In this document: positions 1 through 64,000 of the stretch, in pieces
Numbering within the stretch: position 1 is the stretch's first letter
Layout of the letters: each line of letters starts with the position of its first letter
Source of the DNA: an uncultured Acidobacteriota bacterium
GTDB taxonomy: Bacteria > Acidobacteriota > Vicinamibacteria > Vicinamibacterales > UBA2999
Direction: 5' to 3'
Length of the DNA stretch: 64,000 nucleotides
Assembly (NCBI GenBank): GCA_902826515.1
Contig: CADEFD010000005.1
Coordinates: 9,690 to 73,689, forward strand
Made by a program: the position numbers and the translations under genes
Notes under the pieces: model-generated
What the model saw: only the letters and a program-made list of their open reading frames with translations
Told to the model about the DNA's origin: nothing
Database searches by the model: none

Positions 1-72
1 GGATTCCCGCGTGTCGCGGCCTGCCGCGACGCTGGCGCGGAACTGGCAGTGCGGCACCGCGGAGCTGCCGGC

Positions 73-2622
73 ATGGACACCCTGACCCGCGACCTGCATA
101 CCGCCCTGCGCTCGCTGCGCCGTTCGCCGGGCTTTGCCGCCGTCGTGATCCTCACCCTGGGCCTCGGCATCGGCGCCAACACGGCCATCTTCACCCTGCT
201 CGATCAGGTCGTGCTGCGGCGTCTGCCCGTGCCGGCGGCGGAGGCGCTCGTGCAGCTCGACGGTCCGGGGGCGTTCAGCGGGCGCACCGAACTCGGGCGT
301 GCGTTCTCGTATCCGATGTTCCGCGACCTCTCGGAGGGCACGGGGGCTACCGCCACGCTCATCGCGCGCGCCCCGGCGAGTGTCGTGCTGCGAGCCGACC
401 GGGACGGCGAACGCGTGTCGGCGGAGATGTTGTCGGGCAACACGTTCGACACACTCGGCGTCACGCCCGCACTCGGCCGCTTCTTCACGCCCGCCGACGA
501 CACCGCCGCCGCGCCGCCCGTGCTGGTGCTGAGCGACACTGCCTGGACACGGTTCTTCGACCGCGCGCCGGACGTCCTGGGCCGCCGCGTCGTCGTGAAC
601 GCGACGGCGATGACGGTGGTGGGCGTCGCGCGGCCCGGCTTCAACGGCATCGTCTCCAACGAGTCCCCGGCGATCTTCGTGCCGATTGCGGCGATGCCGG
701 CCATCCGGCCGACGTGGCAGGGGCTCGAAGACCGCCGCTTCCGCTGGCTGCAGATCGTGGGGCGCCTGGCAGAGGGGGTCGACCGCACCGCCGCCACGGC
801 CGCGCTCGACGTGCGCTACAAGCAGGTCAACGCCCACGAACTCACGGCCGTGCCCGCCTTCGCCGCGCTCTCGGATCAGTTCAAGACCAACTTCCGCGCC
901 AAGACGCTCGTCGTCACCGATGCGTCGCGCGGCATCTCGGAGATTCGCGGCGCGCTCGGCACCCCGGTGGCGCTGCTCATGGGGATGGTCGGCCTCGTGC
1001 TGCTCATCGCCTGCGCGAACGTGGCCAATCTGCTGCTGGCCCGCGCCACCGGCCGGCAGCGCGAGATGAGCGTGCGGCTGGCCCTCGGCGCCACGCGGGG
1101 CCACCTGGTGCGGCAGACCCTCGTCGAAAGTGTGGTCGTGGCGGTGGCCGGCGGGATGGTGGGCTCGCTCGTGGCCATCTGGCTCGGCGACCTGCTGCTC
1201 GCCGTGCTGCCGCTCGAGCTGTTCAACACGGCGCTCGCGACCACGCCCGACGGCCGGATCGCGGCCTTCACGGCGCTGGTCTCGATGGCCACGGTGCTCC
1301 TCTTCGGCCTGGCGCCGGCGCTGCGAGGATCGGACATCGATGTGAACCGCGCCCTCAAGGAGGAGGCGGCCGCCGCCGGCGTGCAGCATGCGCGCTTCCG
1401 CAAGGGGCTGGTCGTCGCGCAGATCGCGCTCTCGACGCTGCTCGTGGCTGGCGCGGCGCTTTTCGCGCAGAGCCTGATGAACCTGCGCACGCTCGGCCCG
1501 GGCTTCGATACCGCGCGCATCGTGACCTTCGCCCTCGACGCCACCTTGTCGGGGCACGCGCCGGAGAGCGCCCGCGCCCTCTACCGGACGCTCGCCGACC
1601 GCCTCGCCACGCTGCCGGGCGCCACCGCCGTGTCGTATGCCGCAGAAGCGGTGCTCATCGGCAATGTCTCGGCGCGCACGGTGCAGGTGCAGGGCTACGC
1701 GCCGCAGCAAGGCGAAGACATGAACCCCTGGACCAACGAGGTCGGCCCCGACTACTTCCGCACGCTGGGCATCCCGATGGTCGCCGGCCGCGGCTTCACG
1801 GCCCGCGATGCCGAGGGCGCCCCGCGCGTGGCCGTCGTGAACGAGACGTTCGCGAAGTACTTCTTCGGCAACGAGAGCCCGCTCGGACGGCGCTTCGGCT
1901 TCCGGGCCGAGGGTGACCCCGGACGCTGGGAGATCGTCGGCGTGGTGAAGGACACCGCCTACTCGCAGGTGCGGCCAGGCGAGAGCGACGCGCTCGACGA
2001 GCTGGCGCCGGGCCGGGGCCTCGGCCTGTCGCGTCAGCCGCGCGTGGTCTACACGCCGTTTCTTCAGACGAGCGAGGTCGACGAACTGACGTTCTATCTG
2101 CGGGCGGACGCCGGCGCCGCGGCGGGCCTTCCGGCCCTGGCGCGCGCGGCCGTGCGCGACGCCGATGCCGCGCTGCCCGTCTTCCGTCTCACCACCATGG
2201 ATGCCACGGTGGACGGCTCGCTCGCCACCGAACGCCTGCTCGCGCTGCTCTCCCTGCTCTTCGGGGCGCTGGCGACAGTGCTCGCCGCGGTCGGCCTCTT
2301 CGGCGTGATGAGCTACACCGTGGCCCGCCGCACCCGCGAAATCGGCATCCGCATCGCGCTCGGCGCCGCCCGGCGTCAGGTGCTGCGCCTGGTGCTCGGC
2401 GAGGTGCTGGCGCTCACGCTCGGCGGCATCGCCCTCGGCCTGCCGGCCGCCTGGGCGGCGGGGCGCGCCGCCGAGTCGCAGCTCTTCGGTCTGTCTCCGC
2501 TCGATCCACTGTCGCTCGCCGGAGCGGCAGTCGTGCTCGCCTTCGTCGGCCTCGCGGCCGGCTACGTGCCGGCGCGGCGCGCCGCGGCCACCGAACCGGT
2601 CCTCGCCCTGCGCACGGAATAA
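73..2622 (+). CDS. ADOP-family duplicated FtsX/MacB-like permease
   Basis: Lies in ORF 49..2622. The N-terminus MDTLTRDLHTALRSLRRSPGFAAVVILTLGLGIGANTAIF is typical of this family. Two FtsX-type blocks are present (LLIACANVANLLLARATGRQREMSVRLALGA and MSYTVARRTREIGIRIALGA). ATG 73 is preferred over GTG 49. Confidence 0.85.
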   Translation: MDTLTRDLHTALRSLRRSPGFAAVVILTLGLGIGANTAIFTLLDQVVLRRLPVPAAEALVQLDGPGAFSGRTELGRAFSYPMFRDLSEGTGATATLIARAPASVVLRADRDGERVSAEMLSGNTFDTLGVTPALGRFFTPADDTAAAPPVLVLSDTAWTRFFDRAPDVLGRRVVVNATAMTVVGVARPGFNGIVSNESPAIFVPIAAMPAIRPTWQGLEDRRFRWLQIVGRLAEGVDRTAATAALDVRYKQVNAHELTAVPAFAALSDQFKTNFRAKTLVVTDASRGISEIRGALGTPVALLMGMVGLVLLIACANVANLLLARATGRQREMSVRLALGATRGHLVRQTLVESVVVAVAGGMVGSLVAIWLGDLLLAVLPLELFNTALATTPDGRIAAFTALVSMATVLLFGLAPALRGSDIDVNRALKEEAAAAGVQHARFRKGLVVAQIALSTLLVAGAALFAQSLMNLRTLGPGFDTARIVTFALDATLSGHAPESARALYRTLADRLATLPGATAVSYAAEAVLIGNVSARTVQVQGYAPQQGEDMNPWTNEVGPDYFRTLGIPMVAGRGFTARDAEGAPRVAVVNETFAKYFFGNESPLGRRFGFRAEGDPGRWEIVGVVKDTAYSQVRPGESDALDELAPGRGLGLSRQPRVVYTPFLQTSEVDELTFYLRADAGAAAGLPALARAAVRDADAALPVFRLTTMDATVDGSLATERLLALLSLLFGALATVLAAVGLFGVMSYTVARRTREIGIRIALGAARRQVLRLVLGEVLALTLGGIALGLPAAWAAGRAAESQLFGLSPLDPLSLAGAAVVLAFVGLAAGYVPARRAAATEPVLALRTE

Positions 2623-2671
2623 CGCGCCAACCCTGCGCCGCCGCCGCCCGTCCAATCCGCCGGAGGCGCCC

Positions 2672-5128
2672 ATGCAGCTCGACGGCGTTCGACAGGATCT
2701 CATCGGCGGCGTTCGCGGCCTTCGCCGCACGCCGGGCGTCGCCGTCGCGGCGCTCGTCACGTTGGCCCTCGGCATCGGCGCCACCTCGGCGCTTTTCACC
2801 GTGGTGAAGGCGGTGCTGCTGGCGCCCCTCCCGTACGCCGACGCCGACCGCCGCGTGATGGTGTGGAGCCGCTGGGTGAGTTTCGACAAGACCTGGCTCT
2901 CGGACCAGGAGATTTTCGACTACCGGCGCCAGGCGACGACACTCACCGCAGTGGCCGGCTGGACGTCCGCGCAGCAGAACCTCACCGGCGACGGCGAACC
3001 CGAACGGGTCAGTGTCGGGCAGGTGACGGCCAACACGTTCGAGGTGCTCGGCGCCGTCCCCCTGATCGGGCGCGTCATCACCGCCGCCGAGGACGTGCCG
3101 AAGGCCGCGCCGGTCGCCGTTCTCGGCTACGGTCTGTGGCAGAGCCGCTACGGCGGTGATCCCGCCGTCGTCGGGCGCCGCATCCAGCTCGACGACCAGC
3201 CCGTCGAGGTCGTCGGTGTGATGCCGGCCGGCTTCCGACTGCCCACGGACTTCACGGAGGAGGCCGCCGAACCGACGCAGCTCTGGCGCGCCCTCCAGCT
3301 CGACGAAGCCAACGCTCAGCGCGGCTCTCACGGCTACTACGGGGCGGGCGTGCTCGCCCCCGGCGCCACGGTGGCAGCCGCCAGCGAGGAACTGCGCGCC
3401 CTCACGTCGGCCATGACGGACCAGGGGCTGTATCCCGAGGCGATGCGGTTCTCGGCGTTTGCCACCGCCCTCGATGACGAAGTGCGCGGCACGGTGCGGC
3501 CGGCGATGTGGCTGCTCTCGGGCGCGGTCGCGTGCCTGCTCCTCATCGCCTGCGCGAACGTCGCCAATCTGCTGCTCGTGCGCGGCGACGCGCGGCTGCG
3601 GGAGATGGCCGTGCGCTCGGCCGTCGGCGCGACGACCGAGCGGCTGGTGCGCCAGCTCCTGACGGAAAGTGTGCTGCTCGCCGTGGCCGGCGCCACGCTG
3701 GGCCTCGGGCTCGCCGCCGGCGGCGTGCAGGCGCTGCTCGCGCTCGATCCCACGAGCCTGCCGCCGCTCACCCCGGTTCGCCTCGACGCGACCGTCGTCA
3801 TCTTCACCTTCGCGCTCGCCGTGGTGACGACGCTCGTCTTCGGGCTCGTGCCGGCGCTGCGCACGCTGCGTGTGAATCTCGTGGAGTCGCTGCGCGAAGG
3901 CTCGCAGCAGGCCACCGCCGGCGGCAGCCGGCAGCGCCTGCGCGGCGCCCTCGTCGTAGCCGAGGTGACCCTGGCCGTCGTGCTCGTCGTCGGCGCCGGG
4001 CTGATGGTGCGCAGCCTCGGAGCGCTCGGACGGGTGCCGCTCGGCTTCAACCCGCGCGGCGTCCTCACCATGCGCGTGTCGCTCCCGGCATCCCGGTACG
4101 CCTCGCCCGAATCGGTCGTGGACTTCTATCGCCGCCTCCTGACCGAGGTGCGGGGGCTGCACGACGTCTCGGCCGCCGGCATCGTCCGCGCGCTGCCGCT
4201 CGCGACCACCATCGGCGACTACGGGCTCGACATCGACGGCTTCGAGGAAGCCCCCGGCCGCAATGCCAAGGGCGACTGGCAGATCGTGAGCGACGGCGCC
4301 TTCGAGGCGATGGGCGCGCGGCTCGTGAACGGCCGCTGGTTCGACGCCGGCGACCGCAGCGCCAGCCAGCCGGTGATGGTCGTGAACGAGACGATGGCCC
4401 GCACCTACTGGCCCGACGGACGCGCCCTCGGCGGGCAGGTCCGGGTGGGCGGCGACATGACACGCCCGAAGGCCGTCGTCGTCGGCATCGTGGCCGACGA
4501 GCGGCACAACGGCGTCACCGCCGCCTCGAAGGAGAAGTTCTTCGTGCCGCACAGCCAGTGGCACGTCGTCACCAACGGCAGCCTGGTGCGCAACGCCTTC
4601 ATCGTCGTGCGGACGAGCGGCGATCCGCTGGCCACCGCGGCGCCCGTGCGCGATGTGCTGCACCGCCTGGACGCCCGCCTGCCGGTGGCCGCCGTGCGCA
4701 CGATGGACGACGTGGTGGCGACGGCGCTGGCGACGCCGCGCCTCACCGGCTTCCTGCTCGGCACGTTCGCGGCCATCGCCCTGGCGCTCGCCATCGTCGG
4801 GCTCTACGGCGTGTTGTCGTACGTGGTGGCGCGCCGCACGCACGAAATCGGCATCCGTCTCGCCATGGGAGCGCCGCGCCGCCACGTGCTGACGATGGTG
4901 CTGCGCCACGGACTGACACTCGCCGGCGGCGGCATCGCCCTCGGTGTGGTGGCGTCGTTCGCCGTGGTCCGGCTGATGCGCGGCGTGCTCTACGACGTGC
5001 AGCCCACCGATCCGCTCACCTTCATCGTCGTGCCGCTGGCGCTCCTGGCCGTGGCCGCGCTGGCGAGCCTGCTGCCGGCCCTCCGCGCGATCCGTGTGAG
5101 TCCTACGCTGGCCCTGCGCACGGAGTGA
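2672..5128 (+). CDS. ADOP-family duplicated FtsX/MacB-like permease (paralog)
   Basis: Same architecture as the upstream gene. N-terminus is MQLDGVRQDLIGGVRGLRRTPGVAVAALVTLALGIGATSALF. FtsX blocks are LLIACANVANLLLVRGDARLREMAVRSAVGA and LSYVVARRTHEIGIRLAMGA. A GGAGG lies just upstream of the ATG. Confidence 0.85.
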   Translation: MQLDGVRQDLIGGVRGLRRTPGVAVAALVTLALGIGATSALFTVVKAVLLAPLPYADADRRVMVWSRWVSFDKTWLSDQEIFDYRRQATTLTAVAGWTSAQQNLTGDGEPERVSVGQVTANTFEVLGAVPLIGRVITAAEDVPKAAPVAVLGYGLWQSRYGGDPAVVGRRIQLDDQPVEVVGVMPAGFRLPTDFTEEAAEPTQLWRALQLDEANAQRGSHGYYGAGVLAPGATVAAASEELRALTSAMTDQGLYPEAMRFSAFATALDDEVRGTVRPAMWLLSGAVACLLLIACANVANLLLVRGDARLREMAVRSAVGATTERLVRQLLTESVLLAVAGATLGLGLAAGGVQALLALDPTSLPPLTPVRLDATVVIFTFALAVVTTLVFGLVPALRTLRVNLVESLREGSQQATAGGSRQRLRGALVVAEVTLAVVLVVGAGLMVRSLGALGRVPLGFNPRGVLTMRVSLPASRYASPESVVDFYRRLLTEVRGLHDVSAAGIVRALPLATTIGDYGLDIDGFEEAPGRNAKGDWQIVSDGAFEAMGARLVNGRWFDAGDRSASQPVMVVNETMARTYWPDGRALGGQVRVGGDMTRPKAVVVGIVADERHNGVTAASKEKFFVPHSQWHVVTNGSLVRNAFIVVRTSGDPLATAAPVRDVLHRLDARLPVAAVRTMDDVVATALATPRLTGFLLGTFAAIALALAIVGLYGVLSYVVARRTHEIGIRLAMGAPRRHVLTMVLRHGLTLAGGGIALGVVASFAVVRLMRGVLYDVQPTDPLTFIVVPLALLAVAALASLLPALRAIRVSPTLALRTE

Positions 5129-5197
5129 TCCACCACTGGGGTCAGACCCCATGCTGGGTGGGACCAGACTTCGGGCGGTGACCGTGACAGACCCCGT

Positions 5198-5203
5198 TAC
5201 AAT
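5198..5203 (+). promoter_or_regulatory. Candidate -10 hexamer TACAAT, 6 nt before ATG 5210 (leaderless-type promoter)
   Basis: CGTTACAATT lies at 5195..5204. There is no SD between it and the ATG. The same 10-mer occurs at 48125..48134. Confidence 0.35.
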
Positions 5204-5209
5204 TCGGGG

Positions 5210-7804
5210 ATGTCGAGGATTGCACTGGTTGCCGCGCTCGGGATGTCGCTGCTGACGGCGTCGGGCGCGGACGCGCAGACGGCCACGCCGGGGCCCGGGA
5301 TTCCGTTCGCCGTGGCGACCGCGCGCGCCGCGGCGATCCGCGACCTGCGCTACGAGCTCTCGCTCGTGGTACCGAGAGACCAGAAGCAGCCGCTCACCGG
5401 CACGATGACGGCGCGGTTCCAGTTGAGCGACGCCTCGCAGCCGCTGGTCTTCGACTTCGCCCCCGGCGCCGACAAGGTGACGTCGGTCAGCGCGGGTGGG
5501 GCCGTGGTGCGGCACCGCTACGTGACGGACCATATCGTGGTGCCGGCATCCGCGCTCACGGCGGGCGCGAATGAGATCCGTATCGCGTTCACCGCCGGCG
5601 ATGCCTCGCTGAACCGCAACCCGGACTTCCTCTACGCGCTCTTCGTGCCGGCGCGCGCCCACCTCGCCATCCCGGTCTTCGACCAGCCGGATCTCAAAGC
5701 GCGCTGGACGCTCGAGCTGCGCTATCCCGGCGAGTGGATCGCCGTGAGCAACGGGGCCCCGATGAAGGCCGGCGACATCTCGCTCTGGGACGGCGCCGCC
5801 GGCAGCGGCAGCGCCGTCACCACACGGTTCGCCGAGACCGAACCGCTGCCCACGTATCTCTTCTCGTTCGTCGTGGGCGACTTCAAGGTCGAGACCGCCA
5901 CCCGCAACGGCCGCACCTTCAACTTCTTCCACCGCGAGACGGATGCCGCGAAGGTGGCACGCAACAAGGACGCCCTCTTCGACCTCCACGCCCGCGCGCT
6001 CGCCTTCATGGAGGACTACACCGGCATCCCCTACGCCTTCGGCAAATTCGATTTCGTGGCGATCCCGGCCTTCCAGTTCGGCGGCATGGAACACGCCGGC
6101 AAGGTGCTCTACAACGCCTCGAGCCTGCTGCTCGACGAGTCGGCTACGCAGAACCAGTTCCTCGGCCGCGCCTCGGTCATCTCGCACGAAACCGCGCACA
6201 TGTGGTTCGGCGATCTGGTCACCATGCGCTGGTTCAACGACGTGTGGATGAAGGAGGTCTTCGCCAACTTCATGGCCGCGAAGATCGTGAATCCGTCGTT
6301 CCCCGAGGTGAACCACGAGCTGCGGTTCCTGCTCGCGCACTATCCCGCCGCCTACGAGGTCGACCGCACCGCCGGCACGAACCCGATCCGCCAGCCGCTC
6401 GACAACCTGAACGAAGCCGGGTCGCTCTACGGCGCCATCATCTACCAGAAGGCGCCGGTGATGATGCGGCACCTCGAAGCCCTGCTCGGCGCCGACTCGT
6501 TCCGCGACGGCCTGCGCGAGTACCTGAACGCCCACAAGCTCGCCAACGCCACCTGGAGCGATCTCATCGAGGTGCTCGACCGCCGCACGCCGGTGGATCT
6601 CGCGGCGTGGAGCCGGGTGTGGGTGGAATCCGCGGGGCGTCCGGTCATCACGACCGAGCTCGACGTGCAGGACGGCCGCATCGTCTCGCTCGCCTTCTCG
6701 CAGGCCGACCCGCAGCATCGCGGGCTCCTGTGGCCGCAGCAGCTGCGCGTCACGCTGGCGCTGCCCGACGGTCCGCGCACGATCGAGGTCGCGCTGAACG
6801 GCGCGCGCACCGTCGTGGCTGAAGCCGCGGGTCTGCCAGCACCCAAGTACGTGCTGCCGAACGGCGGCGGCTGGGCCTACGGCGGCTTCGTGCTCGACCG
6901 CGCCTCGCGCGACTACCTGGCGACGAATGTGAGCGCGATCCCCGACGTGCTGACCCGCGGCGCCGTGTGGGTGTCGCTCTGGGACGCGCTGCTCGATCGC
7001 GGCGTACCGGCGACCACCCTGGTGGACACGGCTCTCGCGGCGGTGGCCGTGGAGCCGGACGAACAGAGCCGCGCCCGCATCCTCGGTTACATGAGCAACG
7101 CCTGGTGGCGCTTTCTCACGCCGGCCGAACGTGCGTCACGCGTCGCCTCCGCCGAGACCACGCTGCGCGCCGGCCTCGACCGCGCGGCCACCGGCGGGCA
7201 GAAGTCCACGTGGTTCGGCGCGCTGCGCCGCATCAGCGCCACGCCCGACACGCTCGCCTGGCTCACCCGCGTGTGGGAGCAGACCGAGACCGTGCCCGGC
7301 CTGACCCTCGCGGAGGCCGACTACTCCGGGCTGGCGATGGATCTCGCCGTGCGCGACGTGCCGCGCGCGGCCGGGATCCTCACCGCGCAGCTCGCGCGGA
7401 TCGAGAACCCCGATCGGAAGGCGCGCTTCGCCTTCATCATGCCGGCGCTCTCGGGCGATGCCGCCGTGCGCGAGCGCTGGTTCCTGTCGCTCAAGGACGT
7501 CGCCAATCGCCGCCGCGAGCCGTGGGTGCTCGACGGCCTCGACTACCTGCACCACCCGCTGCGCGCGGCGCAGTCGGCGCAGTACCTGCGGCCGAGCCTC
7601 GAGCTGCTGTGGGAGATTCAGAAGACCGGCGACATCTTCTTCCCGAAGCGCTGGATGGATGCGACGCTCGGCGGCTACGCGAGCGGCGATGCCGCCGGCG
7701 ACGTGCGCCGCTTCCTCGCCACGCTGCCGGCGGGCTACCCGGCGCGCCTGCGCAACATCATCCTGTCGTCGGCCGACGAACTCTTCCGCGCCGCCGGCCA
7801 GTAG
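5210..7804 (+). CDS. Secreted M1-family (gluzincin) aminopeptidase
   Basis: Signal peptide MSRIALVAALGMSLLTASGADAQT. HEXXH-18-E zinc motif VISHETAHMWFGDLVTMRWFNDVWMKEVFANF. Confidence 0.85.
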   Translation: MSRIALVAALGMSLLTASGADAQTATPGPGIPFAVATARAAAIRDLRYELSLVVPRDQKQPLTGTMTARFQLSDASQPLVFDFAPGADKVTSVSAGGAVVRHRYVTDHIVVPASALTAGANEIRIAFTAGDASLNRNPDFLYALFVPARAHLAIPVFDQPDLKARWTLELRYPGEWIAVSNGAPMKAGDISLWDGAAGSGSAVTTRFAETEPLPTYLFSFVVGDFKVETATRNGRTFNFFHRETDAAKVARNKDALFDLHARALAFMEDYTGIPYAFGKFDFVAIPAFQFGGMEHAGKVLYNASSLLLDESATQNQFLGRASVISHETAHMWFGDLVTMRWFNDVWMKEVFANFMAAKIVNPSFPEVNHELRFLLAHYPAAYEVDRTAGTNPIRQPLDNLNEAGSLYGAIIYQKAPVMMRHLEALLGADSFRDGLREYLNAHKLANATWSDLIEVLDRRTPVDLAAWSRVWVESAGRPVITTELDVQDGRIVSLAFSQADPQHRGLLWPQQLRVTLALPDGPRTIEVALNGARTVVAEAAGLPAPKYVLPNGGGWAYGGFVLDRASRDYLATNVSAIPDVLTRGAVWVSLWDALLDRGVPATTLVDTALAAVAVEPDEQSRARILGYMSNAWWRFLTPAERASRVASAETTLRAGLDRAATGGQKSTWFGALRRISATPDTLAWLTRVWEQTETVPGLTLAEADYSGLAMDLAVRDVPRAAGILTAQLARIENPDRKARFAFIMPALSGDAAVRERWFLSLKDVANRRREPWVLDGLDYLHHPLRAAQSAQYLRPSLELLWEIQKTGDIFFPKRWMDATLGGYASGDAAGDVRRFLATLPAGYPARLRNIILSSADELFRAAGQ

Positions 7805-7870
7805 GCGGCACGGCGGAGGGACCGGCACGTCCGGACGTTCCGGCGAACGACGACCGCGCGAACGCAGCCG

Positions 7871-10120
7871 TCACCCGAGCGTGTAGCCGTCGCGCAGAAA
7901 CGGCGTGCGGCGCAGGCGCTGGCCGGTGGCCGCCGCGATCGCGTTCGCGATCGCGGGCGCGATGACCGGCACGGCGATTTCCCCGAAGCCCGTCGGCCGC
8001 AGGGTGGACGGCACGACGTGCACGTCGATCGCGCGCGGCGCCTCGCGGTGGCGGATGAGGCGATACCGATCGAAGTTGCCCTCGACGGCGCGGCCGCGGT
8101 CGATCGTGATCGCCCCGAAGAACGCGTGGCCCAGACCGTCGATGATGCCGCCCTGGGCCTGCGCCTCGAGGCCGGAGCGGTTCACGACGAGGCCGCAGTC
8201 GAGTGCGCAGGTGACCGCGTGCACCGTCACCCGCCGCGGCGCCGTGCCGGCGGCCGGCGTCACCGACAGCTCAACCACCTGCGCGCAGTACGACCCGAAC
8301 GTGTAGTGGGCGGCGAGGCCACGCACGCGGCCCTCAGGCGGCCGCTGGGCGAACCCACCGCGCTCGGCCGCCAGGCGCAGCACGGCCGCCATACGATCCG
8401 GACTGTAGGGGGTCGGATCCTCGCCGGCCGCAGGGAGCGCCCTCGTCGTGCCGTAGAGTTCGAGCCGCAGGTCGACGGGCGAGCGGCCGGTGGTCTGCGC
8501 GATCTCGTCGAGCAGCGTCTCGACCGCGAAGCCGTTGGCGACATGCGCCGGCGCCCGCCAGGCGCCGGTGGCGACGCCCGTGCGCGGCTCGGAATACCGC
8601 AGGCGGACGTGCGGGATCTGCCACGGCACCAGGTCCAGTTCGAGGTCGGGACCGATGGCCGCCGAGACACCGGCGACCAGACCGTACGTCTCGGTGCTCC
8701 ACGGCGGCCCGTCCCCGCGCCGGTAGGCGTTGCGCGAGATATTCACGAGGTGGCAATCCCACGCGGTGATGTGCCCGGCGGCATCGACGCCCACGCGCAG
8801 GCGCCTGGCGCCGGCCGGCCGGTAGTAGTCGTGCCGCAGATCGTCCTCGCGGGTGCCCACCACCTGCACCGGTCCGCCCACCGCTTGCGATACCACGGCC
8901 GCCTCGGCGGCGTAGTCCGACAGCAGACGCCGCCCGAAGCCGCCGCCAAGCCGCGTGGCCTGCACGTGCACGCGTTCGACCGGCAGACCGGTGACCGCCG
9001 CGACGACCCGCGCGCCGGACGTCTGCATCTGGAGCGGACCGGTGATGAAGCAGTGCCCGTCACGCACGTCGGCCGTGCAGTTGTGCGGTTCGAGCGTGGC
9101 GTGCGCGAGGAACGGCGCCTCGTAGTGGACGTCGATGACCCGCGCGGCCGAAGCGAGCGCCGACTCGACATCACCCACCGCGCGCACCGTCGTGCCTGGA
9201 GTGGCAGCGAGCGTCGCACACTGCGCGGCGATCGTCTCCGACGTCTCGGCGGCGAACGCGCCCTCCTCCCACTGCACGCGCAGGGCGTCGCGGCCCTTGA
9301 AGGCCGCCCACGTCGAGTCGGCCACGACGGCCACACCCGGCATCAGGAACGTCGGGTTCTCGTGGCCGGGAATCCGCACGACCTGGCGGACGCCGGGCAC
9401 CCGCAGCGCCGCGGCATCGTCCACAGACGCGACGCGCCCGTTGAACACCGGGCACCTGGCGATGGCCGCATACCGCATCCCCGGCAGGCGCACGTCGATG
9501 CCATAGAGCGGCCGGCCGTGCACGATCCCGTCCGTGTCAACGCCGGGCACGCGGGTGCCGAGCAGCGTGAACGACGACGGATCCTTCCAGACCGGCGCCT
9601 GCGGAATCGGGCGGCGCGAGGCCGGCATCACGAGCGCGCCGTACTCGAGCGCGCGCCCGGACGCCGCATGAAGGACACGGCCGCGCTCGGTGCGCACTGA
9701 TGCTCGCGGCACCTGCCACGTCTCGGCGGCCGCCCCCGCCAGCAGCTCGCGCATCGCGGCGCCGGCGTTGCGGTAGAGGTCCCACTCCTCGCGCATGCTG
9801 CCGCTGCCGCCGGACCCCTGTCCGCCGAACTTCGCCCGGTCCAGCTCCGCATCGCGCACCTGCACGCGCGACCAGTCGGCGTCCATCTCCTCCGCGAGGA
9901 TCATCGGCAGGGCCGTCTTCACGCCCTGCCCCATGTCCGGATTCTTCGACCAGATGGTGACCGTGCCGTCGGCCGCGAGCCGCACGAAGCCGTTCGGCTG
10001 CAACGTGGCGGGCTGCGCGCCGAGCGGCGCCGGGCCGTCCCACCCGAACGACAGCAGAAGGCCGCCGGTCGCGGTGACCGACGTCCGCAGAAAGGTGCGG
10101 CGCGAGACCACGGCGCTCAC
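7871..10120 (-). CDS. Molybdopterin-dependent oxidoreductase large subunit (aldehyde oxidase/xanthine dehydrogenase family, IorB-like)
   Basis: C-terminal 749 aa of ORF 7871..10519. Twin-arginine-type N-terminus [28 protein letters not shown] start at 10120 overlaps the upstream stop (GTGA). The longer ORF extension overlaps the small-subunit gene. Confidence 0.85.
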
Positions 10121-10590
10121 CGCGCCACCCCCGCGCCCGGCGACGCGGCCAGCGAGGCGGCGCGGCGCACCGCCTCGCGGATGCGCATGTAGGTGCCGCA
10201 GCGGCACAGGTTGCCGTGCATGCCGGCGGCGATCTCGTCGTCGGTGGGCGACGGCGTGCGCGCCAGCAGCGCCGCGGCGGTCATGAGCTGCCCGGCCTGG
10301 CAGTAGCCGCACTGCGCGACGTCCAGATCGGCCCACGCCTGCTGCACGGGGTGCGCCAGTCCCTCGATGGTCACGACCGCGCGGCCGTTCACCCGCGCGA
10401 GCGGCAGCGTGCAGGCGCGCGTGGCGGCGCCGTCCACGTGCACGGTGCAGGCGCCGCAGAAGCCGCCGCCGCAGCCGAACTTCGTGCCGACGAGCCCGAG
10501 CGCATCGCGCAGCACCCACAGAAGCGGCGTCTCCGGATCGACGTCCACCGTGTGGCGGCGTCCATTCACCTGCATGACGATCTCGGGCAT
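10117..10590 (-). CDS. (2Fe-2S)-binding small subunit of Mo-hydroxylase (IorA-like)
   Basis: [17 protein letters not shown]... with cluster motifs [16 protein letters not shown] and [10 protein letters not shown]...CRCGTY. A strong SD (GAGGAGGAGG) sits before ATG 10590. 157 aa. Confidence 0.9.
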
Positions 10591-10745
10591 CGGCCTCCTC
10601 CTCTTCGCCGCATCAGACGCGCGGAAGGAACGCCGGGCCGGCGGTCTCGTCACGTTGTTGGTCCCACTGGTGGGACCCCGCCCCCGTACATGACACGGGC
10701 GGCGCTCGCGCGCCGCCCGCACCATCCGTTGGTGATTGTCTGGCG

Positions 10746-11912
10746 CTACTTGCGCGCGGCCGTCGCCCGACCCTTGCCCTTGGTCACGAGCTTCTGCACG
10801 CGCCAGTTGATGAGTTCGCCCACCCAGATCTCGTCTTCCGACGGGCACGCGATGGCGTGGATCCAGCCGAACTCGCCGAGGTTGCGGCCGGGCTGCCCGA
10901 AGACGCCGAGCACTTTGCCCTCGAGCGACACCTTGTAGATGCGGCTCGGGTAGAGGTCGCCCACGAAGAGCACGGGATTCGGACCGGGCGTCATGCAGAG
11001 GGCGTCGGGGGCACCTGGCGCCTGCGAACCGGTCTTGGCATTCGGGGCTTCGGCGCCGTAGGTGATCTTGCCGCGGCTCGTGTCGACCGGCACGTCGATG
11101 ACGAACTCGCGGATGTACTTGCCTTCCGGCGTGAACACCTGGATGCGGCGGTTGCCGCGGTCGGCCACGTAGATTTCGTCGGCCGGTGACACGGCAATGC
11201 CATGCGGGGTGTCGAATTCGCCGGGTCCCTTGCCAAGCGAACCCCACGAGGCAATCCACTCACCGCGCGCGTTGACCTTGGCCACGCGCGAGTTCACGTA
11301 GCCGTCGCTGAAGTACGAGTTGCCCTTCGAGTCCCAGGCCACGTCGGTCGGCTGGTTGAAGCTGTTGTCGCGGTGCACGGGCACCGGATTGCGCGGGTTG
11401 TTGTTGGCCGGAATCTCCACCGGCAGGCCGGCGCGCTTCAGCAGCACGCCGATCTGGGAGGCGAAGTCGGGCGGCACGTCGAGGTGCGACGACTCGCCCT
11501 TGCGGCCGAAGACCCATTCCACGCGGCCCTGCGGGTTGAACTTGACGATCATGTTCGACCCTTTGTCCACGATCCAGATGTTGTCCTGCTTGTCGATGCG
11601 CACGGCGTGCGCGTACGACATGGCGAAGTTGTTCTTGCCGATCTCGCGCAGGTACTTGCCGGTGGCGTCGAACTCGAGCAGCTGCGCCGCCTGGTTCATG
11701 TAGGCCGGCCCGGTCAGGTTGCCGCGCGAGAACACGAAGATGTGCTTCTTCGAGTTCATCGCCACGCCGCCGATTTCGCCGAAGTGGATGTCGTTCGGCA
11801 TCGTCAGCGGATTGGGCACCGACTCGAAGGGCAGCTCGGGCACGGCCTGCTGGGCCGACACCGGCGACATCGCCAGGGCCAGCAGGGCAAATACGGCAAA
11901 CAGTCGTCTCAC
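10746..11912 (-). CDS. Secreted NHL-repeat / six-bladed beta-propeller protein
   Basis: Signal peptide [22 protein letters not shown]. Repeated NHL-like blades ([67 protein letters not shown]). GTG start overlaps the upstream stop (GTGA). Confidence 0.6.
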
Positions 11913-13105
11913 TCGTCACCTCCGCTCCGGGCACGTCTGACCGTGCCGCCACCATACGAAAAGAACCGCTTCAGCTTCAGACAGTGCACCTCGAGCGCAT
12001 ACCAGCTCAGGGCGCCCATGCCGACCGACGCGACGAAGAGAGTAGCCCAGTACACGAGCTGACCGACAATCCGAATGCCGAAGGCGGCGTGCAGCGCCAG
12101 CGGGTCGTAGCCGAGCCGCAGGGCCAGCGCCTCGACCGGCCAGTGCCAGATGTAGGCGGCGTAGGTGAACGCCCCGACGCGCCGGGTGAGCGGATGCAGC
12201 AGGATGGCGCCGGCGAGGCTGCCGCGGTCGAGCCGCAGCACCGCGCCGACGACCGACGCGGCAAACACCGCCGACACCGTCAGCCCGAGCGTCAGAATCA
12301 CCGGATCGTTCGGCAGGAACGAGCGCCTGACCGCAATCAGCGCCAGCATCGCCGCGAAGCTGACAGCCAGAGAGATGCGCGCCCGACGCACCAGCCAGTC
12401 GAACCACCCCGGCTCGCGGATGAGCAGGGCGACCGCGGCGCCGGCGGCGAGCGGGTCGAGGCGTCCGGGCAGGAGCACGAAGGCCACTTCGTAGTTCACG
12501 CCGGCGAGCGCCACCCAGAGGCGGAACAGGAACGCGCCCACGAAGGCGCCCGCACAGATGCGGAGCAACGTCTGCCGCGACACCGCGTAGACCACCGCCG
12601 GCCACAGCAGGTAGAACTGCTCCTCGAAGGCCAGCGACCACAGATGGTAGAGGCGTTCCTCCGGCAGGTACTGGCCCACGATCACCAGACGGAAATTGAC
12701 GGCGTGCAGCCAGTACCACGCCTGCTCCGACCACGGCATCGCCATCTCGCGGAACATCGGCACGAGCGGCAGCAGCAGGAACCAGATGGCGAGGAACGCG
12801 TAGTACGGCGGCAGGATGCGCAGCACGCGCCGCAGGTAGAAATTGCGGAAGTAGCCGGGTTCGGCCACCGTGTCCACGAGAATGCCGGTAATGAGGAACC
12901 CCGACATCGCGAAGAACACATCGAGCGCGGGAATCGCCAGATTCGGGATGACGAGGTAGAGCCGCTCGAGCAGGTTCTCGGCACTCCACAGATGGTTGAA
13001 GTGGCGGAGCAGCACCGCCACCAGCAGCATCGCCCGCACGCCATCGAGGGCCGGGAAGTACGTGGGCCGAGGCGCAGCCTGCGGGACGGTGTCGGGAACG
13101 CTCAA
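11909..13105 (-). CDS. Acyltransferase family 3 integral membrane protein
   Basis: FPALDGVRAMLLVAVLLRHF...DVFFAMSGFLITGILV motif followed by about 10 TM segments. Only the C-terminal ~398 aa of ORF 11909..14413 is credible. Start is tentatively TTG 13105, with ATG (MLLVAV) as an alternative. Confidence 0.7.
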   Translation of the reverse strand: MSVPDTVPQAAPRPTYFPALDGVRAMLLVAVLLRHFNHLWSAENLLERLYLVIPNLAIPALDVFFAMSGFLITGILVDTVAEPGYFRNFYLRRVLRILPPYYAFLAIWFLLLPLVPMFREMAMPWSEQAWYWLHAVNFRLVIVGQYLPEERLYHLWSLAFEEQFYLLWPAVVYAVSRQTLLRICAGAFVGAFLFRLWVALAGVNYEVAFVLLPGRLDPLAAGAAVALLIREPGWFDWLVRRARISLAVSFAAMLALIAVRRSFLPNDPVILTLGLTVSAVFAASVVGAVLRLDRGSLAGAILLHPLTRRVGAFTYAAYIWHWPVEALALRLGYDPLALHAAFGIRIVGQLVYWATLFVASVGMGALSWYALEVHCLKLKRFFSYGGGTVRRARSGGDE

Positions 13106-13208
13106 ACGGCCTCGTGACGGGACACGACGGTGCGCGGGCACCGTGGCGGGTTGTGGTCGCGCCGCAGCATAACACGGGCATTCCACCGGCATTTCCCGAG
13201 GTTTCGCG

Positions 13209-13214
13209 TAGAAT
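13209..13214 (+). promoter_or_regulatory. Candidate -10 hexamer TAGAAT upstream of the DUF1028 gene
   Basis: Lies within the 16-mer TCGCGTAGAATGCGCG (13204..13219), which recurs at 19598..19613. It sits 20 nt before ATG 13235, with GAGGA in between. Confidence 0.35.
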
Positions 13215-13234
13215 GCGCGCCGAGGATCCCGCCC

Positions 13235-14284
13235 ATGCCGCACGGCCGCGTCACCCTGTCTCTCGCCGCCCTCACCGCCCTGCTCTGGATGGCACGCCCC
13301 GGCGCGTTCGCACCATCGGACGGCCCCGATCCGTGGTTCGGCACCTTCTCGATCATCGCGTTCGACCCGGCCACACAGGAACTCGGCGTGGGCGTGCAGT
13401 CGCGCGCCTTCGGCGCCGGTGCCGCCGTGCCGTACGCCAAGCCGGGGGTCGGCGCGGTGGCCACACAGGCCTCGGCCAACCGCCAGTACGGACCGAAGGC
13501 CATCGCGCTGCTCGAGCAGGGCCTCTCGCCGGCCGAGGTCGTGCAGCGCATCACCGACGAAGATCCCGGCCGCGACACGCGCCAGGTGGCGGTCATCGAC
13601 GCCAAAGGACGCTCGGCGGTCTACACCGGCAAGCGCGTCATCGATCGCAACAACGACCCGAAGGACCTCGTGCACCTCGGCGGCTTCGCCGGCCACGCGA
13701 GCGGCCTCAACTTCTCGGCGCAGGGCAACACGCTCGCCAGTGAAGCCGTCGTGCAGGTGATGGCAGCGGCCTACCAGCGCGGCACCGGCACGATGGCCGA
13801 ACGCCTCATGGACGCCCTCGACGCCGGCCAGGCCCAGGGCGGCGACACGCGCGGCATGCAGTCGGCCGGCATCCTCGTGGTGAAGCCGCTCGATCCGAAG
13901 AGTGAATCCACCGTCGAGCGCATCGTGGACATCCGCGTGGACGACCATGAGGAACCCTTCAAGGAGTTGCGGCGCCTGCTGCAGATGACGCTCGGCGTGC
14001 CGCAGCGCCTGACGGCCCGGGCCGCGGATCTCGCGAAGGCCGGGCGCCACGCCGAGGCGATTGCGGACATGCAGAAGGCGCTCGCCATCAACCCGCGCAG
14101 CGAGGCCGCGATGTACGCACTGGCGCAGCGCTACGCGCAGGCGGGCCAGCCGGCGGCGGCCATCGCCCAGCTGACTCTGGCCATCACTCGCCAGCCGAAG
14201 CAGTGGAAGGCGCAGGCGGCCGCCGACCCGATCTTCGCGCCGCTGCGCGGCGACGCGGCGTTCCGCGCGCTCGTCGCGCCGTAG
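13235..14284 (+). CDS. DUF1028 (Ntn-hydrolase-like) protein with C-terminal TPR-like extension
   Basis: Signal peptide MPHGRVTLSLAALTALLWMARPGAFA, then GTFSIIAFDPATQELGVGVQSRAFGAGAAVPYAKPGVGAVATQA, typical of DUF1028. The C-terminus has TPR-like helices (AEAIADMQKALAINPRSEAAMYALAQRYAQAGQ). Confidence 0.75.
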   Translation: MPHGRVTLSLAALTALLWMARPGAFAPSDGPDPWFGTFSIIAFDPATQELGVGVQSRAFGAGAAVPYAKPGVGAVATQASANRQYGPKAIALLEQGLSPAEVVQRITDEDPGRDTRQVAVIDAKGRSAVYTGKRVIDRNNDPKDLVHLGGFAGHASGLNFSAQGNTLASEAVVQVMAAAYQRGTGTMAERLMDALDAGQAQGGDTRGMQSAGILVVKPLDPKSESTVERIVDIRVDDHEEPFKELRRLLQMTLGVPQRLTARAADLAKAGRHAEAIADMQKALAINPRSEAAMYALAQRYAQAGQPAAAIAQLTLAITRQPKQWKAQAAADPIFAPLRGDAAFRALVAP

Positions 14285-14352
14285 CGGCCGGGCGCGGCCG
14301 GCGACTGCGCACCGCCGTGCGGCAGGGTGCGGGCGACGTAGGATGGGGAGAC

Positions 14353-15132
14353 GTGACACGCGTGACTCCGGCGGTCCGCCCGCTGCTCCGCCTGCTCCAT
14401 ATCTGGTGGCCACTCGCGCTGGGGTGGTCGGTGGCGGTCGTGGTGCGGCGCGCCACGGGCCGGCCGTGGGACCCGGTGGGCGTCGCGCTGCTCCTGCTCG
14501 GCATTGCCGCGGCCTACAGTCTCGACCGGGCGCTCGACCCGCCCAGTGAGCAGCCGCGGTGGATGCGGCCTGTGCTGATGGGCGCCGCCGCCGTTGCCAG
14601 CCTCCTCGGCGGGGCCCTGCTGCCGTGGTTGGGGCCGCAAGCGGCGATGGTCGTGCCGCTCGCCGGCGCGCTCGCCGTGGCGTACCCGTTGCTCAAGCGG
14701 CTGCCGCTCGGCAAGACGGTGCTCGTGCCGCTCGTCTGGACGTGGTGCGGCATCGTGCTGCCCTCGGGCGAGGGCCCGTGGTCTGGCTGGCGCTGGATCC
14801 AGGAACCGGTGGCCCTACCGCTCTTCCTGCTGTTCGCCGCTGGCTGCGTGCTCTGTGATCTCAAGGACGCGGCACGCGACCGGGAGGCCGGCGTGCCCAG
14901 CCTGCCGGTGCTGGCCGGCCCGCTGGCCGCGCTCGGGATCGCGGTGGCCCTGGCAGCGCTGTCGGGCGCGATCGCCGCGGCGCAGGGCCGCCACGGACTG
15001 GCGCTCGGGGCCGTGGCCCTCTGCGCCTCGGCCTGCCGGCCGGCGCTGCTCGCCACCGACGACGTCGGCCCGCTGCTCGTCGACGTCATCCTCACGCTGC
15101 CTGGCGCGCTCATCGCCGCCCGGCTCGTGTAG
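14353..15132 (+). CDS. UbiA-type prenyltransferase-like membrane protein
   Basis: Multi-TM protein with Asp-rich motifs YSLDRALD and CDLKDAARD (DxxDxxxD). GTG start lies after GGATGGGGAG. The start codon is uncertain. Confidence 0.5.
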   Translation: MTRVTPAVRPLLRLLHIWWPLALGWSVAVVVRRATGRPWDPVGVALLLLGIAAAYSLDRALDPPSEQPRWMRPVLMGAAAVASLLGGALLPWLGPQAAMVVPLAGALAVAYPLLKRLPLGKTVLVPLVWTWCGIVLPSGEGPWSGWRWIQEPVALPLFLLFAAGCVLCDLKDAARDREAGVPSLPVLAGPLAALGIAVALAALSGAIAAAQGRHGLALGAVALCASACRPALLATDDVGPLLVDVILTLPGALIAARLV

Positions 15133-15141
15133 ACGGCGGGG

Positions 15142-16590
15142 CTATTTCGGGTCGGGCACCACCGGCACCTGATAGGTCTTCTCGAGTGCCGCGAGGTACT
15201 CGGCGAAGAGGGCCTTGATGCCGTTGAACTCCTGCTGCACCACGGCGCGATACGGCTCGTTGGTGGCGAAGTCGTGCAGGAGCGCGGCCATGGCCTGGGC
15301 CTGCACGGTGAAACCCGCGTGGCCCACGGGCTTCGTGTTGTCCTGCTCCATTTCGTAGGTATGATTCGGCCAGTCGGACGTATAGGCGCTGAAGCCGATG
15401 CCGGGGATGTCGCGCGAGACGCTGCCGCTCTCCTCGAATCCCTGCGGCTTGCCCGGCGCGTCGAGCACTTTGCCGGCGCCGTACTGCTTCATGTAGGCGA
15501 AGGCGAGTTCGGCCAGCGAGGCCACCGAGATGCCGTCGCGATTGCTGCCGTAGTTGTCGATTGTCACTTTCGTGCCGGTGGAGAGCGCCGCCGCCTTCGC
15601 TGCGTTGTCGACGAACTCGCGCACCTGTTTCAGGTAGATTTCGTCGGGATAGCGGATGTAGAAATCCGCCTGCGTGCGGTCGGGCACGACGTTGGGCGCC
15701 GCGCCGCCTTCGGTGATGATGCCCTGGATGCGCGCTTCGGGACGGATGTTGGCGCGCACGCTGTCGATGTTCCCGAAGAGCTGCATCACGGCCGTGAGGG
15801 CGTTGCGGCCGTTCCAGGCCGTCATCTGATGGGCCGGCGCGCCGGTGAAGGTGTATTTCACGCCGTCGATGTTCAGGCAGCAGGTGCCGAACCCGGGGGC
15901 CGGACGCGAGGTGTTCATCGAAGCGTGGCTGCGTACGATCACGTCCATGCCGTAGAACACGTTGGCCTTGTGCATCACGGTCTTGGCCGAGGGTTCGAGC
16001 AGCTCCTCGGCCGGCGTGCCGAAGACCGTGACGGTGCCGGGCAACTGTTCCTTCTGGAGGAACTCGGCGATCGCCACCGCGGCGGCGATGCCGATCGGTC
16101 CCTGCGAACAATGCTGATCGCCGTGGAACGCGCCGTTCGTGCCACGCAGCGCGTCGTATTCGACGATGACGCCCATGTGGGGCCGGCCGCCGGGGCCGCC
16201 CTTGAAACGCGCGGTGAATGCCGTCGCGAAGCCGCCGGCGCCCATTTCCACGCTGAAGCCGTGCGCCCTGAGACTCTCGGTGAGCTTCTGCGCCGAGCGT
16301 GTTTCCTTGTAGCCGACCTCGGGGTGCGTGCAGATGTCGTCCGAGAGCGCCAGCAGCTCCGTGTCGAGCAGCACTCTGGCACGTGCGGCGACGGTGTCGC
16401 GCTTTGCGTTCGGGGCGCGCAGCGAGGTGACGAGAGCGGGCACGTCGATCGACCGCTCGAGCGCGTCCATCTTCTGGAGGACTCCTCTGGCGGCCTCGCG
16501 CTCGGTCTGCGTCTCCTGCGCCATCGCCGGAGCCACTGTCGCCATCAGCCCCACCACTGCGATTGCCACCTGCCTGCTGCACCGCCTCAT
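15142..16590 (-). CDS. Secreted M20-family metallopeptidase/amidohydrolase (AbgB-like)
   Basis: Signal peptide MRRCSRQVAIAVVGLMATVAPAMAQ. Family-typical segments THPEVGYKETRSAQKLTESLRAHGFSV, HMGVIVEYDALRG and GTPAEE. GGGAGG lies before ATG 16590. Confidence 0.8.
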   Translation of the reverse strand: MRRCSRQVAIAVVGLMATVAPAMAQETQTEREAARGVLQKMDALERSIDVPALVTSLRAPNAKRDTVAARARVLLDTELLALSDDICTHPEVGYKETRSAQKLTESLRAHGFSVEMGAGGFATAFTARFKGGPGGRPHMGVIVEYDALRGTNGAFHGDQHCSQGPIGIAAAVAIAEFLQKEQLPGTVTVFGTPAEELLEPSAKTVMHKANVFYGMDVIVRSHASMNTSRPAPGFGTCCLNIDGVKYTFTGAPAHQMTAWNGRNALTAVMQLFGNIDSVRANIRPEARIQGIITEGGAAPNVVPDRTQADFYIRYPDEIYLKQVREFVDNAAKAAALSTGTKVTIDNYGSNRDGISVASLAELAFAYMKQYGAGKVLDAPGKPQGFEESGSVSRDIPGIGFSAYTSDWPNHTYEMEQDNTKPVGHAGFTVQAQAMAALLHDFATNEPYRAVVQQEFNGIKALFAEYLAALEKTYQVPVVPDPK

Positions 16591-16660
16591 CACCAGCCTC
16601 CCTGCGACACGAGTGTATCCGGTCGCAGCCCCGCGGCAGCCGCAGGCGGGCGCGCCACCG

Positions 16661-18355
16661 CTACGGGTCGGTGGCCAGATACCGCACGACGTCGGTCGAT
16701 CGGATGACGCCACAGACGCTCACGCCCTGCGGGCCGTCGTCCACGACCGGCACCGGCCGATCCTCGCGCGCCAGGCGTTCGAGCACGTCCCTGGGCGGTG
16801 CATCGACCCAGACGGCATCCGGCACCGCGCGCTCCAGCTCGCGCACCGGCCCGGCACCGCGCCCCTGCGCGACGGCGGCGCGGAGGTCCGCGTCGGTGAC
16901 GAAACCCGTCACGTTGGCCGGGGTGCCGATAAACACGACGCGCTCCGGCTCACCGGCGGTCCGGGCCGCCACGTCGGCAATCAGCTGCTCGGTCGACACG
17001 AGCTCGAATGCCCGCGACATGGCGCTGCCGGCGGTCCACTCGCGGCTCGCGTCCGCGGGGATCGACGGCGGCAGATGGATCCCGTCCTGCGCGAGCAGGG
17101 CGTGATAGATCGGCACGGGCAGGTAGTGGCGCGAGATCAGGAAGCTCATGAGGTTCGCGACCATGAGCGGCACGAGGATCTGATAGTCCTGCGTGATCTC
17201 GAAGATCATGAACACCGAGGTCAGCGGCGCGCGGATGATGCCGGCAAAGAGGGCGCCCATGCCGACCAGGGCGTAGGCGCCGGGATCGGCGGTGGGAAAC
17301 GGCGCCAGCCAGTGGGTGGCCGTGCCGACCGCCCCGCCGGCCATGGCGCCGATGAACAGGCTCGGCGCGAAGATGCCGCCGGCATTGCCCGTCGTGTACG
17401 ACACGAGCGTGGCCACGATCTTCACCGCGCCGAGCACCAGCAGCGTGTTGATCATCAGGCCGCCGTTGAGGGCCTGATCGATGTACTCGTAACCCACGCC
17501 CATCACCTGCGGCACGGCGATGATGATGAGGCCCACGAGGGCGCCGCCGGCCGCCGGCAGGAACACCTTCCCCGTGGCGGACAACGTCAGGGTGGCGCGC
17601 CGCACGCGCAGCAGCGTGCGGCAGAACACCACGGAGATGACGCCACCGATGATGCCGAGTGCCGCGTAGGCACCGAGTTCCGCGGCGTGCATCAGATGGT
17701 ACGCGGGCACCCGGAACAGCGGCTCGTTGCCGAGGATCGACCGCTCGACCATCACCGAGGCCACCGACGCCACGACGGTGGAACCAATGAGCGGCGCATT
17801 GAGGTCCCCGATGATCTCTTCGAGGGCGAAGATGACGGCCGAGACCGGCGTGTTGAACGCGGCGGCGAGCGCGCCGGCGGCGCCGACGGGCACCAGTTCG
17901 CGCACCCGCTCGGCAGGCAGCCCCACCCATTGCCCGATGGCCGAGGCCACACCCGCCCCAATCTGCACCGACGGGCCTTCCCGTCCCATCGAGTGCCCGG
18001 AGCCGACGCAGAGCGCTCCCATCAGGAACTTGCCGACGGGCACACGGAAGGGGATGACGCCCCCGTGCAGCCGGAACGCCGCCTTGGTCTGCGGCACGCC
18101 GCTGCCGCGGACGTCCGGGAACACGGTGGCGAGCAGGACACCGGCCAGCAGACTGGCGACGGTGGGCACGAGGAACAGACGCGCCGGCCCGGGGTCGAGA
18201 CCGAAGAGCGCCCGGTGGACCCACTCGATGGCCAGCGTGAACAGCACGGCCGCGAGGCCGGCCAGCACCCCGACGAGCACGGTGATGAAGAAGAAGAGCT
18301 GGTTCTCGCGCAGACGCAGGCTCTGCAGCGTGGGCGGTGGCGGCGGCGGGGTCAT
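16661..18355 (-). CDS. ClC-family chloride channel / H+-Cl- antiporter with C-terminal CBS pair
   Basis: ClC signature motifs RGSGVPQ, GREGPSVQIGA and GGIFAPSLFIGA. ATG 18355 overlaps the upstream stop (ATGA). Confidence 0.85.
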   Translation of the reverse strand: MTPPPPPPTLQSLRLRENQLFFFITVLVGVLAGLAAVLFTLAIEWVHRALFGLDPGPARLFLVPTVASLLAGVLLATVFPDVRGSGVPQTKAAFRLHGGVIPFRVPVGKFLMGALCVGSGHSMGREGPSVQIGAGVASAIGQWVGLPAERVRELVPVGAAGALAAAFNTPVSAVIFALEEIIGDLNAPLIGSTVVASVASVMVERSILGNEPLFRVPAYHLMHAAELGAYAALGIIGGVISVVFCRTLLRVRRATLTLSATGKVFLPAAGGALVGLIIIAVPQVMGVGYEYIDQALNGGLMINTLLVLGAVKIVATLVSYTTGNAGGIFAPSLFIGAMAGGAVGTATHWLAPFPTADPGAYALVGMGALFAGIIRAPLTSVFMIFEITQDYQILVPLMVANLMSFLISRHYLPVPIYHALLAQDGIHLPPSIPADASREWTAGSAMSRAFELVSTEQLIADVAARTAGEPERVVFIGTPANVTGFVTDADLRAAVAQGRGAGPVRELERAVPDAVWVDAPPRDVLERLAREDRPVPVVDDGPQGVSVCGVIRSTDVVRYLATDP

Positions 18356-19497
18356 GGCGTGGACGCGTGGAGGCGCGCAAGGCGCTGCACGGCCTCGCCG
18401 CGGGAATCGAGCGGTGGGCACCGGGCCGCCACGAGATCGACGGCGCGGGCCGCCAGATCGAACCCGCGGTCGATCACCTCGGGCGTCTCCCGCAATGAGA
18501 CCGGCGTCAGGCCGGTGGCGAACGCCGTCAGCGCCGCGGCGAGTGCAGTGTCGGAGCGTCCGGCCAGCGGCGTCGGCGCCGGCGCGCTGGCGCGGCACCG
18601 TTCGAACAGGCGCGCCGCGGTGTCGATGGTCGCGGCCAGCCGCCGCGTCCGCACGGCAGCGGGCAACCGCGGGGAGCGCGGGTCCAGCGCCACGACGTGC
18701 TCGGCCACTGCGGCAATCCGCTGGCTGGCGGTGTCCGGCAGGCCGCGAACGTAGCCGAGCGCCCGCGGATAGTCGTGCAGAGCGAAGGCGGCAGCGCCGG
18801 CGCCGGCGCGAGCGGCCCGCTCCCCTGGCGCGAGCCGGAGCGTGCGCTGGTAGTGCTCGAGGGCCCGTGCCGGGTCGCCCGCCGCCATGAACAGGCCCGC
18901 GACCTCGAGCTGCGCCCCAGGGGTGTCGGGCAGGTTGGCCGCCATGGTCAGCACGTGCGACAGCGCCGCCGCCGAGCGCCCGGCTCCCAGCAGCAGCTGG
19001 ATGACCTCCCGCCGAAGTGCGACGCGCTCCGTCGCCCCATCGGGCCAGCGACCGTGCAGGGCGCTTTCGTAGTACGCCACCGCCTCGTTGACGTTGCCGC
19101 TGCGGGCCTCGACGCGTGCCAGATGCGCATGGACTTCGGCATCGTCAGGATGCAGCGCGCGCCATCTGAGCAGCAGCTGCCGCGACGCGTCCGGTCGCCC
19201 GTCGGCCACGAGCGCCGAGGCGAGCGTGCGGGCAATCGACCAGTCGTCGGCACTTCCCGCCGCGGCGCGACGCAGGGCGACCACCGCATTGGCCGTGGCC
19301 CCGTTCGCAAGCGCCACGCGTCCACGGTCGAACCAGGCTCTGGCATCGAGCTCCTGCTGGGCCCGGTTGGCGGCCGCCGCGGCCTGCGTGAACAGGAACA
19401 GCCCGAAGGCGAACGCCGACAGCACGAGCAGCAGCACCACTTCGCGGTGCACGATACGGGACAACTGGGACAACGGCCGGCCGGGGGTGATGGACAT
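18352..19497 (-). CDS. Membrane-anchored TPR-repeat protein
   Basis: MSITPGRPLSQLSRIVHREVVLLLVLSAFAFGLFLF is an N-terminal TM anchor. It is followed by TPR-like Ala-rich helices. The gene is translationally coupled to the ClC gene. Confidence 0.6.
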   Translation of the reverse strand: MSITPGRPLSQLSRIVHREVVLLLVLSAFAFGLFLFTQAAAAANRAQQELDARAWFDRGRVALANGATANAVVALRRAAAGSADDWSIARTLASALVADGRPDASRQLLLRWRALHPDDAEVHAHLARVEARSGNVNEAVAYYESALHGRWPDGATERVALRREVIQLLLGAGRSAAALSHVLTMAANLPDTPGAQLEVAGLFMAAGDPARALEHYQRTLRLAPGERAARAGAGAAAFALHDYPRALGYVRGLPDTASQRIAAVAEHVVALDPRSPRLPAAVRTRRLAATIDTAARLFERCRASAPAPTPLAGRSDTALAAALTAFATGLTPVSLRETPEVIDRGFDLAARAVDLVAARCPPLDSRGEAVQRLARLHASTP

Positions 19498-19602
19498 GAG
19501 TTCCCGACGCCTGCACGTCGGAGCGTGAGCGCGTGCCTTGCATTGTTGCACGCCGCTGCGGCCGCGCCGCCCGGGCCGAGGACGCCTCCACGGCCCGTCG
19601 CG

Positions 19603-19608
19603 TAGAAT
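19603..19608 (+). promoter_or_regulatory. Candidate -10 hexamer TAGAAT upstream of the amidohydrolase gene
   Basis: Lies within the 16-mer TCGCGTAGAATGCGCG (19598..19613), identical to 13204..13219. It sits 19 nt before ATG 19628, with AGGAG in between. Confidence 0.35.
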
Positions 19609-19627
19609 GCGCGGGCAGGAGCCGTCC

Positions 19628-20845
19628 ATGATCCGCCGCCTCGTCCTCACGCTCGCGCTGGCCGCGCTGGCCCTCGGCCAGTCCCCCGCCCTCGACGCGC
19701 AGACCGACGCCGTCACCATCCGCGCGCCGCGCATGATCGACGGCCGCGGCGGCGAACGCGCCGACGTGCTCGTGACCGTGAAGGACGGCAAGATCCGGGT
19801 GCTCGGTCCGGCGACCGGTCCGGCCGCCTACGACCTGACCGGCCTCACGCTGCTGCCCGGCTTCATCGACACCCACGTGCACATCGGCTGGCACTTCGAT
19901 GCCAACGGCCGCTACGCCACGGGGCCAGAGCCCGCCGACCAGGCCGTGCTCTACGCGGCCGAGAACGCGTGGGTCACGATGATGGCCGGCTTCACCACGA
20001 TCCAGAGCGTGGGTTCGCCCGGTGACAAGGCGCTGCGCGATGCCATCAACCGCGGCGTGCTCCCCGGCCCGCGCCTGTTGAGCTCGCTCGGTCAGATCTC
20101 GAATCCGAAGCTGACGCCCGACGAACTGCGCGGCCTCGTGCGGAAGTTCAAGGCCGACGGCGCCGACCTCGTGAAGATCTTCGCTTCGGCCAGCATCCGC
20201 GACGGCGGCGTACCCACGCTGTCGCAGGCGCAGCTCGACGCGGTCTGCGGCGAAGCGCGGGCGGAGGGCCTGCGGTCCATGGTGCACGCCCACGCGCCCG
20301 AGGCGATGATGCGCGCCGCGCGCGCCGGCTGCACGGTGGTGGAACACGGCGGCCTCGCGAACGCCGAGGCGCTGGCGCTCCTTGCCGAGAAGGGCGTGTG
20401 GTTCGATCCGAACATCGGCCTCGTCACGCAGAACTACCTGGAGAACCGCGCGAAGTTCCTCGGCATCGGCAACTACACCGACGAAGGGTTCGCGTCGATG
20501 GAAAAGGCCCTCGGTTTCAAGGACGCGATGTTCTCGGCCGCGCTCAAGACGAAGAACCTGAAGATGGTGATGGGCACGGACGCGGTGGCCGGCGCTCACG
20601 GGCAGAACATGCGCGAGATCGTCGAGCGCGTGAAGTCGGGTCAGGCGCCGATGGACGCGATCAAGTCGCTGACGTCGCTCGCCGCCGAATCGATGAAGCT
20701 GCACCATGAGATCGGCGCCATCTACCCGGGGCACAACGCGGATCTCGTGGCCGTCGAGGGCAATCCGCTGACCGACATCACCGCGCTGCAGCGCGTGCGT
20801 TTCGTGATGCGGAACGGCGTCGTCTACAAGTTCGAGAAGCACTGA
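19628..20845 (+). CDS. Secreted amidohydrolase-family (metal-dependent hydrolase) protein
   Basis: Signal peptide MIRRLVLTLALAALALGQSPALDA. Metal-binding motif LLPGFIDTHVHIGWH. C-terminal motif PGHNADLVAVEGNPLTDI. Confidence 0.8.
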   Translation: MIRRLVLTLALAALALGQSPALDAQTDAVTIRAPRMIDGRGGERADVLVTVKDGKIRVLGPATGPAAYDLTGLTLLPGFIDTHVHIGWHFDANGRYATGPEPADQAVLYAAENAWVTMMAGFTTIQSVGSPGDKALRDAINRGVLPGPRLLSSLGQISNPKLTPDELRGLVRKFKADGADLVKIFASASIRDGGVPTLSQAQLDAVCGEARAEGLRSMVHAHAPEAMMRAARAGCTVVEHGGLANAEALALLAEKGVWFDPNIGLVTQNYLENRAKFLGIGNYTDEGFASMEKALGFKDAMFSAALKTKNLKMVMGTDAVAGAHGQNMREIVERVKSGQAPMDAIKSLTSLAAESMKLHHEIGAIYPGHNADLVAVEGNPLTDITALQRVRFVMRNGVVYKFEKH

Positions 20846-20850
20846 CAACG

Positions 20851-23202
20851 ATGCGCGCCATGATCGCGGCACTCGTGACGGTGGTGGCCTTCGCCGCCGT
20901 GTCGCCTGTCGCCGCCCAGCCGGTGCGTTACGTCGTCGCCGGACATGTGGAGTTCTCGTCCGGACAGGTCGCGACGGATCTCGCAGTCGCCCTGGTGGCA
21001 GGTGACGATGTCGTCGTCAGTACAACGACCGACGGCTCCGGGCGTTTCGCATTTCGAGACGTCGCCCCTGGCCGCTACTACATCGACGCACGCGTCGGAA
21101 CGCTCGGCAGCTGGGACGCGTACATCGATGTGGGCCCCGGCATGCCCGTCGACCTCACAGTCAGCCTGCACCTGATGGATGACGTCACCGTCCAGGGCGC
21201 GCGTCTCCCGATAAGCCGATCGGCGGAGCAGACAAGCGCCCGCGAACTCGAAGGCCGGCCGCTACGCCTGCAGAGCCGCGCCTTGCCCCAGGCGCTGGCG
21301 GCGGCACCGGGCTGGGCCGAGGAAGACAACGGCCTGCTGCACGTGCGCGGCGTCGACGACGGCGTGCTGTTCGTCGAGGACGGCATCCCCGTCTACGACC
21401 GCGTGGACGTCGCGTTCGGCATCCCGCCGTCGCTCGCAGCCGCCGGCACGGTGGCGATCGGCACCGGTCACACCTCCGCGCGTTACGGCCTGAAGTCCGG
21501 CGCCGTGGTGTGGGTGGATTCCCCGCCGGCGCCGAGACGCTGGCTCGGCGACGTGCAGACCGGCACGGGCAGCAGCGCACTCGGCAGCGCCACCGCGTCC
21601 ACGGGCGGCCCGCTCGGCGGCGGCGTCGACATGTTCGTCGCCACCGCGACCGAACGGTCGGAGCGCTTCCTCGATCCGGTGCACCCCGACAACCTCCACA
21701 ACACCGGCGGCGTCGCCGCGGGTTCCCTGCGCCTGCGCCGCGGCCTCGGCACCTGGGGCCAGGTGACCGCGCTCGGCCGGACGGGCCGCGCTCTGTACGA
21801 CGTGCCGCACGGCGACGAACAGGACGAGGCCGGTCAGGATCAGCGGCAGCGCATCGCGCAGCGCGCTGGTTCCATCGCGTGGCAACAGGCCATCGGCGCC
21901 TCGAACGCCGTGCAGGTGGGCGGCTATCTGCGCCACGTCGACGCGCGGCTGCTGCCCTCGGACGCGAGCACGCCGATCACCGCCGCGTCCGACCGGCAGC
22001 ACGATCGCCAGGGTGTGCTGGCCTCGTGGAGCCGCGCCATGGGCCGCCACTCGCTGGCGGTTGGTGGCGAAGCGGCGCGCCTGGCGCTGCGCGAGGACTT
22101 CACGTTCGCCGTCACCGACGACGACGCCGACGACCTCTCGGACGCCGCCCGCGCCTTCACGCGCCGCCGGCCGTTCCTCTTCAGCGACCGCGTGACACGC
22201 ACGCAGTGGTCGGCGTTCGCCGAGGATCGCGTCGACGTCGGGCCGCTCTCGCTCGACCTCGGCCTGCGCTACGACCGTACGGAACTGCTGGTCGAGGCCT
22301 CGCAGTGGAGTCCGCGGCTTGGCGCCGCCCTGACCTCTCCAACCCTCGGATTCACATGGCGGCTGTCGTTCAACCGCTTCTTCCAGCCGCCGCAGGCCGA
22401 GCACCTGCTGCTCGCCTCGTCCGAGGCGGCGCGCGCACTGTCGCCCTTTGTCGACGACGACGATGCCGACTCCGGCGGCGCGGCGATCGCGCCGGAACGC
22501 ACCAGCGCGTGGGAGCTCGGCTGGGACCAGCGCCTGCCCGCGGGACTGCGAGTGGACATCGGGGCCTGGCGCCGCCGGGTGAAGAACTACACCGACCCGA
22601 ACGTGTTCTTCGGCACCACGATCGTGTTCCCGAACAGCGTGGCACGCGGCACGGCGCGCGGCCTCGACGTGCGGCTCTCGCTGCCCTCCCGGCGCGGCTG
22701 GTCGGGGTCGGCCAGCTACACGCTGTCGAAGGTGGAACAGGAAGGGCCGATCAACGGCGGCCTGTTCCTCGAAGACGACATCGACCAGATCGGCCCGGGC
22801 GTGGTCTTCACGCCAGACCACGATCAACGCCACGTCGGCGCGGCCACCGTCAGCTGGGTGCAGCCGGTCGGGCGCTGGTCGGCGTCGGCACAGGCCCGCT
22901 ACAGCAGCGGCACACCGCTCGAAGTCGGCGAACTCGACGACGACGACCTCGCGGACCTGCTGGAACGTCCCGGCGCGGATCTGATCGACGTCGCGCGCGG
23001 CCGCGTCAAGCCGCGCCTCGTCGTGGACATCGCGGCCTCGGCGCGCCTGCTCCGCGCCGGCCGCGCGCAGCTCTCGCTGGGCGCCAGCGTGCTGAACGCC
23101 TTCAATCGCGCCTACGCCTTCAACTTCGGGAATCCCTTCAGCGGCACCCACTTCGGTGCCCCGCGGCAGTTTCGCGTCGACCTCCGCGTCCGCATCAACT
23201 AG
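20851..23202 (+). CDS. TonB-dependent receptor-like outer-membrane protein with N-terminal carboxypeptidase-regulatory-like domain
   Basis: Signal peptide MRAMIAALVTVVAFAAVSPVAAQ. CarboxypepD_reg-like segment SGRFAFRDVAPGRYYIDARV. Plug-like segment LLHVRGVDDGVLFVEDGIPVYD. Long beta-strand-rich C-terminus. Confidence 0.7.
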   Translation: MRAMIAALVTVVAFAAVSPVAAQPVRYVVAGHVEFSSGQVATDLAVALVAGDDVVVSTTTDGSGRFAFRDVAPGRYYIDARVGTLGSWDAYIDVGPGMPVDLTVSLHLMDDVTVQGARLPISRSAEQTSARELEGRPLRLQSRALPQALAAAPGWAEEDNGLLHVRGVDDGVLFVEDGIPVYDRVDVAFGIPPSLAAAGTVAIGTGHTSARYGLKSGAVVWVDSPPAPRRWLGDVQTGTGSSALGSATASTGGPLGGGVDMFVATATERSERFLDPVHPDNLHNTGGVAAGSLRLRRGLGTWGQVTALGRTGRALYDVPHGDEQDEAGQDQRQRIAQRAGSIAWQQAIGASNAVQVGGYLRHVDARLLPSDASTPITAASDRQHDRQGVLASWSRAMGRHSLAVGGEAARLALREDFTFAVTDDDADDLSDAARAFTRRRPFLFSDRVTRTQWSAFAEDRVDVGPLSLDLGLRYDRTELLVEASQWSPRLGAALTSPTLGFTWRLSFNRFFQPPQAEHLLLASSEAARALSPFVDDDDADSGGAAIAPERTSAWELGWDQRLPAGLRVDIGAWRRRVKNYTDPNVFFGTTIVFPNSVARGTARGLDVRLSLPSRRGWSGSASYTLSKVEQEGPINGGLFLEDDIDQIGPGVVFTPDHDQRHVGAATVSWVQPVGRWSASAQARYSSGTPLEVGELDDDDLADLLERPGADLIDVARGRVKPRLVVDIAASARLLRAGRAQLSLGASVLNAFNRAYAFNFGNPFSGTHFGAPRQFRVDLRVRIN

Positions 23203-24317
23203 CCGAGCGCGTCGCGCAGCGCGTCGGCGGCGGTCGCGAGATCCTCGTCGGTCGTGTAGACGTGCACCGACGCGCGCACGCGGCCGAACTCGCCGGTCAC
23301 GAGCACGTCGGCCTCTTCGAGCGCCTCGCGCACGGCCTGCGGGTCCGCATGTTCGAAGGCGATGCTCGCGGCGCGCGCGGCGGCCGGCTCCGGCGTCATC
23401 ACCGGCACGCCGAGGCCCGCAAGGCGCTGACGCAGCGCGCCCGACATCGCCAGTGTGTGCGCCTCGATCCGCTCCATGCCGAGCCCGGCGATGTAGTCGA
23501 GTGACTGATCGAGCACGTAGAGCGCCGGATAGGCCGGGTTTCCAGGCTCGAACACCTGCCCGGTGGACTTCACGTGCACCGGCCCCGGCTCCTCGAGCGG
23601 CGGACGCGACTCCACCGAATGCCAGCCGGTGAGCCGCGGCCGCCAGTCGGGCACGCGGCGGCGGTTCCACGACGCAATCGCCACGCCATGCACGCCGAGC
23701 AGGAACTTGTAGCAGCAGCCGAAGAGCACGTCGGCCACCGACGCATCCACGCGCACCGAGCCGAGCGCGTGCGACGCGTCCACCACGAAGAGCGCGCCGG
23801 CCTTGTGCGCGAGCTCGGCGTAGGCCTCGAGATTCTTGCGTTCGCCGGTCAGATACGAGACATGACTCACGGCGACCACGCGCGTGCGGCTGTCGATGGC
23901 GGCGGCGACACGGGCGAGCGGCGCCTGCCAGCCGCTGCTCGGCGCGACGGTGCGCACCTCCACGCCGTGCCGCGCCTGCGCCAGCCACGGATTCATCAGG
24001 GAGGGGAACTCCCAGCGCTCCATCACCACGTTGTCGCCGGCGCGCCAGTCGAGCGAGTCGGCGAGCAGGCTCACGCCGTGCGCCACGCTCGAGGGAAAGC
24101 CGATGTCGCCGGGGTCCGCGTGCACGAGCGCCGCGACCTTGGAGGCCACCCGCGCCCGCACCGCCTCGTTCAGGCGCTGGCCGGCGAGGCCCGTGCCCTT
24201 GGCGCGCGCGGCGCGTTCGAGCGCAGCGAGTGTCGAGCCGAGCACGGGCGACTGCCCGCCCGCGGCGAGATGCGTCACACCGTCGAGGTTGATGAAGTCG
24301 GAGGCTGGGGCAATCAC
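23199..24317 (-). CDS. Class-V aminotransferase / cysteine desulfurase-like PLP enzyme
   Basis: GTG start (VIAPASDFINLDG). Family segments VVAVSHVSYLTGERK and FVVDASHALG. PLP-Lys context GCCYKFLLG. Only the C-terminal 372 aa of ORF 23199..24569 is used. Confidence 0.7.
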   Translation of the reverse strand: MIAPASDFINLDGVTHLAAGGQSPVLGSTLAALERAARAKGTGLAGQRLNEAVRARVASKVAALVHADPGDIGFPSSVAHGVSLLADSLDWRAGDNVVMERWEFPSLMNPWLAQARHGVEVRTVAPSSGWQAPLARVAAAIDSRTRVVAVSHVSYLTGERKNLEAYAELAHKAGALFVVDASHALGSVRVDASVADVLFGCCYKFLLGVHGVAIASWNRRRVPDWRPRLTGWHSVESRPPLEEPGPVHVKSTGQVFEPGNPAYPALYVLDQSLDYIAGLGMERIEAHTLAMSGALRQRLAGLGVPVMTPEPAAARAASIAFEHADPQAVREALEEADVLVTGEFGRVRASVHVYTTDEDLATAADALRDALG

Positions 24318-24358
24318 GGCGCGATTGTCGCACGCGCCTGCCCGCGCGCGGCACGCGC

Positions 24359-24784
24359 TCAGTCGAAGGTCAGCACCGCGAAGACCACCACCAGGATCGA
24401 GCTCACGAGGCTCGCCACGCCGATGCGCGGCAGCATCGCCGCGGCGGCGGCATCGCCCCGCCGCGCTTTCGCCTGGAAGGCGTGCGACGCACCCACCGCC
24501 AGCGTGAGCAGCACGACGAAGCCGAGCTTGGCGTGGAACTGCCACGGCAGGGCGCCGAAGCCGCCCCACTTCGTGAACGTCAGCATGAAGCCGGTGGCCC
24601 AGAGCAGCAGCAGGCCGCTGCCCCCGACCTGGGCCATCACCGGCCCGATGCGCACGAGTCCGCGCGCCTCCGCCGGATCGGCGCCGGCCAGCAGGCCGCG
24701 CAGCACGAGGCCCACGACCGACGCCGCGAGCCCCATGCCGAGCCCGAGGAAATGAAGAACGAGGAGCAGCTGGTTGAGGTCCAT
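24359..24784 (-). CDS. Small integral membrane protein (4 predicted TM), function unknown
   Basis: MDLNQLLLVLHFLGLGMGLAASVVGLVL... is hydrophobic throughout. Codon usage looks coding. Confidence 0.5.
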   Translation of the reverse strand: MDLNQLLLVLHFLGLGMGLAASVVGLVLRGLLAGADPAEARGLVRIGPVMAQVGGSGLLLLWATGFMLTFTKWGGFGALPWQFHAKLGFVVLLTLAVGASHAFQAKARRGDAAAAAMLPRIGVASLVSSILVVVFAVLTFD

Positions 24785-24806
24785 ATGTGAGTCTGACGCA
24801 CGAGGT

Positions 24807-26087
24807 TCAGGGTTGACGGTAGACGCGGCCGTCCTTCATCACGAAGCGAACCTGCCGCAGCGCCGCGAGGTCGCGCGTGGGGTCGCCGGCCACGGCGATG
24901 AGGTCGGCGAAGAGTCCCGGCTTCACCGCGCCCAGCCTGTCTGCGATGTGGAAGGTCGCCGCGTTGCCGGATGTCGCGATGCGCGTGGCCTCGGCGGGCG
25001 TCACGCCGGCCGCCACCATCATCTCGAGCTCGCGCAGGTTGTCGCCGTGCGGATAGACGCCCACGTCGCCGCCGAAGCAGAGATTCACGCCGGCCTTCAT
25101 CGCCGCCTGGAAGGTGCGGCGTTTCTCCGCGAGACGCGCCGGCTCCGGCTCCTGCCCCTTCTTCCAGCCGGCGTACTGCGCGGTGGCATCCGGCGCGGCG
25201 AGTGTCGGGCAATAGGTGACGCCCTTCTCCTTCATGAGCGCCCACACCTCGGGCGTGCCGGCATCGCCGTGATCGATCGTCTCGACGCCGCCGAGCACGG
25301 CGCGGCGCATGCCTTCGGCCGTGCCGGCATGTGCGGCCACATAACGGCCGCTGCTCTTCGCCACGGCGACGATCGCGGCGATCTCCTCGATCGAAAAGGT
25401 GGGCCGCGCCTCGCCGTTCGGGCCCCAGCGGTAGTCGGCGTAGATCTTCACGAAGTCGATGCCGTGGCCGATCTGGTTGCGCGCGACGCGCGTCACCCCT
25501 TCGATGCCGTCCGCTTCCTCCGCGCCCTGCGGCACGGTCATCTCGGGCGCGAAGCCCTTCGGCCCGTACGTGCCGGTCGCCACCATCGCCGGACCGCTCA
25601 CGAGCATGCGGGGACCGGGAATGATGCCGTCGTCGATCGATTTCCTGAGGCCGATGTCGGCATACCCGGCGCCTTCCGTGCCCAGATCGCGCACCGTCGT
25701 GATGCCGGCCATGAGCGTGTCGCGCGCGCTCACCGTGGCGCGGGCCACGCGGTAGGCCACCGACTCGCGCAGTACCTGGTCGTTCCAGGTCACTTCGTTG
25801 TAGGGATGCAACAGCAGGTGCGAGTGGCCTTCGATGAGACCGGGCATCAGGGTCAGCCCTGGCAGCGCCACACGCGCCGCGCCGGCCGGCACCGGGAGCG
25901 AGGCGATCGGTCCGGCCGCCTCGATCGTGCGGCCGCGCACCACGACGCCCCAGCCTTCGTGCATCACCGTGCCGTCGTAGACGCGCGCCGGCTGCAGCAC
26001 CGTGACGGCCGGCGGCGTCTGTGCGCCGGCGACGGACGCGCCGCACAGGACGAGCAGGGCAAGAACGAGAGGTCGGGCGCGACGCAT
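24807..26087 (-). CDS. Secreted amidohydrolase-family protein
   Basis: Signal peptide [23 protein letters not shown]. Metal motif [17 protein letters not shown]-terminal motif [19 protein letters not shown]. Confidence 0.8.
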
Positions 26088-26156
26088 GCACACACTCCTT
26101 GGCGGACGGCGGATCCGCGGCCCGTCCGGGCGGGTCAAGTTTAGCGCGGCGGCCGA

Positions 26157-26165
26157 TGGTACGAT
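26157..26165 (+). promoter_or_regulatory. Candidate extended -10 (TGgTACGAT)
   Basis: TGGTACGAT lies 7 nt before ATG 26173. If this promoter is used, it would exclude ATG 26164 and make the oxidoreductase mRNA leaderless. Confidence 0.3.
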
Positions 26166-27348
26166 GCCGGCGATGGATTCCGCGGATATCGTGATCGTCG
26201 GCGGCGGCTGCATGGGCGCCGCGACGGCGTACTACCTGACGCAGCACGGGGCCGGCTCGGTCGTGCTCGTCGAACGCGACACCCAGCTCGGCACGGGGTC
26301 GACCGGCCGCAACGCCGGCGGCGTGCGCCACCAGTTCTCCGACCCGGCCAACATCGCGCTGTCGCGCGAGTCGATCGCCCTCTTCGAGCGGTTCGAGGCG
26401 GAGGTCGGGAGCGCGATCGACTTCTGGCAGGACGGCTATCTCTTCCTGTTGTCGTCCGAGGCGAGTGCCGCACGCTTCCGCGAGAGCGTGGCACTGCAGC
26501 GGTCGCTCGGCCTCGAGGTCGACTGGCTCACCGGCGATGAGGCGGCGCGGATGACGCCGGGCCTCGATGCCACCGGTGTCGTCGCCGCGACCTTCTGCGC
26601 GAAGGACGGCATCACCGATCCGAACGGCGTCACGATGGGCTTCGCGAAGGCGGCGCAGGCGCGCGGCCTCACGATCCTGCGCGACACGGAGGTGACGGGC
26701 CTCGACGTCGAACATGGCCGCATCGCGCGCGTGCGGACCTCGCGCGGCGACATCGCCACACGCACCGTGGTCAATGCCGCGGGGCCATGGGCCGCGCAGG
26801 TGGCGGCGCTTGCCGGTGTCACGCTGCCGGTCACACCCGAGCGGCGTCACATCTTCATTGCGCATCCGGAAGCAGGCGCCGGCTGGGACGATCGGCGCTT
26901 TGCCGGCCGTACGCCGGCCTCGCGCCTCATGGTCATCGACTTCGACACGACGTTCTACTTCCACCGTGAAGGCGCCGGGCTCCTCTTCGGCATGGGCGAT
27001 CCGACAGAACGCCCCGGGTTCGATCTCACCGTGAAATGGGACTTCCTGCCCGAGGTCACGGAGGTGGCGGCGCGCCGGCTGCCGGCGCTCGTCGATGCCG
27101 CCGTCACCCACGCCTGGGCCGGCCTCTACGAGATGACGCCCGATCACAACCCGGTCATCGGCCCGCTCGGACTCGACGGCTTCTACGGCATCGCCGGCTT
27201 CAGCGGCCACGGTTTCCAGCAGGCGCCGGCCGCGGGTCGTGTGCTGGCTGACGTGATGCTCGGCCGCGATCCACACTTCGATCTGGCGCCCTTCACTTTC
27301 GCGCGCTTCGCCGCCGGCCCGTCCGCCGGCGAACACAACATCGTCTAG
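26164..27348 (+). CDS. FAD-dependent oxidoreductase (DAO / sarcosine-oxidase-beta-like)
   Basis: Rossmann motif [18 protein letters not shown]. Family segments [14 protein letters not shown] and [14 protein letters not shown]. Alternative in-frame start at ATG 26173. Confidence 0.8.
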
Positions 27349-27357
27349 CCCACCGCG

Positions 27358-28581
27358 ATGCACGCCGCCAATCTTTCGCCGGTCCCGCACGCGGGCCGGA
27401 CGCAGTCGGGCTGGGATCTGTTCCTGGTCTTTGCGGCCGCCAACATCGTAGCCACGACGCTGCAGGTGGGCGCGTCGCTCGGCGCCGGCCTCTCGCCCGG
27501 CCGCCTGTTTCTTGCCGTGGGCATCGGCAGCGTCGTCGGCGCCGCCCTCGTGGCGGCGCTCGCCCCGGTGGGCTCGCGGCTGGGTGTGCCGTCGATGGTC
27601 GCGGCCCGCGCCGTGCTCGGTCACACCGGCGCGCACCTCGTCGCGGCCGTGCTCTTCCTCACGAACTTCGCCTGGATCGCCGTGAACAACGCGATCGCCG
27701 CCTCGGTGGCCGCGCGGATGCTGCCGCTGCCGCTCGACGAACGCACGTGGGCGCTCGTCGTGGGCCTCATCTCCACGGCGGTCGTCGCCGGCGGACCGCT
27801 GGCCGTGCGGCGCGCCGATCGCTGGGCGGTGCCGCTCATGGGAGTGGCGGGCGTGGCCGTGACGTGGGTGGTGCTGCGGCTGCCGGCCGCTCCGCCGCCG
27901 CCCGCCGAGGCGGTGGCGCTGCCGCTGCCGCTGCTGCTCGACATCGTGATCGGCTATCAGGTGTCGTGGCTGCTGATGTTCGCCGACTACTCCCGCTTCA
28001 CCGCGAAGGCGCGCACGAGCGGCGTGGCCGTGTTCCTCGGCCTGGCGCTCACGGCGGTGTGGCTGATGCCGCTCGGCTGGCGCCTGGCCCGGCATGCGGG
28101 CAGCGCCGACCCCGGCGCGATGCTGGCCGCGGCCGATGCCGGCACGGCGGCCGCCGTGCTCATCGTGCTGGCCACCATCACGACCAACTTCGTGAACATC
28201 TACCTCTCGTCGCTCGCGTGGCGCAGCGTCGTGCCCGCCGTGGGCAGCGGCGCCGCCGTGTGGATCGTGGGCCTCATCGGCACCGGACTCGGCCTGACCG
28301 GCGGCTGGCTCGACCGCTTCGCCGGCTTCATGACACTTGTCGGGTCGGTACTCGTGCCGGTCGGCGGCGTGCTGCTCGCCCACTTCGTGCTGCGGCCGCG
28401 GCCGGTCGAGATCGCGGCGCTCTACGATCCGCACGGGCCGCTCGCCGGAATCCGCTGGCCGGGCATCGTGGCCTGGGCGGCCGGCGTGGCGATGTACTAC
28501 CTGATGGCGGGCGGGGCCACCGTGCCGAGCCTCGTCGCCGCCATCGCCGCCTACCTGCTGCTCACCCGCCGTCTGAGGTAG
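27358..28581 (+). CDS. NCS1 / cytosine-purine permease-like transporter
   Basis: 12-TM-type protein. The N-terminal region WDLFLVFAAANIVATTLQVGASLG...NFAWIAVNNAIAAS resembles CodB/CytX-type permeases. Confidence 0.65.
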   Translation: MHAANLSPVPHAGRTQSGWDLFLVFAAANIVATTLQVGASLGAGLSPGRLFLAVGIGSVVGAALVAALAPVGSRLGVPSMVAARAVLGHTGAHLVAAVLFLTNFAWIAVNNAIAASVAARMLPLPLDERTWALVVGLISTAVVAGGPLAVRRADRWAVPLMGVAGVAVTWVVLRLPAAPPPPAEAVALPLPLLLDIVIGYQVSWLLMFADYSRFTAKARTSGVAVFLGLALTAVWLMPLGWRLARHAGSADPGAMLAAADAGTAAAVLIVLATITTNFVNIYLSSLAWRSVVPAVGSGAAVWIVGLIGTGLGLTGGWLDRFAGFMTLVGSVLVPVGGVLLAHFVLRPRPVEIAALYDPHGPLAGIRWPGIVAWAAGVAMYYLMAGGATVPSLVAAIAAYLLLTRRLR

Positions 28582-28590
28582 ATTGCAGGC

Positions 28591-30096
28591 GTGGACGGGA
28601 CGTTCGACGTCGTCATCGTCGGCGCCGGCATCAACGGCGCCGCGGTGTGTCATGCGCTGACGTCCGCCGGTTACCGCGTGCTGCTGGTCGATCAGGGCGA
28701 TTTCGGCGGCGGCACGAGCCAGGCGTCCACGATGCTCATCTGGGGCGGCCTGCTCTATCTGAAGAACCTCGAGCTGGCCACGGTGCTGGCCCTGACCCGC
28801 GACCGCGATCGCCTGGTGGCCGAACACGCCGCGAGCGTGCAGGCGCGGCCCCTGCTCTACGTGCCGTCGGGCGGACCGCCGCGGGTCGTCGTCGAAAGTG
28901 CGCTCGCCGCCTATTGGGTGATGGGCGCCGGCAAACGCGCCCGGCCGCGTCGACTCGACGGCTATGACGAGCAGACCCACCTGGTCGCGGCAGGCGCCGC
29001 CTACGCGATTGAGGAGGCCGCACTCGTCACATCGGACGCCCGCTTCGTGCTCGAATGGGCGCTCGCGGCCGAACGCCTCGGCGCCGACATCCGCAACCAC
29101 GTCCGCGTGGACGCCATCGACAGCGCCGGTCCGAAGGCCGGATGGCGGCTGCGCCTCTGCGACGGACTGACCGGCGTCACCTCGGAGGTCCGCGCGCGGA
29201 TGGTCGTGAACGCGGCCGGCTGCTCGACCGACGCCGTGAACGACCGGGCCGGCATCACGTCGCCGTGGCGTCATCTCTTCAGCCGCGGCGTCTCGCTGGC
29301 CTTTCCGCGGCCGGCCTGGCACACGCGCCACCTCGTGCTCGACAGCGCCGACGGCGACGTGATGACACTGGCGCCGTGGGGCCCGGTGTCGCTGTGGGGT
29401 TCCACCGACACCGTGCACGCCGAACTCGCCGTCGCGCAGCGGCCGGCCGAGGTGGACGTCACACGTCTGCTCACGGAACTCAACCGGCACCTGCGCGCGC
29501 CGCTCGCGCGGCGTGACGTCATCTCGCTGCGCACCGGCGTGCGGCCGGTGGCGGTACGGCGTGACGCGACGGCGCCGAACGCGTCGCAGGCGCTGACCCG
29601 CCATCACCGCCTGCACCTCGACGGCTCGGAGCCCTGGGTCAGTGTGTACGGCGGCAAGCTGAGCGGCTGCCTCGGGCTCGCCGCCGAGGTGCGCGACCTG
29701 GTGGCCCAGCGCGTGTCTCCACGCCACCGTGCGCCGCTGCCGCGCGCCGCAGGGCACGACGTCGCCCCCCGCGTCACCACGACGTTCCCGACACTCGCCG
29801 AGCCGGTGGTGTCAGCTGCCTGGGCGGCCGCCCACGAGCACTGCGCCTCGCTCGACGACTACCTGCGCCGGCGCACCAACATCGCGCAGTGGGTGCCGCG
29901 CGGCGGCTTCGGCGCCGACGGCGAGCATGCCGACGCCCTCGAGCGCATCGCCCTCGAGATCCACGATGGCGACACCGGACTTGCCGAACGCGACCTGGCG
30001 CGGTACTGGCACCAGGTGTCGGTCACCGAGGACCTGCTGACACACACGCACCTGCCGGACGCGCCGCGCGCCTCCGCGCAGTGGAGACGGTTATGA
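28591..30096 (+). CDS. FAD-dependent glycerol-3-phosphate-dehydrogenase-like (GlpD-like) oxidoreductase
   Basis: GTG start. FDVVIVGAGINGAAVCHALTSAGYRVLLVDQGDFGGGTSQASTMLIWGGLLYL matches the GlpD N-terminal signature. Confidence 0.7.
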   Translation: MDGTFDVVIVGAGINGAAVCHALTSAGYRVLLVDQGDFGGGTSQASTMLIWGGLLYLKNLELATVLALTRDRDRLVAEHAASVQARPLLYVPSGGPPRVVVESALAAYWVMGAGKRARPRRLDGYDEQTHLVAAGAAYAIEEAALVTSDARFVLEWALAAERLGADIRNHVRVDAIDSAGPKAGWRLRLCDGLTGVTSEVRARMVVNAAGCSTDAVNDRAGITSPWRHLFSRGVSLAFPRPAWHTRHLVLDSADGDVMTLAPWGPVSLWGSTDTVHAELAVAQRPAEVDVTRLLTELNRHLRAPLARRDVISLRTGVRPVAVRRDATAPNASQALTRHHRLHLDGSEPWVSVYGGKLSGCLGLAAEVRDLVAQRVSPRHRAPLPRAAGHDVAPRVTTTFPTLAEPVVSAAWAAAHEHCASLDDYLRRRTNIAQWVPRGGFGADGEHADALERIALEIHDGDTGLAERDLARYWHQVSVTEDLLTHTHLPDAPRASAQWRRL

Positions 30097-31346
30097 CCCA
30101 CCCGCACCCTGCCCTGCTCGGCGGCCCGCCCGCCGTCACGCTCGACCAGCACGCCGCCAACCGCTGGCCGGTGCTCGAGGCCGACGACGAAGCCGCCGTG
30201 CTCGAGGTGATGCGCCACGGCGATCTCTCGAACCACGTGGTGACGCGCCACCTCGAAGACGACTTCCGCACCCGCCTCGGCTGCCGCCACGCGCTCGCGC
30301 ACGCCAACGGCACGCTCGGCCTGCTGGCCGCGTTCCACGCGCTGGACCTGGCGCCAGGCGACGAGGTCCTCGTGCCCTCGGCGACCTTCTGGGCGTCGGT
30401 GGTGCCGATGCTCTGGGTCGGCGCGGTGCCGGTCTTCTGCGAGATCGAGGGCGAACGCTTCGCGCTCGATCCGGCCGACGTGGAACGCCGCATCACGCCG
30501 CGCACGCGCGCCATGGTGCTCGTGCACCTCTGGGGCCTGCCGGCGAAGGTGGACGCGCTGCTCGAGATCGCCCGGCGGCATGGCCTCGCCGTCATCGAAG
30601 ACGCGTCGCACGCGCTCGGCGCCGTAAGCGGCGGCGTGCCGTGCGGCCGCTTCGGCGACATCAGCGTCTTCAGCCTGCAGACGTCGAAGCTCGCGGCCGC
30701 CGGCGAAGGCGGCGTGTTCCTCACCGACAACGACACCTACATGGAACGGGCGATCTGCCTGGGTGACATCGTGCGGATCTACGAGCTCACGACGCCCGCA
30801 CGGCGCTTCGCGGCCACGAGCTTCGGCATCAAGACCCGCATGGCGCCGCTCTCGGCGGCCGTCGGCCGCACGCAGCTCGCCAAGCTCGATCGCCACAACG
30901 CCCGGCGGGCGGCCAGCATCGAGGCTCTGGGCGCGCGCCTCGCGCCGCTCGGCTTCGAGACGTTCCCCTCGCCGCCCGGCACGACGCGCGTCTACTTCGA
31001 ACATCTCGTGCGCTACGACCCGGCGCACTTCGACGGCCTGCCGGTCGAATCCCTCATCGCGGCCCTGGCCGCCGAAGGCTGCGAGGTCACGGGGCCGCGG
31101 TATCCGCTGGTACATCAGCAGCCGTTCTTCACCGAAGGCCACTGGCGCGGGGTGGCGCGCCTCGCGCCGGGGGACCACGCCGACTGGCAGCCACCCGACC
31201 TGCCGATGAGCGCCGCCGTGCAGCGCAACATGCTGCGTCTGCCGACCTTCCCGTGGGCCGAGCCGGCCCTCATCGAGCAGTACGCGCAGGCCTTCGAGAA
31301 GGTGCACGCGCACGCGAGCCGCCTGCCGCGGCCGGCGCATGCGTGA
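30093..31346 (+). CDS. DegT/DnrJ/EryC1/StrS-family PLP aminotransferase
   Basis: ATGA overlap with the upstream stop. Family segment AVIEDASHALGA. PLP-Lys context SLQTSKLAAAGEGGV. Confidence 0.8.
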   Translation: MTHPHPALLGGPPAVTLDQHAANRWPVLEADDEAAVLEVMRHGDLSNHVVTRHLEDDFRTRLGCRHALAHANGTLGLLAAFHALDLAPGDEVLVPSATFWASVVPMLWVGAVPVFCEIEGERFALDPADVERRITPRTRAMVLVHLWGLPAKVDALLEIARRHGLAVIEDASHALGAVSGGVPCGRFGDISVFSLQTSKLAAAGEGGVFLTDNDTYMERAICLGDIVRIYELTTPARRFAATSFGIKTRMAPLSAAVGRTQLAKLDRHNARRAASIEALGARLAPLGFETFPSPPGTTRVYFEHLVRYDPAHFDGLPVESLIAALAAEGCEVTGPRYPLVHQQPFFTEGHWRGVARLAPGDHADWQPPDLPMSAAVQRNMLRLPTFPWAEPALIEQYAQAFEKVHAHASRLPRPAHA

Positions 31347-32445
31347 GCGACTGCGCCACGGCTGGCGCGCCGCGGCCTTCACGCTCGAGCTCGTGGCCGG
31401 GGACCGGGCGCGCTGGCTGACGGGGCGGGCGACGCCCGTCACCGTGACGCAGCACACGGTCGCGCACCACGGACGCGTCGTCTCTTACGAGTGTTACGCC
31501 GTGGCGAGGCGCGGCGGCTCGCGGTCTCCGGCGATCGTGGTCACACACGGCTTCACTCACGAAGGCGCCGCCGATCCGCGCCTGCAGGCGCTCTGCCGCC
31601 GCCTCGCGCGCGCCGGGTTCGTCGTGGTCGCGCCGGAGTTCGATGACATGCGGCAGTACCGCCTCGGCACCGGCGATCAGGCAGACCTCGAAGCCGTCGT
31701 CGCCGGCCTCGGCGCTCATCCGGACATCGACGTCCACCGGGTGGGCGTGATGGCGTTCAGCTTCGGCGCGGCGCCGACGCTCATCGGCCTCGCCCAGCCG
31801 CCGCTCAAGGAGACCGTGACGTTCGCCGTGATCTTCGGCGGGTACTTCGATCTGAAGCGCACGTTCAAGTACGTGCTGACCGGCGCCTACGACGGCTTCG
31901 GGTATCACGGCCGCCTGCCCGTGCCCACGGTGGGCGACGACCGCTGGAAGTTCCTGCGCGGCAATCTGGCGATGATTCCGCCGTCGCCCACGGCGCGTGT
32001 GCTCGAAGACACCGTCGTGCGACGGGTGGCCGACCCTGCCGCCGCGGTCGACGTGGGCGCGTGCAGCGAGGCGGAACGCGCCGCCTTCGCGCTCATCGAG
32101 AACCGCGATCCCGACCGCTTCGACGCCCTCTACGCCGCCGCCGCGCCGTTCGTGGACGCCTGGGTGCAGCGCCTGTCGCCCGTGCACACCGCGCACGGCA
32201 TCCGCGCGCAGCTCATCCTGATCCACAGCTTCACCGATCAGAAGACGCCCTTCATCGAGAGCATCGCGATGAGCCGTGGTGTGCCGGCGGCGCCGCCGCC
32301 GTCGCTCACGCTGCTGAATGCGTTCGCGCACGTGGACCTGCGGCTCAACTGGCGCAGCCTGCCCTCGCTCGTGCGCGACGGTCTGCCGGGGCTCGTCGCC
32401 GTCTGGCGCATCGTCGTGGCCGTGATGCGCGCCGCCCGCCTCTAG
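31339..32445 (+). CDS. Alpha/beta-hydrolase-fold protein
   Basis: 8-nt overlap with the DegT stop. Segment IVVTHGFTHEG. Nucleophile-elbow-like segment GVMAFSFGAAP. Segment LILIHSFTDQKTP. Confidence 0.6.
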   Translation: MRERLRHGWRAAAFTLELVAGDRARWLTGRATPVTVTQHTVAHHGRVVSYECYAVARRGGSRSPAIVVTHGFTHEGAADPRLQALCRRLARAGFVVVAPEFDDMRQYRLGTGDQADLEAVVAGLGAHPDIDVHRVGVMAFSFGAAPTLIGLAQPPLKETVTFAVIFGGYFDLKRTFKYVLTGAYDGFGYHGRLPVPTVGDDRWKFLRGNLAMIPPSPTARVLEDTVVRRVADPAAAVDVGACSEAERAAFALIENRDPDRFDALYAAAAPFVDAWVQRLSPVHTAHGIRAQLILIHSFTDQKTPFIESIAMSRGVPAAPPPSLTLLNAFAHVDLRLNWRSLPSLVRDGLPGLVAVWRIVVAVMRAARL

Positions 32446-32454
32446 CGCCCGGGG

Positions 32455-35400
32455 TCAGACCCTCCTCAGGGCGGCGCCGGACGTCCCGCCTGCGCCCACG
32501 AGGTCACCGAGGCGCGCGTCCGCCTCGCGGATGTTCGCCTCGATGTGCGCGGCAATCGCGGCGGCGAACGGCTCGTTCAGGAACGTGCTGTGGGAACCCG
32601 GCACGGTGTGGATGTCCACGCCGCCGCGGGCAATCGCCTTCCAGCCGTAGTCGTTCGCCTCGGGGAAGGGGCCGAGCAGCGGTCCGGTGCGCGGCAGGAT
32701 GAGCGTGGCCCGCCCGCCGAACGGCTTCGGCACGTAGGCGCGCAGCACGTCGAGGTGGAGGCGCAGCATCGCGACCTGCGAGTCCGGAAACCGCCACAGC
32801 CCGAGTTCGTCGCGGATGTCGCGCGGCCGCTCGGCACGGTCGTCCTCGTCGCGCCACGGCGTGAGGCGTCGCACCTTGCTGCGCACGCGGCTGGCGAGCC
32901 CGCCGACACCCGTGGGAAGGGCGTCGTCGCCAATCCAGCGCGGCAGGTTCTTCGCAAACGCCATCAGCAGTGGCGCGGGCGCCGGCGCCTCGCCGGCGGC
33001 AATCGCGTAGTCGAGCACCGTGAACGCGCCCACCTCGCGGCCCTGCGCTTCGAGCTGCCGCGCGATCTCGAGCACGATCACCGCGGCCGAACAGTAGCCG
33101 CCGAGGTGATAAGGTCCCTCGGGCCGGAGCGCGACCAGCTCGCGCGTGTAGGCCGCGGCGATCCGCTCGATGGTGCGATCGGCCGGCGCGAACGCCTGCG
33201 TCCAGTCGGCGGCGAACCCGTAGACCGGCCGCGCTGCCGCCAGGTGCTTCGTGACCTGCATGTAGCTGTAGATCTCCCCGCCCACGCCGTGCACCCAGAA
33301 GAACGGCGCTCCGGGACCGCCCGCGCTCATTCTGGCGAGGAGCGGTGTGGACGCCGCCGGCGGCGTGACGGCCGCCGCGGACCGCGACACCGTCCCGTCC
33401 GCAGTCGGCTGCGGGATCCGGGCGGCGGGTGCGGGCGGCGCCGGCAGCGCCGCCTCGATCGCGGCCGCCAGCTGGTCGAGCCGCGAGTGCTCGAAGAGCA
33501 CCACCGGCGCGAGCTTCACGCCGAAGGTCTCGCTCACCTGGTGTACGAGCTGAATAGCCAGCAGCGAGTGCCCGCCGAGATCGAAGAAGTCATCCGTGCG
33601 GCGCACCGCGGGCACGTCGAGCAGAGCCGCCCAGAGGCGCCCGAGGCGCGCTTCGACGGGCGACTCGGCGCGCTCCGGCATGCCGGCGCTCACGAGGCGC
33701 GCGCGGTCCGGATCCGGCAACGCCCGCTCGTCGAGCTTGCCGTTGGCGGTGAGCGGAAACTGGTCCACCGCCACGAACACGCCCGGCACCATGTACTCGG
33801 GCACCGACTGCCGCAGGTGTGCCTGCAGCTCCGCCGGATCAGGCGGCGCGCCAGCGGACTGCACGTACGCCACGAGCCTGAGGTCCGTGGCGCCGCCCGC
33901 GCCGGGCCGCGCCAGCACGCGGCAGCCGGCCACGCGCGCCTGCCGCGCCAGCACCGCTTCGATTTCGCCGAGTTCCACGCGGAAGCCGCGAACCTTGACC
34001 TGCAGGTCCAGCCGCCCGAGATACTCGAGCTCGCCGTTTGCGAGATAGCGCGCGCCGTCGCCCGACTTGTAGAGGGTGCCTGCGCCGAACGGATTCGGCA
34101 CGAAACGTGCGCGTGTCAGGTCGTCGCGGTTGAGATACCCCGCCGTCACGCCGGCGCCGCCGACATAGATCTCGCCGCGCGCTCCCACGGGCACCGGCTG
34201 CATCCGCTCGTCGAGCAGGTAGACCTGCCAGAGCGGCATCGGAGCGCCGATGACGCCGGCGCCCTGATGTGCCGTGTCGGCGCGCGTCACCGTGTGGAAG
34301 GTCACGAACACCGTCGTCTCGGTGATGCCGTACCCGTTCACGAGCGTGGGCGACGACTCGCCGTGTCGATCGAACCAGGCGGCGAGGCCAGGCATGTCGA
34401 GGGCTTCCCCACCGAAGACGACGTAGCGGAGGGCCAGCGTGCCGCGCTGCGCCTCGTCGACGGCCATCACCTGCCTGAACGCCGACGGCGTCTGGCTGAG
34501 CACCGTGACACGCTCGCGCACCAGCAGGTCGTAGAACGCTTCGGGCGAACGGCTCACCGCCTGCGGCACGACCACCACGCGGCCGCCGTACAGCAGCGCG
34601 CCCCACATCTCCCACACCGAGAAGTCGAAGGCGTAGGAGTGGAAGAGCGTCCACACGTCCGTGGCGCCGAAGGTGAAGAGCGGCGCCGCGCCGGCCATGA
34701 GGCTCACGACGTGACGATGCGTGACCATCGACCCCTTCGGTGTGCCCGAGGTCCCGGAGGTATAGATGACGTAGGCCAGGTCGTCCGGTCCCGCCACGGC
34801 CGGCGGATTCTCGTGCCCACCCGCCGCGTCGAGCACCTCGTCCACGAGCACGAGCGTGGCCACGCTGGCCGGCACGCGGCCGGCCACCGCGGCCTGCGTG
34901 AGCAGCACCGGCGCACCGGCATCGCGCAGCATGAACGCCAGCCGCTCGGGCGGATAGGCGAGGTCGATCGGCAGATACGCGCCGCCGGCCTTGAGCACGC
35001 CGAGGAGCGACGGCAGCAGCGCCGCGCCGCGTTCGAGGCAGACACCCACGAGCGAGCCGCGGCCGACGCCACGCGCCGTCAGCGCGGCCGCCACGCGATT
35101 GGCCGCCGCGTTGAGCTGGGCGTAGGTCCACGTGCGGCCGTCACAGGTGACGGCAGGCGCGTGCGGAGTCGCCGCCGCCTGCCCCTCGAAGATCTGCGCG
35201 AGCGGCACGGCCGGATCGAAGCGCAGCGGCTGCGGCGCCACGGGCGGTGCGGTGAGGCGCGCGAACTCCGCCGGCGAGACGAGCGGCAGCGTGCCCACCG
35301 GCTGCGCCGGATCGGCCAGGGCCGCCGCGAGGCACGTGCGGAACGCCTCGAGCCAGTGTTCGACGGTGGAGGCGTCGAGGATGTCGGCGTTGTAGTCGGC

Positions 35401-38400
35401 TTCGACCGCGAGGCCGGCCGGCGTCTCCATCACGTTCACGTGCAGGTCGCGGCGGGACGTCTCGCGCGGCACCGAGAGCACGGTGGACGGCAGCCCCGCG
35501 AATGTCGGGTCGGCGAACGAGGGCTCGAGGGTGAAGCTCACGGACACGAGCGGATCGCGCGAGAGCGACCGCGGCAGCCGCAGCGCGTGCAGCAGGCTCA
35601 GGTAGGTGTACTGCTGGTGGTCGTTGAGGTCGAGCGCGTGCGAGGTCACGGCGGCGACGTGGCGCGCAAACGGCGTGGCCGGATCCACCGCGCAGCGCAC
35701 GGCGATGAAGTTCACGCAGTGTGCGATCAGGCTCCGGGCGTCCACGAGCGCCTGCCCGGCCATCGGGATGCCGACCACGAAGTCGCCCTGGCCGCTCAGG
35801 CGCGAGACGAGCACCTGGAAGACGGCCAGCAGCGTCGAGAACGGCGTGGTGCGGTGCGCCGTGGCAAACCGCCGCACGCGATCCGCCAGATCGGTGTCGA
35901 ACGTCACGACGAGGCGGCGGCCGTTGAACGTCGCCACGGCCGGACGCGGCCGATCCACCGGCAGGTTCAGCGGCTCGGGCACCGTGGCGTACTGCGCGAG
36001 CCACCACGCTGCCGTTTCCCGCGCCTCGTCGTCGCCGGCCCGCTCCGCCAGTGCGCGCGCATACGCGGAGGCCGGCATCGCCGGCGGCAGCCCGTCGGGA
36101 CGCCCGGCGCGCCGCGCCTCGTAACACGCCTCGATTTCGCGCAGCAGCACCCCGAACGACCAGCCATCGCAGATGAGGTGATGGATGGCGATGACGAGCA
36201 CGTCACACCCGCCTTCGCGGATGAGGGCCACACGCCAGAGCGGACCGCGCGCGAAGTCGAACGGCTCGCGGTTGACCCGGCGCAGCACGTCCTCGCGCGC
36301 GGCCGTCGGGTCCGCCGCCTGCGTGTGATCGAATACCTCGACCACGAGCGGCAGCGACGCCGCCACGCGGAATCCCGGCGGCGTGGACGACACCGACATG
36401 CGCAGCGACTCGTGTCGCGCCGAGAGGTCGTTCACCGCGCCTTGAAGGGCGGCGAGATCGAGCGTGCCGCCGATCTCCTTGGCGACCACTTCGTTGAACG
36501 CGGCCGAGGCCACCGGCGACAGGTGCGAGCCGAGCCACACCTCCATCTGCGGTTCGGTGAACGGCACGAGGCCGTCGTCGGTCGCACCGCCGGCGGGGCC
36601 GTCCGGCGCCGGGGCGCCGAAGAAGCCGGCCCGTCGCATCTCGACGAGGCTCGTGTCGAGCGCCTCGACCACCTGCCGCAGTTCGGCCTCGGTGTGCGCG
36701 GTCGAGACGAAGAACGGCCGGTCCCACACGTGGATGCCGTGCAGGCGCAGGTAGTGGAAGAGCAGCCGCGCGAGCGGGTTCGCGTCAGTGAAGCTGATGC
36801 TGCAGATCGAGGCGCAGTGCTCGAGATGCATCGGCGCGTCGTGGCGGCGGAACGTCGCCTCGACATCCGCGGCGAACTGCCCGGCCTTTGCATTCAACTG
36901 GTCGTACAGCGCCGGCCCGGCGTCGCGCACCTGGCGCAGGGACGCCACCGCCGCCGCCAGGCAGAGTGCATTGCGCGTGAAGGTGCCGCCGAAGAAGGTG
37001 ACGCCGCCTTCGGGGAACGAGTCGTCGCCGAACTGCCACGGGCCGCCGTCGAAGGCGTCGAGGTACGGCGCGGCGCCGGCAATCGCCGCAATCGGCAGGC
37101 CGCCGCTCATGATCTTGCCGTAGCAGGCGACGTCGCAGTCCACGCCGAGGTAGCCCTGCGCGCCACGCGGATGCAGGCGGAAGCCGGTGATCATCTCGTC
37201 GTAGATGAGCGGGATATCGAGGTCGCGCGTCAGGCGACGCAGTTCGCGGAGCTGCTCGATCGGCTGGAAGTCGGGATGCCGCCCCTGCACCGGCTCCACG
37301 ATCACGCCGGCGACGTCGCCGGCCCGCTCGCGCAGCACGTCGAGGCTTCCCGGATCGTTCCAGTGCAGCACGATCACCTTGTCCACGAAGTGGTCGGGGA
37401 TGCCGGGTGCCGCCGCAGCGGCGCGGTAGCGGTCGGCGCGGCTCGCCGGCTTCACGAGCACTTCTTCCGACATGCCGTGGTACTCGTCGTCGAAGACAGC
37501 GATCCACTCGCGTCCCGTGGCGGTGCGCACGGCGCGGATGGCGCCCGAGAGCGCTTCGGAGCCGGTGTTGGCGAAGGTCACGCGCTCCATGCCCGTGATC
37601 TCGCGGATGAGGTCCGCGGCCTCCTTCGCGAGCGGTGAGAGCGTGCCGAGTTCGATGCCGCGATCGAGCTGCGCGCGCACCGCATCGGTCACCCACGGCA
37701 CGCCGTGGCCGAAGAGGTTCACGCCGAAGCCGGACGTGAGGTCGAGGTACTCGTTGCCATCGATGTCGCGGACCTTCGTGCCCTGCGACCAGTCGGTCGC
37801 AATCTGGTAGACGATCTCCTTCCAGACCTTACGGAAGCCGCCGACCGCGCGCGGATCGGCCAGCACGCCGCGCTGCGCGGCGGTGAGCGCCTTCGACGCC
37901 GCCGTCTTCGCGGTGTAACGGGCGATGAGATCGTCGAGGCCGCGCTGCTGCACCGGCGTGAGGCCGTGTGCCGACTGATCGATGCCGCGGAAGGGCCCGA
38001 ACTGCGGCGGCGCGGCCGGTGAGGCGCCGGTCGAGGCGGCGGGCGCTGTCACGGCCGGGGTCGGCGCGGTGGCCGCCACGGGCACGGCAGGCGCGGAGGC
38101 CGGCGCGAGAGCCGGCGACGCCGGCACGGGTGCGCCGCCGAGCAGCCGGAGTTGCTCCGCCATGAGCCGCAGTTGTACCTGCACCACACGTTCGAGGGCG
38201 CTGGCCGTCGCGGGCAGCATCGCCGCTGGCGCGGGCGCGAACGCGGAGGCGGTGGGGGCCACGAGCACCGCGGACGGTGGCGCGGTCACGGTGGGCGCCA
38301 CGGCGGCTGGCGACCCGACCGGCGCCGGCGGCAGCTTCCCGTCGATGAAGCGGGCCAGGGCGTCGATGGTCGGGGCGTCCTCGAAGAGCTGTCGGAACGT

Positions 38401-41334
38401 GACGCGCACCTTGAACTCGCCCTTGATACGCAGCGTCGCCTGCGTGAGGAAGAGCGAGTCGAAGCCCATCTCGAGAAACGCGACGTCGCGGCGGATCGTG
38501 CCAGCCGGCATGCCGCTGAGCGTCTGGAAGAGCGCCGTCAGGCGGCGGGCAATCTCATCGACGCGCGGCGGGGGCACCGGCGAAGACACGGACGCGGGAG
38601 GCGGAGTGGGCATCACGGGGACGTCCTGACGGGCGGGCACGGACACGGGCGCGACGGCCGCTGCTGCAACAGCGGGCCGCTCGGGGAAGTAGCGCTGGCG
38701 TTCGAACGGATACGACGGGAGCGAGGTTCTACGGGCGCCGGAGGTGTCGGGCAGCGCCGCCCAGTCGAGCGGCACGCCACGGCTCCACACGCGGCCGGCG
38801 GCCTGCAGCAGCACGGCGAGGTCGTCGGCCGTGTCGGCCGGCACGCGCATCGACGGCACGACGCCGCGCGCGTCGGTCACGCGCGCATGCTGGCGCGCGA
38901 AGGTGCTGAGCGCCTGGCCCGGCCCCGCCTCGACGAGCGTGCGATCGCCCTCGGCGAGCAGCGCGTCGAGGCCGGCCTGGAACCGCACCGTCTCGCGCAG
39001 GTGGCGCACCCAGTAGTCAGGCGACTGTGCCTCGGCGGCGGTCAGCCACGTGCCCGTGAGATTCGAGAGCACGGGACGCGCCGGCGCCGCGAGCGGAATA
39101 GTCTCGAGGAAGGCCCGGAACGGGTCGAGGATCGCATCCACCATCGGCGAATGCGCCGCCACGGCGATGCGCAGGCGCCGGCACTCGATGTCGTCGGCGT
39201 CGAGGGCACGGGCGAAGTCCGCGAGCGCGCCGGGAGCGCCGGCCACAACCGTGGACGCCTCGGCGTTGACCGCGGCAATCGCGAGCGCACGCGGCAGCCG
39301 GGCCCGCACGTCGGCTTCCGGCAGCGGCACGGCGAGCATGCCGCCCTCCGGCAGCGTCTCGAAGAGAGTGCCGCGCAGTTGCACGAGGCGCAGCGCATCC
39401 GGGACCGTCATCACGCCGGCCAGACACGCCGCCGTGTATTCACCCATGCTGTGACCGATGAGGGCGGCCGGCTCGACGCCCCACGCCATCCACTGACGCG
39501 CCAGCGCGTATTCCACCGCGAAGAGGGCCGGTAGTCCCCACGACGGCGCTTCGAGGCGTGCCGCCGCGGCCGCGTCATTCGCGGCCGGCCAGACCGCCGA
39601 CGCCAGGTCGCGATCGGTCACGAGTCCCAGGCACTGGACCAGCGTCTCGCGGAACACCGGAGCGTGGGCAGTGAGGCCGCGGGCCATGCCCACGTACTGC
39701 GCGCCGCCGCCGGGGAACATGAATGCGGCCGGCGCCGTGCTGGCTTCGAGCGCCGGCGCCACGCGCGGATCGGCGCTGCGCAGCGCGCGCACCGCCTCGC
39801 CGGTATTCGCCGCGACGACGGCGCGCCGCCAGGCGAACGGGTGACGTCCGGCGCGCAGGGTGCGTGCGACATCACGAAGCGGCCGCTCGGGCGACGCCTC
39901 GAGCGCATCGGCGAGTCGCGTCGTGGCGGCATCGAGGGCCGTCGGCGTCTTCGCGGACACGACAAGGAGGGTGCTCGCGGCGTCGGCGCCTTCGCGCGGC
40001 CGGTCTGGCGCTTCCTCGAGCACGACATGGGCGTTCGTGCCGCCGAGGCCGAAGGCACTCACCCCGGCCCGTCGCGGCGTCGGGCCCGCGGGCCAGTCGC
40101 GGCGTTCCGCCGCCACGACGAAGGGCGTGGCCGCGAAGTTGATGGCGGCGTTCGGCGCGCTGAAATGCAGCGTCGGCGGCACCTCGCGATGTTCGAGCGC
40201 GAGCACGGTCTTGATGAGCCCGGCCACGCCCGCGGCCGTGTCGGTGTGGCCGATGTTCCCCTTCACCGAGCCGATCGCGCAGAACCCGGTGCGGTCGGTG
40301 CCGGCGCGGAAGGCCTGCGTGAGCCCGGCGATCTCGATCGGATCGCCGAGCGGCGTGCCGGTGCCGTGCGCTTCGACATAACCAATCGAGTCGGCCGGCA
40401 CGTTGGCGACGGCAAGCGCGGTGGCAATCGCGTCCGCCTGCCCTTCCGGACTCGGCGCCGGAAAACTCATCTTCGCGGCGCCGTCGTTGTTGAGGGCGCT
40501 GCCGCGGATGACAGCGCGGATCGTATCGCCGTCGGCGATCGCATCGGCGAGGCGCTTCAGCACCACGAGGCCCACGCCGTCGCCGTTCACCGTGCCCTGC
40601 GCCTGCGCGTCGAAGGGCCGGCAGTGGCCATCCGGCGAGAAGATGCCGCCCTCGTGATAGTGATGCCCGGCGCGCAGCGGCACGCCCACGGCCACGCCGC
40701 CGGCGAGCGCCATGTCGCTCTGGTAGGCGAGCAGGCTCTGACAGGCCTGGCACACGGCGACGAGCGAGGTGGAACACGCCGTCTGCACGTTCATGCTGGG
40801 CCCGCGCAGGTTCAGCTTGTAGCTGACGCGCGTGGTCAGGTAGTCCTTGTCGGTGCCGAGCCTCAGCGGGTACGCCCCGTAACGCGTGCCCTCGGGATCC
40901 GCCGCGCGCAGGAGCGGCAGGTAGGTGGACTGGCTCATGCCGCCGAAGACACCGACGAGCCCCGGCGCGGCGAGCGGATCGTAGCCGGCGTCTTCGAGCG
41001 CGGCCCACGCACATTCGAGGAACAACCGGTGCTGCGGGTCCATGATCTCGACGTCGCCCGGCAGGTAGCCGAAGAACGCCGCGTCGAAGGTGTCGGCGTC
41101 GTCGATGACGCCCTTGGCGCGCACGTAGTCGGGATCCTCGACGAGCCCGGGCGGCACGCCGGCCGCCACGAGTTCCTCCGGCGTGAACCACTGGATCGAC
41201 TCACGCCCCTCGCGGAGGTTGCGCCAGAACGTGGTGAGGTCCGCCGCGCCGGGAAACCGTCCGGCCATGCCGACGACGGCAATCGCGTCCGCGAGTCCTT
41301 CGGGCAGGTCGGAGGCGTCCAATCCGGCGCTCAT
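32455..41334 (-). CDS. Hybrid type-I PKS / NRPS megasynthase: KS-AT-ACP-aminotransferase-C-A-T-TE (2959 aa)
   Basis: ATG 41334 overlaps the stop of the upstream NRPS (ATGA). All core motifs were read from the translation; see the domain features below. Confidence 0.95.
   Translation of the reverse strand: [2959 protein letters not shown]
32458..33345 (-). other. Thioesterase (TE) domain with Cys at the nucleophile position
   Basis: [10 protein letters not shown]; elbow LGGYCSAAV (Cys TGT = reverse complement of 33091..33093); [15 protein letters not shown] (His codon 32590..32592). Confidence 0.8.
33430..33642 (-). other. Thiolation (T/PCP) domain
   Basis: [16 protein letters not shown], with the Ser codon at 33565..33567. 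Confidence 0.85.
33655..35202 (-). other. Adenylation (A) domain, specificity unassigned
   Basis: [58 protein letters not shown]; NGKLD. Confidence 0.85.
35245..36567 (-). other. Condensation (C) domain
   Basis: [16 protein letters not shown] (HHxxxDG at 36163..36183). Confidence 0.85.
36610..37977 (-). other. In-line class-III (GSA-aminomutase-like) aminotransferase (AmT) domain
   Basis: [48 protein letters not shown]. PLP-Lys context [11 protein letters not shown] (Lys codon 37114..37116). Confidence 0.8.
38335..38562 (-). other. Acyl carrier protein (ACP) domain
   Basis: [12 protein letters not shown], with the phosphopantetheinyl Ser codon at 38455..38457. Confidence 0.8.
38785..39729 (-). 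other. Acyltransferase (AT) domain (approximate bounds)
   Basis: [16 protein letters not shown] (Ser codon 39448..39450). The specificity/catalytic-His motif reads VAAHS (39151..39162 = VAAH). Confidence 0.8.
40015..41289 (-). other. Ketosynthase (KS) domain (approximate bounds)
   Basis: [13 protein letters not shown]; active site TACSTS (Cys codon 40774..40776); [27 protein letters not shown]. Confidence 0.85.
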
Positions 41335-44300
41335 CGGGCCGTGCCCCGCGCGGCGCGCATGCGGGCCGCGTGGTCGCGCTGGCGGGCGGCGCGATCGGCT
41401 GGCGCGGCCGCAGCCACGGCGAGCGGCGCATCGGTCGCGCGCGCCAGCTCCGCGGCCAGGGCGCGCACGGTGGGCAGCCGGAACAACATGACGATCGGCA
41501 CGTCGAGGCCGAGCGCGTCGCAGAGCCGCCGGTGCACCTGCATGAGCGACAGCGAGTGGCCGCCGGCCTCGAAGAAACTCACCGTGACGCCGACCGCGTC
41601 CACGCCGAGCACCTCGCACCAGATCGCCGCGATACGCCGCTCGAGGTCGGTGGCCGGCGCGACGCGCCGGGCCGCCTCGCCGCCGCCGGCCGCCGGCCTG
41701 GGCAGACGCGCCCGATCGAGTTTGCCGTTCGGGCTGAGCGGCAGCGCGGCGAGCGCCACGATGTGCTGCGGCACCATGTAGTCGGGCAGCGCCGCGGCGA
41801 GCGCCCGGCGCAGGCTGTCGACGGCCGCCGGGCCGGTCACGTACGCCACGAGCTGCGGATCGCCGGGCACGTCCTGGCGCGCCACGACCACGGCGTCGGT
41901 CACACCCGGCTGCGCGGCGAGCGCCGCTTCGATCTCGCCGAGTTCGATGCGGAACCCGCGCACCTTCACCTGGTGGTCGGTGCGGCCGAGGTACTCGAGG
42001 GCGCCGTCGGGCAGGCGGCGGCAGATGTCGCCGGTGCGGTACAGACGCGCGTCCGGCACAGCCGCGAACGGATCGGACAGGAACCGCGCGGCGGTGAGAT
42101 CCGGACGGCCGTGATAGCCGGTCCCCACCTGCACGCCGCCGAGATACAGCTCACCGGAGACGCCAGCCGGCACCGGTTCGAGCGCGTCGTCGAGCACGTA
42201 ACAACGCGTGTTGGGCGCGGCGTAGCCAATCGGCACGCGCGTCGTGGGCGCTTCGCGGGGACACGTCCAGTGCGTCACGTCCACCGCGGCTTCGGTGGGC
42301 CCGTAGAGATTGCGGAGCGTCGCCGGGAGCACGCGATGGCAGGCATCCACCAGGTCGGGCGCCAGGGCTTCCCCGCTGCAGATGATCTCGCGCACCGAGG
42401 TGCACGTCGCCACATGGCGCGCCTGGAGGAACACACGCAGCATCGACGGCACGAAGTGCAGCACGGTCACCTGGTGCGTCGTGACGGCGGCCACGAGGGC
42501 ATCGGGATCGCGATGGCTGTCTGGCGCGGCCACGACGAGCCGGGCGCCTTCCCCGAGCGGCCAGAAGAACTCCCACACCGAGACATCGAAACTGAACGGC
42601 GTCTTCTGCAGCACCGCGTCGGCCGGCGTGAGCTGATAGAAGGCCTGCATCCAGCGCAGGCGGTTCACGATGCCGCGATGGGTGTTGATGGCGCCCTTGG
42701 GCCGCCCGGTCGAGCCCGACGTGTAGATCATGTAGGCCGGGTCGTCGGGCCCGATCGATGCGACCGGCGGCGTGGCCGGCCGCTCGTCGAGGGCCTCGCC
42801 GGCCTCGTCGAGCGCCAGCACGATGGCGTCGGTGTGCAGGCGCGCGGCCACCTCGAGGTGCGTCACGACCACCGTGGCGCCGGCATCCGCCAGCATGAAG
42901 GCCACACGGTCGGCCGGATAGTCGGGGTCGATCGGCACGTAGGCGGCGCCCGCCTTGAGCACCGCCAGGAGCGTCACGACCATGTCGAGCGATCGCTCGA
43001 GACAGACGGCGACGCGCTCGCGGGGCTGCAGGCCGAGGCCGCGCAGGTGGTGCGCGAGCTGATTGGCGCGGCGGTCGAGCGCCGCGTACGTGAGCGTGCC
43101 CTCGCCGGCGACGACCGCCACCGCATCGGGCGTGCGCGCGGCCGCGGCTTCGAACGTGTGCTGCAGGAGCCCGGCGGGGCCGTAGTCCACGTCGGTGTCG
43201 TTGCCGTGCGCGAGGAGGGCCCGGCGCTCGTCGGCGGTATGCAGCGGCAGGCGGCCGATCGGGAGGGCGGCCGCCAGCGGCATCGCGAGCAGCAGCGTGC
43301 GCAGCCCGGCCAGCATCCGCGCGGCCACGCCCGGCTCGAGGCGGTCGTGATAGAAGCCGAGGTGCAGCGACAACCGCTCGCCACCGTAGGCCGTGAGCGT
43401 GACACCGATATTGGTCTGGCCGTGATACGCGACACGGCGCGACGCCCAGGCGCCGCCGCGCGATCGCATCACCTCGTCGATCGCCCGGTGTTCGTAGACG
43501 ACGAGCGTGTCGAAGAGCGGCTGGCCCGCGGGCACGGCACTCGCCGCCTGCACGCGCGTCAGCGGCGTGTGCGCCCAGGGCCGCTGAGCGCGCCAGGCGC
43601 GGCGCACATCGGCGAGAAACACTTCGAGCGGCTGCGCGCGGTCGATCGCCACCCGCAGCGGCAAGGTGTTGATGAGCAGGCCGAGCATCCGCTCGACGCC
43701 GGGCACCGGCAGATGACGGCCGGCGCGGGTCACGCCGAACATGACGTCGTGCTCGTGACTGTAGTGGTGCAGCAGGAGCGCCCAGGCGGCCTGCACGAGC
43801 GTGTGCATGGTGACGCCCTGCGCGGCGGCAAACGACTCGAGCGCCGCTGTTTCCGCGGCTTCGAGCCGGCGCGCGATCTCGTCGTGCACGCGCGTCGCCG
43901 GTGGCGCCGCCGGTGCCGGCGCGGCGAGGGCGAGCCGCGTGGGCGAGGTCACACCGGCAAGCGTGGCGTGCCAGAAGCGATCGGCCGCGGACCAGTCGGT
44001 CGCGGCCAGCGCCCGCACGACGTCGCCGAAGGCGCCGCGCGGTTCGACGGCGCGCGGAGCCGCCGCATGGTCGTAGCGCGCGAAGACGTCATCGAGCACG
44101 AGCGGGAACGAACGGCCGTCGAGCAGGGCGTGATGGAACGTCCAGATGAGGATGTCGTCGCCGCCGGCCTCCTGCAGGAGCGTCCAGCGCATCACCGGGG
44201 CCTGGTCGAGGGGCAGCGGACGCCGGCGATCGGCGGCGAGCCACGCGGCCAGGCGCGGCGCCACGTCGGCAGGGGCGACGTCGCGCCACGACTCGACCGT

Positions 44301-44609
44301 CCAGTCGAGCGTGACGTCCGGCGCCGCCTGCTGCACCGGGCGCCCGTCGGCCGTCCACGTGAAGGCCGTGCGGAGCATCGGCTCGGCGAACACGACGGCG
44401 CGCCACGCCGCGTGCAGGTCGGCGGCGCGCAGGCGCTCGCGCGTGCGGAGGACGATCTGTTCGATGTCCACGCCCGACCCGGGGGCGCGGACGGCGTGCA
44501 GCAGCATGCCCGCCTGAAGGGGGACGAGCGGCAGCGGCGCGTCGGATGCAGCGGCGGTTGGCGGCGGCGCGGGCAGCAGCGCGTCCCGCCCGGTGATGGG
44601 TGGTGTCAT
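41331..44609 (-). CDS. NRPS module C-A-T (1092 aa), A domain predicted Ser
   Basis: [10 protein letters not shown] (HHxxxDG 44115..44135); [62 protein letters not shown] (Ser codon 41553..41555). Confidence 0.95.
   Translation of the reverse strand: [1092 protein letters not shown]
41430..41657 (-). other. Thiolation domain T1
   Basis: [16 protein letters not shown]. Confidence 0.85.
41685..43172 (-). other. Adenylation domain A1 (hand-read code DVWHISLVDK, Ser-like)
   Basis: Specificity positions were read by ungapped alignment to GrsA-PheA numbering between FDVSVWE and [11 protein letters not shown]. Confidence 0.75.
43245..44537 (-). other. N-terminal condensation domain of the first module (approximate bounds)
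   Basis: [13 protein letters not shown]...; [13 protein letters not shown]. Confidence 0.8.
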
Positions 44610-44907
44610 GGACAGTTTCCGGCCGGGGTGACGAGCAGTGCGCGCCGAGCACCGCGTTCCGCCCCTGCGAGGCCGTGCGTGTCTTCACGCACCCCCGTGC
44701 ATCGCTGGTTCGAAACGCCGTGACGCTGCCTCGGCGGCAGCTTTGATAGCAATCCACGGGCCAGACGGCGGCACGCGCGCGCAGCGCGTCACGAACCAAG
44801 GGCCCGGCAATCCTCGCGCGACCGGACATTCTGCGAGGCCAGCGGGGCCATTGCCGCGCCGAACCGGAGAACAAAGTTCTTCCAGACGACGGACTTCCCG
44901 GTCGACC

Positions 44908-45741
44908 TCAGCGCCGCGGCACGAGTCGCACTTCGCCGGCCGGCGGGTCGATGAAGATGGATGTGAAGAGGGTGGCCGGCAGCAGCCCGTCGCCCGTCCG
45001 TGGCTGCGAGGCCGACACCAGCCGCACCGTGGGCACGGCGCCGAGCGGCAGCCCGGCCAGCGAGAGCTGCGCGCGTCCCGCGCGTGCGGCCACGCCGCCA
45101 CCGGCGGTGCCGAGTGTCACGGCCTCGCCGCGCACCTCAGGGTCGAAGACCACGACGGCTTCGGCACCGGTATCGAGCACGAGCTGGCGTGGCCGGCCAT
45201 CGACCCGCGCCTCGATCACGAACCGGCCGCCGGTCTCGCGGACCGGTACGCGCACGCCGCGCACGCCGCGTGCGTCATCCGCGGCCACGAAGGTGAGCAG
45301 CCCCGCGGCGAGGTCGATCAGCACGCGGTCGCCGCCGAGCGCGTCCATGCCGAGGATGCCGTCGATCTCGGGGTCGCGGCCCAGTGCCGCGAGGTCGGCC
45401 ACCACCACGGGGAACGCCCGCCGCACCCGCTCGCCGAGGTGGAGCGCCGGCAGAATCGCCTCGCCCACCTCGACCATACCGGCGGGTGTGAGCAGCCGCC
45501 GGCCCGGCATCACGACGAGTCCGGCGCGCCGCGCCGCCGCATCGGCCAGCACCGTGTGGGAGCTGCCGGTATCGATCAGGAAGTGCCAGGGGCGCCCTGC
45601 GGGGTCCGCGTGCACGGGCGCCGTCCAGAGCCCGCCGCCGGTGCGGGTGAGCGACACGCCGCGTCCCGCGGCGCCGACGCGCGGGGCGGCGGTGACGGAC
45701 GCGAGTGCGACGAGCAGACAGAGCGCGGTGCCGTGGGCCAT
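44908..45741 (-). CDS. Secreted retropepsin-like (clan AA) aspartyl protease with two DTG lobes
   Basis: Signal peptide MAHGTALCLLVALASVTAAP. Two catalytic-type motifs in one 277-aa chain: FLIDTGSSHTVL and LVLDTGAEAVVV. ILGMDAL flap-like segment. Confidence 0.7.
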   Translation of the reverse strand: MAHGTALCLLVALASVTAAPRVGAAGRGVSLTRTGGGLWTAPVHADPAGRPWHFLIDTGSSHTVLADAAARRAGLVVMPGRRLLTPAGMVEVGEAILPALHLGERVRRAFPVVVADLAALGRDPEIDGILGMDALGGDRVLIDLAAGLLTFVAADDARGVRGVRVPVRETGGRFVIEARVDGRPRQLVLDTGAEAVVVFDPEVRGEAVTLGTAGGGVAARAGRAQLSLAGLPLGAVPTVRLVSASQPRTGDGLLPATLFTSIFIDPPAGEVRLVPRR

Positions 45742-45850
45742 GGTGCCCCACGGTGCGCCGCGCCGCCCCGCCGCGTCGTGACGCGGGGCGACGGCAGCCG
45801 CGCGGAAATGATGTGGAAGTGGTGATGAGGCCGAAACCGGCCGGAATTCG

Positions 45851-47983
45851 CTACCGCGTGCGGGTCGCCGGCGGCAGCTCGACCAGATACAAGGTGCCGC
45901 GGACGTCCGTCCGGTCGTAGGCGATGAGGTCGCCGCGCGGCGACCACGACGGATACCGCGTGGTCACTTCCGGGTCGGTTTCCGTGATGACCGGCGTGCG
46001 CGCCCCGGTCGCCGGGTCGAGCGTCTCGATGTTCCACACCCCGCGGTCACCGAGCGTGGAGAGCGCCACGCGCCGGCCATCCGGCGAGAAGGCTCCCGGC
46101 CAGAACTGGCCGATGGCTGGCGACACACGGCGCGCCGTGCCGGTCGCGACCTCGCCGAGATACATCGGCATGTGCGCGCCTTCCTTCTTCTCGAGCGCGA
46201 GCTGCCGGCCGTCGGGCGACCACACCGGAAACGCGTAGCCGTCGAAGAGCGGCCAGACGCCGAACGTGCCGCGCGACAGCGACCCGCGGCCCACCGTGTT
46301 GAGCGGCTCCCCGAGCGTGGCCACCACCGTGTCGCCGTCCGGGGCGACCCGGGGGAACGTGGCGGCTTCGGGCAGCGGCAGCCGCTCGGTGACGACGCCG
46401 GTCTCGAGGTCCGCCTCGACCAGATACGGCGAGAGTCCGATGCGGCGCATGGCGAAGAGCCGCCGGTTGCTCTGCCATGTGGGATACAACACGCGGCGCC
46501 CGCCGGAGAGGACGGACCGGTCGTTGGCGCCGTCGACGTCCATCACGCGGATCTCGGCGCCCGTGTCGTAGGCGATGCGACGGCCGTCGGGCGAGATGGC
46601 CGGGTGCCCGCCGGGACGGAGCTGTCGAGGGGCGCCGGCGGGTGCGCCGGCGCTCGTCACCGGCACGGTCCAGATGTGCTGGCGAGGCCGGATGAGCACG
46701 AGGGCCGCCAGCCGTCCGCCCGGCGCGATCGAGACCGCGCGCGCGGCCTCCGGCAGCGACGGAATGACGACGTCGGCGGCGAGCGGTGCTCCCGTGGCCT
46801 GGTCGCCGACGCCGACGCGGACCAGGCGGTTGCCGGCCAGGGGCCACTCGACCACCCACGCCGACACGCCCGTGGGGCCCGGCGTCAACTGCCGCACGTG
46901 ATAGGTCCAGCTGTCGGCGCGCTTGGTCAGCAGGCCGTCGCGCACACGCACGGACCAGAAGTCGATGGGCCCGTTGCGCGAGGACGCGAAGTAGATCTGC
47001 GTGCCGTCGGGCGACCACAGCGGCTGCCAGTGGCCGCCGGGCGGATCGCCGGCCCGCGTGAGCGGGCGCGCCTCACCTCCGCTGGCCGGCACGATCATGA
47101 TGTGTGACCCGGGCTGCGCCCACTCGCTGACCCACTCGTCGGTCTGGAACGCGATCCACTCGCCATCGGGCGACCAGGCCGGACGGGAGCCCGTGGCGGC
47201 CACCTGGCGCGCCGCCCCGCCGTCGCGGCCGATCACCCAGATGCCGCGGCGCAGCGACGAGTGATAGGCGATCGAGGCGGAATCCGGCGACCACACGGGA
47301 TGCACGTTGCGCATGCCGTCGGCGGTGACGGGGCGCGAGGTGCCCGTGCGCAGGTCGCGCACGGCGATCTCGAAATCGCCGGTGCCGTCGGAGACCACCG
47401 CCAGCCACCGCCCGTCGGGCGAAAACGTCGCGGCGAGCACCGAGCCGCCGGCGTCGATGGCGGTGAGCCCGCCGGCCTCGGGCCGGGCGTCCGCCCGGCG
47501 TCCCGCCACCATCCAGAGCGCGGCGCCGACACATGCCGCGAGCGCCACGAGCGTGGCGATGACGGCGCGGCGTCGTGGCGCCGGCCGCAGCTCAGCCGGC
47601 GCGGAGGCCGGAGCCGCGGCCACCACGACCGGGGGCGGCACCGGCACGGCGTCGGACGCGTCGGACGCGGGTTCGTGGCGCACGTCCGCGATGAAGCGAT
47701 ACCCGCGCGTGGGCACCGTCTCGATGAGGCGCGGCGCGGTGGCATCGTCGCCGAGCTCGCGCCGCAACTGCGCGATGACGCGCGTCACGGCGTTCGGCGT
47801 GACGGCCACGTCGGCCCACACGCCGTCGAGGATTTCGTCCTTGGTGACGAGCCGGCCGGGGCGCTCGACGAGGAACCGCAGCACCTCGATCGCTTTCGGC
47901 TCGAGGGCGAGCCGGCGGCCGTTCCTCGTGACGTCGAACCGCTCGACGTCCAGCGCAACATCGGCGAAACGGTATCTGGACAC
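45851..47983 (-). CDS. Membrane-anchored one-component regulator: OmpR/CadC-type winged-helix domain + TM + TolB-like (PD40) beta-propeller
   Basis: GTG start. YRFADVALDVERFDVTRNGRRLALEPKAIEVLRFLVERPGRLVTKDEILDGVW...TVPTRGYRF. TM segment AVIATLVALAACVGAALWMVA. Repeated motifs SPDGRxxA..., WSPDG.... Confidence 0.8.
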   Translation of the reverse strand: MSRYRFADVALDVERFDVTRNGRRLALEPKAIEVLRFLVERPGRLVTKDEILDGVWADVAVTPNAVTRVIAQLRRELGDDATAPRLIETVPTRGYRFIADVRHEPASDASDAVPVPPPVVVAAAPASAPAELRPAPRRRAVIATLVALAACVGAALWMVAGRRADARPEAGGLTAIDAGGSVLAATFSPDGRWLAVVSDGTGDFEIAVRDLRTGTSRPVTADGMRNVHPVWSPDSASIAYHSSLRRGIWVIGRDGGAARQVAATGSRPAWSPDGEWIAFQTDEWVSEWAQPGSHIMIVPASGGEARPLTRAGDPPGGHWQPLWSPDGTQIYFASSRNGPIDFWSVRVRDGLLTKRADSWTYHVRQLTPGPTGVSAWVVEWPLAGNRLVRVGVGDQATGAPLAADVVIPSLPEAARAVSIAPGGRLAALVLIRPRQHIWTVPVTSAGAPAGAPRQLRPGGHPAISPDGRRIAYDTGAEIRVMDVDGANDRSVLSGGRRVLYPTWQSNRRLFAMRRIGLSPYLVEADLETGVVTERLPLPEAATFPRVAPDGDTVVATLGEPLNTVGRGSLSRGTFGVWPLFDGYAFPVWSPDGRQLALEKKEGAHMPMYLGEVATGTARRVSPAIGQFWPGAFSPDGRRVALSTLGDRGVWNIETLDPATGARTPVITETDPEVTTRYPSWSPRGDLIAYDRTDVRGTLYLVELPPATRTR

Positions 47984-48061
47984 GGGGGCTGCCGCCCATT
48001 ATCCGCGACGGGCCGCGCGCGTCGACGTCGTTGGGACGAACGTCGGGTCCAGGTGGGCAGA

Positions 48062-48131
48062 TGTAACGCCCCTGTCCCGAATGGCACGGCACGTGCGCAC
48101 GCCGCGTGCCATTCGGGACAGGGGCGTTACA
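48062..48131. repeat. Perfect inverted repeat: 27-bp arms with a 16-nt spacer
   Basis: Left arm 48062..48088 is TGTAACGCCCCTGTCCCGAATGGCACG. Right arm 48105..48131 is its exact reverse complement. The spacer is GCACGTGCGCACGCCG. It lies in the divergent intergenic region between the regulator (start 47983) and the Asp-box gene (ATG 48141). Confidence 0.95.
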
Positions 48132-48133
48132 AT
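48128..48133 (+). promoter_or_regulatory. Candidate -10 hexamer TACAAT, 7 nt before ATG 48141 (leaderless-type)
   Basis: CGTTACAATT at 48125..48134 overlaps the outer end of the right palindrome arm. No SD is present. Confidence 0.35.
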
Positions 48134-48140
48134 TGCCGCC

Positions 48141-51100
48141 ATGCGCCGACCGTTCTCGCTCGTGCTTGCCGCGGCCCTGCTGGCCGCCCTCATCCCAACG
48201 TCCGACCTGACGCGACTGCACGCGCAGTCCCCCGCAGCGTCACTCGTGCCGGCGGCGGCCTATCAGGGCATGCGCTGGCGCAACGTGGGCGCCAGCCGCG
48301 GCGGCCGCGTCACCGGCCTGGCCGGCGTGCGGCAGCAGCCGCACACCTTTTACATCGGCGCCACCGGCGGCGGCGTCTGGAAGACCGATGACGCCGGCAT
48401 CTCGTGGTTCCCCGTCGGCGACGGGCAGATCACGACCGGCTCGATCGGCTCGATCGACGTCGCCCCGTCGAGTCCCAATCACGTCTACGTGGGCACGGGT
48501 TCGGCGGCCATCCGCTCGAACGTCATCATCGGCCGCGGCGTCTTCCGCAGCACCGATGCCGGCAAGAGCTTCCAGTTCGCCGGACTGAAGGAGAGCGGCC
48601 AGATCGGCGGCATCCGCGTCCATCCGAACAACCCCGACATCGTGTGGGCGGCGGCGCTCGGGTCGCCCTTCGGCCCGACGGCCGAACGCGGCATCTTCAA
48701 GACGATCGACGGCGGCAGGACCTGGAAGAAGACGCTGTTCGTCGACAACGAACACGGCGGCCGCGACATCGAAGTCGACTGGCAGAACCCGAGCGTGCTC
48801 TACGCGGCGATTTACCGGGGCTTCCGCAAGGGCTGGGACATCGTGAGCGGCGGCCCGGCCGACAAGGGCGGCATCTACAAGTCGACCGACGGCGGCGAGA
48901 CGTGGACGAAGCTTTCGGCCGGCCTTCCCGGCAAGCTCATCGGCAAGATCGATCTCGACATCGCGCGCAGCAATCCCAACGTGCTCTACGCGATGGTCGA
49001 AGCGCCCGGCGCCGAAGGCGGGCTCTACCGCTCGAGCGACGCCGGCGCCACGTGGACGATGGTGAACAGCAGCCAGCGCCTGCGCGCCCGGCCGTTCTAC
49101 TTCAACTACGTCACCGTCAATCCGAAGAACGAGAACGAAGTGTGGGTGAACGAACTCGGCCTGCACAAGTCCACCGACGCCGGCAAGACGTTCACGAGTG
49201 TGTCAACGCCGCACGGCGACAACCACGGCATGTGGTTCAACCCCGACAATCCCGAGATCATCCTGCAGGTGAACGACGGCGGCGGCAACGTGTCGCTGAA
49301 CGGCGGCAAGAGCTGGTCGTCGATCCTCAACCAGCCGCACGCCGAGTACTACATGGTGGCGGTGGATGAACAGCACCCGTACCGCCTCTACGTGCCGCAG
49401 CAGGACAACAGCACGCTCATCATCCCGAGCAACCCGCCGGTGTCGTGGGGCCTCGACCACCCGGCCGAACTCTGGCAGCAGGCGTCGGGCTGCGAAACCG
49501 GCCAGATCTGGGCCCGCAAGGACGGCTCGGTCATCTGGGGCGCGTGCAAGGGCGAAGTGGGCCGCTACAGCGTGGCCACCGGGCAGGAGAAGCACTACTG
49601 GATCTATCCGCAGAACCGCTACGGGCAGGATCCGGACGAGATCAAGTACCGCTTCCCGCGCCAGACGGTCGTCTATCTCTCGCCGCACGACGACAAGATC
49701 GTCTACCAGGCGAGCCACGTCATCCACCGCTCGATCGACGAGGGCGTGACGTGGGACACGATCAGTCCGGACCTGACGGCGAAGGAACCCGAGTATCAGA
49801 TCATTCCGGGCACGCCGATCACGCGCGACATCACGGGGGAAGAGGTCTACAGCTCGATCTACGCGATGATCGAATCGCGCCTCGAGAAGGGCGTGATCAT
49901 GGTGGGCGCCAACGACGGCCCGGTCAGCATCACGCGCGACAACGGCAAGACCTGGAAGCGCGTGACGCCGCCAGACATGGGCCCCGGCGGCCGCATCCAG
50001 ACGGTGGAAGACAGCCCGCACGCGCGCGGCACCTTCTACATCGCCGCCTACCGCTACATGCGCGAACACGACCTGACGCCGTACATCTACAAGACCACCA
50101 ACTACGGCGAGACGTGGACGAAGCTGACCGACGGCGCCAACGGCATCCCGATCGACCACCCGACGCGTGTCGTGCGTGAAGACCCGAAGCGCCAGGGTCT
50201 GCTCTACGCCGGCACCGAGTTCGGCGCGTTCGTGTCGTTCAACGACGGCACGGCGTGGCAGCCGCTGCAGCAGAACCTCCCGGCGACGCCGGTGACCGAC
50301 ATCAAGGTGCACCGGAACGACCTCGTCATCAGCACCATGGGCCGCGGCCTGTGGATCATGGACGACGTGACGCCGCTGCAGCAGCTGGCGGCGATGTACG
50401 TCCCGGCGCCGGCGCCGGCCACGACCGCCCGCGCCGCGGCTCCGGCCGCCGCGATGCCCACGTCACTGCCGGCGGCATATCTCTTCCAGCCACAGGACGC
50501 GGTGCGCAACCGCTGGGTGCCCACGCCGCCCTCGGCGGCCGAGCCGGAGTACACGATCCCCGGTCCGCATTTCGACCTCTACTTCGCGAGCGCGCCGACT
50601 GACGCGACGCTCGAGGTGAAGGACGGCAAGGGCGCCGTCATCCGGTCGTTCGCCGTGGCCGCCCCGCGCGGCGCCGGCGCCGGTCAGGAGATGCGCGGGC
50701 CGTTCCGCCGCCTCGGCGGCTCCGCGGCCATCGAGGCGCGCGCCGGCATGCAGCGCTTCACCTGGGACATGCGCTACCCCGGTCCCTGGGCGGCGAATGC
50801 GCCGAACGGCGCCGCCGGCGGTCCACTGGCCGCGCCCGGCAAGTACACCGTGACACTCACCGCGGGCGGCCAGAGCCAGACGAAGAGCTTCGCGCTCACC
50901 GCTGATCCGCGCGTGCTGCGTGACGGCGTCACCAACCTCGATCTCGAGGCGTCGCTCGCGTTCCAGCTCAAGGTGCGCGACGGCATCAGCGACATCCGCA
51001 AGCTGGCGGACGCGGTGAACCAGGCGATGCAGAAGGCCAACGTGCGTCCGCCGGCCGCTGCGCCCGCGGGCGTGCGGCCGATGGACCTGACGTTCGACCA

Positions 51101-51302
51101 TCCGCTCCAGAAGGTGTGGACGATGCTGAACGACATGCCGGGCGCCTACCCGCAGCCGATGCTCATCAGCCAGTTCAACAACGTGCAGCGCATGATCGGC
51201 TCCGCCGACCAGAAGATCGGCAAAGACGCGATGGACCGCTTCGGCGATCTGCTGAAGGAACTGGCGGCGGTGCAGGCGGAGTTCAAGAAGGTCGGAGGCT
51301 AG
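48141..51302 (+). CDS. Secreted BNR/Asp-box repeat (sortilin/VPS10-like) beta-propeller protein (~1053 aa)
   Basis: Signal peptide MRRPFSLVLAAALLAALIPTSDL. At least 9 Asp-box motifs (SxDxGxTW) are present, including TIDGGRTWKKT, STDGGETWTKL, SSDAGATWTMV, STDAGKTFTSV, SIDEGVTWDTI, TRDNGKTWKRV and TTNYGETWTKL. The N-terminal 278 codons of ORF 47307..51302 are an antisense extension. Confidence 0.8.
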   Translation: MRRPFSLVLAAALLAALIPTSDLTRLHAQSPAASLVPAAAYQGMRWRNVGASRGGRVTGLAGVRQQPHTFYIGATGGGVWKTDDAGISWFPVGDGQITTGSIGSIDVAPSSPNHVYVGTGSAAIRSNVIIGRGVFRSTDAGKSFQFAGLKESGQIGGIRVHPNNPDIVWAAALGSPFGPTAERGIFKTIDGGRTWKKTLFVDNEHGGRDIEVDWQNPSVLYAAIYRGFRKGWDIVSGGPADKGGIYKSTDGGETWTKLSAGLPGKLIGKIDLDIARSNPNVLYAMVEAPGAEGGLYRSSDAGATWTMVNSSQRLRARPFYFNYVTVNPKNENEVWVNELGLHKSTDAGKTFTSVSTPHGDNHGMWFNPDNPEIILQVNDGGGNVSLNGGKSWSSILNQPHAEYYMVAVDEQHPYRLYVPQQDNSTLIIPSNPPVSWGLDHPAELWQQASGCETGQIWARKDGSVIWGACKGEVGRYSVATGQEKHYWIYPQNRYGQDPDEIKYRFPRQTVVYLSPHDDKIVYQASHVIHRSIDEGVTWDTISPDLTAKEPEYQIIPGTPITRDITGEEVYSSIYAMIESRLEKGVIMVGANDGPVSITRDNGKTWKRVTPPDMGPGGRIQTVEDSPHARGTFYIAAYRYMREHDLTPYIYKTTNYGETWTKLTDGANGIPIDHPTRVVREDPKRQGLLYAGTEFGAFVSFNDGTAWQPLQQNLPATPVTDIKVHRNDLVISTMGRGLWIMDDVTPLQQLAAMYVPAPAPATTARAAAPAAAMPTSLPAAYLFQPQDAVRNRWVPTPPSAAEPEYTIPGPHFDLYFASAPTDATLEVKDGKGAVIRSFAVAAPRGAGAGQEMRGPFRRLGGSAAIEARAGMQRFTWDMRYPGPWAANAPNGAAGGPLAAPGKYTVTLTAGGQSQTKSFALTADPRVLRDGVTNLDLEASLAFQLKVRDGISDIRKLADAVNQAMQKANVRPPAAAPAGVRPMDLTFDHPLQKVWTMLNDMPGAYPQPMLISQFNNVQRMIGSADQKIGKDAMDRFGDLLKELAAVQAEFKKVGG

Positions 51303-51413
51303 GGGCTACGGGCTGAGAGCTGGCGCGAACCTCGCGCCCGGCTCGCGGCAGGCGGACACACGCGGGCGGGTCTGGTGGCGCAGCCATCGGCCCGCCCGTA
51401 GTGCGTACGGGAA

Positions 51414-51431
51414 GGCGCGCGGGTGCGCGCC
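51414..51431 (-). terminator. GC-rich hairpin directly after the vapC stop (weak terminator candidate)
   Basis: GGCGCGC-gggt-GCGCGCC gives a 7-bp stem. On the minus strand it is followed only by TTCC, so there is no real U-tract. Confidence 0.3.
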
Positions 51432-51802
51432 TACCACAGCACGGGCGCGCCGTACTCGCGCAGCGCGGCGTCGCGGCTCACGAGCGTGGCGCCTTCGACG
51501 AGCGCCTGCGCCACCAGCATGCGATCGAACGGATCGGCGTGCAGGCCGGGCAGTGTCTGCAGACGCGCGGCGTGCGCGAGCGTCACCGGCAGCTCGGTGA
51601 AGTCGTCGGCCGCCACGGTGATGGCGAAGGGCTCGTCGGCCCGCAGGCGGCCGAGCGCCGTCTTGATCGCCACTTCCCAGCCGGACGCTGCACTGACCCA
51701 CACGATGTCGGCCGTGGCAATCGCGCGCCGCGCAGGACCGGACAGCCGCCGATCGTCCGTCTGCCACCAGAGCACCGCGTGGGTGTCGAGCAGCAGCTTC
51801 AC
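51431..51802 (-). CDS. vapC: PIN-domain type II toxin VapC
   Basis: MKLLLDTHAVLWW...SAASGWEVAIK...DPFDRMLVAQA, with the conserved acidic PIN residues. 4-nt overlap with the antitoxin gene. Confidence 0.9.
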   Translation of the reverse strand: MKLLLDTHAVLWWQTDDRRLSGPARRAIATADIVWVSAASGWEVAIKTALGRLRADEPFAITVAADDFTELPVTLAHAARLQTLPGLHADPFDRMLVAQALVEGATLVSRDAALREYGAPVLW

Positions 51803-52038
51803 TCGCGACCTTCGAACGCCTGGAGCAGTGAGTCAGGCAGCGGCGCGTCGAAGTCGTCGGCCATCCAGAGCGTCCCCTTCGCGCGGCCGGGACGACGCCG
51901 CACGACCGGGCGGATCGGCACGAGCTTCGCGCGGGGCTTCCCGGCCCGCGCGATGACAATTTCTTCGCCCGCTGCGGCCGCCTCCACCAGTGCCGACAGC
52001 TGTGTTTTCGCGTCGTAGATATTCACGAGACGGCCCAT
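51799..52038 (-). CDS. Phd/YefM-family type II antitoxin
   Basis: MGRLVNIYDAKTQLSALVEAAAAGEEIVIARAGKPRAKLVP is the canonical Phd/YefM N-terminus. Confidence 0.85.
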   Translation of the reverse strand: MGRLVNIYDAKTQLSALVEAAAAGEEIVIARAGKPRAKLVPIRPVVRRRPGRAKGTLWMADDFDAPLPDSLLQAFEGRE

Positions 52039-52066
52039 GCCGAACAGTGTGCGCCCGTTCCGACAG

Positions 52067-52084
52067 GTTGGTCAAGTTGGTCAA
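52067..52084 (-). promoter_or_regulatory. Tandem 9-mer (TTGACCAAC x2 on the minus strand) upstream of the antitoxin gene; candidate -35/operator
   Basis: The plus strand reads GTTGGTCAAGTTGGTCAA. The repeat lies 29..46 nt upstream of ATG 52038. Confidence 0.35.
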
Positions 52085-52215
52085 CAAGAGAATTTCTGTT
52101 CCAACACCTACCGTCGAGCTGTCTCACCTCCCTGGAAGCCGGAATGTGCGCCCCCGGTGCCGTGTTCGCCCCCTCGGGCACGGGTTTGCCAGCACTTCAC
52201 GAGGAGAGACATTGC

Positions 52216-53742
52216 ATGAATCTGACTGACATGAGCAAGACCGCCCGGCGGCTTGCCCCTTTCGCGGCGCGCTGGGGCTTCGCCGCGGCCGCTCTGCTGG
52301 CGGCGCCCGATGCGGCGCGCGCCCAGTCCGCCATCATCTACGGTTCGCTCAGCAACTTCGACATCTCGAACGACACCGGCCAGGTCTGCCACGGCTTCGA
52401 GATCGAGCTCGACGGCGTGACGCCCGACCAGGTGCCCGGTTCGTTCAATGCGACCCGCTACGGCGATGCGCGCGTGACCGCCACCCCGACCGGCACCAGG
52501 GTCCGCTGGGAAAGCGCGCGCGACGTGAACACCGGCACCTGGCTCACCCGCACCCTCCAGCACACGGTGCCGTGGTTCTCCGGGCAGTGTTACTCGTGGG
52601 TGCCGGGCACCTACGAAAACGGCGGCTGCGAGCACTTCGGCACCTACACCACGGCGAATCCCACCAGGGTCACCTCGCGCTGGCTGTGCGAAGACGCGGC
52701 GGCGCCCGGCACGCTCACACCGATGAACCCGCCCACCGCGGTGCCTTACGCCAGCTACTACGTGAATCCGCCGGCCGCCGCCAACAACCCGCCGCAGCTC
52801 GTCGCCGAAATCGAGGCGCCCGAGCCGGCCGAGGCCCCGAGCCTGTACGGCGACGCGCAGTGGATCCGCTCCTACGTGATGCAGCTCCCGCGCGCGCTGT
52901 CGCTCGAGGAACTCATGGCCGACAACCCGAACGCCGTGCCGATGAACCTCAACCAGCTCGAAGCCGACTACCAGATCCTGCAGGACGAGCCGGCGTCTGG
53001 CGGCAACGGCAACCGCCGCCGCAAGCGCAACTCGGGCAACATCGAACCCACGACGCGCGCCATCGTGCGCCGCATCGAAACCTGGTCGTTCACCGGCAGC
53101 TACGACGCGGTCACGCACGAAGCTCTCTGCCTCGACCTGCTCTGCAACGCGCCGGACGCGACCGAAATCGGTGAGCTCCTGTCGGTGCAGATGACGGCAG
53201 CCAACGTGCAGCCCGACTCGGTGGTCGTCTCGCTCGTGGGCGGCGGCCGCGTGAGCTCGTCAGACCGGGTCATCGACTGCGGCGGCAAGTGCGCCGGCAG
53301 CTACGATGCCGGCACGCCGGTGACCCTCACGGCGAAAGCCGACAGCAAGGCCACCTTCACGGGCTGGAACGGCGCCTGCGCCGGCACCGGCACCTGCACC
53401 GTGGCCGCCAACGGCATCGTGAACGTCGGCGCGGTCTTCACGGCGCCGCCCTCGGGCGGCGGCGGTGGCGGCGGCTCGACCGGCGGCGGCACCACGGGCA
53501 AGACGCTTACCGTGAAGACGGCGGGCGGCAAGGGGCTCGTCACCAGCGCGCCGGCCGGCATCAGCTGCGGCAAGACCTGCGCGAAGAGCTTCGCGACGGG
53601 GACGGCGGTCACGTTGACGGCGGCGCCGGAGCCCGGCTTCGTCTTCGTCAACTGGACCGGCGCCTGCACGGGCGCCCAGGCCACCTGCACGATCACGATG
53701 AACACCAACGCCTCGACGCAGGCGAACTTCGTCAAGCCGTAG
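52216..53742 (+). CDS. Secreted protein: unknown ~300-aa N-terminal domain + two Cys-containing InlB-B-repeat-like domains
   Basis: GAGGAGAGA SD. Signal peptide MNLTDMSKTARRLAPFAARWGFAAAALLAAPDAARA. The C-terminal repeats lie at about 53221..53445 and 53503..53739 (IDCGGKCAGSYDAGTPVTLTAKADSKATFTGWNGACAGTGTCTV and ISCGKTCAKSFATGTAVTLTAAPEPGFVFVNWTGACTGAQATCTI). They are joined by a poly-Gly linker. Confidence 0.7.
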   Translation: MNLTDMSKTARRLAPFAARWGFAAAALLAAPDAARAQSAIIYGSLSNFDISNDTGQVCHGFEIELDGVTPDQVPGSFNATRYGDARVTATPTGTRVRWESARDVNTGTWLTRTLQHTVPWFSGQCYSWVPGTYENGGCEHFGTYTTANPTRVTSRWLCEDAAAPGTLTPMNPPTAVPYASYYVNPPAAANNPPQLVAEIEAPEPAEAPSLYGDAQWIRSYVMQLPRALSLEELMADNPNAVPMNLNQLEADYQILQDEPASGGNGNRRRKRNSGNIEPTTRAIVRRIETWSFTGSYDAVTHEALCLDLLCNAPDATEIGELLSVQMTAANVQPDSVVVSLVGGGRVSSSDRVIDCGGKCAGSYDAGTPVTLTAKADSKATFTGWNGACAGTGTCTVAANGIVNVGAVFTAPPSGGGGGGGSTGGGTTGKTLTVKTAGGKGLVTSAPAGISCGKTCAKSFATGTAVTLTAAPEPGFVFVNWTGACTGAQATCTITMNTNASTQANFVKP

Positions 53743-53780
53743 GGTCCGTTCGCCCTCTGGGGGGAGCGGTGAACGGAGGC

Positions 53781-53816
53781 GGGGCCGGTGCGCGAGTGCC
53801 GGCCCCGTCGTTCTGT
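53781..53816 (+). terminator. Candidate intrinsic terminator
   Basis: GGGGCCGG-N10-CCGGCCCC gives an 8-bp GC stem, followed by GTCGTTCTGT. It lies 39 nt after the stop of 52216..53742. Confidence 0.35.
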
Positions 53817-53844
53817 ACAGGCGCGGGCACGTGGCGAATCGACG

Positions 53845-53850
53845 TACAAT
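53845..53850 (+). promoter_or_regulatory. Candidate -10 hexamer TACAAT, 9 nt before ATG 53860
   Basis: CGTACAATTTTCTCCGCATG. No SD is present. Confidence 0.3.
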
Positions 53851-53859
53851 TTTCTCCGC

Positions 53860-54690
53860 ATGTCCACGCGTCCGCTCACGCTCGATTACGACGGCGAACA
53901 GGTCACCTTCACGATCGAGGGCGCCGTCACCCGCGGCGCCGACGCCGTGCTGCTCGACGCCGACGACAACCTCATCGCCGGCCGCCCGTGGGCCGAGGCC
54001 GGCTTCGTGGTGGCGCCGTTCCTCACGCCCGACGAGTACCGCCGCCTCGCCGAGAGCCTGCGCCTCACGCTGCGCGCGCGGATTGCCGCCGCGGGGATCC
54101 CGGTGCCCGCCGACTTCGCCGTCGACCGCTATCACGATGTGGTGACGACCGACGAGGCGCACGCGGCGGTGAGCGCGCGCGGCCCGTGGTGCCATTCGGT
54201 GGGCGACCTCGGTGTGCCGGTCGAGGCGATCAGCCAGCGCGTGAGCGAGATCCTGGGCGTGCGCGTCTCCACCACGCCGCCGCACGCGGAGTTTCCGGAG
54301 CATTTCTGCTACCGCGTCGTCAGGCCGCGCAGCCGCGACAACAATCCGCCGCACCGCGACGTGTGGCTCGACCGCCTGCGCCACGCGGTGAACATCTACG
54401 TGCCGTTTGCCGGCAGCACACCGCGGTCGTCGCTGCCGCTCGTGCGCGGCTCGCACCGCTGGAAGGAATCCGAGATTGAACGCACCGCCGACGGCGCGCG
54501 CGTGAACGGCATGACCTTCACGGTGCCGTCGGTCGTCGGCGCGGCCTATCCGCTCACGCTCGAGCGCCCCAATCCGGGGCTGAACGAGGTGCTCGTCTTC
54601 TCGCCGTATCTCATCCACGGCGGCGCGTTCAACCAACAGACCGACGCGACCCGCGTGTCGCTCGAAATGCGCTTCTGGCGCGGCCGCTGA
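53860..54690 (+). CDS. Phytanoyl-CoA-dioxygenase-like (PhyH family) Fe(II)/2-oxoglutarate oxygenase
   Basis: HxD motif (PPHRDVW). [10 protein letters not shown] resembles the PhyH segment L.viPGSH. Distal His in YLIHGG. Arg in RVSLEMRF. Confidence 0.55.
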
Positions 54691-54703
54691 GGGCGGCTTC
54701 CCC

Positions 54704-56078
<1,375 letters not shown>

Positions 56079-56092
<14 letters not shown>

Positions 56093-57983
56093 GCGGCGCG
56101 CCGATGCGGATCGGCGGCTCGATGAGGTCCACGGCGAGCGGCGCCTCGGGCACGACGCGCGACATCGTGCGGTCGCCGTCGGCGCGGTCGCGCCAGCGGC
56201 GCGGCACGCGCTCGATCTTCACCGGCCAGATCGTGAGCCGGCCATCGCGGCCGATGTGCAGGCGGAGGAAGTGCTTGAAGTCCTCGATGCGCAGTCCGCT
56301 GAAGGCCTCTTCACTGTGCCGGCCGAACACGTTCACCGAGATCAGCAGATAGACGCCCATGATGACCGAGCCGGCCAGCCAGCCGCCGGCAAACGTGCCG
56401 GCGCCGGCGAGCGCGGCACGCAGCACGCCGCCCGCCTGCAGCCAGCGCGCGGCGAGGTCGAGCGTGCCCCAGCCCAGATAGAACATCGCCGTGAAGTGCG
56501 CCACCGAGTGCAGCAGGCCGCCCAGCACGCGGTAGAGACGGCTGTGCGTGTCGGTGAAGGCGAGGAACGCCATCACGATGCCGCCGCACCAGAGCGCGAG
56601 GCCGGGATGGGTGCTGAAGGCATCCACCGTCACGCGCAGCGCCTGCCAGGGATTGCCGGGCGCGGCGCCGGCGGCGGCCGCGCCGACGAGCCAGGCCGTC
56701 ATCAGGTAGACGGTCGCCGGCACGATCCCGAAGCGCGGGTTCTTCAGCGGGAAGAGCAGGTTGCCCCACGCGAGCCGCGACGACTGCGCGGTCGAGGGAT
56801 AGGTGGCGCGCACTTCGAAGGCGCGCGGCGCCACGTCTTCGGCGATCGGCTCCTCGCGCAGCACCGAGAAGTCGTCTTCGTGCGTGGGATGCAGGAAGGC
56901 GCCGCCGCCCCCGGCCGTGATCTTCTGCACGGGCTCGGCCGCGCCGGCCGACTCGGCGGTTTCTTCGTGGCGGCGGTAGTGATGCAGATCGCCCGTGAGA
57001 TACACCTTCACGTCGACGCCGCGCTTCGCGAAGACTTCCTCGCGCAGGAAGATGAGATCCGTCTCGTCGAAGACGCGGCCCATGTTGCGGTACTTCTGCG
57101 CGTAGACCCAGACCGGCAGCGACAGGCACAGGATCACCTTGTCGCCCGCCTGCATGTGACGCTCGGCGATCTCGCGGAAGTGCTCCATCTGCGGCACGTC
57201 GAGATCGCTCTGCAGCTGGCCGTCGCTGGCGACGAGCCACCAGCGGTGCGGCAGCTTCAGCACGAAGTAGCTGCGGCGCTGGCGTGTCCACCAGCCGGCC
57301 AGGCGGCGGCCGCCGATGTCCGAGCAGAAGAGCCGTGTGAAGGCCGACAGCCCGTCGTACCAGTCGTGGTTGCCCGGCACGGCGTAGACGTGCGGGCGCT
57401 CGGCCGGTTCGTCGTCGCCGAAGGCCGCCGTGAAGGGGGCCACCAGCCGCCGCTGATACTCTTCGCGGCTCGGCGCGGGATACACCTCGTCGCCGCCGAA
57501 GACGAGCACGTCGCCGCGCGGCAGGTCGTGGGCGTCGGTGCCATCCTGCACGCGCAGGGCGCGCTGCGCCGCGGCGTAGGCCACCGCGTAGGTCGAGTTC
57601 CAGCCGTCGCCGGTGTCGCAGATGAAATCGAGCCACAGCTCGTCTCGTGGATGCGCCTTGTCGGGCTGCGGTCCGCGCGCGCCGTCGCGGTAGTGGATGC
57701 TGTGGTCGTAGTATTCCTGCTTGCGCGAGGCCAGCGCCTGCACGATGCGCCGGTCGCTCTGCTCGCCGACAACCAGCGAGACCAGGCTCTTGATGCCGGT
57801 GGTGAGCAGTTGCTTCGGATCGAACCAGCCCACCATCGGCATGCGGGCGTGCGGCCCCGGCCGGCCGCGCAGCCACAACGGGAAGAACACGGGGCTCGCG
57901 GCGATGCGACGCGCGATCGGCACCGCCACATCGGGCACGGGCGGCGGCGTGCTCGCGCCGGGTGCGGTCTCAGGCGCCGCCAT
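56079..57983 (-). CDS. Calcineurin-like metallophosphoesterase fused to a C-terminal multi-TM domain
   Basis: Phosphoesterase motifs [17 protein letters not shown] and [11 protein letters not shown]. The C-terminal third has at least 4 TM helices. The start is uncertain (ATG 57983, or ATG 57842/57836). Confidence 0.7.
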
Positions 57984-58266
57984 CGAGCGCCTCGATGTCG
58001 CCGAGGTCCTTCGCGCGTCCGGTCGCCCGCTTGTTCCTGATGAAGGCGTCGCGGCCGATGACGCTGACGGCGACATCGCCGAACGTGGCAGAGACGCGAT
58101 CCGGCCACGCCTCGTCAAAGGTGAGGCCGCTCAGGGTGGTCAGCACATCGAGGTCGCCAGTCGCCCGCGGCCGTCCATGCACCGCCAGCGCGTAGGCCCC
58201 GACGATCAGGAACCGGACGTCATGCACGCACAACGCGCGCAACAGATCGACAAAGTCCTGATTCAT
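57970..58266 (-). CDS. Minimal nucleotidyltransferase-fold protein (TA-associated type)
   Basis: MNQDFVDLLRALCVHDVRFLIVGAYALAVHGRPRATGDLDV fits the G-x-(n)-D-x-D NTase signature. 98 aa. Confidence 0.55.
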   Translation of the reverse strand: MNQDFVDLLRALCVHDVRFLIVGAYALAVHGRPRATGDLDVLTTLSGLTFDEAWPDRVSATFGDVAVSVIGRDAFIRNKRATGRAKDLGDIEALDGGA

Positions 58267-58408
58267 CCGGATACTCGCCGCGAAGACGCCACTGCTCTTC
58301 GCTGAGACGCCACGCCTGGCGCACACGCACGTCGACCGGCAGGGCCCGCCAGTAGGCGGCGTCGGCGCGATCGTGCTCGGCAAGCGACGCAAACGTCGTC
58401 ACTGTCAT
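58220..58408 (-). CDS. Small (62 aa) hypothetical protein, putative partner of the NTase
   Basis: MTVTTFASLAEHDRADAAYWRALPVDVRVRQAWRLSEEQWRL.... It lies immediately upstream of the NTase gene and overlaps it. It is preceded by a palindromic operator-like site. Confidence 0.4.
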   Translation of the reverse strand: MTVTTFASLAEHDRADAAYWRALPVDVRVRQAWRLSEEQWRLRGEYPDESGLCRSVARVVRA

Positions 58409-58427
58409 GCGCCGGGTGCGGTCTGAC

Positions 58428-58464
58428 GTGGCAATCACGGCCCTATTATCCCGCGGATTGCCAC
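58428..58464. promoter_or_regulatory. Inverted repeat GTGGCAATC-N19-GATTGCCAC enclosing a -10-like GATAAT (minus strand)
   Basis: The 9-bp arms are perfect. The spacer contains attatc (58445..58450), which reads GATAAT on the minus strand. It lies 20..56 nt upstream of ATG 58408. Confidence 0.5.
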
Positions 58465-58494
58465 GGCGTGGTCCTCTGCCGCCGCACGTCTCGC

Positions 58495-60267
58495 TCATCG
58501 GCCGCGGGCCGCGGCCTGGAACGCCGGACCGCGGAAGACGGCGCGGCCCTTCACGAACGTGAGCTCGGCCTTCATGTCCTTGAGGGCCGCCGTCGGCACG
58601 GTGTAGGGGTTGCGGTCCCACACGGCGAAGTCGGCGTCCTTCCCCACTTCGATCGAGCCGATGCGGTCGTCGAGGAAGATCGTGTGCGCCGCCCAGATCG
58701 TGTACGACTTGAGCGCGGTGCGCACGTCCACCGATTCGTCCATGCCGAAGGGGGTCTTGCCGAAGGAGCCGTTCAGGGTCTCGCGCGCGACCGACGCCCA
58801 GATGCCGTAGCGCGCCGGGAACGGCGTGACGCTGAAGTCGGAGCCGCCGCCCCACCGCACGCCCTTCCGGACCCACGTGCGGAACGGCTTCATGCGGGCA
58901 TTACGGCGCGGCCCGAAGTTGCCAGCGTAGGTGTCGCCGATCCACCACATGAACGAGGCCGACGCCTCGGGAAACGCGGCATCGTAATCGCGCTGGAGGC
59001 GCGCCATCTCGTCGTTGGCGTGGTCGGTGGGTGTGTTGGCGTGAATCAGACCGTGACGCAGGCCCTTCGTGGGCGCCGCGGCGAGCGCCTGCGCGTAGGT
59101 GTCGATCACCCAGTCGATGGCCTTGTCGCCGATGGCGTGGGTGCTCACATGCACGCCGGCCTTGTGGAAGTTCGTGGCCATCGTACGGTACTGATCGGGT
59201 GGCGTGTTCGGATACCCGGCGTTCCCAGTATCGACGTCGTTCAGGTTCTTGTTCCAGTCTTCGTGCATCCAGGCCGTGCGGGCGCCGCCGCTGCCGTCCA
59301 TGTACATCTTCACGCCGCCCGAGAAGAGCATGCCGTCGCCGAGCGACGCCGGCGGACGCGGGTTGGCGTTCACGCGGGCCTGCACGGCCGCCGCCTCGGT
59401 CAGCGCGCGCGGTCCGGCCCAGAGCGCGAACATGCGCACGGTCAGGCGGCCCTCCTTCAGCAGCTCGTTGTAGAGCTCCCACTTGAGCGGGCTGATGCCG
59501 GGGTCCTTGGCGCCCGTCATCCCCTCGGCATTGAAGTCTTCGATCATCTTCACGAGGCCGGCCTTCTGCTGCTCGCGCGTCATCGGCGGCACGTGCCGGG
59601 TGACGAGGTTCATGGCCGACTCGAGCAGCACGCCGTTCGGGTCGCCGTCGGCCTCGTGCACGATGGTGCCGGCCGGCGGATCGGGCGTGCCTTTGCGCAG
59701 CTCGGCGATCTTCATCGCGTAGCTGTTGCCGACGCCGTAATGGCCGGTGGTGTTGGTGAGCCACACGGGGTTGTTCGGCGCGACCTTGTCGAGGTCGGCG
59801 GCGGTGATGTGGCGGCGTTCGGCAAGCTTGCCTTCGTCCCAGCCGCGGCCGCGGATCCACTCGCCGGGTTTCGTCTTCGCCACCGCCGCGGCCACGCGCG
59901 CCAGCACGTCATCCATCTTCGTGATGGACGGATCGCTCAAATCGACGTTGAAGAGCGCATCGACCTCCGTGAAGTGGACGTGAGTGTCGATGAGCCCCGG
60001 GGTGACGGCCCGGCCGCCGAGATCGACCACCTGGGTGGCGGCGCCGGCACGGGCGCGGATGTCGGCGTTCGTCCCCACGGCCACGATCCGTCCGCCGGTC
60101 ACGGCCACCGCCTCGGCCACGGTGTCGCGCGGATCGACGGTGAGAATGGCGCCGTTCACGAGCACCAGGTCGGCGGGCGCGGGCGTCTGCGCCTCGGGCG
60201 CGGCCGCCGGCCACAGTCCTGCCACGAGGGCTCCGATGACTCCCGCTCCTGCCAGCCGACGCTTCAT
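58495..60267 (-). CDS. Secreted amidohydrolase-3-family (large metal-dependent hydrolase) protein
   Basis: GGAGGAG SD. Signal peptide MKRRLAGAGVIGALVAGLWPAAAP. Family segments PGLIDTHVHF, GGVKMYMDGSGGARTA, VHVSTHAIGD and EVGKDADFAVWDRNP. Only the C-terminal 590 aa of the 1435-aa ORF is used. Confidence 0.85.
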   Translation of the reverse strand: MKRRLAGAGVIGALVAGLWPAAAPEAQTPAPADLVLVNGAILTVDPRDTVAEAVAVTGGRIVAVGTNADIRARAGAATQVVDLGGRAVTPGLIDTHVHFTEVDALFNVDLSDPSITKMDDVLARVAAAVAKTKPGEWIRGRGWDEGKLAERRHITAADLDKVAPNNPVWLTNTTGHYGVGNSYAMKIAELRKGTPDPPAGTIVHEADGDPNGVLLESAMNLVTRHVPPMTREQQKAGLVKMIEDFNAEGMTGAKDPGISPLKWELYNELLKEGRLTVRMFALWAGPRALTEAAAVQARVNANPRPPASLGDGMLFSGGVKMYMDGSGGARTAWMHEDWNKNLNDVDTGNAGYPNTPPDQYRTMATNFHKAGVHVSTHAIGDKAIDWVIDTYAQALAAAPTKGLRHGLIHANTPTDHANDEMARLQRDYDAAFPEASASFMWWIGDTYAGNFGPRRNARMKPFRTWVRKGVRWGGGSDFSVTPFPARYGIWASVARETLNGSFGKTPFGMDESVDVRTALKSYTIWAAHTIFLDDRIGSIEVGKDADFAVWDRNPYTVPTAALKDMKAELTFVKGRAVFRGPAFQAAARGR

Positions 60268-60348
60268 GGGCTCTCCTCCGAAGGGTGGCCGGCATCGTAC
60301 CCCAGGACGGCGTGAGACCAGATCGGTTGCGCGGGCGTCGAAGCGGAA

Positions 60349-60354
60349 TAGAAT
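60349..60354 (+). promoter_or_regulatory. Candidate -10 hexamer TAGAAT upstream of the BatA-like gene
   Basis: GGAATAGAATCCC, 42 nt before GTG 60397. Confidence 0.3.
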
Positions 60355-60396
60355 CCCCCGACAAGGGCCGGCACGGGCCAGCCCGGACACTGACCC

Positions 60397-62682
60397 GTGC
60401 TCGACACGATCTCCCAACTCCTCCTCGGTGTCCGCTGGGTCGTCTTCGGCCAGGGCGAACTGCGGCTCGTGCCGCCGGCCGGCGTCGCCGTGGCGGTGCT
60501 GCTCGCCGTGGCGGCCGTGGCCGCCACCGTCATCAGCTACCGGAACGCGCCCCGCCGCCTGACCACGCGCGACCGGATCGTGCTGACCGCGCTGCGCACC
60601 GCGCTCATCGCCCTGCTCTTTGTCTGCCTGCTGCGCCCGATGCTCGTGCTGCGGGCCGCCGTGCCGCACCAGAACGTGGTGGCGGTGCTGCTCGACGACT
60701 CGCGCAGCATGCGCATTGCCGACATGAACGGCCAGCCGCGCAGCGCCTGGCTGCAGGAGCAGTTCGGCGCCGCCGACCGCGGCCTGCGGCGCGGGCTTGG
60801 CGAACGGTTCACCGTGCGCACGCTGCGCTTCTCGAGCGGCGTCACCGCGGCGCCCGCCGGCGCCGACCTGACCTTCGATGGCAGCAACACCCGTCTGGCC
60901 ACCGCGCTCGACGAGGCCCGGCGGCAGCTGGCCGGCGTGCCGCTGGCCGGGCTGGTCGTCGTGAGCGACGGCGCCGACACGACCGGGGACGCGGTCGAGC
61001 CGGCGCTCCTGGCGCTCAAGGCGTCGGGCGTGCCGGTCTTCGCCATCGGCCTCGGCCGCGACACGGCGGAGAAGGACATCCAGGTGGGCCGCGTCACCGC
61101 GCCGCGCGCGGTGCTCACCGGCACGACCCTCCTGCTGGACGCGGTCGTGACGGCGCATGGCTACGCCGGGCAGTCGCTGACGATGGACGTGCTCGACGGC
61201 GCCACCCTCGCCGGCTCGCAGACCTTCACCGTGGCGCCCGACGGCCAGCCGTCCACGGTGCGCGTGCGCTTCACCGCGAGCGAACCGGGGCCGCGCGTCT
61301 TCACCTTCCGCGTGGCCACGCAGCCCGGCGAGCTGCTGCCCGAGAACAACGCCCGCGACGTGCTCATCGATGTGCGCGACCGCCGCGAGAAGATCCTCTA
61401 CTTCGAAGGCGAACCGCGCTTCGAGATGAAGTTCCTGCGCCGGGCGCTCACCGACGACAAACAGCTCCAGCTCGTGGTGCTCCAGCGCACGGCCGACAAC
61501 AAGTACCTGCGCCTCGAAGTGGACGATCCCGAAGAGCTCGTGGGCGGCTTCCCGAAAACGCGCGACGAACTCTTCAAATATCGCGGCCTCGTCCTCGGCA
61601 GCATCGAAGCCGCCGCGTTCACCGGCGACCAGCTCGCCATGCTCGCGGAGTTCGTGGACACCCGCGGCGGCGGTCTGCTCATGCTCGGCGGCCCGCGCGC
61701 CTTCAGCGAAGGCGGGTATGCCGGCACGGCCCTCGGCGACGCGCTGCCGGTCACGCTGCAGCGGATGACGCCGCCGGCCGAGCCGGTGGTCACGAAGCTC
61801 GCCGTGCGGCCGACGCGGGCGGGCAGCGGCCACGCGGTGTCGCAGATTGCCGCCACCGATCAGGCCTCGGCCACGCGCTGGCCGGAGCTGCCGGATCTCA
61901 CGACAGTGAACAGCGTCGACACCGTGAAGGCCGGCGCCACGACGCTGCTGAGCGCCGCCGACGGCTCGCGCCGCGAACTGCCGGTGCTCGCCTTCCAGCG
62001 CTACGGCCGCGGCAAGTCGGCCGCCTTCACGCCGCAGGACTCGTGGCTCTGGCAGATGCACGCGTCGATGAGCGTCGAAGACCAGACGCACGAGACGTTC
62101 ACGCGCCAGCTGCTGCGCTGGCTCGTGGACGGCGTGCCCGATCCCGTCGAGCTGACAACGGCGTCCGACCGGGTGGATCCGGGAGACCCCATCGCGATGA
62201 GCGTCGAGGTGGCCGACCCGTCGTTCGTCGCCGCCAACGATGCCGTGGTCACGGCCACGGTCACCGGGCCCGACGGCGCGTCCACGACGGTGCCCCTCAC
62301 CTGGAACGGCCAGCGCGATGGCCTCTACACCGGCACGGCGCCCACGGGCGGCGCGGGCTGGTATGAAGCGCGCGTCGAGGCCATGCGCGACGGCACGCTG
62401 CTCGGGCAGTCCACCGCGCACGTGAACGCCGGCCCGGGGGATGCCGAGTTCGCCGAAGCCACGCGGCAGATGGCGGCGCTGCGCCGCCTCGCCGACGACA
62501 CCGGCGGCCGCGCCTACACGCCCGACACCGCCGAGCAGCTCCTCGAAGACGTGAAGTACACCGGCCGCGGCATCACCGCCGTCGAGGAACGCGAGCTCTG
62601 GAACGCGCCGATCGTGCTCGTGCTGCTCCTCGGCCTGCTCTCCGCGGAATGGGGGTATCGGCGTGCCGTCGGTCTCTCGTAG
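60397..62682 (+). CDS. BatA-like protein: N-terminal double-TM domain + vWA domain + GATase1-like domain
   Basis: GTG start. Double-TM N-terminus (VAVLLAVAAVAATVISYR...LRTALIALLFVCLLRP). vWA MIDAS-like motif VVAVLLDDSRSM...VVVSDGADT. GGGLLMLGG motif. Confidence 0.7.
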   Translation: MLDTISQLLLGVRWVVFGQGELRLVPPAGVAVAVLLAVAAVAATVISYRNAPRRLTTRDRIVLTALRTALIALLFVCLLRPMLVLRAAVPHQNVVAVLLDDSRSMRIADMNGQPRSAWLQEQFGAADRGLRRGLGERFTVRTLRFSSGVTAAPAGADLTFDGSNTRLATALDEARRQLAGVPLAGLVVVSDGADTTGDAVEPALLALKASGVPVFAIGLGRDTAEKDIQVGRVTAPRAVLTGTTLLLDAVVTAHGYAGQSLTMDVLDGATLAGSQTFTVAPDGQPSTVRVRFTASEPGPRVFTFRVATQPGELLPENNARDVLIDVRDRREKILYFEGEPRFEMKFLRRALTDDKQLQLVVLQRTADNKYLRLEVDDPEELVGGFPKTRDELFKYRGLVLGSIEAAAFTGDQLAMLAEFVDTRGGGLLMLGGPRAFSEGGYAGTALGDALPVTLQRMTPPAEPVVTKLAVRPTRAGSGHAVSQIAATDQASATRWPELPDLTTVNSVDTVKAGATTLLSAADGSRRELPVLAFQRYGRGKSAAFTPQDSWLWQMHASMSVEDQTHETFTRQLLRWLVDGVPDPVELTTASDRVDPGDPIAMSVEVADPSFVAANDAVVTATVTGPDGASTTVPLTWNGQRDGLYTGTAPTGGAGWYEARVEAMRDGTLLGQSTAHVNAGPGDAEFAEATRQMAALRRLADDTGGRAYTPDTAEQLLEDVKYTGRGITAVEERELWNAPIVLVLLLGLLSAEWGYRRAVGLS

Positions 62683-63481
62683 CCCGATCGGCCGGCGCGC
62701 CCTCGGCGCGGCGGCGGCGCTCGCCCTCGCCGGCGTCGCCGTGGTGGCGGCGCAGTCGCCGTTCCGCGGCGAACAGGAACGCCGGCGCGGCGCCGCCATC
62801 AACTACGACGCCAGCACCGACGTGCCCTACGACGGCCGCTTCGCGTTCGTGCGGCTGCGCTACGACATGGGCCAGCGGCTCGGCAGCTTCCGCGGCTTCC
62901 GCCGCGAGCCGCCGTGGGCCCACGACTACCCGCGCGCCGACCTGCATCTGATGAAGATCCTGAGTGAGATCACGCTGCTGCGCCCGCACCTCGACACGAG
63001 CGCGGTGCTCACGCTCGACGATCCCGCGCTGCATGGCTACCCGGTCGCCTACATGTCGGAGCCGGGGTTCTGGACACTGAACGACGCCGAGGCCGAGGGC
63101 CTGCGCACGTACATCGCCAAGGGCGGCTTCCTCATCTTCGACGACTTCCGCCAGGAGCACTGGGTCAACTTCGAGACGCAGATGCGGCGCGTGCTGCCGG
63201 CGCAGCGCTTCGTGAAGCTCGATCCGTCACACCCGGTGTTCCACGCGTTCTTCGAGATCGATCCGGCGCGGTTCGTCTCGCCCTACGGCGGGCTCACGCC
63301 CATCTTCTACGGGCTCTTCGAAGACAACGACCCCGCGAAGCGGCTGCAGGCGGTGGCGAACTACAACAACGACCTGGGCGAGTACTGGGAGTTCTCCGAC
63401 ACCGGCTGGGTGCCGATCGACCTCTCGAACGAAGCCTACAAATTCGGCGTGAACTATATCGTGTACGGCATGACACATTAA
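62663..63481 (+). CDS. DUF4159-domain protein
   Basis: GTG start overlapping the upstream gene. RFAFVRLRY...PPWAHDYPRADLHLMKIL...YPVAYMSEPGFWTLNDAEAEGLRTYIAKGGFLIFDDF is typical of DUF4159. Confidence 0.75.
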   Translation: MPSVSRSPIGRRALGAAAALALAGVAVVAAQSPFRGEQERRRGAAINYDASTDVPYDGRFAFVRLRYDMGQRLGSFRGFRREPPWAHDYPRADLHLMKILSEITLLRPHLDTSAVLTLDDPALHGYPVAYMSEPGFWTLNDAEAEGLRTYIAKGGFLIFDDFRQEHWVNFETQMRRVLPAQRFVKLDPSHPVFHAFFEIDPARFVSPYGGLTPIFYGLFEDNDPAKRLQAVANYNNDLGEYWEFSDTGWVPIDLSNEAYKFGVNYIVYGMTH

Positions 63482-63579
63482 CGGCGGGGCTCGGGTCCCG
63501 GGTCTCGGGGCCCGGGGACACCGCTCGGAGGCGGAGCACGGGACGCAGTCGCCCGGCGCCGCCGACACGTGGAGGACTC

Positions 63580-64000
<421 letters not shown>

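Follow-up and report, generated by a model that had tools for sequence, protein, structure and literature searches.

The 64,000-nucleotide stretch of an uncultured Acidobacteriota bacterium that was analysed here (the window) carries two adjacent minus-strand genes, geneA and geneB, which raise the question of whether they form a working assembly line and what such a line would make. Our reading, which we hold with a probability of roughly 60%, is that the two translationally coupled genes encode a functional, compact three-module NRPS-PKS-NRPS line that follows the biosynthetic course proposed below.

Two coupled genes and their domains

Pfam searches located Condensation, AMP-binding and PP-binding domains in geneA (1092 aa) and, in this order, the N- and C-terminal ketoacyl-synt domains, Acyl_transf_1, PP-binding, Aminotran_3, Condensation, AMP-binding, PP-binding and Thioesterase in geneB (2959 aa from the ATG at 41334), with E-values over all domains of 1e-15 to 1e-99. 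The features are:

41331–44609, minus: geneA, initiation module C-A-T (Pfam; homologues of 1060–1110 aa with like layout are common)
43212–44534, minus: C1, N-terminal condensation domain, DCL-like by sequence (Pfam 2.1e-58)
41721–43154, minus: A1, code DVWHISLVDK for serine (specificity-code extraction)
41448–41639, minus: T1 carrier, FFEAGGHSL (Pfam PP-binding 2.3e-16; motif)
32455–41334, minus: geneB, KS-AT-ACP-AmT-C-A-T-TE (Pfam, overlap, dN/dS)
40162–41289, minus: KS with Cys-His-His triad in TACSTS / EAHGTGT / GNIGHT (Pfam 9.8e-69 and 4.3e-44; motifs)
38881–39723, minus: AT, GHSMGE and VAAH (Pfam 3e-43)
38350–38562, boundaries approximate, minus: ACP, MGFDSL (Pfam PP-binding, second stretch)
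36730–37803, minus: AmT, PLP-dependent class-III aminotransferase of MycA type (Pfam Aminotran_3 1.2e-39)
35254–36567, minus: C2, IHHLICDGWS (Pfam 1.3e-73)
33736–35190, minus: A2, code DFWSVGGVFK (specificity-code extraction)
33457–33648, minus: T2 carrier, FFDLGGHSL (Pfam PP-binding 3.4e-28)
32536–33306, minus: TE, Cys nucleophile in GGYCSAA, Asp at +27, His in PGSHS (Pfam 6.6e-15)

The domain order C-A-T + KS-AT-ACP-AmT-C-A-T-TE, which had been proposed in the first-pass annotation from core motifs alone, is upheld by Pfam, motifs and coordinates: all 14 of the 14 motifs quoted there were recovered by string search in the order given, and the aminotransferase and thioesterase assignments passed the HMM check. 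Translational coupling was likewise confirmed, with the stop codon of geneA and the start codon of geneB overlapping in the sequence as ATGA at 41331–41334, as was the lack of KR, DH, ER, MT and extra Condensation-family (E) domains in geneA and geneB. Catalytic residues are present in every domain of both genes, and the catalytic motifs of C, A, T/ACP, KS, AT and TE domains are arranged colinearly, as in thiotemplate NRPS-PKS systems (Pfam, motifs, TE alignment). The annotated start of geneA fits relatives of 1092–1095 aa.

Compared with the 89%-identical locus L007, geneB shows a dN/dS of 0.13, ranging over 0.05–0.13 for the individual domains and reaching 0.25 for the linker, and thus purifying selection in every domain; the calculation was made for geneB alone. 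This value indicates that the genes are maintained, and a pseudogene or relic was rejected on its account.

Proposed route to a vicinal diamine

In the proposed course, A1 would load L-serine on T1 and C1 would block the serine amine with an acyl cap, or with another group bound to a carrier or to CoA, originating outside the locus. The KS would then condense the N-capped seryl thioester with a malonyl-type extender, loaded by the unusual AT, to 4-(acylamino)-5-hydroxy-3-oxopentanoyl-ACP, whose 3-keto group the AmT is predicted to convert to a 3-amino group, giving a beta,gamma-diamino acid unit and hence a vicinal diamine. C2 would join this ACP thioester to the amino acid selected by A2. Release by the Cys-type TE may plausibly proceed, by analogy to iturin, through attack of the beta-amine on the thioester to yield a seven-membered 1,4-diazepane-2,5-dione, with hydrolysis to a linear acid as the alternative outcome. 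Literature searches on a vicinal-diamine product returned nothing relevant, and no serine-derived vicinal diamine was found among characterised assembly-line products; flavipulchrin and solanimycin proved unrelated.

Among PDB structures the AmT matches the MycA AMT 6kfm at 6.7e-100, its YGK lysine in register, while free GSA aminomutases score about 1e-46; the catalytic lysine of the AmT in CYGKIMSGG is invariant in alignment A1. A class-III PLP domain with this lysine, placed between ACP and C, is the MycA-type arrangement, one of the two in-line types named in the first-pass annotation. Modules of this kind take glutamine as amino donor. MycA aminates an ACP-bound beta-ketothioester (PMC3870968). 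Also borne out is the claim that an NRPS module, and not a fatty-acyl or polyketide loader, feeds the KS: the upstream partner of the KS is C-A(Ser)-T, and no acyl-AMP ligase was found in the window. The line is not an iturin-family lipopeptide synthetase, which joins a beta-amino fatty acid to a heptapeptide through seven NRPS modules; only two A domains are present here. That such an amino-acid-fed KS-AmT is unusual was overstated, since the order C-A-CP-KS-AT-CP-PLP-C-A-CP had been catalogued from genomes in 2013 (Milano et al., Table 2; PMC3870968) and dozens of metagenomic proteins carry NRPS modules fused ahead of KS-AT-ACP-AmT. A scan of GTDB genomes with the AmT alignment showed PKS-embedded AmT domains to be widespread, with no match above 49% identity among the matches listed, and the literature searched held nothing relevant on a characterised amino-acid-fed AmT module.

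The nature of the extender is less certain. The AT displays VAAH where HAFH or YASH is expected and Leu in place of Gln in the RVDVVQ-type motif, both changes being common to the whole compact family: VAAHS occurs in 14 of the compared AT domains, including all ten compact-family relatives shown, and HAFHS in 98 others. Nothing relevant on the VAAH motif was found in the literature. Since the best PDB match is moreover the hydroxymalonyl-specific ZmaA-AT (4qbu, 6.7e-62), malonyl cannot be taken as certain, and an alpha-substituted extender of the hydroxymalonyl, methoxymalonyl or methylmalonyl type, which would lead to a 2-substituted 3-amino acid, is a tentative alternative that we consider clearly the less probable one. 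Of the features of ZmaA-type ATs only xAAH is found here; the carrier-recognition motif is E-C-R and not the hydrophobic MXW/MCM of ATs using ACP-linked extenders, the nucleophile motif GHSMG retains the His lost in ZmaA and is not GYSxG, and an extender cassette of FkbH, free ACP and dehydrogenase is found neither in the window nor in nine related loci.

For the first module, the A1 code is kept in about 20 stand-alone C-A-T homologues and is the same as that of module 1 of variovoracin RlpB, which incorporates N-acyl-serine and for whose N-terminal C domain acylation of serine has been proposed on the basis of the product structure (PMC12964202). The active site HHALLDG of C1 is intact (motif search), and in the window as well as in four other loci (L088, L089, L091, L093) its homologue is the first domain of the line, with unrelated genes rather than an NRPS gene upstream of the C-A(Ser)-T gene. 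From this we infer that serine is probably N-capped, so that an additional N-terminal acyl or aminoacyl unit makes the product larger than a tripeptide; the roughly tripeptide-sized product expected in the first-pass annotation is probably too small. In sister loci an A-MT-T module with a proline-like code replaces C-A-T, which suggests that the starter amine is blocked in either version. Because this replacement stands next to the same AT, the idea of geneA as a supplier of an aminomalonyl extender was rejected.

While position and active site agree with a starter domain, C1 does not cluster with known starter C domains by PDB scores. Its best matches are McyB C1 (1.6e-64), then PvdL, BacC, TycB1 and SrfA-C, with 1e-64 to 5e-35 for DCL-type domains compared to 1e-8 and 2e-11 for the starter-C structures CDA-C1 and RzmA Cs. 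These closest solved matches are C domains following epimerisation domains, which is certain for McyB C1, TycB1 and SrfA-C and, for PvdL and BacC, deduced from how large the crystallised constructs are, and the C1 motif is one which we take to be of the DCL kind by the motifs of Rausch et al. 2007. C1 could accordingly be a true DCL elongation domain that receives a D-aminoacyl or peptidyl chain from an NRPS encoded elsewhere, the two genes then being the end of a split line. We regard this as rather improbable: C-A(Ser)-T is the first assembly-line gene in all five loci named above, an NRPS containing an E domain is lacking in the 64-kb window, and the sister lines open with the A-MT-T loader, a sign that the line begins at this position.

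Even less probable appears a version that fits the product size given in the first-pass annotation, in which serine would be loaded with a free amine, C1 would be silent and the product would be the tripeptide-sized 3,4-diamino-5-hydroxypentanoyl-Xaa. It would account for the fact that no gene supplying a donor is visible in the window. However, C1 keeps HHxxxDG and shares 65% identity with its counterpart in L088, homologues as distant as about 40% identity still have the C-A-T layout and length, and the sister loci, too, would block the starter amine, via methylation. A free gamma-amine beside a beta-keto thioester would also be expected, on chemical grounds, to self-cyclise to a lactam.

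Release and genomic surroundings

The A2 code DFWSVGGVFK is kept in proteins P0001–P0005, and no literature match was found for DFWSVGG. The TE nucleophile is Cys2748, encoded by TGT at 33091–33093 (codon checked). The GGYCSAA motif that contains it had been quoted in the first-pass annotation and is indeed present, but the cysteine went unnoticed there. Cys nucleophiles are uncommon among thioesterases (PMC11298585). In the alignment this Cys falls on the nucleophilic Ser of 7crn and on the Cys of AB3403, with the Asp at +27 opposite the canonical, position-I Asp of both. The Cys is conserved in all compact-family relatives, also across those in which the A2 code differs (unknown, Ala, Thr and Val-like). 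With the Cys constant and the A2 codes variable, release most likely uses a constant part of the chain, namely the beta-amine, and ring closure is a plausible mode of release by analogy. No citable precedent was found for an NRPS TE that forms a seven-membered lactam. A beta-lactone- or beta-lactam-forming TE of the ObiF1 or SulM type was rejected, because the Asp sits in the canonical position and not after beta-7 (position II) and because the A2 codes vary. Tyr-Cys-Ser is found in place of the Gln-Cys-Asn of SulM, and neither ObiF1 nor SulM is among the TE sequence matches at E<0.01.

Pfam scanning took in 38 more high-GC3 ORFs, which cover the window apart from a few gaps devoid of a long high-GC3 ORF (11.9–13.1, 14.3–15.1 and 63.5–64.0 kb), and among these 38 revealed no further NRPS, PKS or carrier protein and no acyl-AMP ligase or PPTase; acyl-CoA ligase and FAAL are likewise missing from the scanned ORFs. 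A six-frame motif scan gave no MbtH-like protein, and Rfam no riboswitch or leader in 31000–48500. The earlier statement that MbtH, PPTase, acyl-AMP ligase and export genes are lacking nearby therefore holds for the first three within these scans and is only loosely true for export, since an NCS1-family permease lies about 4 kb away (27358–28581) and two MacB/FtsX-type permease genes occupy 1–5128. The immediate neighbours are:

44908–45741, minus: secreted aspartic protease with signal peptide and two DTG motifs, directly upstream of geneA (Asp_protease_2 1.1e-19)
45851–47983, minus: CadC/OmpR-type winged-helix regulator fused to a TolB-like propeller (Pfam Trans_reg_C and PD40; NCBIfam)
31339–32445, plus: alpha/beta hydrolase, weak DLH match, convergent with geneB at a gap of 9 bases

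It is doubtful that the conserved neighbours (aspartic protease, regulator, hydrolase, DegT aminotransferase, two FAD oxidases, NCS1 permease) are pathway genes. A block of ten genes recurs in like order in L088, with synteny breaking on either side and with protease and regulator in like positions, and the signal peptide and DTG motifs of the protease would be compatible with a periplasmic enzyme that strips off the N-cap in the manner of prodrug activation. The known prodrug peptidases, however, belong to the ClbP (S12) family and are not aspartic proteases. The protease is absent from the A-MT-T loci and was not found beside the geneA relatives of a metagenome scan, and protease and regulator are seen in only two loci. 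The hydrolase is 72–90% identical in L003, L007 and L088; Hyd, DegT and DAO2 are absent from L002, L004 and L005. The flanks are far more conserved (DegT 89–95%, DAO1 81–84%, amidohydrolase 84–85%) than the synthetase (33–84%), which is the pattern of core chromosomal genes beside a variable cassette. A role of the CadC/OmpR-type protein as cluster regulator is possible.

Family, significance and known systems

Six relatives share the chromosomal site but have an A-MT-T loader in place of C-A-T, their domain identities forming a mosaic; the site holds variant cassettes in related bacteria, differing in this loader or in A2 specificity. In the metagenome scan with geneA, full-length relatives were at most 48% identical, with some partial matches reaching 61%. 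A search with the serine dehydratase yielded MAG matches at 87–97%, and the best of the named matches were of mixed origin, with an Acidobacteria MAG at 85% and Burkholderiales and Steroidobacteraceae at about 80%; it gave no confirmation of the Acidobacteriota/Gemmatimonadota-like lineage suggested in the first-pass annotation. In line with the first-pass annotation, no characterised counterpart was found in the literature searched: the line is an orphan without known product, built from known parts. We tentatively suggest, as an idea still more likely to fail than to hold, an uncharacterised compact family in which a transaminated, amino-acid-primed beta-keto thioester would supply a vicinal-diamine unit, a Cys-TE would close a small ring, e.g. 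a 1,4-diazepane-2,5-dione, and diversity would arise at one fixed site by exchange of loaders (C-A-T versus A-MT-T) and A2 swaps. If true, this would represent a new small-molecule scaffold together with natural module exchange. The two genes (12.2 kb), if expressed, are expected to yield a small molecule containing a vicinal diamine derived from serine, and they are short enough for heterologous expression to be realistic. Recombinants that occur naturally at a single locus, in which loaders and second amino acids vary around a constant KS-AmT core and Cys-TE, could furthermore guide the engineering of NRPS-to-PKS junctions. As a counterweight, soil metagenomes abound in orphan hybrid clusters made up of known domains, and the line in the window contains nothing that contradicts established assembly-line logic.

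Among known systems, MycA of mycosubtilin/iturin biosynthesis, AL-ACP-KS-(AT)-ACP-AMT-C-A-T, has the in-line AMT between ACP and C as in the window and follows the same logic of aminating a beta-keto thioester ahead of peptide-bond formation. It differs in being primed by a fatty acid via acyl-AMP ligase and ACP, whereas the KS described here is primed by an NRPS serine module, and in being followed by six more amino-acid modules instead of one amino acid and a Cys-type TE. Microcystin McyE and nodularin NdaF (KS-AT-ACP-AMT-C-A-T-C) also combine KS-AT-ACP-AMT-C-A-T on one protein, but McyE elongates a long polyketide (Adda) that upstream PKS modules deliver, and its last domain is a C domain instead of a TE. 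Zwittermicin ZmaA is a serine-primed hybrid module, too, with a hydroxymalonyl-ACP-specific AT that shares the xAAH motif; in this AT the nucleophile motif is GYSFG, the carrier-recognition motif is hydrophobic and a dedicated extender cassette is required, all three being absent from the window, and ZmaA has a KR rather than an AmT. The order of NRPS module, KS-AT-ACP-AmT and NRPS module is found again in F7QBN5 of Salinisphaera shabanensis and its kin, which are single fused proteins with no TE listed, a predicted glycine as first residue and no known product (PMC3870968). The lipoinitiating first modules of RlpB and of serrawettin SwrW begin, like geneA, with a C domain ahead of an A domain specific for serine, with an identical A code in the case of RlpB module 1; their C domains cluster with the starter type (PMC12964202), in contrast to the DCL-like C1, and their lines lack the PKS module present here. 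The TE, finally, has its Cys nucleophile in common with ObiF1, SulM and AB3403; in ObiF1 and SulM, which form four-membered rings, the triad Asp follows strand beta-7, whereas the Asp in the window is canonical, as it is in the uncharacterised AB3403 (PMC11298585).

The gene pair and its maintenance

Since long spurious open reading frames are common at the G+C content of the window (~72%), genes were chosen by third-position G+C (GC3). The synthetase is encoded by two genes:

41331-44609, minus strand: geneA, 1092 aa, with Condensation, AMP-binding and PP-binding domains (Pfam)
32455-41334, minus strand: geneB, 2959 aa (start codon ATG at 41334), with ketoacyl-synt, Acyl_transf_1, PP-binding, Aminotran_3, Condensation, AMP-binding, PP-binding and Thioesterase domains in this order (Pfam, strong E-values)

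The ATG of geneB and the TGA of geneA overlap as ATGA. The order C-A-T followed by KS-AT-ACP-AmT-C-A-T-TE, which the first-pass annotation had read from motifs, was borne out by Pfam, including the aminotransferase (AmT) and thioesterase (TE) domains, and all 14 motifs were present as ordered there. Several of its reported absences could be confirmed as well: neither gene contains KR, DH, ER, MT or E domains, a Pfam search of another 38 high-GC3 ORFs from the window yielded no acyl-AMP ligase or PPTase, and a six-frame motif scan gave nothing MbtH-like. The same 38 ORFs contain no further NRPS, PKS or carrier protein.

In a metagenomic relative (L007), geneB is 89% identical to that of the window, and the end of the upstream C-A-T gene (84%) and the downstream hydrolase (90%) are shared. 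Between the two, dN/dS of geneB was 0.13 overall (Nei-Gojobori), with 0.05-0.13 in each catalytic domain and 0.25 in an Ala/Pro-rich linker, indicating purifying selection. The cluster is real, intact, selectively maintained and orphan.

Proposed route from serine loading to release by a cysteine thioesterase

Specificity codes of both adenylation domains were read against a GrsA fragment whose numbering was internally consistent. The code of A1, the adenylation domain of geneA, reads DVWHISLVDK, which closely resembles the classical serine code (DVWHLSLIDK), and recurs in ~20 stand-alone C-A-T homologues. The first module of variovoracin RlpB has the identical code and builds in serine that bears an N-linked fatty acyl group (PMC12964202). 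The preceding condensation domain, C1, has an intact active site (HHALLDG) and matched best to McyB C1 among solved structures (1.6e-64), followed by PvdL, BacC, TycB1 and SrfA-C down to 5e-35, compared to 1e-16 at most for LCL-type domains and 1e-8 (CDA-C1) and 2e-11 (RzmA) for starter domains. C1 thus scores far nearer to condensation domains that follow epimerisation domains and is DCL-like by sequence, despite its position at the start of the line.

The best solved match of AmT is the aminotransferase domain of the mycosubtilin synthase MycA (6kfm, 6.7e-100), with the PLP lysine aligned, versus about 1e-46 for free glutamate-1-semialdehyde aminomutases. On this sequence basis, we assign it as a MycA-type in-line beta-keto aminotransferase.

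From the domain inventory and the residues, which the sequence itself provides, we infer every step of the following route. T1, the carrier of geneA, would be loaded with serine, whose amine would be capped by C1 with a group from outside the locus. KS would then add a malonyl-type unit, and AmT would replace the 3-keto group by an amine to yield a 3,4-diamino-5-hydroxypentanoyl unit, to which C2 would add the amino acid selected by A2, before TE would release the chain. Capping is supported by the A1 code shared with an acyl-serine module and by sister loci with an A-MT-T loader, which block the same amine by methylation. Blocking is also chemically sensible, since a free gamma-amine beside a beta-keto thioester should self-cyclise.

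Taking the DCL-like sequence of C1 into account, this domain could instead take over a D-aminoacyl or peptidyl chain delivered by an NRPS that is encoded at another place of the genome. Other hybrid lines begin with homologous C-A(Ser)-T genes as well (loci L089/L090 10001-17186 and L093 10001-23315 from soil metagenomes, and L091), and none of them has an upstream NRPS gene. One of these lines continues with KS-AT-ACP-TE and lies among polysaccharide genes of an Acidobacteriia MAG, another, immediately preceded by a PPTase gene, continues with KS-AT-KR-ACP, KS-AT-ACP and C-A-T-TE, and in L091 a KS-like gene follows, ended by the contig end. C1 could also be silent, as in the tripeptide-sized product proposed by the first-pass annotation. 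That C1 is intact and always the first domain supports capping.

For the acyltransferase, the extender could be alpha-substituted.

38881-39723, minus strand: AT, with VAAH replacing HAFH/YASH and the conserved Gln changed to Leu in the second specificity motif

Its best solved match is ZmaA-AT (4qbu, 6.7e-62), which carries GAAH and is specific for hydroxymalonyl-ACP. VAAHS was found in 14 of the AT domains compared, including 10 of 10 compact-family relatives listed (same-sized geneB proteins with identical domain set), and HAFHS in 98 others. Against an ACP-linked extender count the carrier-recognition motif, which is E-C-R and not hydrophobic, the His retained in GHSMG, and the lack of an extender cassette in any locus compared. 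The extender is therefore uncertain, with malonyl-CoA as default. Both the VAAH and the Leu change are common to the whole compact family.

The code of A2, the adenylation domain of geneB, is DFWSVGGVFK; we know of no matching code, and a literature search gave none. Release would be carried out by an unusual thioesterase:

32536-33306, minus strand: TE, with a Cys nucleophile (Cys2748, codon TGT at 33091-33093) in the motif GGYCSAA

The motif aligns with GWSLGS of 7crn and GGWCFGG of AB3403, and the Cys is kept in every compact-family relative. In the alignment, the triad Asp (at +27) falls on the canonical one of AB3403, unlike in the beta-lactone former ObiF1 and the beta-lactam former SulM, where it is relocated (PMC11298585). 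Among relatives, A2 specificity varies (an unknown residue, Ala, Thr, Val-like) while the Cys-TE is constant, which suggests a constant release nucleophile, most plausibly the beta-amine, by analogy to iturin-type macrolactamisation. Its attack would lead to a seven-membered diazepanedione, the alternative being hydrolysis. Many remoter AmT-containing proteins also carry the Cys, as GG[FY]CFGG.

A probable variable cassette in a conserved neighbourhood

GeneB has 11 same-sized relatives with identical domain set (45-89% identity), all from metagenomes or MAGs, and dozens of larger proteins from Longimicrobium, Kofleriaceae, Lysobacter and Thermoanaerobaculia have NRPS modules fused ahead of KS-AT-ACP-AmT. 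The C-A-T loader was found in three loci (window, L007 and L088). In six others (L001-L006), an A-MT-T protein of ~1040 aa takes its place ahead of the KS gene, with a proline-like code (DVQxxAHVT) and an A domain only ~43% identical to A1.

Identity (%) to the window of one locus of each loader type
Part, L003 (A-MT-T), L088 (C-A-T)
C1, -, 65
A1, -, 72
KS, 61, 79
AT, 65, 52
AmT, 68, 45
C2, 71, 33
A2, 82, 43
TE, 84, 71
Hydrolase, 87, 72
DegT, 95, 89

Domain identities within geneB form a mosaic of 33-84%, with flanking genes at 84-95% (72% for the L088 hydrolase). Together with alternative loaders at one chromosomal site, this suggests cassette exchange by recombination and is consistent with a cassette that varies within a conserved chromosomal site.

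L088 repeats the neighbourhood in order, with a winged-helix/TolB regulator, secreted two-DTG aspartic protease, C-A-T gene and KS-to-TE gene, and on the convergent side hydrolase, DegT aminotransferase, FAD oxidase, NCS1 permease, sarcosine-oxidase-like FAD enzyme and amidohydrolase; outside this block the contigs diverge. The neighbours, protease included, could take part in the pathway, but the conservation of flanking genes, much above that of the synthetase, argues against tailoring genes. Further features of the window are:

1-2622 (truncated at the window boundary) and 2312-5128: two MacB/FtsX-type ABC permease genes in tandem
5129-7804: M1 peptidase gene, following the permeases
23199-24569, minus strand: class-V aminotransferase, a cysteine-desulfurase-like PLP enzyme near the cluster
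24807-28581: amidohydrolase, sarcosine-oxidase-like FAD enzyme and NCS1 permease
30093-31346, plus strand: DegT-type aminotransferase, a PLP enzyme near the cluster, its ATG and the stop codon of the FAD oxidase gene ahead of it overlapping as ATGA (30093-30096)
44908-45741, minus strand: 277-aa secreted aspartic protease, directly upstream of geneA
48051-48142: palindromic hairpin of ~90 bases in the intergenic stretch that follows the regulator gene

From its signal peptide and two DTG motifs, the protease is a single-chain, two-lobed, retropepsin-like enzyme; it is likewise directly upstream of the NRPS gene in L088. The trio at 24807-28581 adjoins the synthetase in five loci (window, L002, L004, L005, L088) and looks catabolic. 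Its amidohydrolase resembles a Xaa-Pro dipeptidase, with a score of 287 bits that falls short of the cut-off. The hairpin, with weak sub-threshold matches to a miRNA family on both strands, may be a terminator or operator.

Comparison with known aminating lines

The first-pass annotation had treated the architecture as unusual. The string of NRPS module, KS-AT-ACP-AmT and NRPS module was, however, already catalogued from genomes in 2013, for example in Salinisphaera (F7QBN5) and Pedobacter (C6XWU5), with no products reported (PMC3870968, Table 2). Among characterised pathways and products, our literature search brought up none with an amino-acid-primed AmT module. The aminating module would work as in MycA and McyE, but the line departs from both in priming, since those systems start from fatty acyl or polyketide chains; assignment as an iturin-family synthetase was rejected. 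What makes the system noteworthy is a putative serine-primed aminating PKS module, combined with a conserved cysteine thioesterase, a ZmaA-like AT and loader-cassette polymorphism at one locus.

Follow-up and report, generated by a model that had tools for sequence, protein, structure and literature searches.

A Cys-type terminal thioesterase with a canonical triad at the end of a three-module NRPS-PKS assembly line of an uncultured Vicinamibacterales bacterium

The terminal thioesterase (TE) encoded in the window, meaning the whole stretch of 64,000 nucleotides analysed here, is most probably (probability about 0.8) a functional, cis-acting type I NRPS TE with a Cys-His-Asp triad in ordinary geometry, which belongs to an uncharacterised clade of Cys-bearing TEs, ends a three-module hybrid assembly line and is not a synthase of the ObiF/SulM type. 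Cys-type TEs are sought as biocatalysts since even a weak or strained nucleophile can rival water in attacking their thioester acyl-enzyme, and to our knowledge only about six have been studied. New here is a large and coherent Cys-TE clade, uncharacterised, with a canonical triad and conserved lid motifs of its own, and with its three modules the pathway in the window is short and tractable enough to probe what the Cys does.

The TE domain as given comprises 296 aa at 32458..33345 on the reverse strand, which also carries all other features described below, and its reverse-strand translation contains the elbow stretch PEGPYHLGGYCSAAVIVLEIARQLEAQG. The PF00975 core lies at about 32536..33306 and scores 56.4 bits, above the family cut-off of 26.4, over profile positions 2-224 of 226. 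Pfam places the TE directly C-terminal to a PCP (residues 2658-2721; 33457..33648; PF00550 with the motif GGHSL) in one polypeptide, and this PCP would deliver the chain to the TE. The family match, an elbow of the form Sm-x-Nu-x-Sm-Sm that links strand beta5 to the next helix, and a catalytic His behind the last strand together with an acidic residue are the features of type I NRPS/PKS thioesterases. By alignments and an AlphaFold model, the predicted nucleophile is Cys85 (codon TGT, 33091..33093) in G-Y-C-S-A-A. The triad acid is Asp112 (codon 33010..33012) in FTVLDYA, at the canonical site directly after strand beta6, and the alignments identify His252 (codon 32590..32592) in VPGSHSTF, core motif GSHST, as the triad base. 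In the AlphaFold2 model of the domain (pLDDT 91.3, pTM 0.90) the elbow runs from strand 79-84 through Cys85 into helix 87-100, Asp112 follows directly on strand 105-111, and His252 sits in the loop after strand 243-248. The lid region, residues 126-203 (32737..32970), is modelled as a long helix 126-161 and a helix 188-203; it carries the clade-specific motifs RNLPxW..DDA and DIRDxLGMWRFP, and its residues N133, W137, D141, R159 and D176 are near-invariant in the family alignment. Judged from sequence and model, the window TE is a functional-looking domain with a canonical Cys-His-Asp layout.

The first-pass annotation had placed the Cys, and not the adjacent Ser, on the nucleophile elbow, and the PF00975 and PDB alignments, the modelled elbow and the variability of the following position all agree with this. 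In phmmer comparisons with PDB chains Cys85 aligned without gaps with the catalytic Ser of Skyxy-TE (GWSLG; GWALG in the mutant 7dxo), with the Ser of human FAS-TE (GYSYG) and with the Cys of AB3403 (GGWCFGG), and it stood in the nucleophile column of every alignment made. When the family profile is set against AB3403 the triad segments pair as GGyC with GGWC, vlD with mID and pGsHs with PGDHS. In the family alignment A2 of 34 sequences, conservation reaches at least 90% for both the Cys and Asp112, while His252 is invariant there and in alignment A1; among the relatives, the His252 column holds His in 172 of 174 and the Asp112 column Asp in 154 of 179. A Cys in the same column is also found in P0001, P0011-P0029 and others. 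The position after the Cys, which is Ser86 in the window, may be S, A, G, T, N, F, L, Q or R among the relatives, and Ser86 is therefore not the nucleophile.

It is hardly credible that these observations reflect an artefact, whether TGT were an error for a Ser codon, Ser86 the true nucleophile or the domain decayed. TGT is one substitution away from both TCT and AGT and, at a genomic GC3 of about 89%, is the less common of the two Cys codons; however, the Cys is shared by relatives and is written TGT in one orthologue (L001) and TGC in another (L002), which indicates a selected residue and no base-calling error. The strand-Cys-helix geometry is also correct, and the triad Asp and His are intact, as are all other domains. 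The further proposal that Asp and His are kept in a domain that looks functional is upheld by the alignment of the triad to AB3403 and by the intact motifs of the whole assembly line.

Within the tree of relatives the window TE falls in a clade of 44 representatives, of which 41 carry Cys. This clade is large, almost wholly uncharacterised and drawn mainly from Acidobacteriota, Verrucomicrobiota and other soil phyla, and Cys is the norm there. With Cys in the place of Ser, conserved among its orthologues, the domain is of the Cys type of NRPS TEs. The nucleophile column obtained with the best 150 cluster representatives contains Cys 86 times and Ser 87 times. More than 60 GTDB species have TEs with the string PYHLGGYC, and across 146 related TE domains the nucleophile has switched between Cys and Ser on at least 10 occasions. 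The initial description of Cys-type TEs as rare is in keeping with their share of about 2% of known TEs (PMC13288461), but is overstated in this neighbourhood, where half of the nearest 150 cluster representatives have Cys. Likewise, ObiF and SulM had rightly been named as characterised examples, but the list was incomplete, since it also includes the Cys-TEs of polymyxin and macolacin, which yield macrolactams, the Cys-type BulbE-TE, which yields an N-acylindole, and AB3403, a Cys-TE with a solved structure (PMC13288461, PMC11792885, PMC11298585).

The E-values of the family profile against the PDB, which served as a proxy for a tree with the ObiF, SulM, PmxE, MacB and BulbE TEs, were 1e-44 for Skyxy-TE, 2.4e-37 for AB3403 and 3.8e-3 for ObiF1 (rank 60). 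The best Foldseek matches of the model, Skyxy-TE (E 2e-17), FAS-TE, AB3403 (E 7e-15) and Pks13-TE, follow the same ranking. Skyxy-TE of the skyllamycin NRPS (PDB 7CRN/7DXO) is thus the closest solved structure in both sequence and fold and shares the triad layout of the window TE, but it employs a Ser nucleophile (GWSLG), is bifunctional in epimerising and cyclising, and acts on a long depsipeptide substrate. The best Cys-bearing solved relative is AB3403 (ABBFA_003403 of Acinetobacter baumannii, PDB 4ZXH/4ZXI), which likewise has a Cys nucleophile in a C-A-PCP-TE module, an Asp after beta6 and a His in PGDHS. Identity to AB3403 is about 24-30%, however; its elbow reads CFGG where the window has CSAA, and it lacks both the lid motif DIRDxLGMWRFP of the window clade and the PKS/AMT context. 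As AB3403 has itself been characterised neither for its product nor for its mode of release, it allows no transfer of function.

The TE ends a hybrid gene of 2,959 aa (32455..41334) with the order KS-AT-ACP-AMT-C-A-PCP-TE, whose likely start is the ATG at 41334, overlapping the upstream stop (ATGA). Pfam and motif searches locate a ketosynthase at 40162..41289, in which TACS, HGTGT and NIGH are all present, an acyltransferase at 38881..39723 (GHSMG) and a condensation domain at 35254..36567 (HHLICDG). The ACP of the PKS module (GFDSL) was placed by a second PP-binding stretch and its motif, with approximate limits of 38335..38562. A class-III aminotransferase (AMT) occupies 36730..37803 (PF00202, 1.2e-39; YGK PLP-lysine motif) and is predicted to convert a beta-keto group to a beta-amine. 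The adenylation domain of the last module (33736..35190) has, by Pfam and code comparison, the code DFWSVGGVFK, which is Val-like or unassigned. The upstream NRPS gene (41331..44609) encodes C-A-PCP with the Ser-like adenylation code DVWHISLVDK. The motifs are intact throughout (KS C/H/H, AT GHSMG, ACP DSL, AMT lysine, C HHxxxDG, PCP GGHSL), so far as sequence can tell the whole assembly line looks functional, and the same hybrid architecture occurs in L001/L002 and P0012/P0013/P0015. The KS-(AT)-ACP-AMT-C-A-PCP order is shared with modules of the mycosubtilin/iturin MycA type and the microcystin McyE type, in which the class-III aminotransferase turns a beta-keto thioester into a beta-amino acyl chain, which an NRPS C domain then takes over. 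The iturin TE uses this beta-amine as its nucleophile for cyclisation. Modules of the MycA and McyE types extend fatty acyl or polyketide starters; the PKS module of the window would instead extend an aminoacyl (Ser-like) unit, and the line ends one residue later with a Cys-type TE.

In view of the Cys, kinship with the beta-lactone and beta-lactam forming TEs of ObiF and SulM had been considered, with release of a strained ring from the C-terminal residue. In these enzymes the triad Asp sits one strand further on than normal ("position II"), with Gly in its customary place; the elbow of SulM is Gln-Cys-Asn and its pocket is rich in Arg, both enzymes depend on a terminal residue that bears a beta-OH or beta-sulfamate, and in ObiF an EntF-like triad is reported to hinder loading (PMC6668435, PMC11298585). 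ObiF and SulM resemble the window TE in their Cys nucleophile and short chains. The position of Asp112 after strand 105-111, aligned with the canonical Asp of AB3403 and Skyxy-TE where ObiF has Gly, nevertheless argues against kinship, and so does the Tyr-Cys-Ser elbow, which differs from the Gln-Cys-Asn of SulM (PMC11298585); nor does the window TE share the Arg-rich pocket of SulM. Nor was a close sequence relationship found: ObiF1 reached only 3.8e-3 with the family profile, far behind AB3403, SulM was absent from the top 60 PDB matches of that profile, and phmmer with the single sequence gave no hit to ObiF or SulM at E<=10.

The terminal adenylation code bears on the same question. Read against the GrsA reference sequence, it starts with DFWSVG, as Thr-type codes do, but ends with a Val-like -GGVFK and lacks the Thr-type Met/His (His331). 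The exact code DFWSVGGVFK had no match in the literature, where only the Thr-type DFWSVGMVHK was found. Orthologues P0015 and P0028 carry a true Thr code (DFWNIGMVH), in favour of an ObiF/SulM-like release, but the close orthologues P0011 and P0012 have Val-like terminal codes, and this variation shows that the substrate is not uniform. With a code that looks Val-like and not of a beta-hydroxy or beta-amino type, the last residue of the window chain is unlikely to bear a beta-OH or beta-NH, and beta-lactone or beta-lactam release is therefore unlikely as well. An ObiF/SulM-like TE is in our opinion very improbable here. A Cys nucleophile alone is no sign of beta-lactone or beta-lactam chemistry; what discriminates is where the triad Asp sits and which residue comes last.

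For the canonical Cys-His-Asp TE favoured here, the line would run as C-A(Ser-like)-PCP, KS-AT-ACP-AMT and C-A(Val-like)-PCP-TE. The domains are directly apparent and the chemistry predicted from them would give an (acyl-)Ser-derived 4-amino-5-hydroxy-3-aminopentanoyl-Xaa chain. By homology to characterised Cys-TEs, the PCP-bound chain would be transthioesterified onto Cys85 to give an S-acyl enzyme, with His252 as putative base and Asp112 as putative acid at the positions given by alignment and model. The more reactive thioester intermediate may favour an internal nucleophile over water, and the best candidate is the beta-amine that the AMT would install. Its attack would produce a seven-membered lactam of the 1,4-diazepane-2,5-dione type or a head-to-tail cyclodimer, and we hold such a cyclising release, as lactam or cyclodimer, to be a tentative expectation with somewhat less than even odds. 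We know of no precedent for the release of a seven-membered lactam by a TE.

The polymyxin PMB-TE and macolacin MacB-TE are, by their published descriptions, like the window TE in having Cys-His-Asp with the canonical Asp, and the spacing of 27 residues between Cys89 and Asp116 of MacB-TE equals that between Cys85 and Asp112 (PMC13288461). In both, an amine of the chain is the nucleophile and Cys is needed for cyclisation over hydrolysis; MacB-TE C89S gives hydrolysis only, the Cys-to-Ser change in the polymyxin TE costs 60-fold in activity, and BulbE-TE C731S no longer uses weak nucleophiles (PMC13288461, PMC11792885). These mutants offer a precedent for cyclisation over hydrolysis and for amine nucleophiles. 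The substrates differ, since PMB-TE and MacB-TE use a Dab side chain to close decapeptide lipopeptides into rings of 23 members, whereas the window chain would have three units and an amine from an AMT domain.

Simple hydrolysis, leaving a linear (acyl-)diamino-hydroxy acid dipeptide with the Cys as a neutral trait of the lineage, is the strongest competitor, though we rate it as a less probable outcome than cyclisation. The repeated Cys/Ser interchange noted above suggests that the swap is often tolerated, and the closest solved homologues include the hydrolytic FAS-TE and NocB. On the other hand, retention of the Cys in nearly all representatives of the clade, with both codons in use, points to purifying selection, and Cys-to-Ser exchange in all characterised Cys-TEs leads to hydrolysis or loss of activity (PMC13288461, PMC11792885, PMC6668435), which suggests that the thioester intermediate serves to beat water. 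Extending the cyclising release to the whole clade, one may speculate that in uncultured Vicinamibacterales compact aminoacyl-PKS-AMT-aminoacyl lines of this kind produce small, strained N-heterocycles that form a family of their own, new to science, either the seven-membered 1,4-diazepane-2,5-dione from attack by the beta-amine or a 14-membered cyclodimer. We regard this as doubtful; if true, the thioester acyl-enzyme would let an unfavourable medium-ring closure outrun hydrolysis, a kind of release that has so far not been reported from TE domains.

The nucleophiles available to the TE also depend on how the chain begins. The C domain with which the upstream NRPS begins is of the elongation type, with McyB (1e-63) and PvdL C1 as best PDB matches. 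A starter-type (lipo-initiation) C domain was considered and is unsupported, as RzmA (2.6e-11) and CDA-C1 (1e-8) match far less well than McyB. No donor module for this first C domain lies within the window, and no related loci were found when the domain was used as query against the genome contigs. Given the elongation type of the domain and the lack of a donor module in the window, the state of the chain at its N-terminus is uncertain, and with it the set of nucleophiles on offer. In the orthologues, a walk upstream from the orthologue's own sequence leads to an A-MT-PCP loading module.

The C-terminal thioesterase (TE) domain at 32458..33345 (-) translates to PEGPYHLGGYCSAAVIVLEIARQLEAQG, in which Cys85 is encoded by TGT at 33093..33091 (-), Asp112 (in FTVLDYA) by the codon at 33012..33010 (-) and His252 (in VPGSHSTF) by that at 32592..32590 (-). 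In a single-sequence phmmer comparison with all PDB chains, Cys85 paired gap-free with the catalytic Ser of Skyxy-TE (GWSLG; GWALG in the deposited mutant), the Ser of human FAS-TE (GYSYG) and the Cys of AB3403 (GGWCFGG), and in a 34-member family profile all three triad residues matched the AB3403 triad. In a confident AlphaFold2 model based on the 34-member alignment (mean pLDDT 91.3, pTM 0.90), strand 79-84 leads through Cys85 into helix 87-100, as is typical of a nucleophile elbow; Asp112 stands right behind strand 105-111 and His252 in the loop following strand 243-248. Alignments and model agree with the first-pass annotation, which had assigned the nucleophile to Cys and not to the adjacent Ser, had regarded the candidate Asp and His as retained and had proposed an HMM- or structure-based check of the elbow. 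Ser86 as the true nucleophile was rejected, since at least 90% of the aligned family members share the Cys, while relatives carry any of S, A, G, T, N, F, L, Q and R at the next residue. A sequencing error behind the TGT codon is very unlikely, judging from the orthologous loci in two Acidobacteriota metagenome-assembled genomes (MAGs), L001 (TGT) and L002 (TGC), and from 77 related TE domains of other genomes, in which both Cys codons are used.

When 1.84 billion cluster representatives were searched exhaustively with HMMER, 28,986 relatives were obtained at E<=1e-3. When the triad columns of the best 150 of these were mapped to the query, the nucleophile column held Cys 86, Ser 87 and Gly 3 times, the acid column Asp 154, Glu 13 and Asn 9 times, and the base column His in 172/174. 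Neighbour joining of 146 near-full-length domains with the nucleophile column masked gave a tree that requires at least 10 switches between Cys and Ser and in which the clade of the TE studied here has Cys in 41 of its 44 representatives. Purifying selection on the Cys is evident in this clade. Cys-type TEs were described beforehand as rare; globally they are uncommon, with a literature estimate of about 2% among known TEs (PMC13288461), but within this lineage Cys is the rule. PYHLGGYC-type TEs occur in more than 60 GTDB species, mostly Verrucomicrobiota and also Acidobacteriota, Chloroflexota and Planctomycetota, in a scan of one genome per species that was seeded with a Cys-containing peptide and so measures breadth and not frequency.

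The TE lid (residues 126-203; 32737-32970 (-)) carries the clade-specific, near-invariant motifs F-x-R-N-L-P-x-W-x-x-D-D-A and D-I-R-D-x-L-G-M-W-R-F-P, and W235 is likewise near-invariant in the clade. These features are absent from AB3403 and Skyxy-TE, and the lid motifs could mark the subfamily and delimit its substrate pocket. Several large relatives (P0029, at 1079-1346, P0032, P0038, P0039, P0043 and P0047) have two TE-like domains, the internal one with Cys and His present and Asn for the triad Asp (ALINCA / AGHEK). These fit a literature remark that the acid of some Cys-type TEs is replaced by Asn or Ser, and such an internal domain could be a transacylase or cyclase working mid-line.

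The characterised Cys-type TEs extend beyond ObiF and SulM, the two examples originally named, which yield a beta-lactone and a beta-lactam, respectively (PMC6668435, PMC11298585, PMC13288461, PMC11792885). Absent from that list were two macrolactam-forming TEs that use a Dab amine, those of polymyxin and macolacin, as well as BulbE-TE, which performs indole N-acylation (PMC13288461, PMC11792885), and AB3403, known by structure only (PMC11298585). In ObiF and SulM the triad Asp is displaced to the next strand and Gly takes its usual place (PMC6668435, PMC11298585), whereas Asp112 occupies the usual site in both alignments and model, as does the Asp of AB3403 (PMC11298585). The 27-residue Cys-to-Asp spacing equals that of MacB-TE (Cys89/Asp116), and the elbow reads Y-C-S in contrast to Q-C-N in SulM. 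Among solved structures the family profile matched Skyxy-TE (1e-44) and AB3403 (2.4e-37) best, followed by FAS-TE (~5e-29), Pks13 and NocB (~1e-26) and EntF (~1e-22), with ObiF1 at rank 60 (3.8e-3) and SulM outside the top 60; Foldseek put the same structures at the top. Neither ObiF nor SulM was matched by the single-sequence search at E<=10. The suggested kinship with ObiF and SulM is thus not borne out: this is a Cys-type TE with AB3403-like triad geometry, belonging to a large uncharacterised clade.

The TE is encoded at the 3' end of a long gene on the minus strand (mechanical ORF 32455..41619), whose likely start codon, ATG 41334, overlaps the preceding gene's stop in the sequence ATGA and gives 2,959 aa. 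Its Pfam domains are ordered KS-AT-ACP-AMT-C-A-PCP-TE (AMT, class-III aminotransferase) and follow an upstream C-A-PCP NRPS gene at 41331..44609 (-). Every catalytic motif examined in the assembly line is intact (KS TACS, HGTGT and NIGH; AT GHSMG; ACP GFDSL; AMT YGK lysine; C HHxxxDG; PCP GGHSL). At the specificity-motif site the AT (38881-39723 (-)) has VAAHS; malonyl-specific ATs have HAFH and methylmalonyl-specific ATs YASH. Adenylation codes were read by alignment to GrsA, whose ten reference positions came out correctly as DAWTIAAICK. The module 1 code, DVWHISLVDK, is a single substitution away from two Ser codes, DVWHLSLVDK and DVWHMSLVDK (PMC12283262). The last code, DFWSVGGVFK, begins like Thr-type DFWSVGMVHK without its Met and His, and its end resembles Val codes; orthologues have DFWSVGGVF (P0013), Val-like DAFWLGGFA (P0012) and DAFALGGTF (P0011), or true Thr DFWNIGMVH (P0015, P0028). 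From domain order and from what is established for KS-ACP-AMT modules of the MycA/McyE type, the chain would be a Ser-derived unit extended with malonate, transaminated at C3 and then joined to a residue that is probably hydrophobic.

The upstream gene opens with a C domain (43212-44534 (-)) of elongation type, whose best PDB matches are McyB (1e-63) and PvdL C1; starter C domains score only 1e-8 to 1e-11. Its HHALLDG motif is intact, and the 64-kb window shows no upstream donor module, FAAL or free ACP. In the orthologous Acidobacteriota loci L068 (8567-11698 (+)) and L067, the KS-AT-ACP-AMT-C-A-PCP-TE gene is instead preceded by an A-MT-PCP module, a loading module that contains a methyltransferase and lacks a C domain, in contrast to C-A-PCP at 41331-44609 (-). 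Given this difference and the lack of a donor module in the window, the N-terminus of the chain may be either free or acylated. Upstream in L068 there is also a divergent JmjC/cupin hydroxylase gene.

Release would proceed by transthioesterification from the PCP pantetheine to Cys85, and the resulting S-acyl enzyme would be activated by the His252/Asp112 pair. Cys-to-Ser exchange in MacB-TE, polymyxin TE, BulbE-TE and ObiF turned cyclisation into hydrolysis or impaired activity (PMC13288461, PMC11792885, PMC6668435), which, with the purifying selection on Cys, favours release via an internal nucleophile. The cyclising release first proposed as plausible is given a probability of about 45%. Plain hydrolysis is a possible but less probable fate of the chain, and formation of a beta-lactone or beta-lactam, for which the shared Cys speaks and the AB3403-like triad does not, appears highly improbable. 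For cyclisation, the AMT-installed beta-amine is the obvious candidate nucleophile, and its attack would give a 7-membered lactam or, by intermolecular capture, a cyclodimer, a mode of release known from other short iterative lines. The initial observation is confirmed and its interpretation partly supported; the TE is useful for enzymology and genome mining, if unsurprising to the specialist.

The nearest relatives of the TE are found in Vicinamibacterales/Acidobacteriota MAGs, and the GC content of the window is 72%. The PKS-NRPS gene is conserved with 53-70% identity and an unchanged domain order in two Acidobacteriota MAGs and in P0012/P0013. More distant members of the clade belong to ordinary NRPS proteins, either C-A-PCP-TE or two-module, of which some have TubC-type docking domains, so the Cys-TE is a general termination domain of the lineage and not bound to AMT chemistry. 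The orthologue in L001 (1786-10885) is split into several overlapping ORFs by apparent frameshifts and aligns end to end in tblastn at 59-73% identity; the breaks probably reflect indel errors in the assembly rather than pseudogenisation. A permease/FAD-oxidase/amidohydrolase block downstream of the TE gene is syntenic in relatives and directly follows the TE in L001 and L002. In the window, three plus-strand genes without counterparts in the relatives' loci (28591-32445 (+)) sit between the TE stop and this block: an FAD oxidase (28591-30096), a DegT/EryC1 aminotransferase (~30100-31346) and a DLH-like hydrolase (31339-32445). Either they were inserted here or the relatives have lost them; they could be tailoring genes. 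Directly upstream of the NRPS genes and on the same strand, 44908-47983 (-) holds a retropepsin-like aspartyl protease (PF13650) and a Trans_reg_C + PD40 beta-propeller regulator, which may be co-transcribed with the cluster or regulate it. The small ORF at 51431-51802 (-) contains a PIN domain (PF01850); unrelated to the TE, it is probably a toxin-antitoxin component.

What the first reader, a model, noticed from the sequence alone, without database searches (positions are those of the whole stretch)
36610..37977. In-line aminotransferase after a reductive-domain-free PKS module fed by an aminoacyl starter: predicted vicinal beta,gamma-diamino acid
The module is KS-AT-ACP followed directly by a class-III (GSA-aminomutase-like) aminotransferase domain (PLP Lys in CYGKIMSGG, 37114..37116), and then by C. 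There is no KR. The beta-keto group formed after Claisen condensation is therefore the only obvious substrate for amination, as in MycA-type modules. If the upstream module delivers Ser, the intermediate would be a 3,4-diamino-5-hydroxypentanoyl thioester. That vicinal diamine building block is not one I can assign to a known assembly-line logic.
Basis: inference. Interest (0 to 1): 0.65.

Follow-up and report, generated by a model that had tools for sequence, protein, structure and literature searches.

The report
Serine-primed PKS module with in-line aminotransferase
A compact two-gene peptide/polyketide assembly line from an activated-sludge Acidobacteriota bacterium carries an intact mycosubtilin-type aminotransferase domain after a serine-fed, reduction-free PKS module, so it should build a 3-amino-4-(acyl)amino acid unit; this layout is common in genomes, but I found no characterised product for it.

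Summary
Gene B (32455..41334) is KS-AT-T-AmT-C-A-T-TE with no reductive domain. The PLP lysine is K1407, at 37114..37116 as stated. The AmT matches the solved MycA AmT over its full length (E 1.7e-106, 40.6% identity) and keeps all 58 near-invariant family residues, so it is not dead. Gene A (41331..44609; ATGA overlap with gene B) is C-A-T with a Ser-type code (DVWHISLVDK).

In-line beta-transamination of a Ser-derived beta-ketoacyl thioester is the best reading. However, gene A starts with an intact C domain from a clade found only at the N-terminus of such lines. The Ser amine is therefore probably N-acylated, giving 3-amino-4-acylamido rather than a free diamine.

The logic is not unique. 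At least 47 of 70 related genome loci with a mapped KS, across many phyla, have a genuine amino-acid A domain feeding KS-AT-T-AmT-C-A-T-TE. One is a single 3450-aa protein in a cultured Rhodobacterales. Eight literature searches found no characterised product.

Side leads: the TE nucleophile is Cys, and the last A domain is of Thr/ObiF lineage.

Verdict: new variant of a known kind, moderate interest.

The parts
41331..44609 (-). Gene A, 1092 aa: the C-A-T module that feeds the PKS module
   Evidence: Pfam hits are Condensation 26-466, AMP-binding 486-833 plus AMP-binding_C, and PP-binding 991-1054. The best named NCBIfam family is the stand-alone Ser module SolG (741 bits, below its cutoff of 2200). 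Its stop codon overlaps the gene B start as ATGA.
43212..44534 (-). C1: N-terminal condensation domain with an intact HHALLDG motif, starter-position clade
   Evidence: The best solved matches are the McyB C domain (4.9e-66) and a PvdL C domain (residues 457-917/556-1016 of the deposited chains; 1.6e-54). The next tier, TycB and SrfA-C C domains (LCL type from my own knowledge), scores ~1e-36. All N-terminal C domains of related loci score 231-286 bits with C1 and <=75 bits with C2.
41721..43154 (-). A1: adenylation domain, Ser-type specificity code DVWHISLVDK
   Evidence: The code was extracted. The best single-domain solved matches are the Txo2 C-A fragment (1.9e-163) and EntF (5.3e-119). 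That Txo2 module 7 and EntF activate Ser is from my own knowledge.
41448..41639 (-). T0: carrier domain of gene A (GGHSL)
   Evidence: Pfam PP-binding 991-1054.
32455..41334 (-). Gene B, 2959 aa: KS-AT-T-AmT-C-A-T-TE
   Evidence: Pfam domains. The ORF is continuous.
40162..41289 (-). KS with Cys (TACSTS) and both His motifs (EAHGTGT, GNIGHT)
   Evidence: Pfam ketoacyl-synt and Ketoacyl-synt_C. Motif positions.
38881..39723 (-). AT (GHSMGE; VAAH in place of HAFH/YASH). Malonyl-CoA is inferred, not shown.
   Evidence: Pfam Acyl_transf_1. Motifs. No genes for unusual extender units are present in the window.
38347..38544 (-). T1 (ACP), approximate limits. The phosphopantetheine Ser960 lies in GFDSL (38452..38466).
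   Evidence: It is the second PP-binding stretch. Motif position.
36610..37977 (-). AmT: in-line class-III (fold-type I) aminotransferase domain, residues 1120-1575. The Pfam core is 36730..37803. The PLP Lys K1407 is at 37114..37116.
   Evidence: Aminotran_3, E 1.2e-39. MycA AmT 6KFM, E 1.7e-106 over query residues 6-453. 40.6% identity to MycA. All 58 near-invariant residues are kept, including K1407, D1379, Y1285-H1286-G1287, G1258/E1260 and T1451.
35254..36567 (-). C2: elongation condensation domain (HHLICDG) that accepts the beta-aminoacyl donor
   Evidence: Pfam Condensation. C2-like domains follow the AmT in essentially all related loci.
33736..35190 (-). A2: adenylation domain, code DFWSVGGVFK, Thr/ObiF lineage (FGGE plus GYGITE); substrate unassigned
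   Evidence: Code. The best single-domain solved match is the ObiF1 A domain, 6.4e-127. The YGITE motif occurs only in Thr-coded A domains of the data set. The Gly/Gly/Gly-Ile pocket for the beta-OH group is described in PMC6668435.
33457..33648 (-). T2: carrier domain (GGHSL)
   Evidence: Pfam PP-binding 2564-2627.
32536..33306 (-). TE with a Cys nucleophile (GGYCSAA; C2748 at 33091..33093)
   Evidence: Pfam Thioesterase. In the alignment to solved TEs, the Cys sits where the Ser sits in 7CRN and where the Cys sits in AB3403. The Cys is conserved in L001-L003.
28591..32445 (+). Possible accessory genes, convergent with gene B: FAD oxidoreductase (28591..30096), DegT-type aminotransferase (29889..31346) and DLH-like hydrolase (31339..32445). 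Their membership of the cluster is uncertain.
   Evidence: Pfam hits. The genes are syntenic next to the TE in the 84% relative L002 but absent from L001 and L003.

Best explanation
Genes A and B form a self-contained three-module NRPS-PKS-NRPS line.

Proposed steps:
1. A1 loads L-Ser on T0.
2. The N-terminal C1 domain probably caps the Ser amine with an acyl group. The donor is unknown; this step is inferred.
3. The KS takes the (acyl)seryl chain, and the AT supplies what is probably malonate. Claisen condensation gives a T1-bound 4-(acyl)amino-5-hydroxy-3-oxopentanoyl thioester.
4. No KR is present. The in-line MycA-type AmT, in its PMP form and charged by an amino-acid donor, converts the C3 ketone to an amine. 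The product is a 3-amino-4-(acyl)amino-5-hydroxypentanoyl thioester, which has a beta,gamma-diamino acid skeleton.
5. C2 condenses this with a Thr-lineage amino acid loaded by A2 on T2.
6. The Cys-TE releases the product. Hydrolysis or a small-ring cyclisation is possible; this is not resolved.

Shown here: the domain order, intact catalytic motifs, the homology of the AmT to MycA, the Ser-type code, and the conservation of the layout across phyla. Inferred: every chemical step, the extender unit, the acyl cap, the amine donor, the stereochemistry and the mode of release.
For: - Domain order, with no reductive domain.
- The AmT matches the solved MycA AmT over its full length, including the N-terminal extension (E 1.7e-106). 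MycA AmT is experimentally established as acting on an ACP-bound beta-ketoacyl thioester (quoted in PMC3870968).
- All 58 family-invariant AmT residues are kept, and the PLP Lys is at 37114..37116.
- The KS, AT, three carrier and two C-domain catalytic motifs are intact.
- A1 has a Ser-type code, and its nearest solved A domains are Txo2 and EntF.
- The ATGA start/stop overlap couples gene A to gene B.
- The same two-gene layout occurs in a Chloroflexota MAG. A fully fused A-T-KS-AT-T-AmT-C-A-T-TE occurs as a single 3450-aa ORF in Paramylibacter ulvae.
- At least 47 of 70 related loci with a mapped KS have an Asp235-bearing amino-acid A domain directly upstream of the KS.
- C1 belongs to a clade found at the N-terminus of such lines.
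- No other NRPS or PKS gene is present in the 64 kb window.
Against: - No product or enzyme of this exact type has been characterised, so every step is prediction.
- No acyl donor (FAAL, ACP or acyl-CoA ligase) is encoded nearby for C1.
- C1's nearest solved relatives are McyB and PvdL C domains rather than solved starter C domains (RzmA-Cs 2.7e-11, CDA-C1 1e-8).
- The AT motif VAAH matches neither textbook signature.
- The A2 substrate is unassigned.
- Evidence of transcription is thin. Only two or three short metatranscriptome contigs match fully.
Confidence: 0.65

Rival explanations
1. Ser is delivered with a free amine, so the AmT produces a true free vicinal diamine, a 3,4-diamino-5-hydroxypentanoyl thioester. 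C1 would be idle, would use a donor supplied in trans, or its acyl cap would be removed later, for example by the neighbouring hydrolase.
For: Thirty related loci have A-T-KS with no detected C domain or methyltransferase, so uncapped starters appear to exist in the family. No acyl-activating gene lies next to C1. A DLH-like hydrolase and an Asp-protease-like gene flank the operon and could deprotect the amine.
Against: C1 has an intact HHxxxDG motif and belongs to a conserved clade specific to the N-terminal position. The closest relatives L001 and L003 replace C1 with a methyltransferase embedded in the A domain, which is another way to block the amine. From chemical knowledge, a free gamma-amine on a beta-keto or beta-amino thioester is prone to 5-ring lactamisation. 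That would off-load the chain before C2.
Confidence: 0.2
2. Gene A is not a simple one-shot feeder. Like the stand-alone Ser module SolG of solanimycin, its C domain could act between protomers, iteratively, or dehydrate Ser. The KS would then receive an oligo-Ser/Dha or other chain rather than a single seryl unit.
For: Gene A's best named family is SolG (741 bits, model positions 114-1153 of 1163). SolG is a lone C-A(Ser)-T module proposed to iterate five times, with a dual-clade C domain (PMC10204066). C1 is McyB/PvdL-like rather than TycB/SrfA-C-like.
Against: The score is far below the SolG cutoff of 2200. C1 has the canonical HHxxxDG motif, not SolG's HHxxDDx. C1-like domains also precede Pro- and Gly-coded A domains in related lines, so the clade's role is not specific to Ser or Dha.
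Confidence: 0.08
3. The AmT is skipped or inactive in vivo. The gamma-amino-beta-keto unit would be kept, as in Ibu-type residues, or would cyclise to a tetramate or pyrrolinone.
For: A metagenome relative with a C1-type start has C-A-T-KS-AT-T-C with no AmT, so keto retention exists as an alternative design (L085).
Against: All 58 invariant AmT residues and the PLP Lys are intact. The AmT is conserved at 71-84% identity in the sister lineages. The downstream C-A-T-TE is intact.
Confidence: 0.05
4. The GSA-aminomutase-like domain works as a mutase on the alpha-aminoketone. It would aminate C3 and then remove the C4 amine, giving a 3-amino-4-oxo acid through a transient diamine, as HemL does with glutamate-1-semialdehyde.
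For: The domain's nearest free-standing relatives are GSA aminomutases. A 4-amino-3-oxoacyl substrate has the same 1,2-amino-carbonyl motif as GSA. This is inference only.
Against: Scores are well below the HemL family cutoffs (233 vs 398 and 224 vs 527). The nearest characterised homologue, MycA AmT, is a plain transaminase. The commonest upstream residue in the family is Pro-coded, a secondary amine that cannot follow this route. A C1-capped amide nitrogen cannot form an aldimine.
Confidence: 0.03

Closest known systems
MycA / iturin-family AmT module (mycosubtilin, iturin A, bacillomycin): AL-ACP-KS-AT-ACP-AmT-C-A-T
   Same: Both have the KS-AT-ACP-AmT-C-A-T order with no reductive domain. 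The AmT is homologous over its full length, including the N-terminal extension (E 1.7e-106, 40.6% identity), and keeps the same PLP-binding residues. The expected chemistry is beta-keto to beta-amino on the carrier protein.
   Different: MycA is primed with a long-chain fatty acid through an acyl ligase-ACP. Here the primer is an (acyl)seryl chain from a C-A-T module, so the new amine lies next to an existing nitrogen. The line here has only three modules and ends in a Cys-TE. In an NJ tree, MycA groups with loci that lack an upstream amino-acid A domain, not with the window.
McyE / NdaF AmT modules (Adda in microcystin and nodularin), and the cyanobacterial beta-amino polyketide units (puwainaphycins, tychonamides; PMC4219810, PMC13252402)
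   Same: All use an in-line class-III AmT at a PKS-to-NRPS junction to make a beta-amino acid.
   Different: Their primers are polyketide or fatty-acyl chains, not an aminoacyl unit.
Statine-type modules (aminoacyl to KS-AT-KR-ACP, giving gamma-amino-beta-hydroxy acids, e.g. didemnin or hapalosin units) and Ibu-type gamma-amino-beta-keto units (from my own knowledge)
   Same: An amino acid thioester is extended by one malonate on a hybrid KS.
   Different: The beta-keto group is reduced or kept in those modules. Here an AmT occupies the position of the KR.
BioF/BioA steps of biotin synthesis (KAPA to 7,8-diaminopelargonate) (from my own knowledge)
   Same: The chemical logic is the same. An amino acid plus an acyl unit gives an alpha-aminoketone, and a class-III aminotransferase then makes a vicinal diamine.
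   Different: BioF and BioA are free-standing enzymes that act on free substrates. C-C bond formation is by a PLP oxoamine synthase rather than a KS, and the donor is SAM. BioA family scores here are far below cutoff (85 vs 405).
ObiF1 (obafluorin beta-lactone) and SulM (sulfazecin beta-lactam) terminal modules with Cys thioesterases
   Same: The terminal C-A-T-TE has Cys in place of the TE Ser. A2's best single-domain solved match is the ObiF1 A domain, and it keeps the Gly/Gly/Gly-Ile beta-hydroxyl pocket features.
   Different: The TE showed no detectable similarity to the ObiF1 TE at E<0.01, and its motif is GxCxA rather than GxCxG. The A2 code differs from ObiF1 (DAWGCGMI) and from SulM A3 (DVWEMNADD). 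The relative L003 combines the Cys-TE with an Asn-like code.
Uncharacterised entries in the 2013 survey of PLP domains in assembly lines, e.g. Salinisphaera shabanensis F7QBN5: C-A-CP-KS-AT-CP-PLP1-C-A-CP (PMC3870968)
   Same: The domain order is identical, including the N-terminal C domain. It was predicted as Gly-Mal-Nrp.
   Different: It is a table entry only. No product or function was assigned, and the upstream amino acid differs.

Membership tests
MycA-type in-line PKS aminotransferase (AmT) domain | Fold-type I, class-III (Aminotran_3) domain, homologous to MycA AmT over its full length including the N-terminal extension | tested here: met
   Pfam PF00202, E 1.2e-39. 6KFM, E 1.7e-106, query residues 6-453 against chain residues 7-455. 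40.6% identity.
MycA-type in-line PKS aminotransferase (AmT) domain | Intact PLP-binding and catalytic residues (Schiff-base Lys, Asp at the pyridine N, YHG, GSEA-type phosphate loop) | tested here: met
   K1407, D1379, Y1285-H1286-G1287 and G1258/E1260 are present. 58 of 58 columns conserved in >=97% of 83 sequences are kept.
MycA-type in-line PKS aminotransferase (AmT) domain | Position directly after the ACP of a KS-AT-ACP module without KR/DH/ER, and directly before a C domain | tested here: met
   Pfam domain order. The same polypeptide is confirmed by independent contigs.
MycA-type in-line PKS aminotransferase (AmT) domain | Transamination of a carrier-bound beta-ketoacyl thioester with an amino-acid donor | not testable with these tools
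   This needs an in vitro assay or product analysis.
Glutamate-1-semialdehyde 2,1-aminomutase (HemL) | Score above the curated family cutoffs as a free-standing enzyme | tested here: not met
   NF000818 scores 233 against a cutoff of 398. TIGR00713 scores 224 against 527. The domain is embedded in a 2959-aa synthase.
Ser-activating NRPS adenylation domain (A1) | Asp235 and Lys517 plus a Ser-type specificity code | tested here: met
   The code is DVWHISLVDK. EntF's DVWHFSLVDK is recalled from my own knowledge. Nearest solved A domains are Txo2 C-A and EntF. Substrate activation itself was not assayed.
Starter (N-acylating) condensation domain (C1) | First domain of the line, intact HHxxxDG, and a clade distinct from elongation C domains | tested here: met
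   There is no upstream module in the window. The motif is HHALLDG. C1-like domains occupy the N-terminal position in 20 related loci and differ from C2-like domains.
Starter (N-acylating) condensation domain (C1) | Use of an acyl-CoA or acyl-ACP donor to N-acylate the first amino acid | not testable with these tools
   No acyl-activating gene lies nearby. Solved starter C domains are only distant matches (2.7e-11 and 1e-8).
SolG (solanimycin iterative Ser module) | Score above the NCBIfam cutoff, and an HHxxDDx C-domain motif | tested here: not met
   741 bits against a cutoff of 2200. The motif here is the canonical HHALLDG, whereas SolG has HHxxDDx (PMC10204066).
Beta-lactone / beta-lactam-forming Cys thioesterase (ObiF, SulM type) | Cys nucleophile in the GxCxG motif | tested here: inconclusive
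   The Cys is present, but the motif is G-Y-C-S-A. The Cys-containing TE of AB3403 (4ZXH) is also among the hits, and I know of no small-ring role for it (my own knowledge), so a Cys alone does not imply that chemistry.
Beta-lactone / beta-lactam-forming Cys thioesterase (ObiF, SulM type) | Sequence relatedness of the TE to ObiF or SulM TE | tested here: not met
   Neither appears among TE matches at E<0.01. The best matches are 7DXO/7CRN and AB3403.

The most novel reading that the evidence does not exclude
The window is one member of a large family of minimal (C)-A-T / KS-AT-T-AmT / C-A-T-TE lines, spread across many phyla and chemically unexplored. These lines would turn ordinary amino acids into beta,gamma-diamino acyl dipeptides. 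In this Acidobacteriota branch, the Cys-TE together with a Thr/ObiF-lineage terminal A domain would release the product as a strained or small ring. Candidates are a beta-lactone on the terminal beta-hydroxy amino acid, or a 7-membered diazepanedione closed through the new beta-amine. Either would be a new reactive pharmacophore class made by only two genes.
Probability: 0.2. Interest if true: 0.75.

Novelty: new variant of a known kind. Interest (0 to 1): 0.5.

Why it matters
If the prediction holds, a KS-AT-T-AmT module can be primed by an amino acid as well as by a fatty acid or polyketide. That would give assembly-line access to beta,gamma-diamino acids, the amino analogues of statine. Vicinal diamines are metal-binding, protease-targeting and heterocycle-forming motifs that so far are made mainly by chemical synthesis. 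The same layout recurs in dozens of genomes, including cultured Rhodobacterales, Bradyrhizobium, Flavobacteriia and Microcoleus. One successful expression of a ~12 kb two-gene operon would therefore annotate a whole orphan family. It would also add an interchangeable KR-to-AmT option for engineering hybrid lines.

Tried and rejected
- **Literature.** Eight full-text searches found no characterised aminoacyl-to-KS-to-AmT pathway. They covered AmT domain, vicinal diamine, diamino, pyrrolizidine, guadinomine, domain strings and solanimycin. The only direct mention is the uncharacterised survey table in PMC3870968.
- **Metagenome scan with gene A**. Only distant C-A-T modules came back (<=48% identity over full length). 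No orthologue of the Ser module linked to an AmT was found, so the scan was uninformative about conservation of gene A.
- **A2 as a Dap-activating domain paired with a SulM-like TE.** Rejected. The SulM A3 code is DVWEMNADD, against DFWSVGGVFK here.
- **A2 as identical to ObiF1.** Rejected. The codes differ (DAWGCGMI), although the lineage and the beta-OH pocket features are shared.
- **TE as an ObiF or SulM relative.** Not supported by sequence.
- **AmT as a HemL or BioA orthologue.** Rejected on curated cutoffs.
- **Upstream 'A' domains of relatives as fatty-acyl ligases, as in MycA.** Rejected. Nearly all keep Asp235 and have recognisable amino-acid codes.
- **Transcription.** Metatranscriptome contigs gave only two or three short full matches (37709..37975, 31529..31725, 37353..37604). 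This is too thin to claim expression.
- **AmT phylogeny against McyE, NdaF and ItuA.** Not possible, because those sequences were not retrievable. Only MycA, taken from the PDB alignment, could be placed.
Full report
**What is there.** The window is ~72% G+C. Its nearest relatives are Acidobacteriota MAGs: L002 is 84% identical over the AmT, and L003 and L001 are 71-72%. The finding lies on the minus strand. A single uninterrupted ORF (32455..41619) most plausibly starts at ATG 41334, which overlaps the stop of the upstream gene as ATGA. Pfam gives KS, AT, PP-binding, Aminotran_3, Condensation, AMP-binding, PP-binding and Thioesterase, with no KR, DH or ER hit. The unassigned linkers (~135 aa and ~90 aa) are too short to hide a KR. 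The upstream gene (41331..44609) is C-A-T. The rest of the 64 kb holds no other NRPS or PKS gene. Contigs from an independent wastewater metagenome cover 31169..38257 at >99.8% identity, across the C/AmT/T1 junctions.

**Is the AmT competent and MycA-like?**
- The stated span (residues 1120-1575) matches the crystallised MycA AmT (6KFM/6KFR/6KFU) over query residues 6-453 with E 1.7e-106. Free-standing GSA aminomutases follow at ~1e-46. Identity to MycA is 40.6% over 451 residues.
- I aligned 83 AmT sequences: the window, MycA and 81 genome loci. 58 columns are conserved in at least 97% of them, and the window keeps all 58. These include K1407, D1379, Y1285-H1286-G1287, G1258/E1260 and T1451.
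- HemL and BioA family scores are far below the curated cutoffs.
- The KS (Cys, His, His), the AT (GHSMGE), all three carrier serines and both HHxxxDG motifs are intact.

**What feeds the module?**
- A1's specificity code is DVWHISLVDK. Its best single-domain solved matches are the Txo2 C-A fragment (1.9e-163) and EntF (5.3e-119). From my own knowledge, both activate Ser, and EntF's code is DVWHFSLVDK. Ser is therefore a sound prediction.
- Ser is not a bare starter, because gene A begins with a C domain carrying an intact HHALLDG motif. Its nearest solved relatives are the McyB C domain (4.9e-66) and a PvdL C domain (1.6e-54). The TycB and SrfA-C C domains (LCL type from my own knowledge) score ~1e-36.
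- In 20 related loci that also start C-A-T-KS-AT-T-AmT (Microcoleus, Tychonema, Chloroflexota, Chthoniobacter), the N-terminal C domain is C1-like (231-286 bits) and unlike the post-AmT C domain (<=75 bits). Elongation C domains show the reverse pattern. C1 thus belongs to a conserved clade specific to the starting position, most simply an N-acylating starter C.
- The closest relatives L001 and L003 have no C1. They carry an A domain with a Pro-type code, interrupted by a methyltransferase. That is another way of blocking the starter nitrogen.
- From chemical knowledge, a free gamma-amine on a beta-keto or beta-amino thioester lactamises readily, so capping makes mechanistic sense.
- I therefore revise the predicted T1-bound product to 3-amino-4-(acyl)amino-5-hydroxypentanoyl. 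This is still a beta,gamma-diamino skeleton, but it is probably not a free diamine during assembly.

**How common is the logic?**
- A scan of one genome per GTDB species returned 80 loci with a related AmT.
- Domain maps and specificity codes show that the upstream 'A' domains keep Asp235 and carry recognisable amino-acid codes. These are Pro-like, Val-like, Gly, Thr and others. They are not fatty-acyl ligases as in MycA.
- By a strict distance rule, 47 of the 70 loci in which a KS could be mapped have such an A-T directly before the KS. About a dozen more qualify once an interrupted A domain or an extra spacer is allowed.
- Pfam confirms an identical two-gene layout in a Chloroflexota MAG (L047). 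It also confirms a single 3450-aa A-T-KS-AT-T-AmT-C-A-T-TE protein in the cultured Paramylibacter ulvae.
- In Microcoleus the line is C-A(Pro)-T | KS-AT-T-AmT | JmjC/cupin hydroxylase | C-A(Val)-T-TE.
- A 2013 survey already listed C-A-CP-KS-AT-CP-PLP-C-A-CP in Salinisphaera without assigning a product (PMC3870968).
- In a rough NJ tree, MycA groups with loci that lack an upstream amino-acid A domain. The window forms an Acidobacteriota clade with L001-L003.

**Known or not?** Eight full-text searches found no characterised pathway in which an aminoacyl-derived beta-keto thioester is aminated in line. The closest characterised logics are:
- MycA/iturin: the same module with a fatty-acyl primer.
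- McyE/NdaF and the cyanobacterial beta-amino polyketide units.
- Statine-type modules: the same primer, with a KR in place of the AmT.
- BioF/BioA: the same aminoketone-to-vicinal-diamine chemistry, carried out by free enzymes.

I rate this a new variant of a known kind. The domain is an ordinary MycA-type AmT, the context is uncharacterised but widespread, and the predicted building block has no characterised assembly-line precedent that I could find.

**Downstream half.**
- C2 is a canonical elongation C domain.
- A2's code, DFWSVGGVFK, matches no code I know. Its best single-domain solved match is the ObiF1 A domain (6.4e-127).
- A2 carries FGGE and GYGITE. YGITE occurs in this data set only in Thr-coded A domains and in the window/L001 A2. 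The ObiF1 structure paper attributes beta-hydroxyl recognition in Thr1 and ObiF1 to exactly these Gly/Gly/Gly-Ile backbone elements (PMC6668435).
- The sister locus L002 has a textbook Thr code at this position.
- The TE nucleophile is Cys (GGYCSAA, C2748) in the window and in L001-L003. Most family members have Ser.
- Cys-TEs make the beta-lactone of obafluorin and the beta-lactam of sulfazecin (PMC6668435, PMC12042044). However, the TE here is not detectably related to either. It resembles 7CRN/7DXO and the Cys-containing AB3403 TE. L003 pairs the Cys-TE with an Asn-like code. Small-ring release is therefore a lead, not a conclusion.

**Cluster limits and provenance.**
- The operon sits between a sortilin/BNR gene and a permease/FAD-oxidase/amidohydrolase block. 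Both flanks are syntenic in L001 and L003.
- L002 shares the convergent DLH-like hydrolase, DegT-type aminotransferase and second FAD oxidoreductase. L001 and L003 lack them, so their membership of the cluster is open.
- Near-identical DNA recurs in many wastewater and activated-sludge metagenomes from independent studies.
- Metatranscriptome support is limited to two or three short contigs.

**Verdict.** In-line beta-amination of a Ser-derived beta-ketoacyl chain is the best explanation (confidence ~0.65). The starter nitrogen is probably capped, and the logic is a widespread orphan design rather than a peculiarity of this window. Interest is moderate at 0.5. It would rise if the product proves to be a free vicinal diamine or a Cys-TE-made small ring.

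Noticed in passing
window 33082..33102 (-), residue C2748 at 33091..33093: The thioesterase has Cys where the nucleophilic Ser normally sits (GGYCSAA). The Cys is conserved in L001-L003. It also occurs in some other family members (L047, L026/L051/L053, L039/L044, L032/L055), while most have Ser.
   Followed up: partly
window 33736..35190 (-): The terminal A domain has an unassigned code, DFWSVGGVFK. It belongs to the Thr/ObiF1 lineage: it carries the YGITE and FGGE motifs, and its best single-domain PDB match is the ObiF1 A domain. The 84% relative L002 has a textbook Thr code, DFWNIGMVHK, at the same position.
   Followed up: partly
L001 3783..6896 and L003 ~3400..6450, compared with window 41331..44609: The loading module has been swapped between close relatives at the same chromosomal site. 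The window has C-A(Ser)-T, whereas L001 and L003 have a Pro-coded A domain interrupted by a methyltransferase, then T, with no C domain.
   Followed up: partly
L010 and L012 (Gemmatimonadota MAGs), ~550..11400: The layout is odd: A(Pro,MT)-T-KS-AT-C-A(Gly)-T-T-AmT-C. The AmT follows a tandem carrier pair after an NRPS module rather than a KS-AT-T. This could be an artefact of tblastn domain mapping, or a genuinely different use of the AmT.
   Followed up: no
L016 11801..12676 (Microcoleus) and equivalents in ~15 Microcoleus/Tychonema/Lyngbya loci: A separate JmjC/cupin-type hydroxylase gene sits between KS-AT-T-AmT and C-A-T-TE in the cyanobacterial versions (C-A(Pro)-T start). This suggests a hydroxylated beta-amino unit.
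   Followed up: partly
L085 (metagenome contig Ga0316231_1002829) 1251..13659: This line starts with a C1-type C domain, then A-T-KS-AT-T, and runs straight into C-A-T-C-A-T with no AmT and no KR. It appears to be a keto-retaining counterpart of the same design.
   Followed up: no
window 28591..32445 (+) and 44908..45741 (-): The genes flanking the operon are an FAD oxidoreductase, a DegT/DnrJ/EryC1-type aminotransferase, a DLH-like hydrolase and a clan-AA aspartic-protease-like protein. The first three are syntenic in L002 only. A role in deprotection or tailoring is possible but untested.
   Followed up: partly
whole window; runs X1-X20: Near-identical sequence (57-97% of sampled 31-mers) recurs in wastewater, activated-sludge and bioreactor metagenomes from more than ten independent studies. 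The host therefore looks like a recurrent sludge Acidobacteriota lineage.
   Followed up: partly
window 49..5128 (+), 5210..7804 (+), 20851..23202 (+): Unrelated neighbours include two tandem MacB/FtsX-type ABC permease genes, an M1 aminopeptidase and a TonB-dependent receptor. Many long spurious ORFs lie on opposite strands, as expected at 72% G+C.
   Followed up: no
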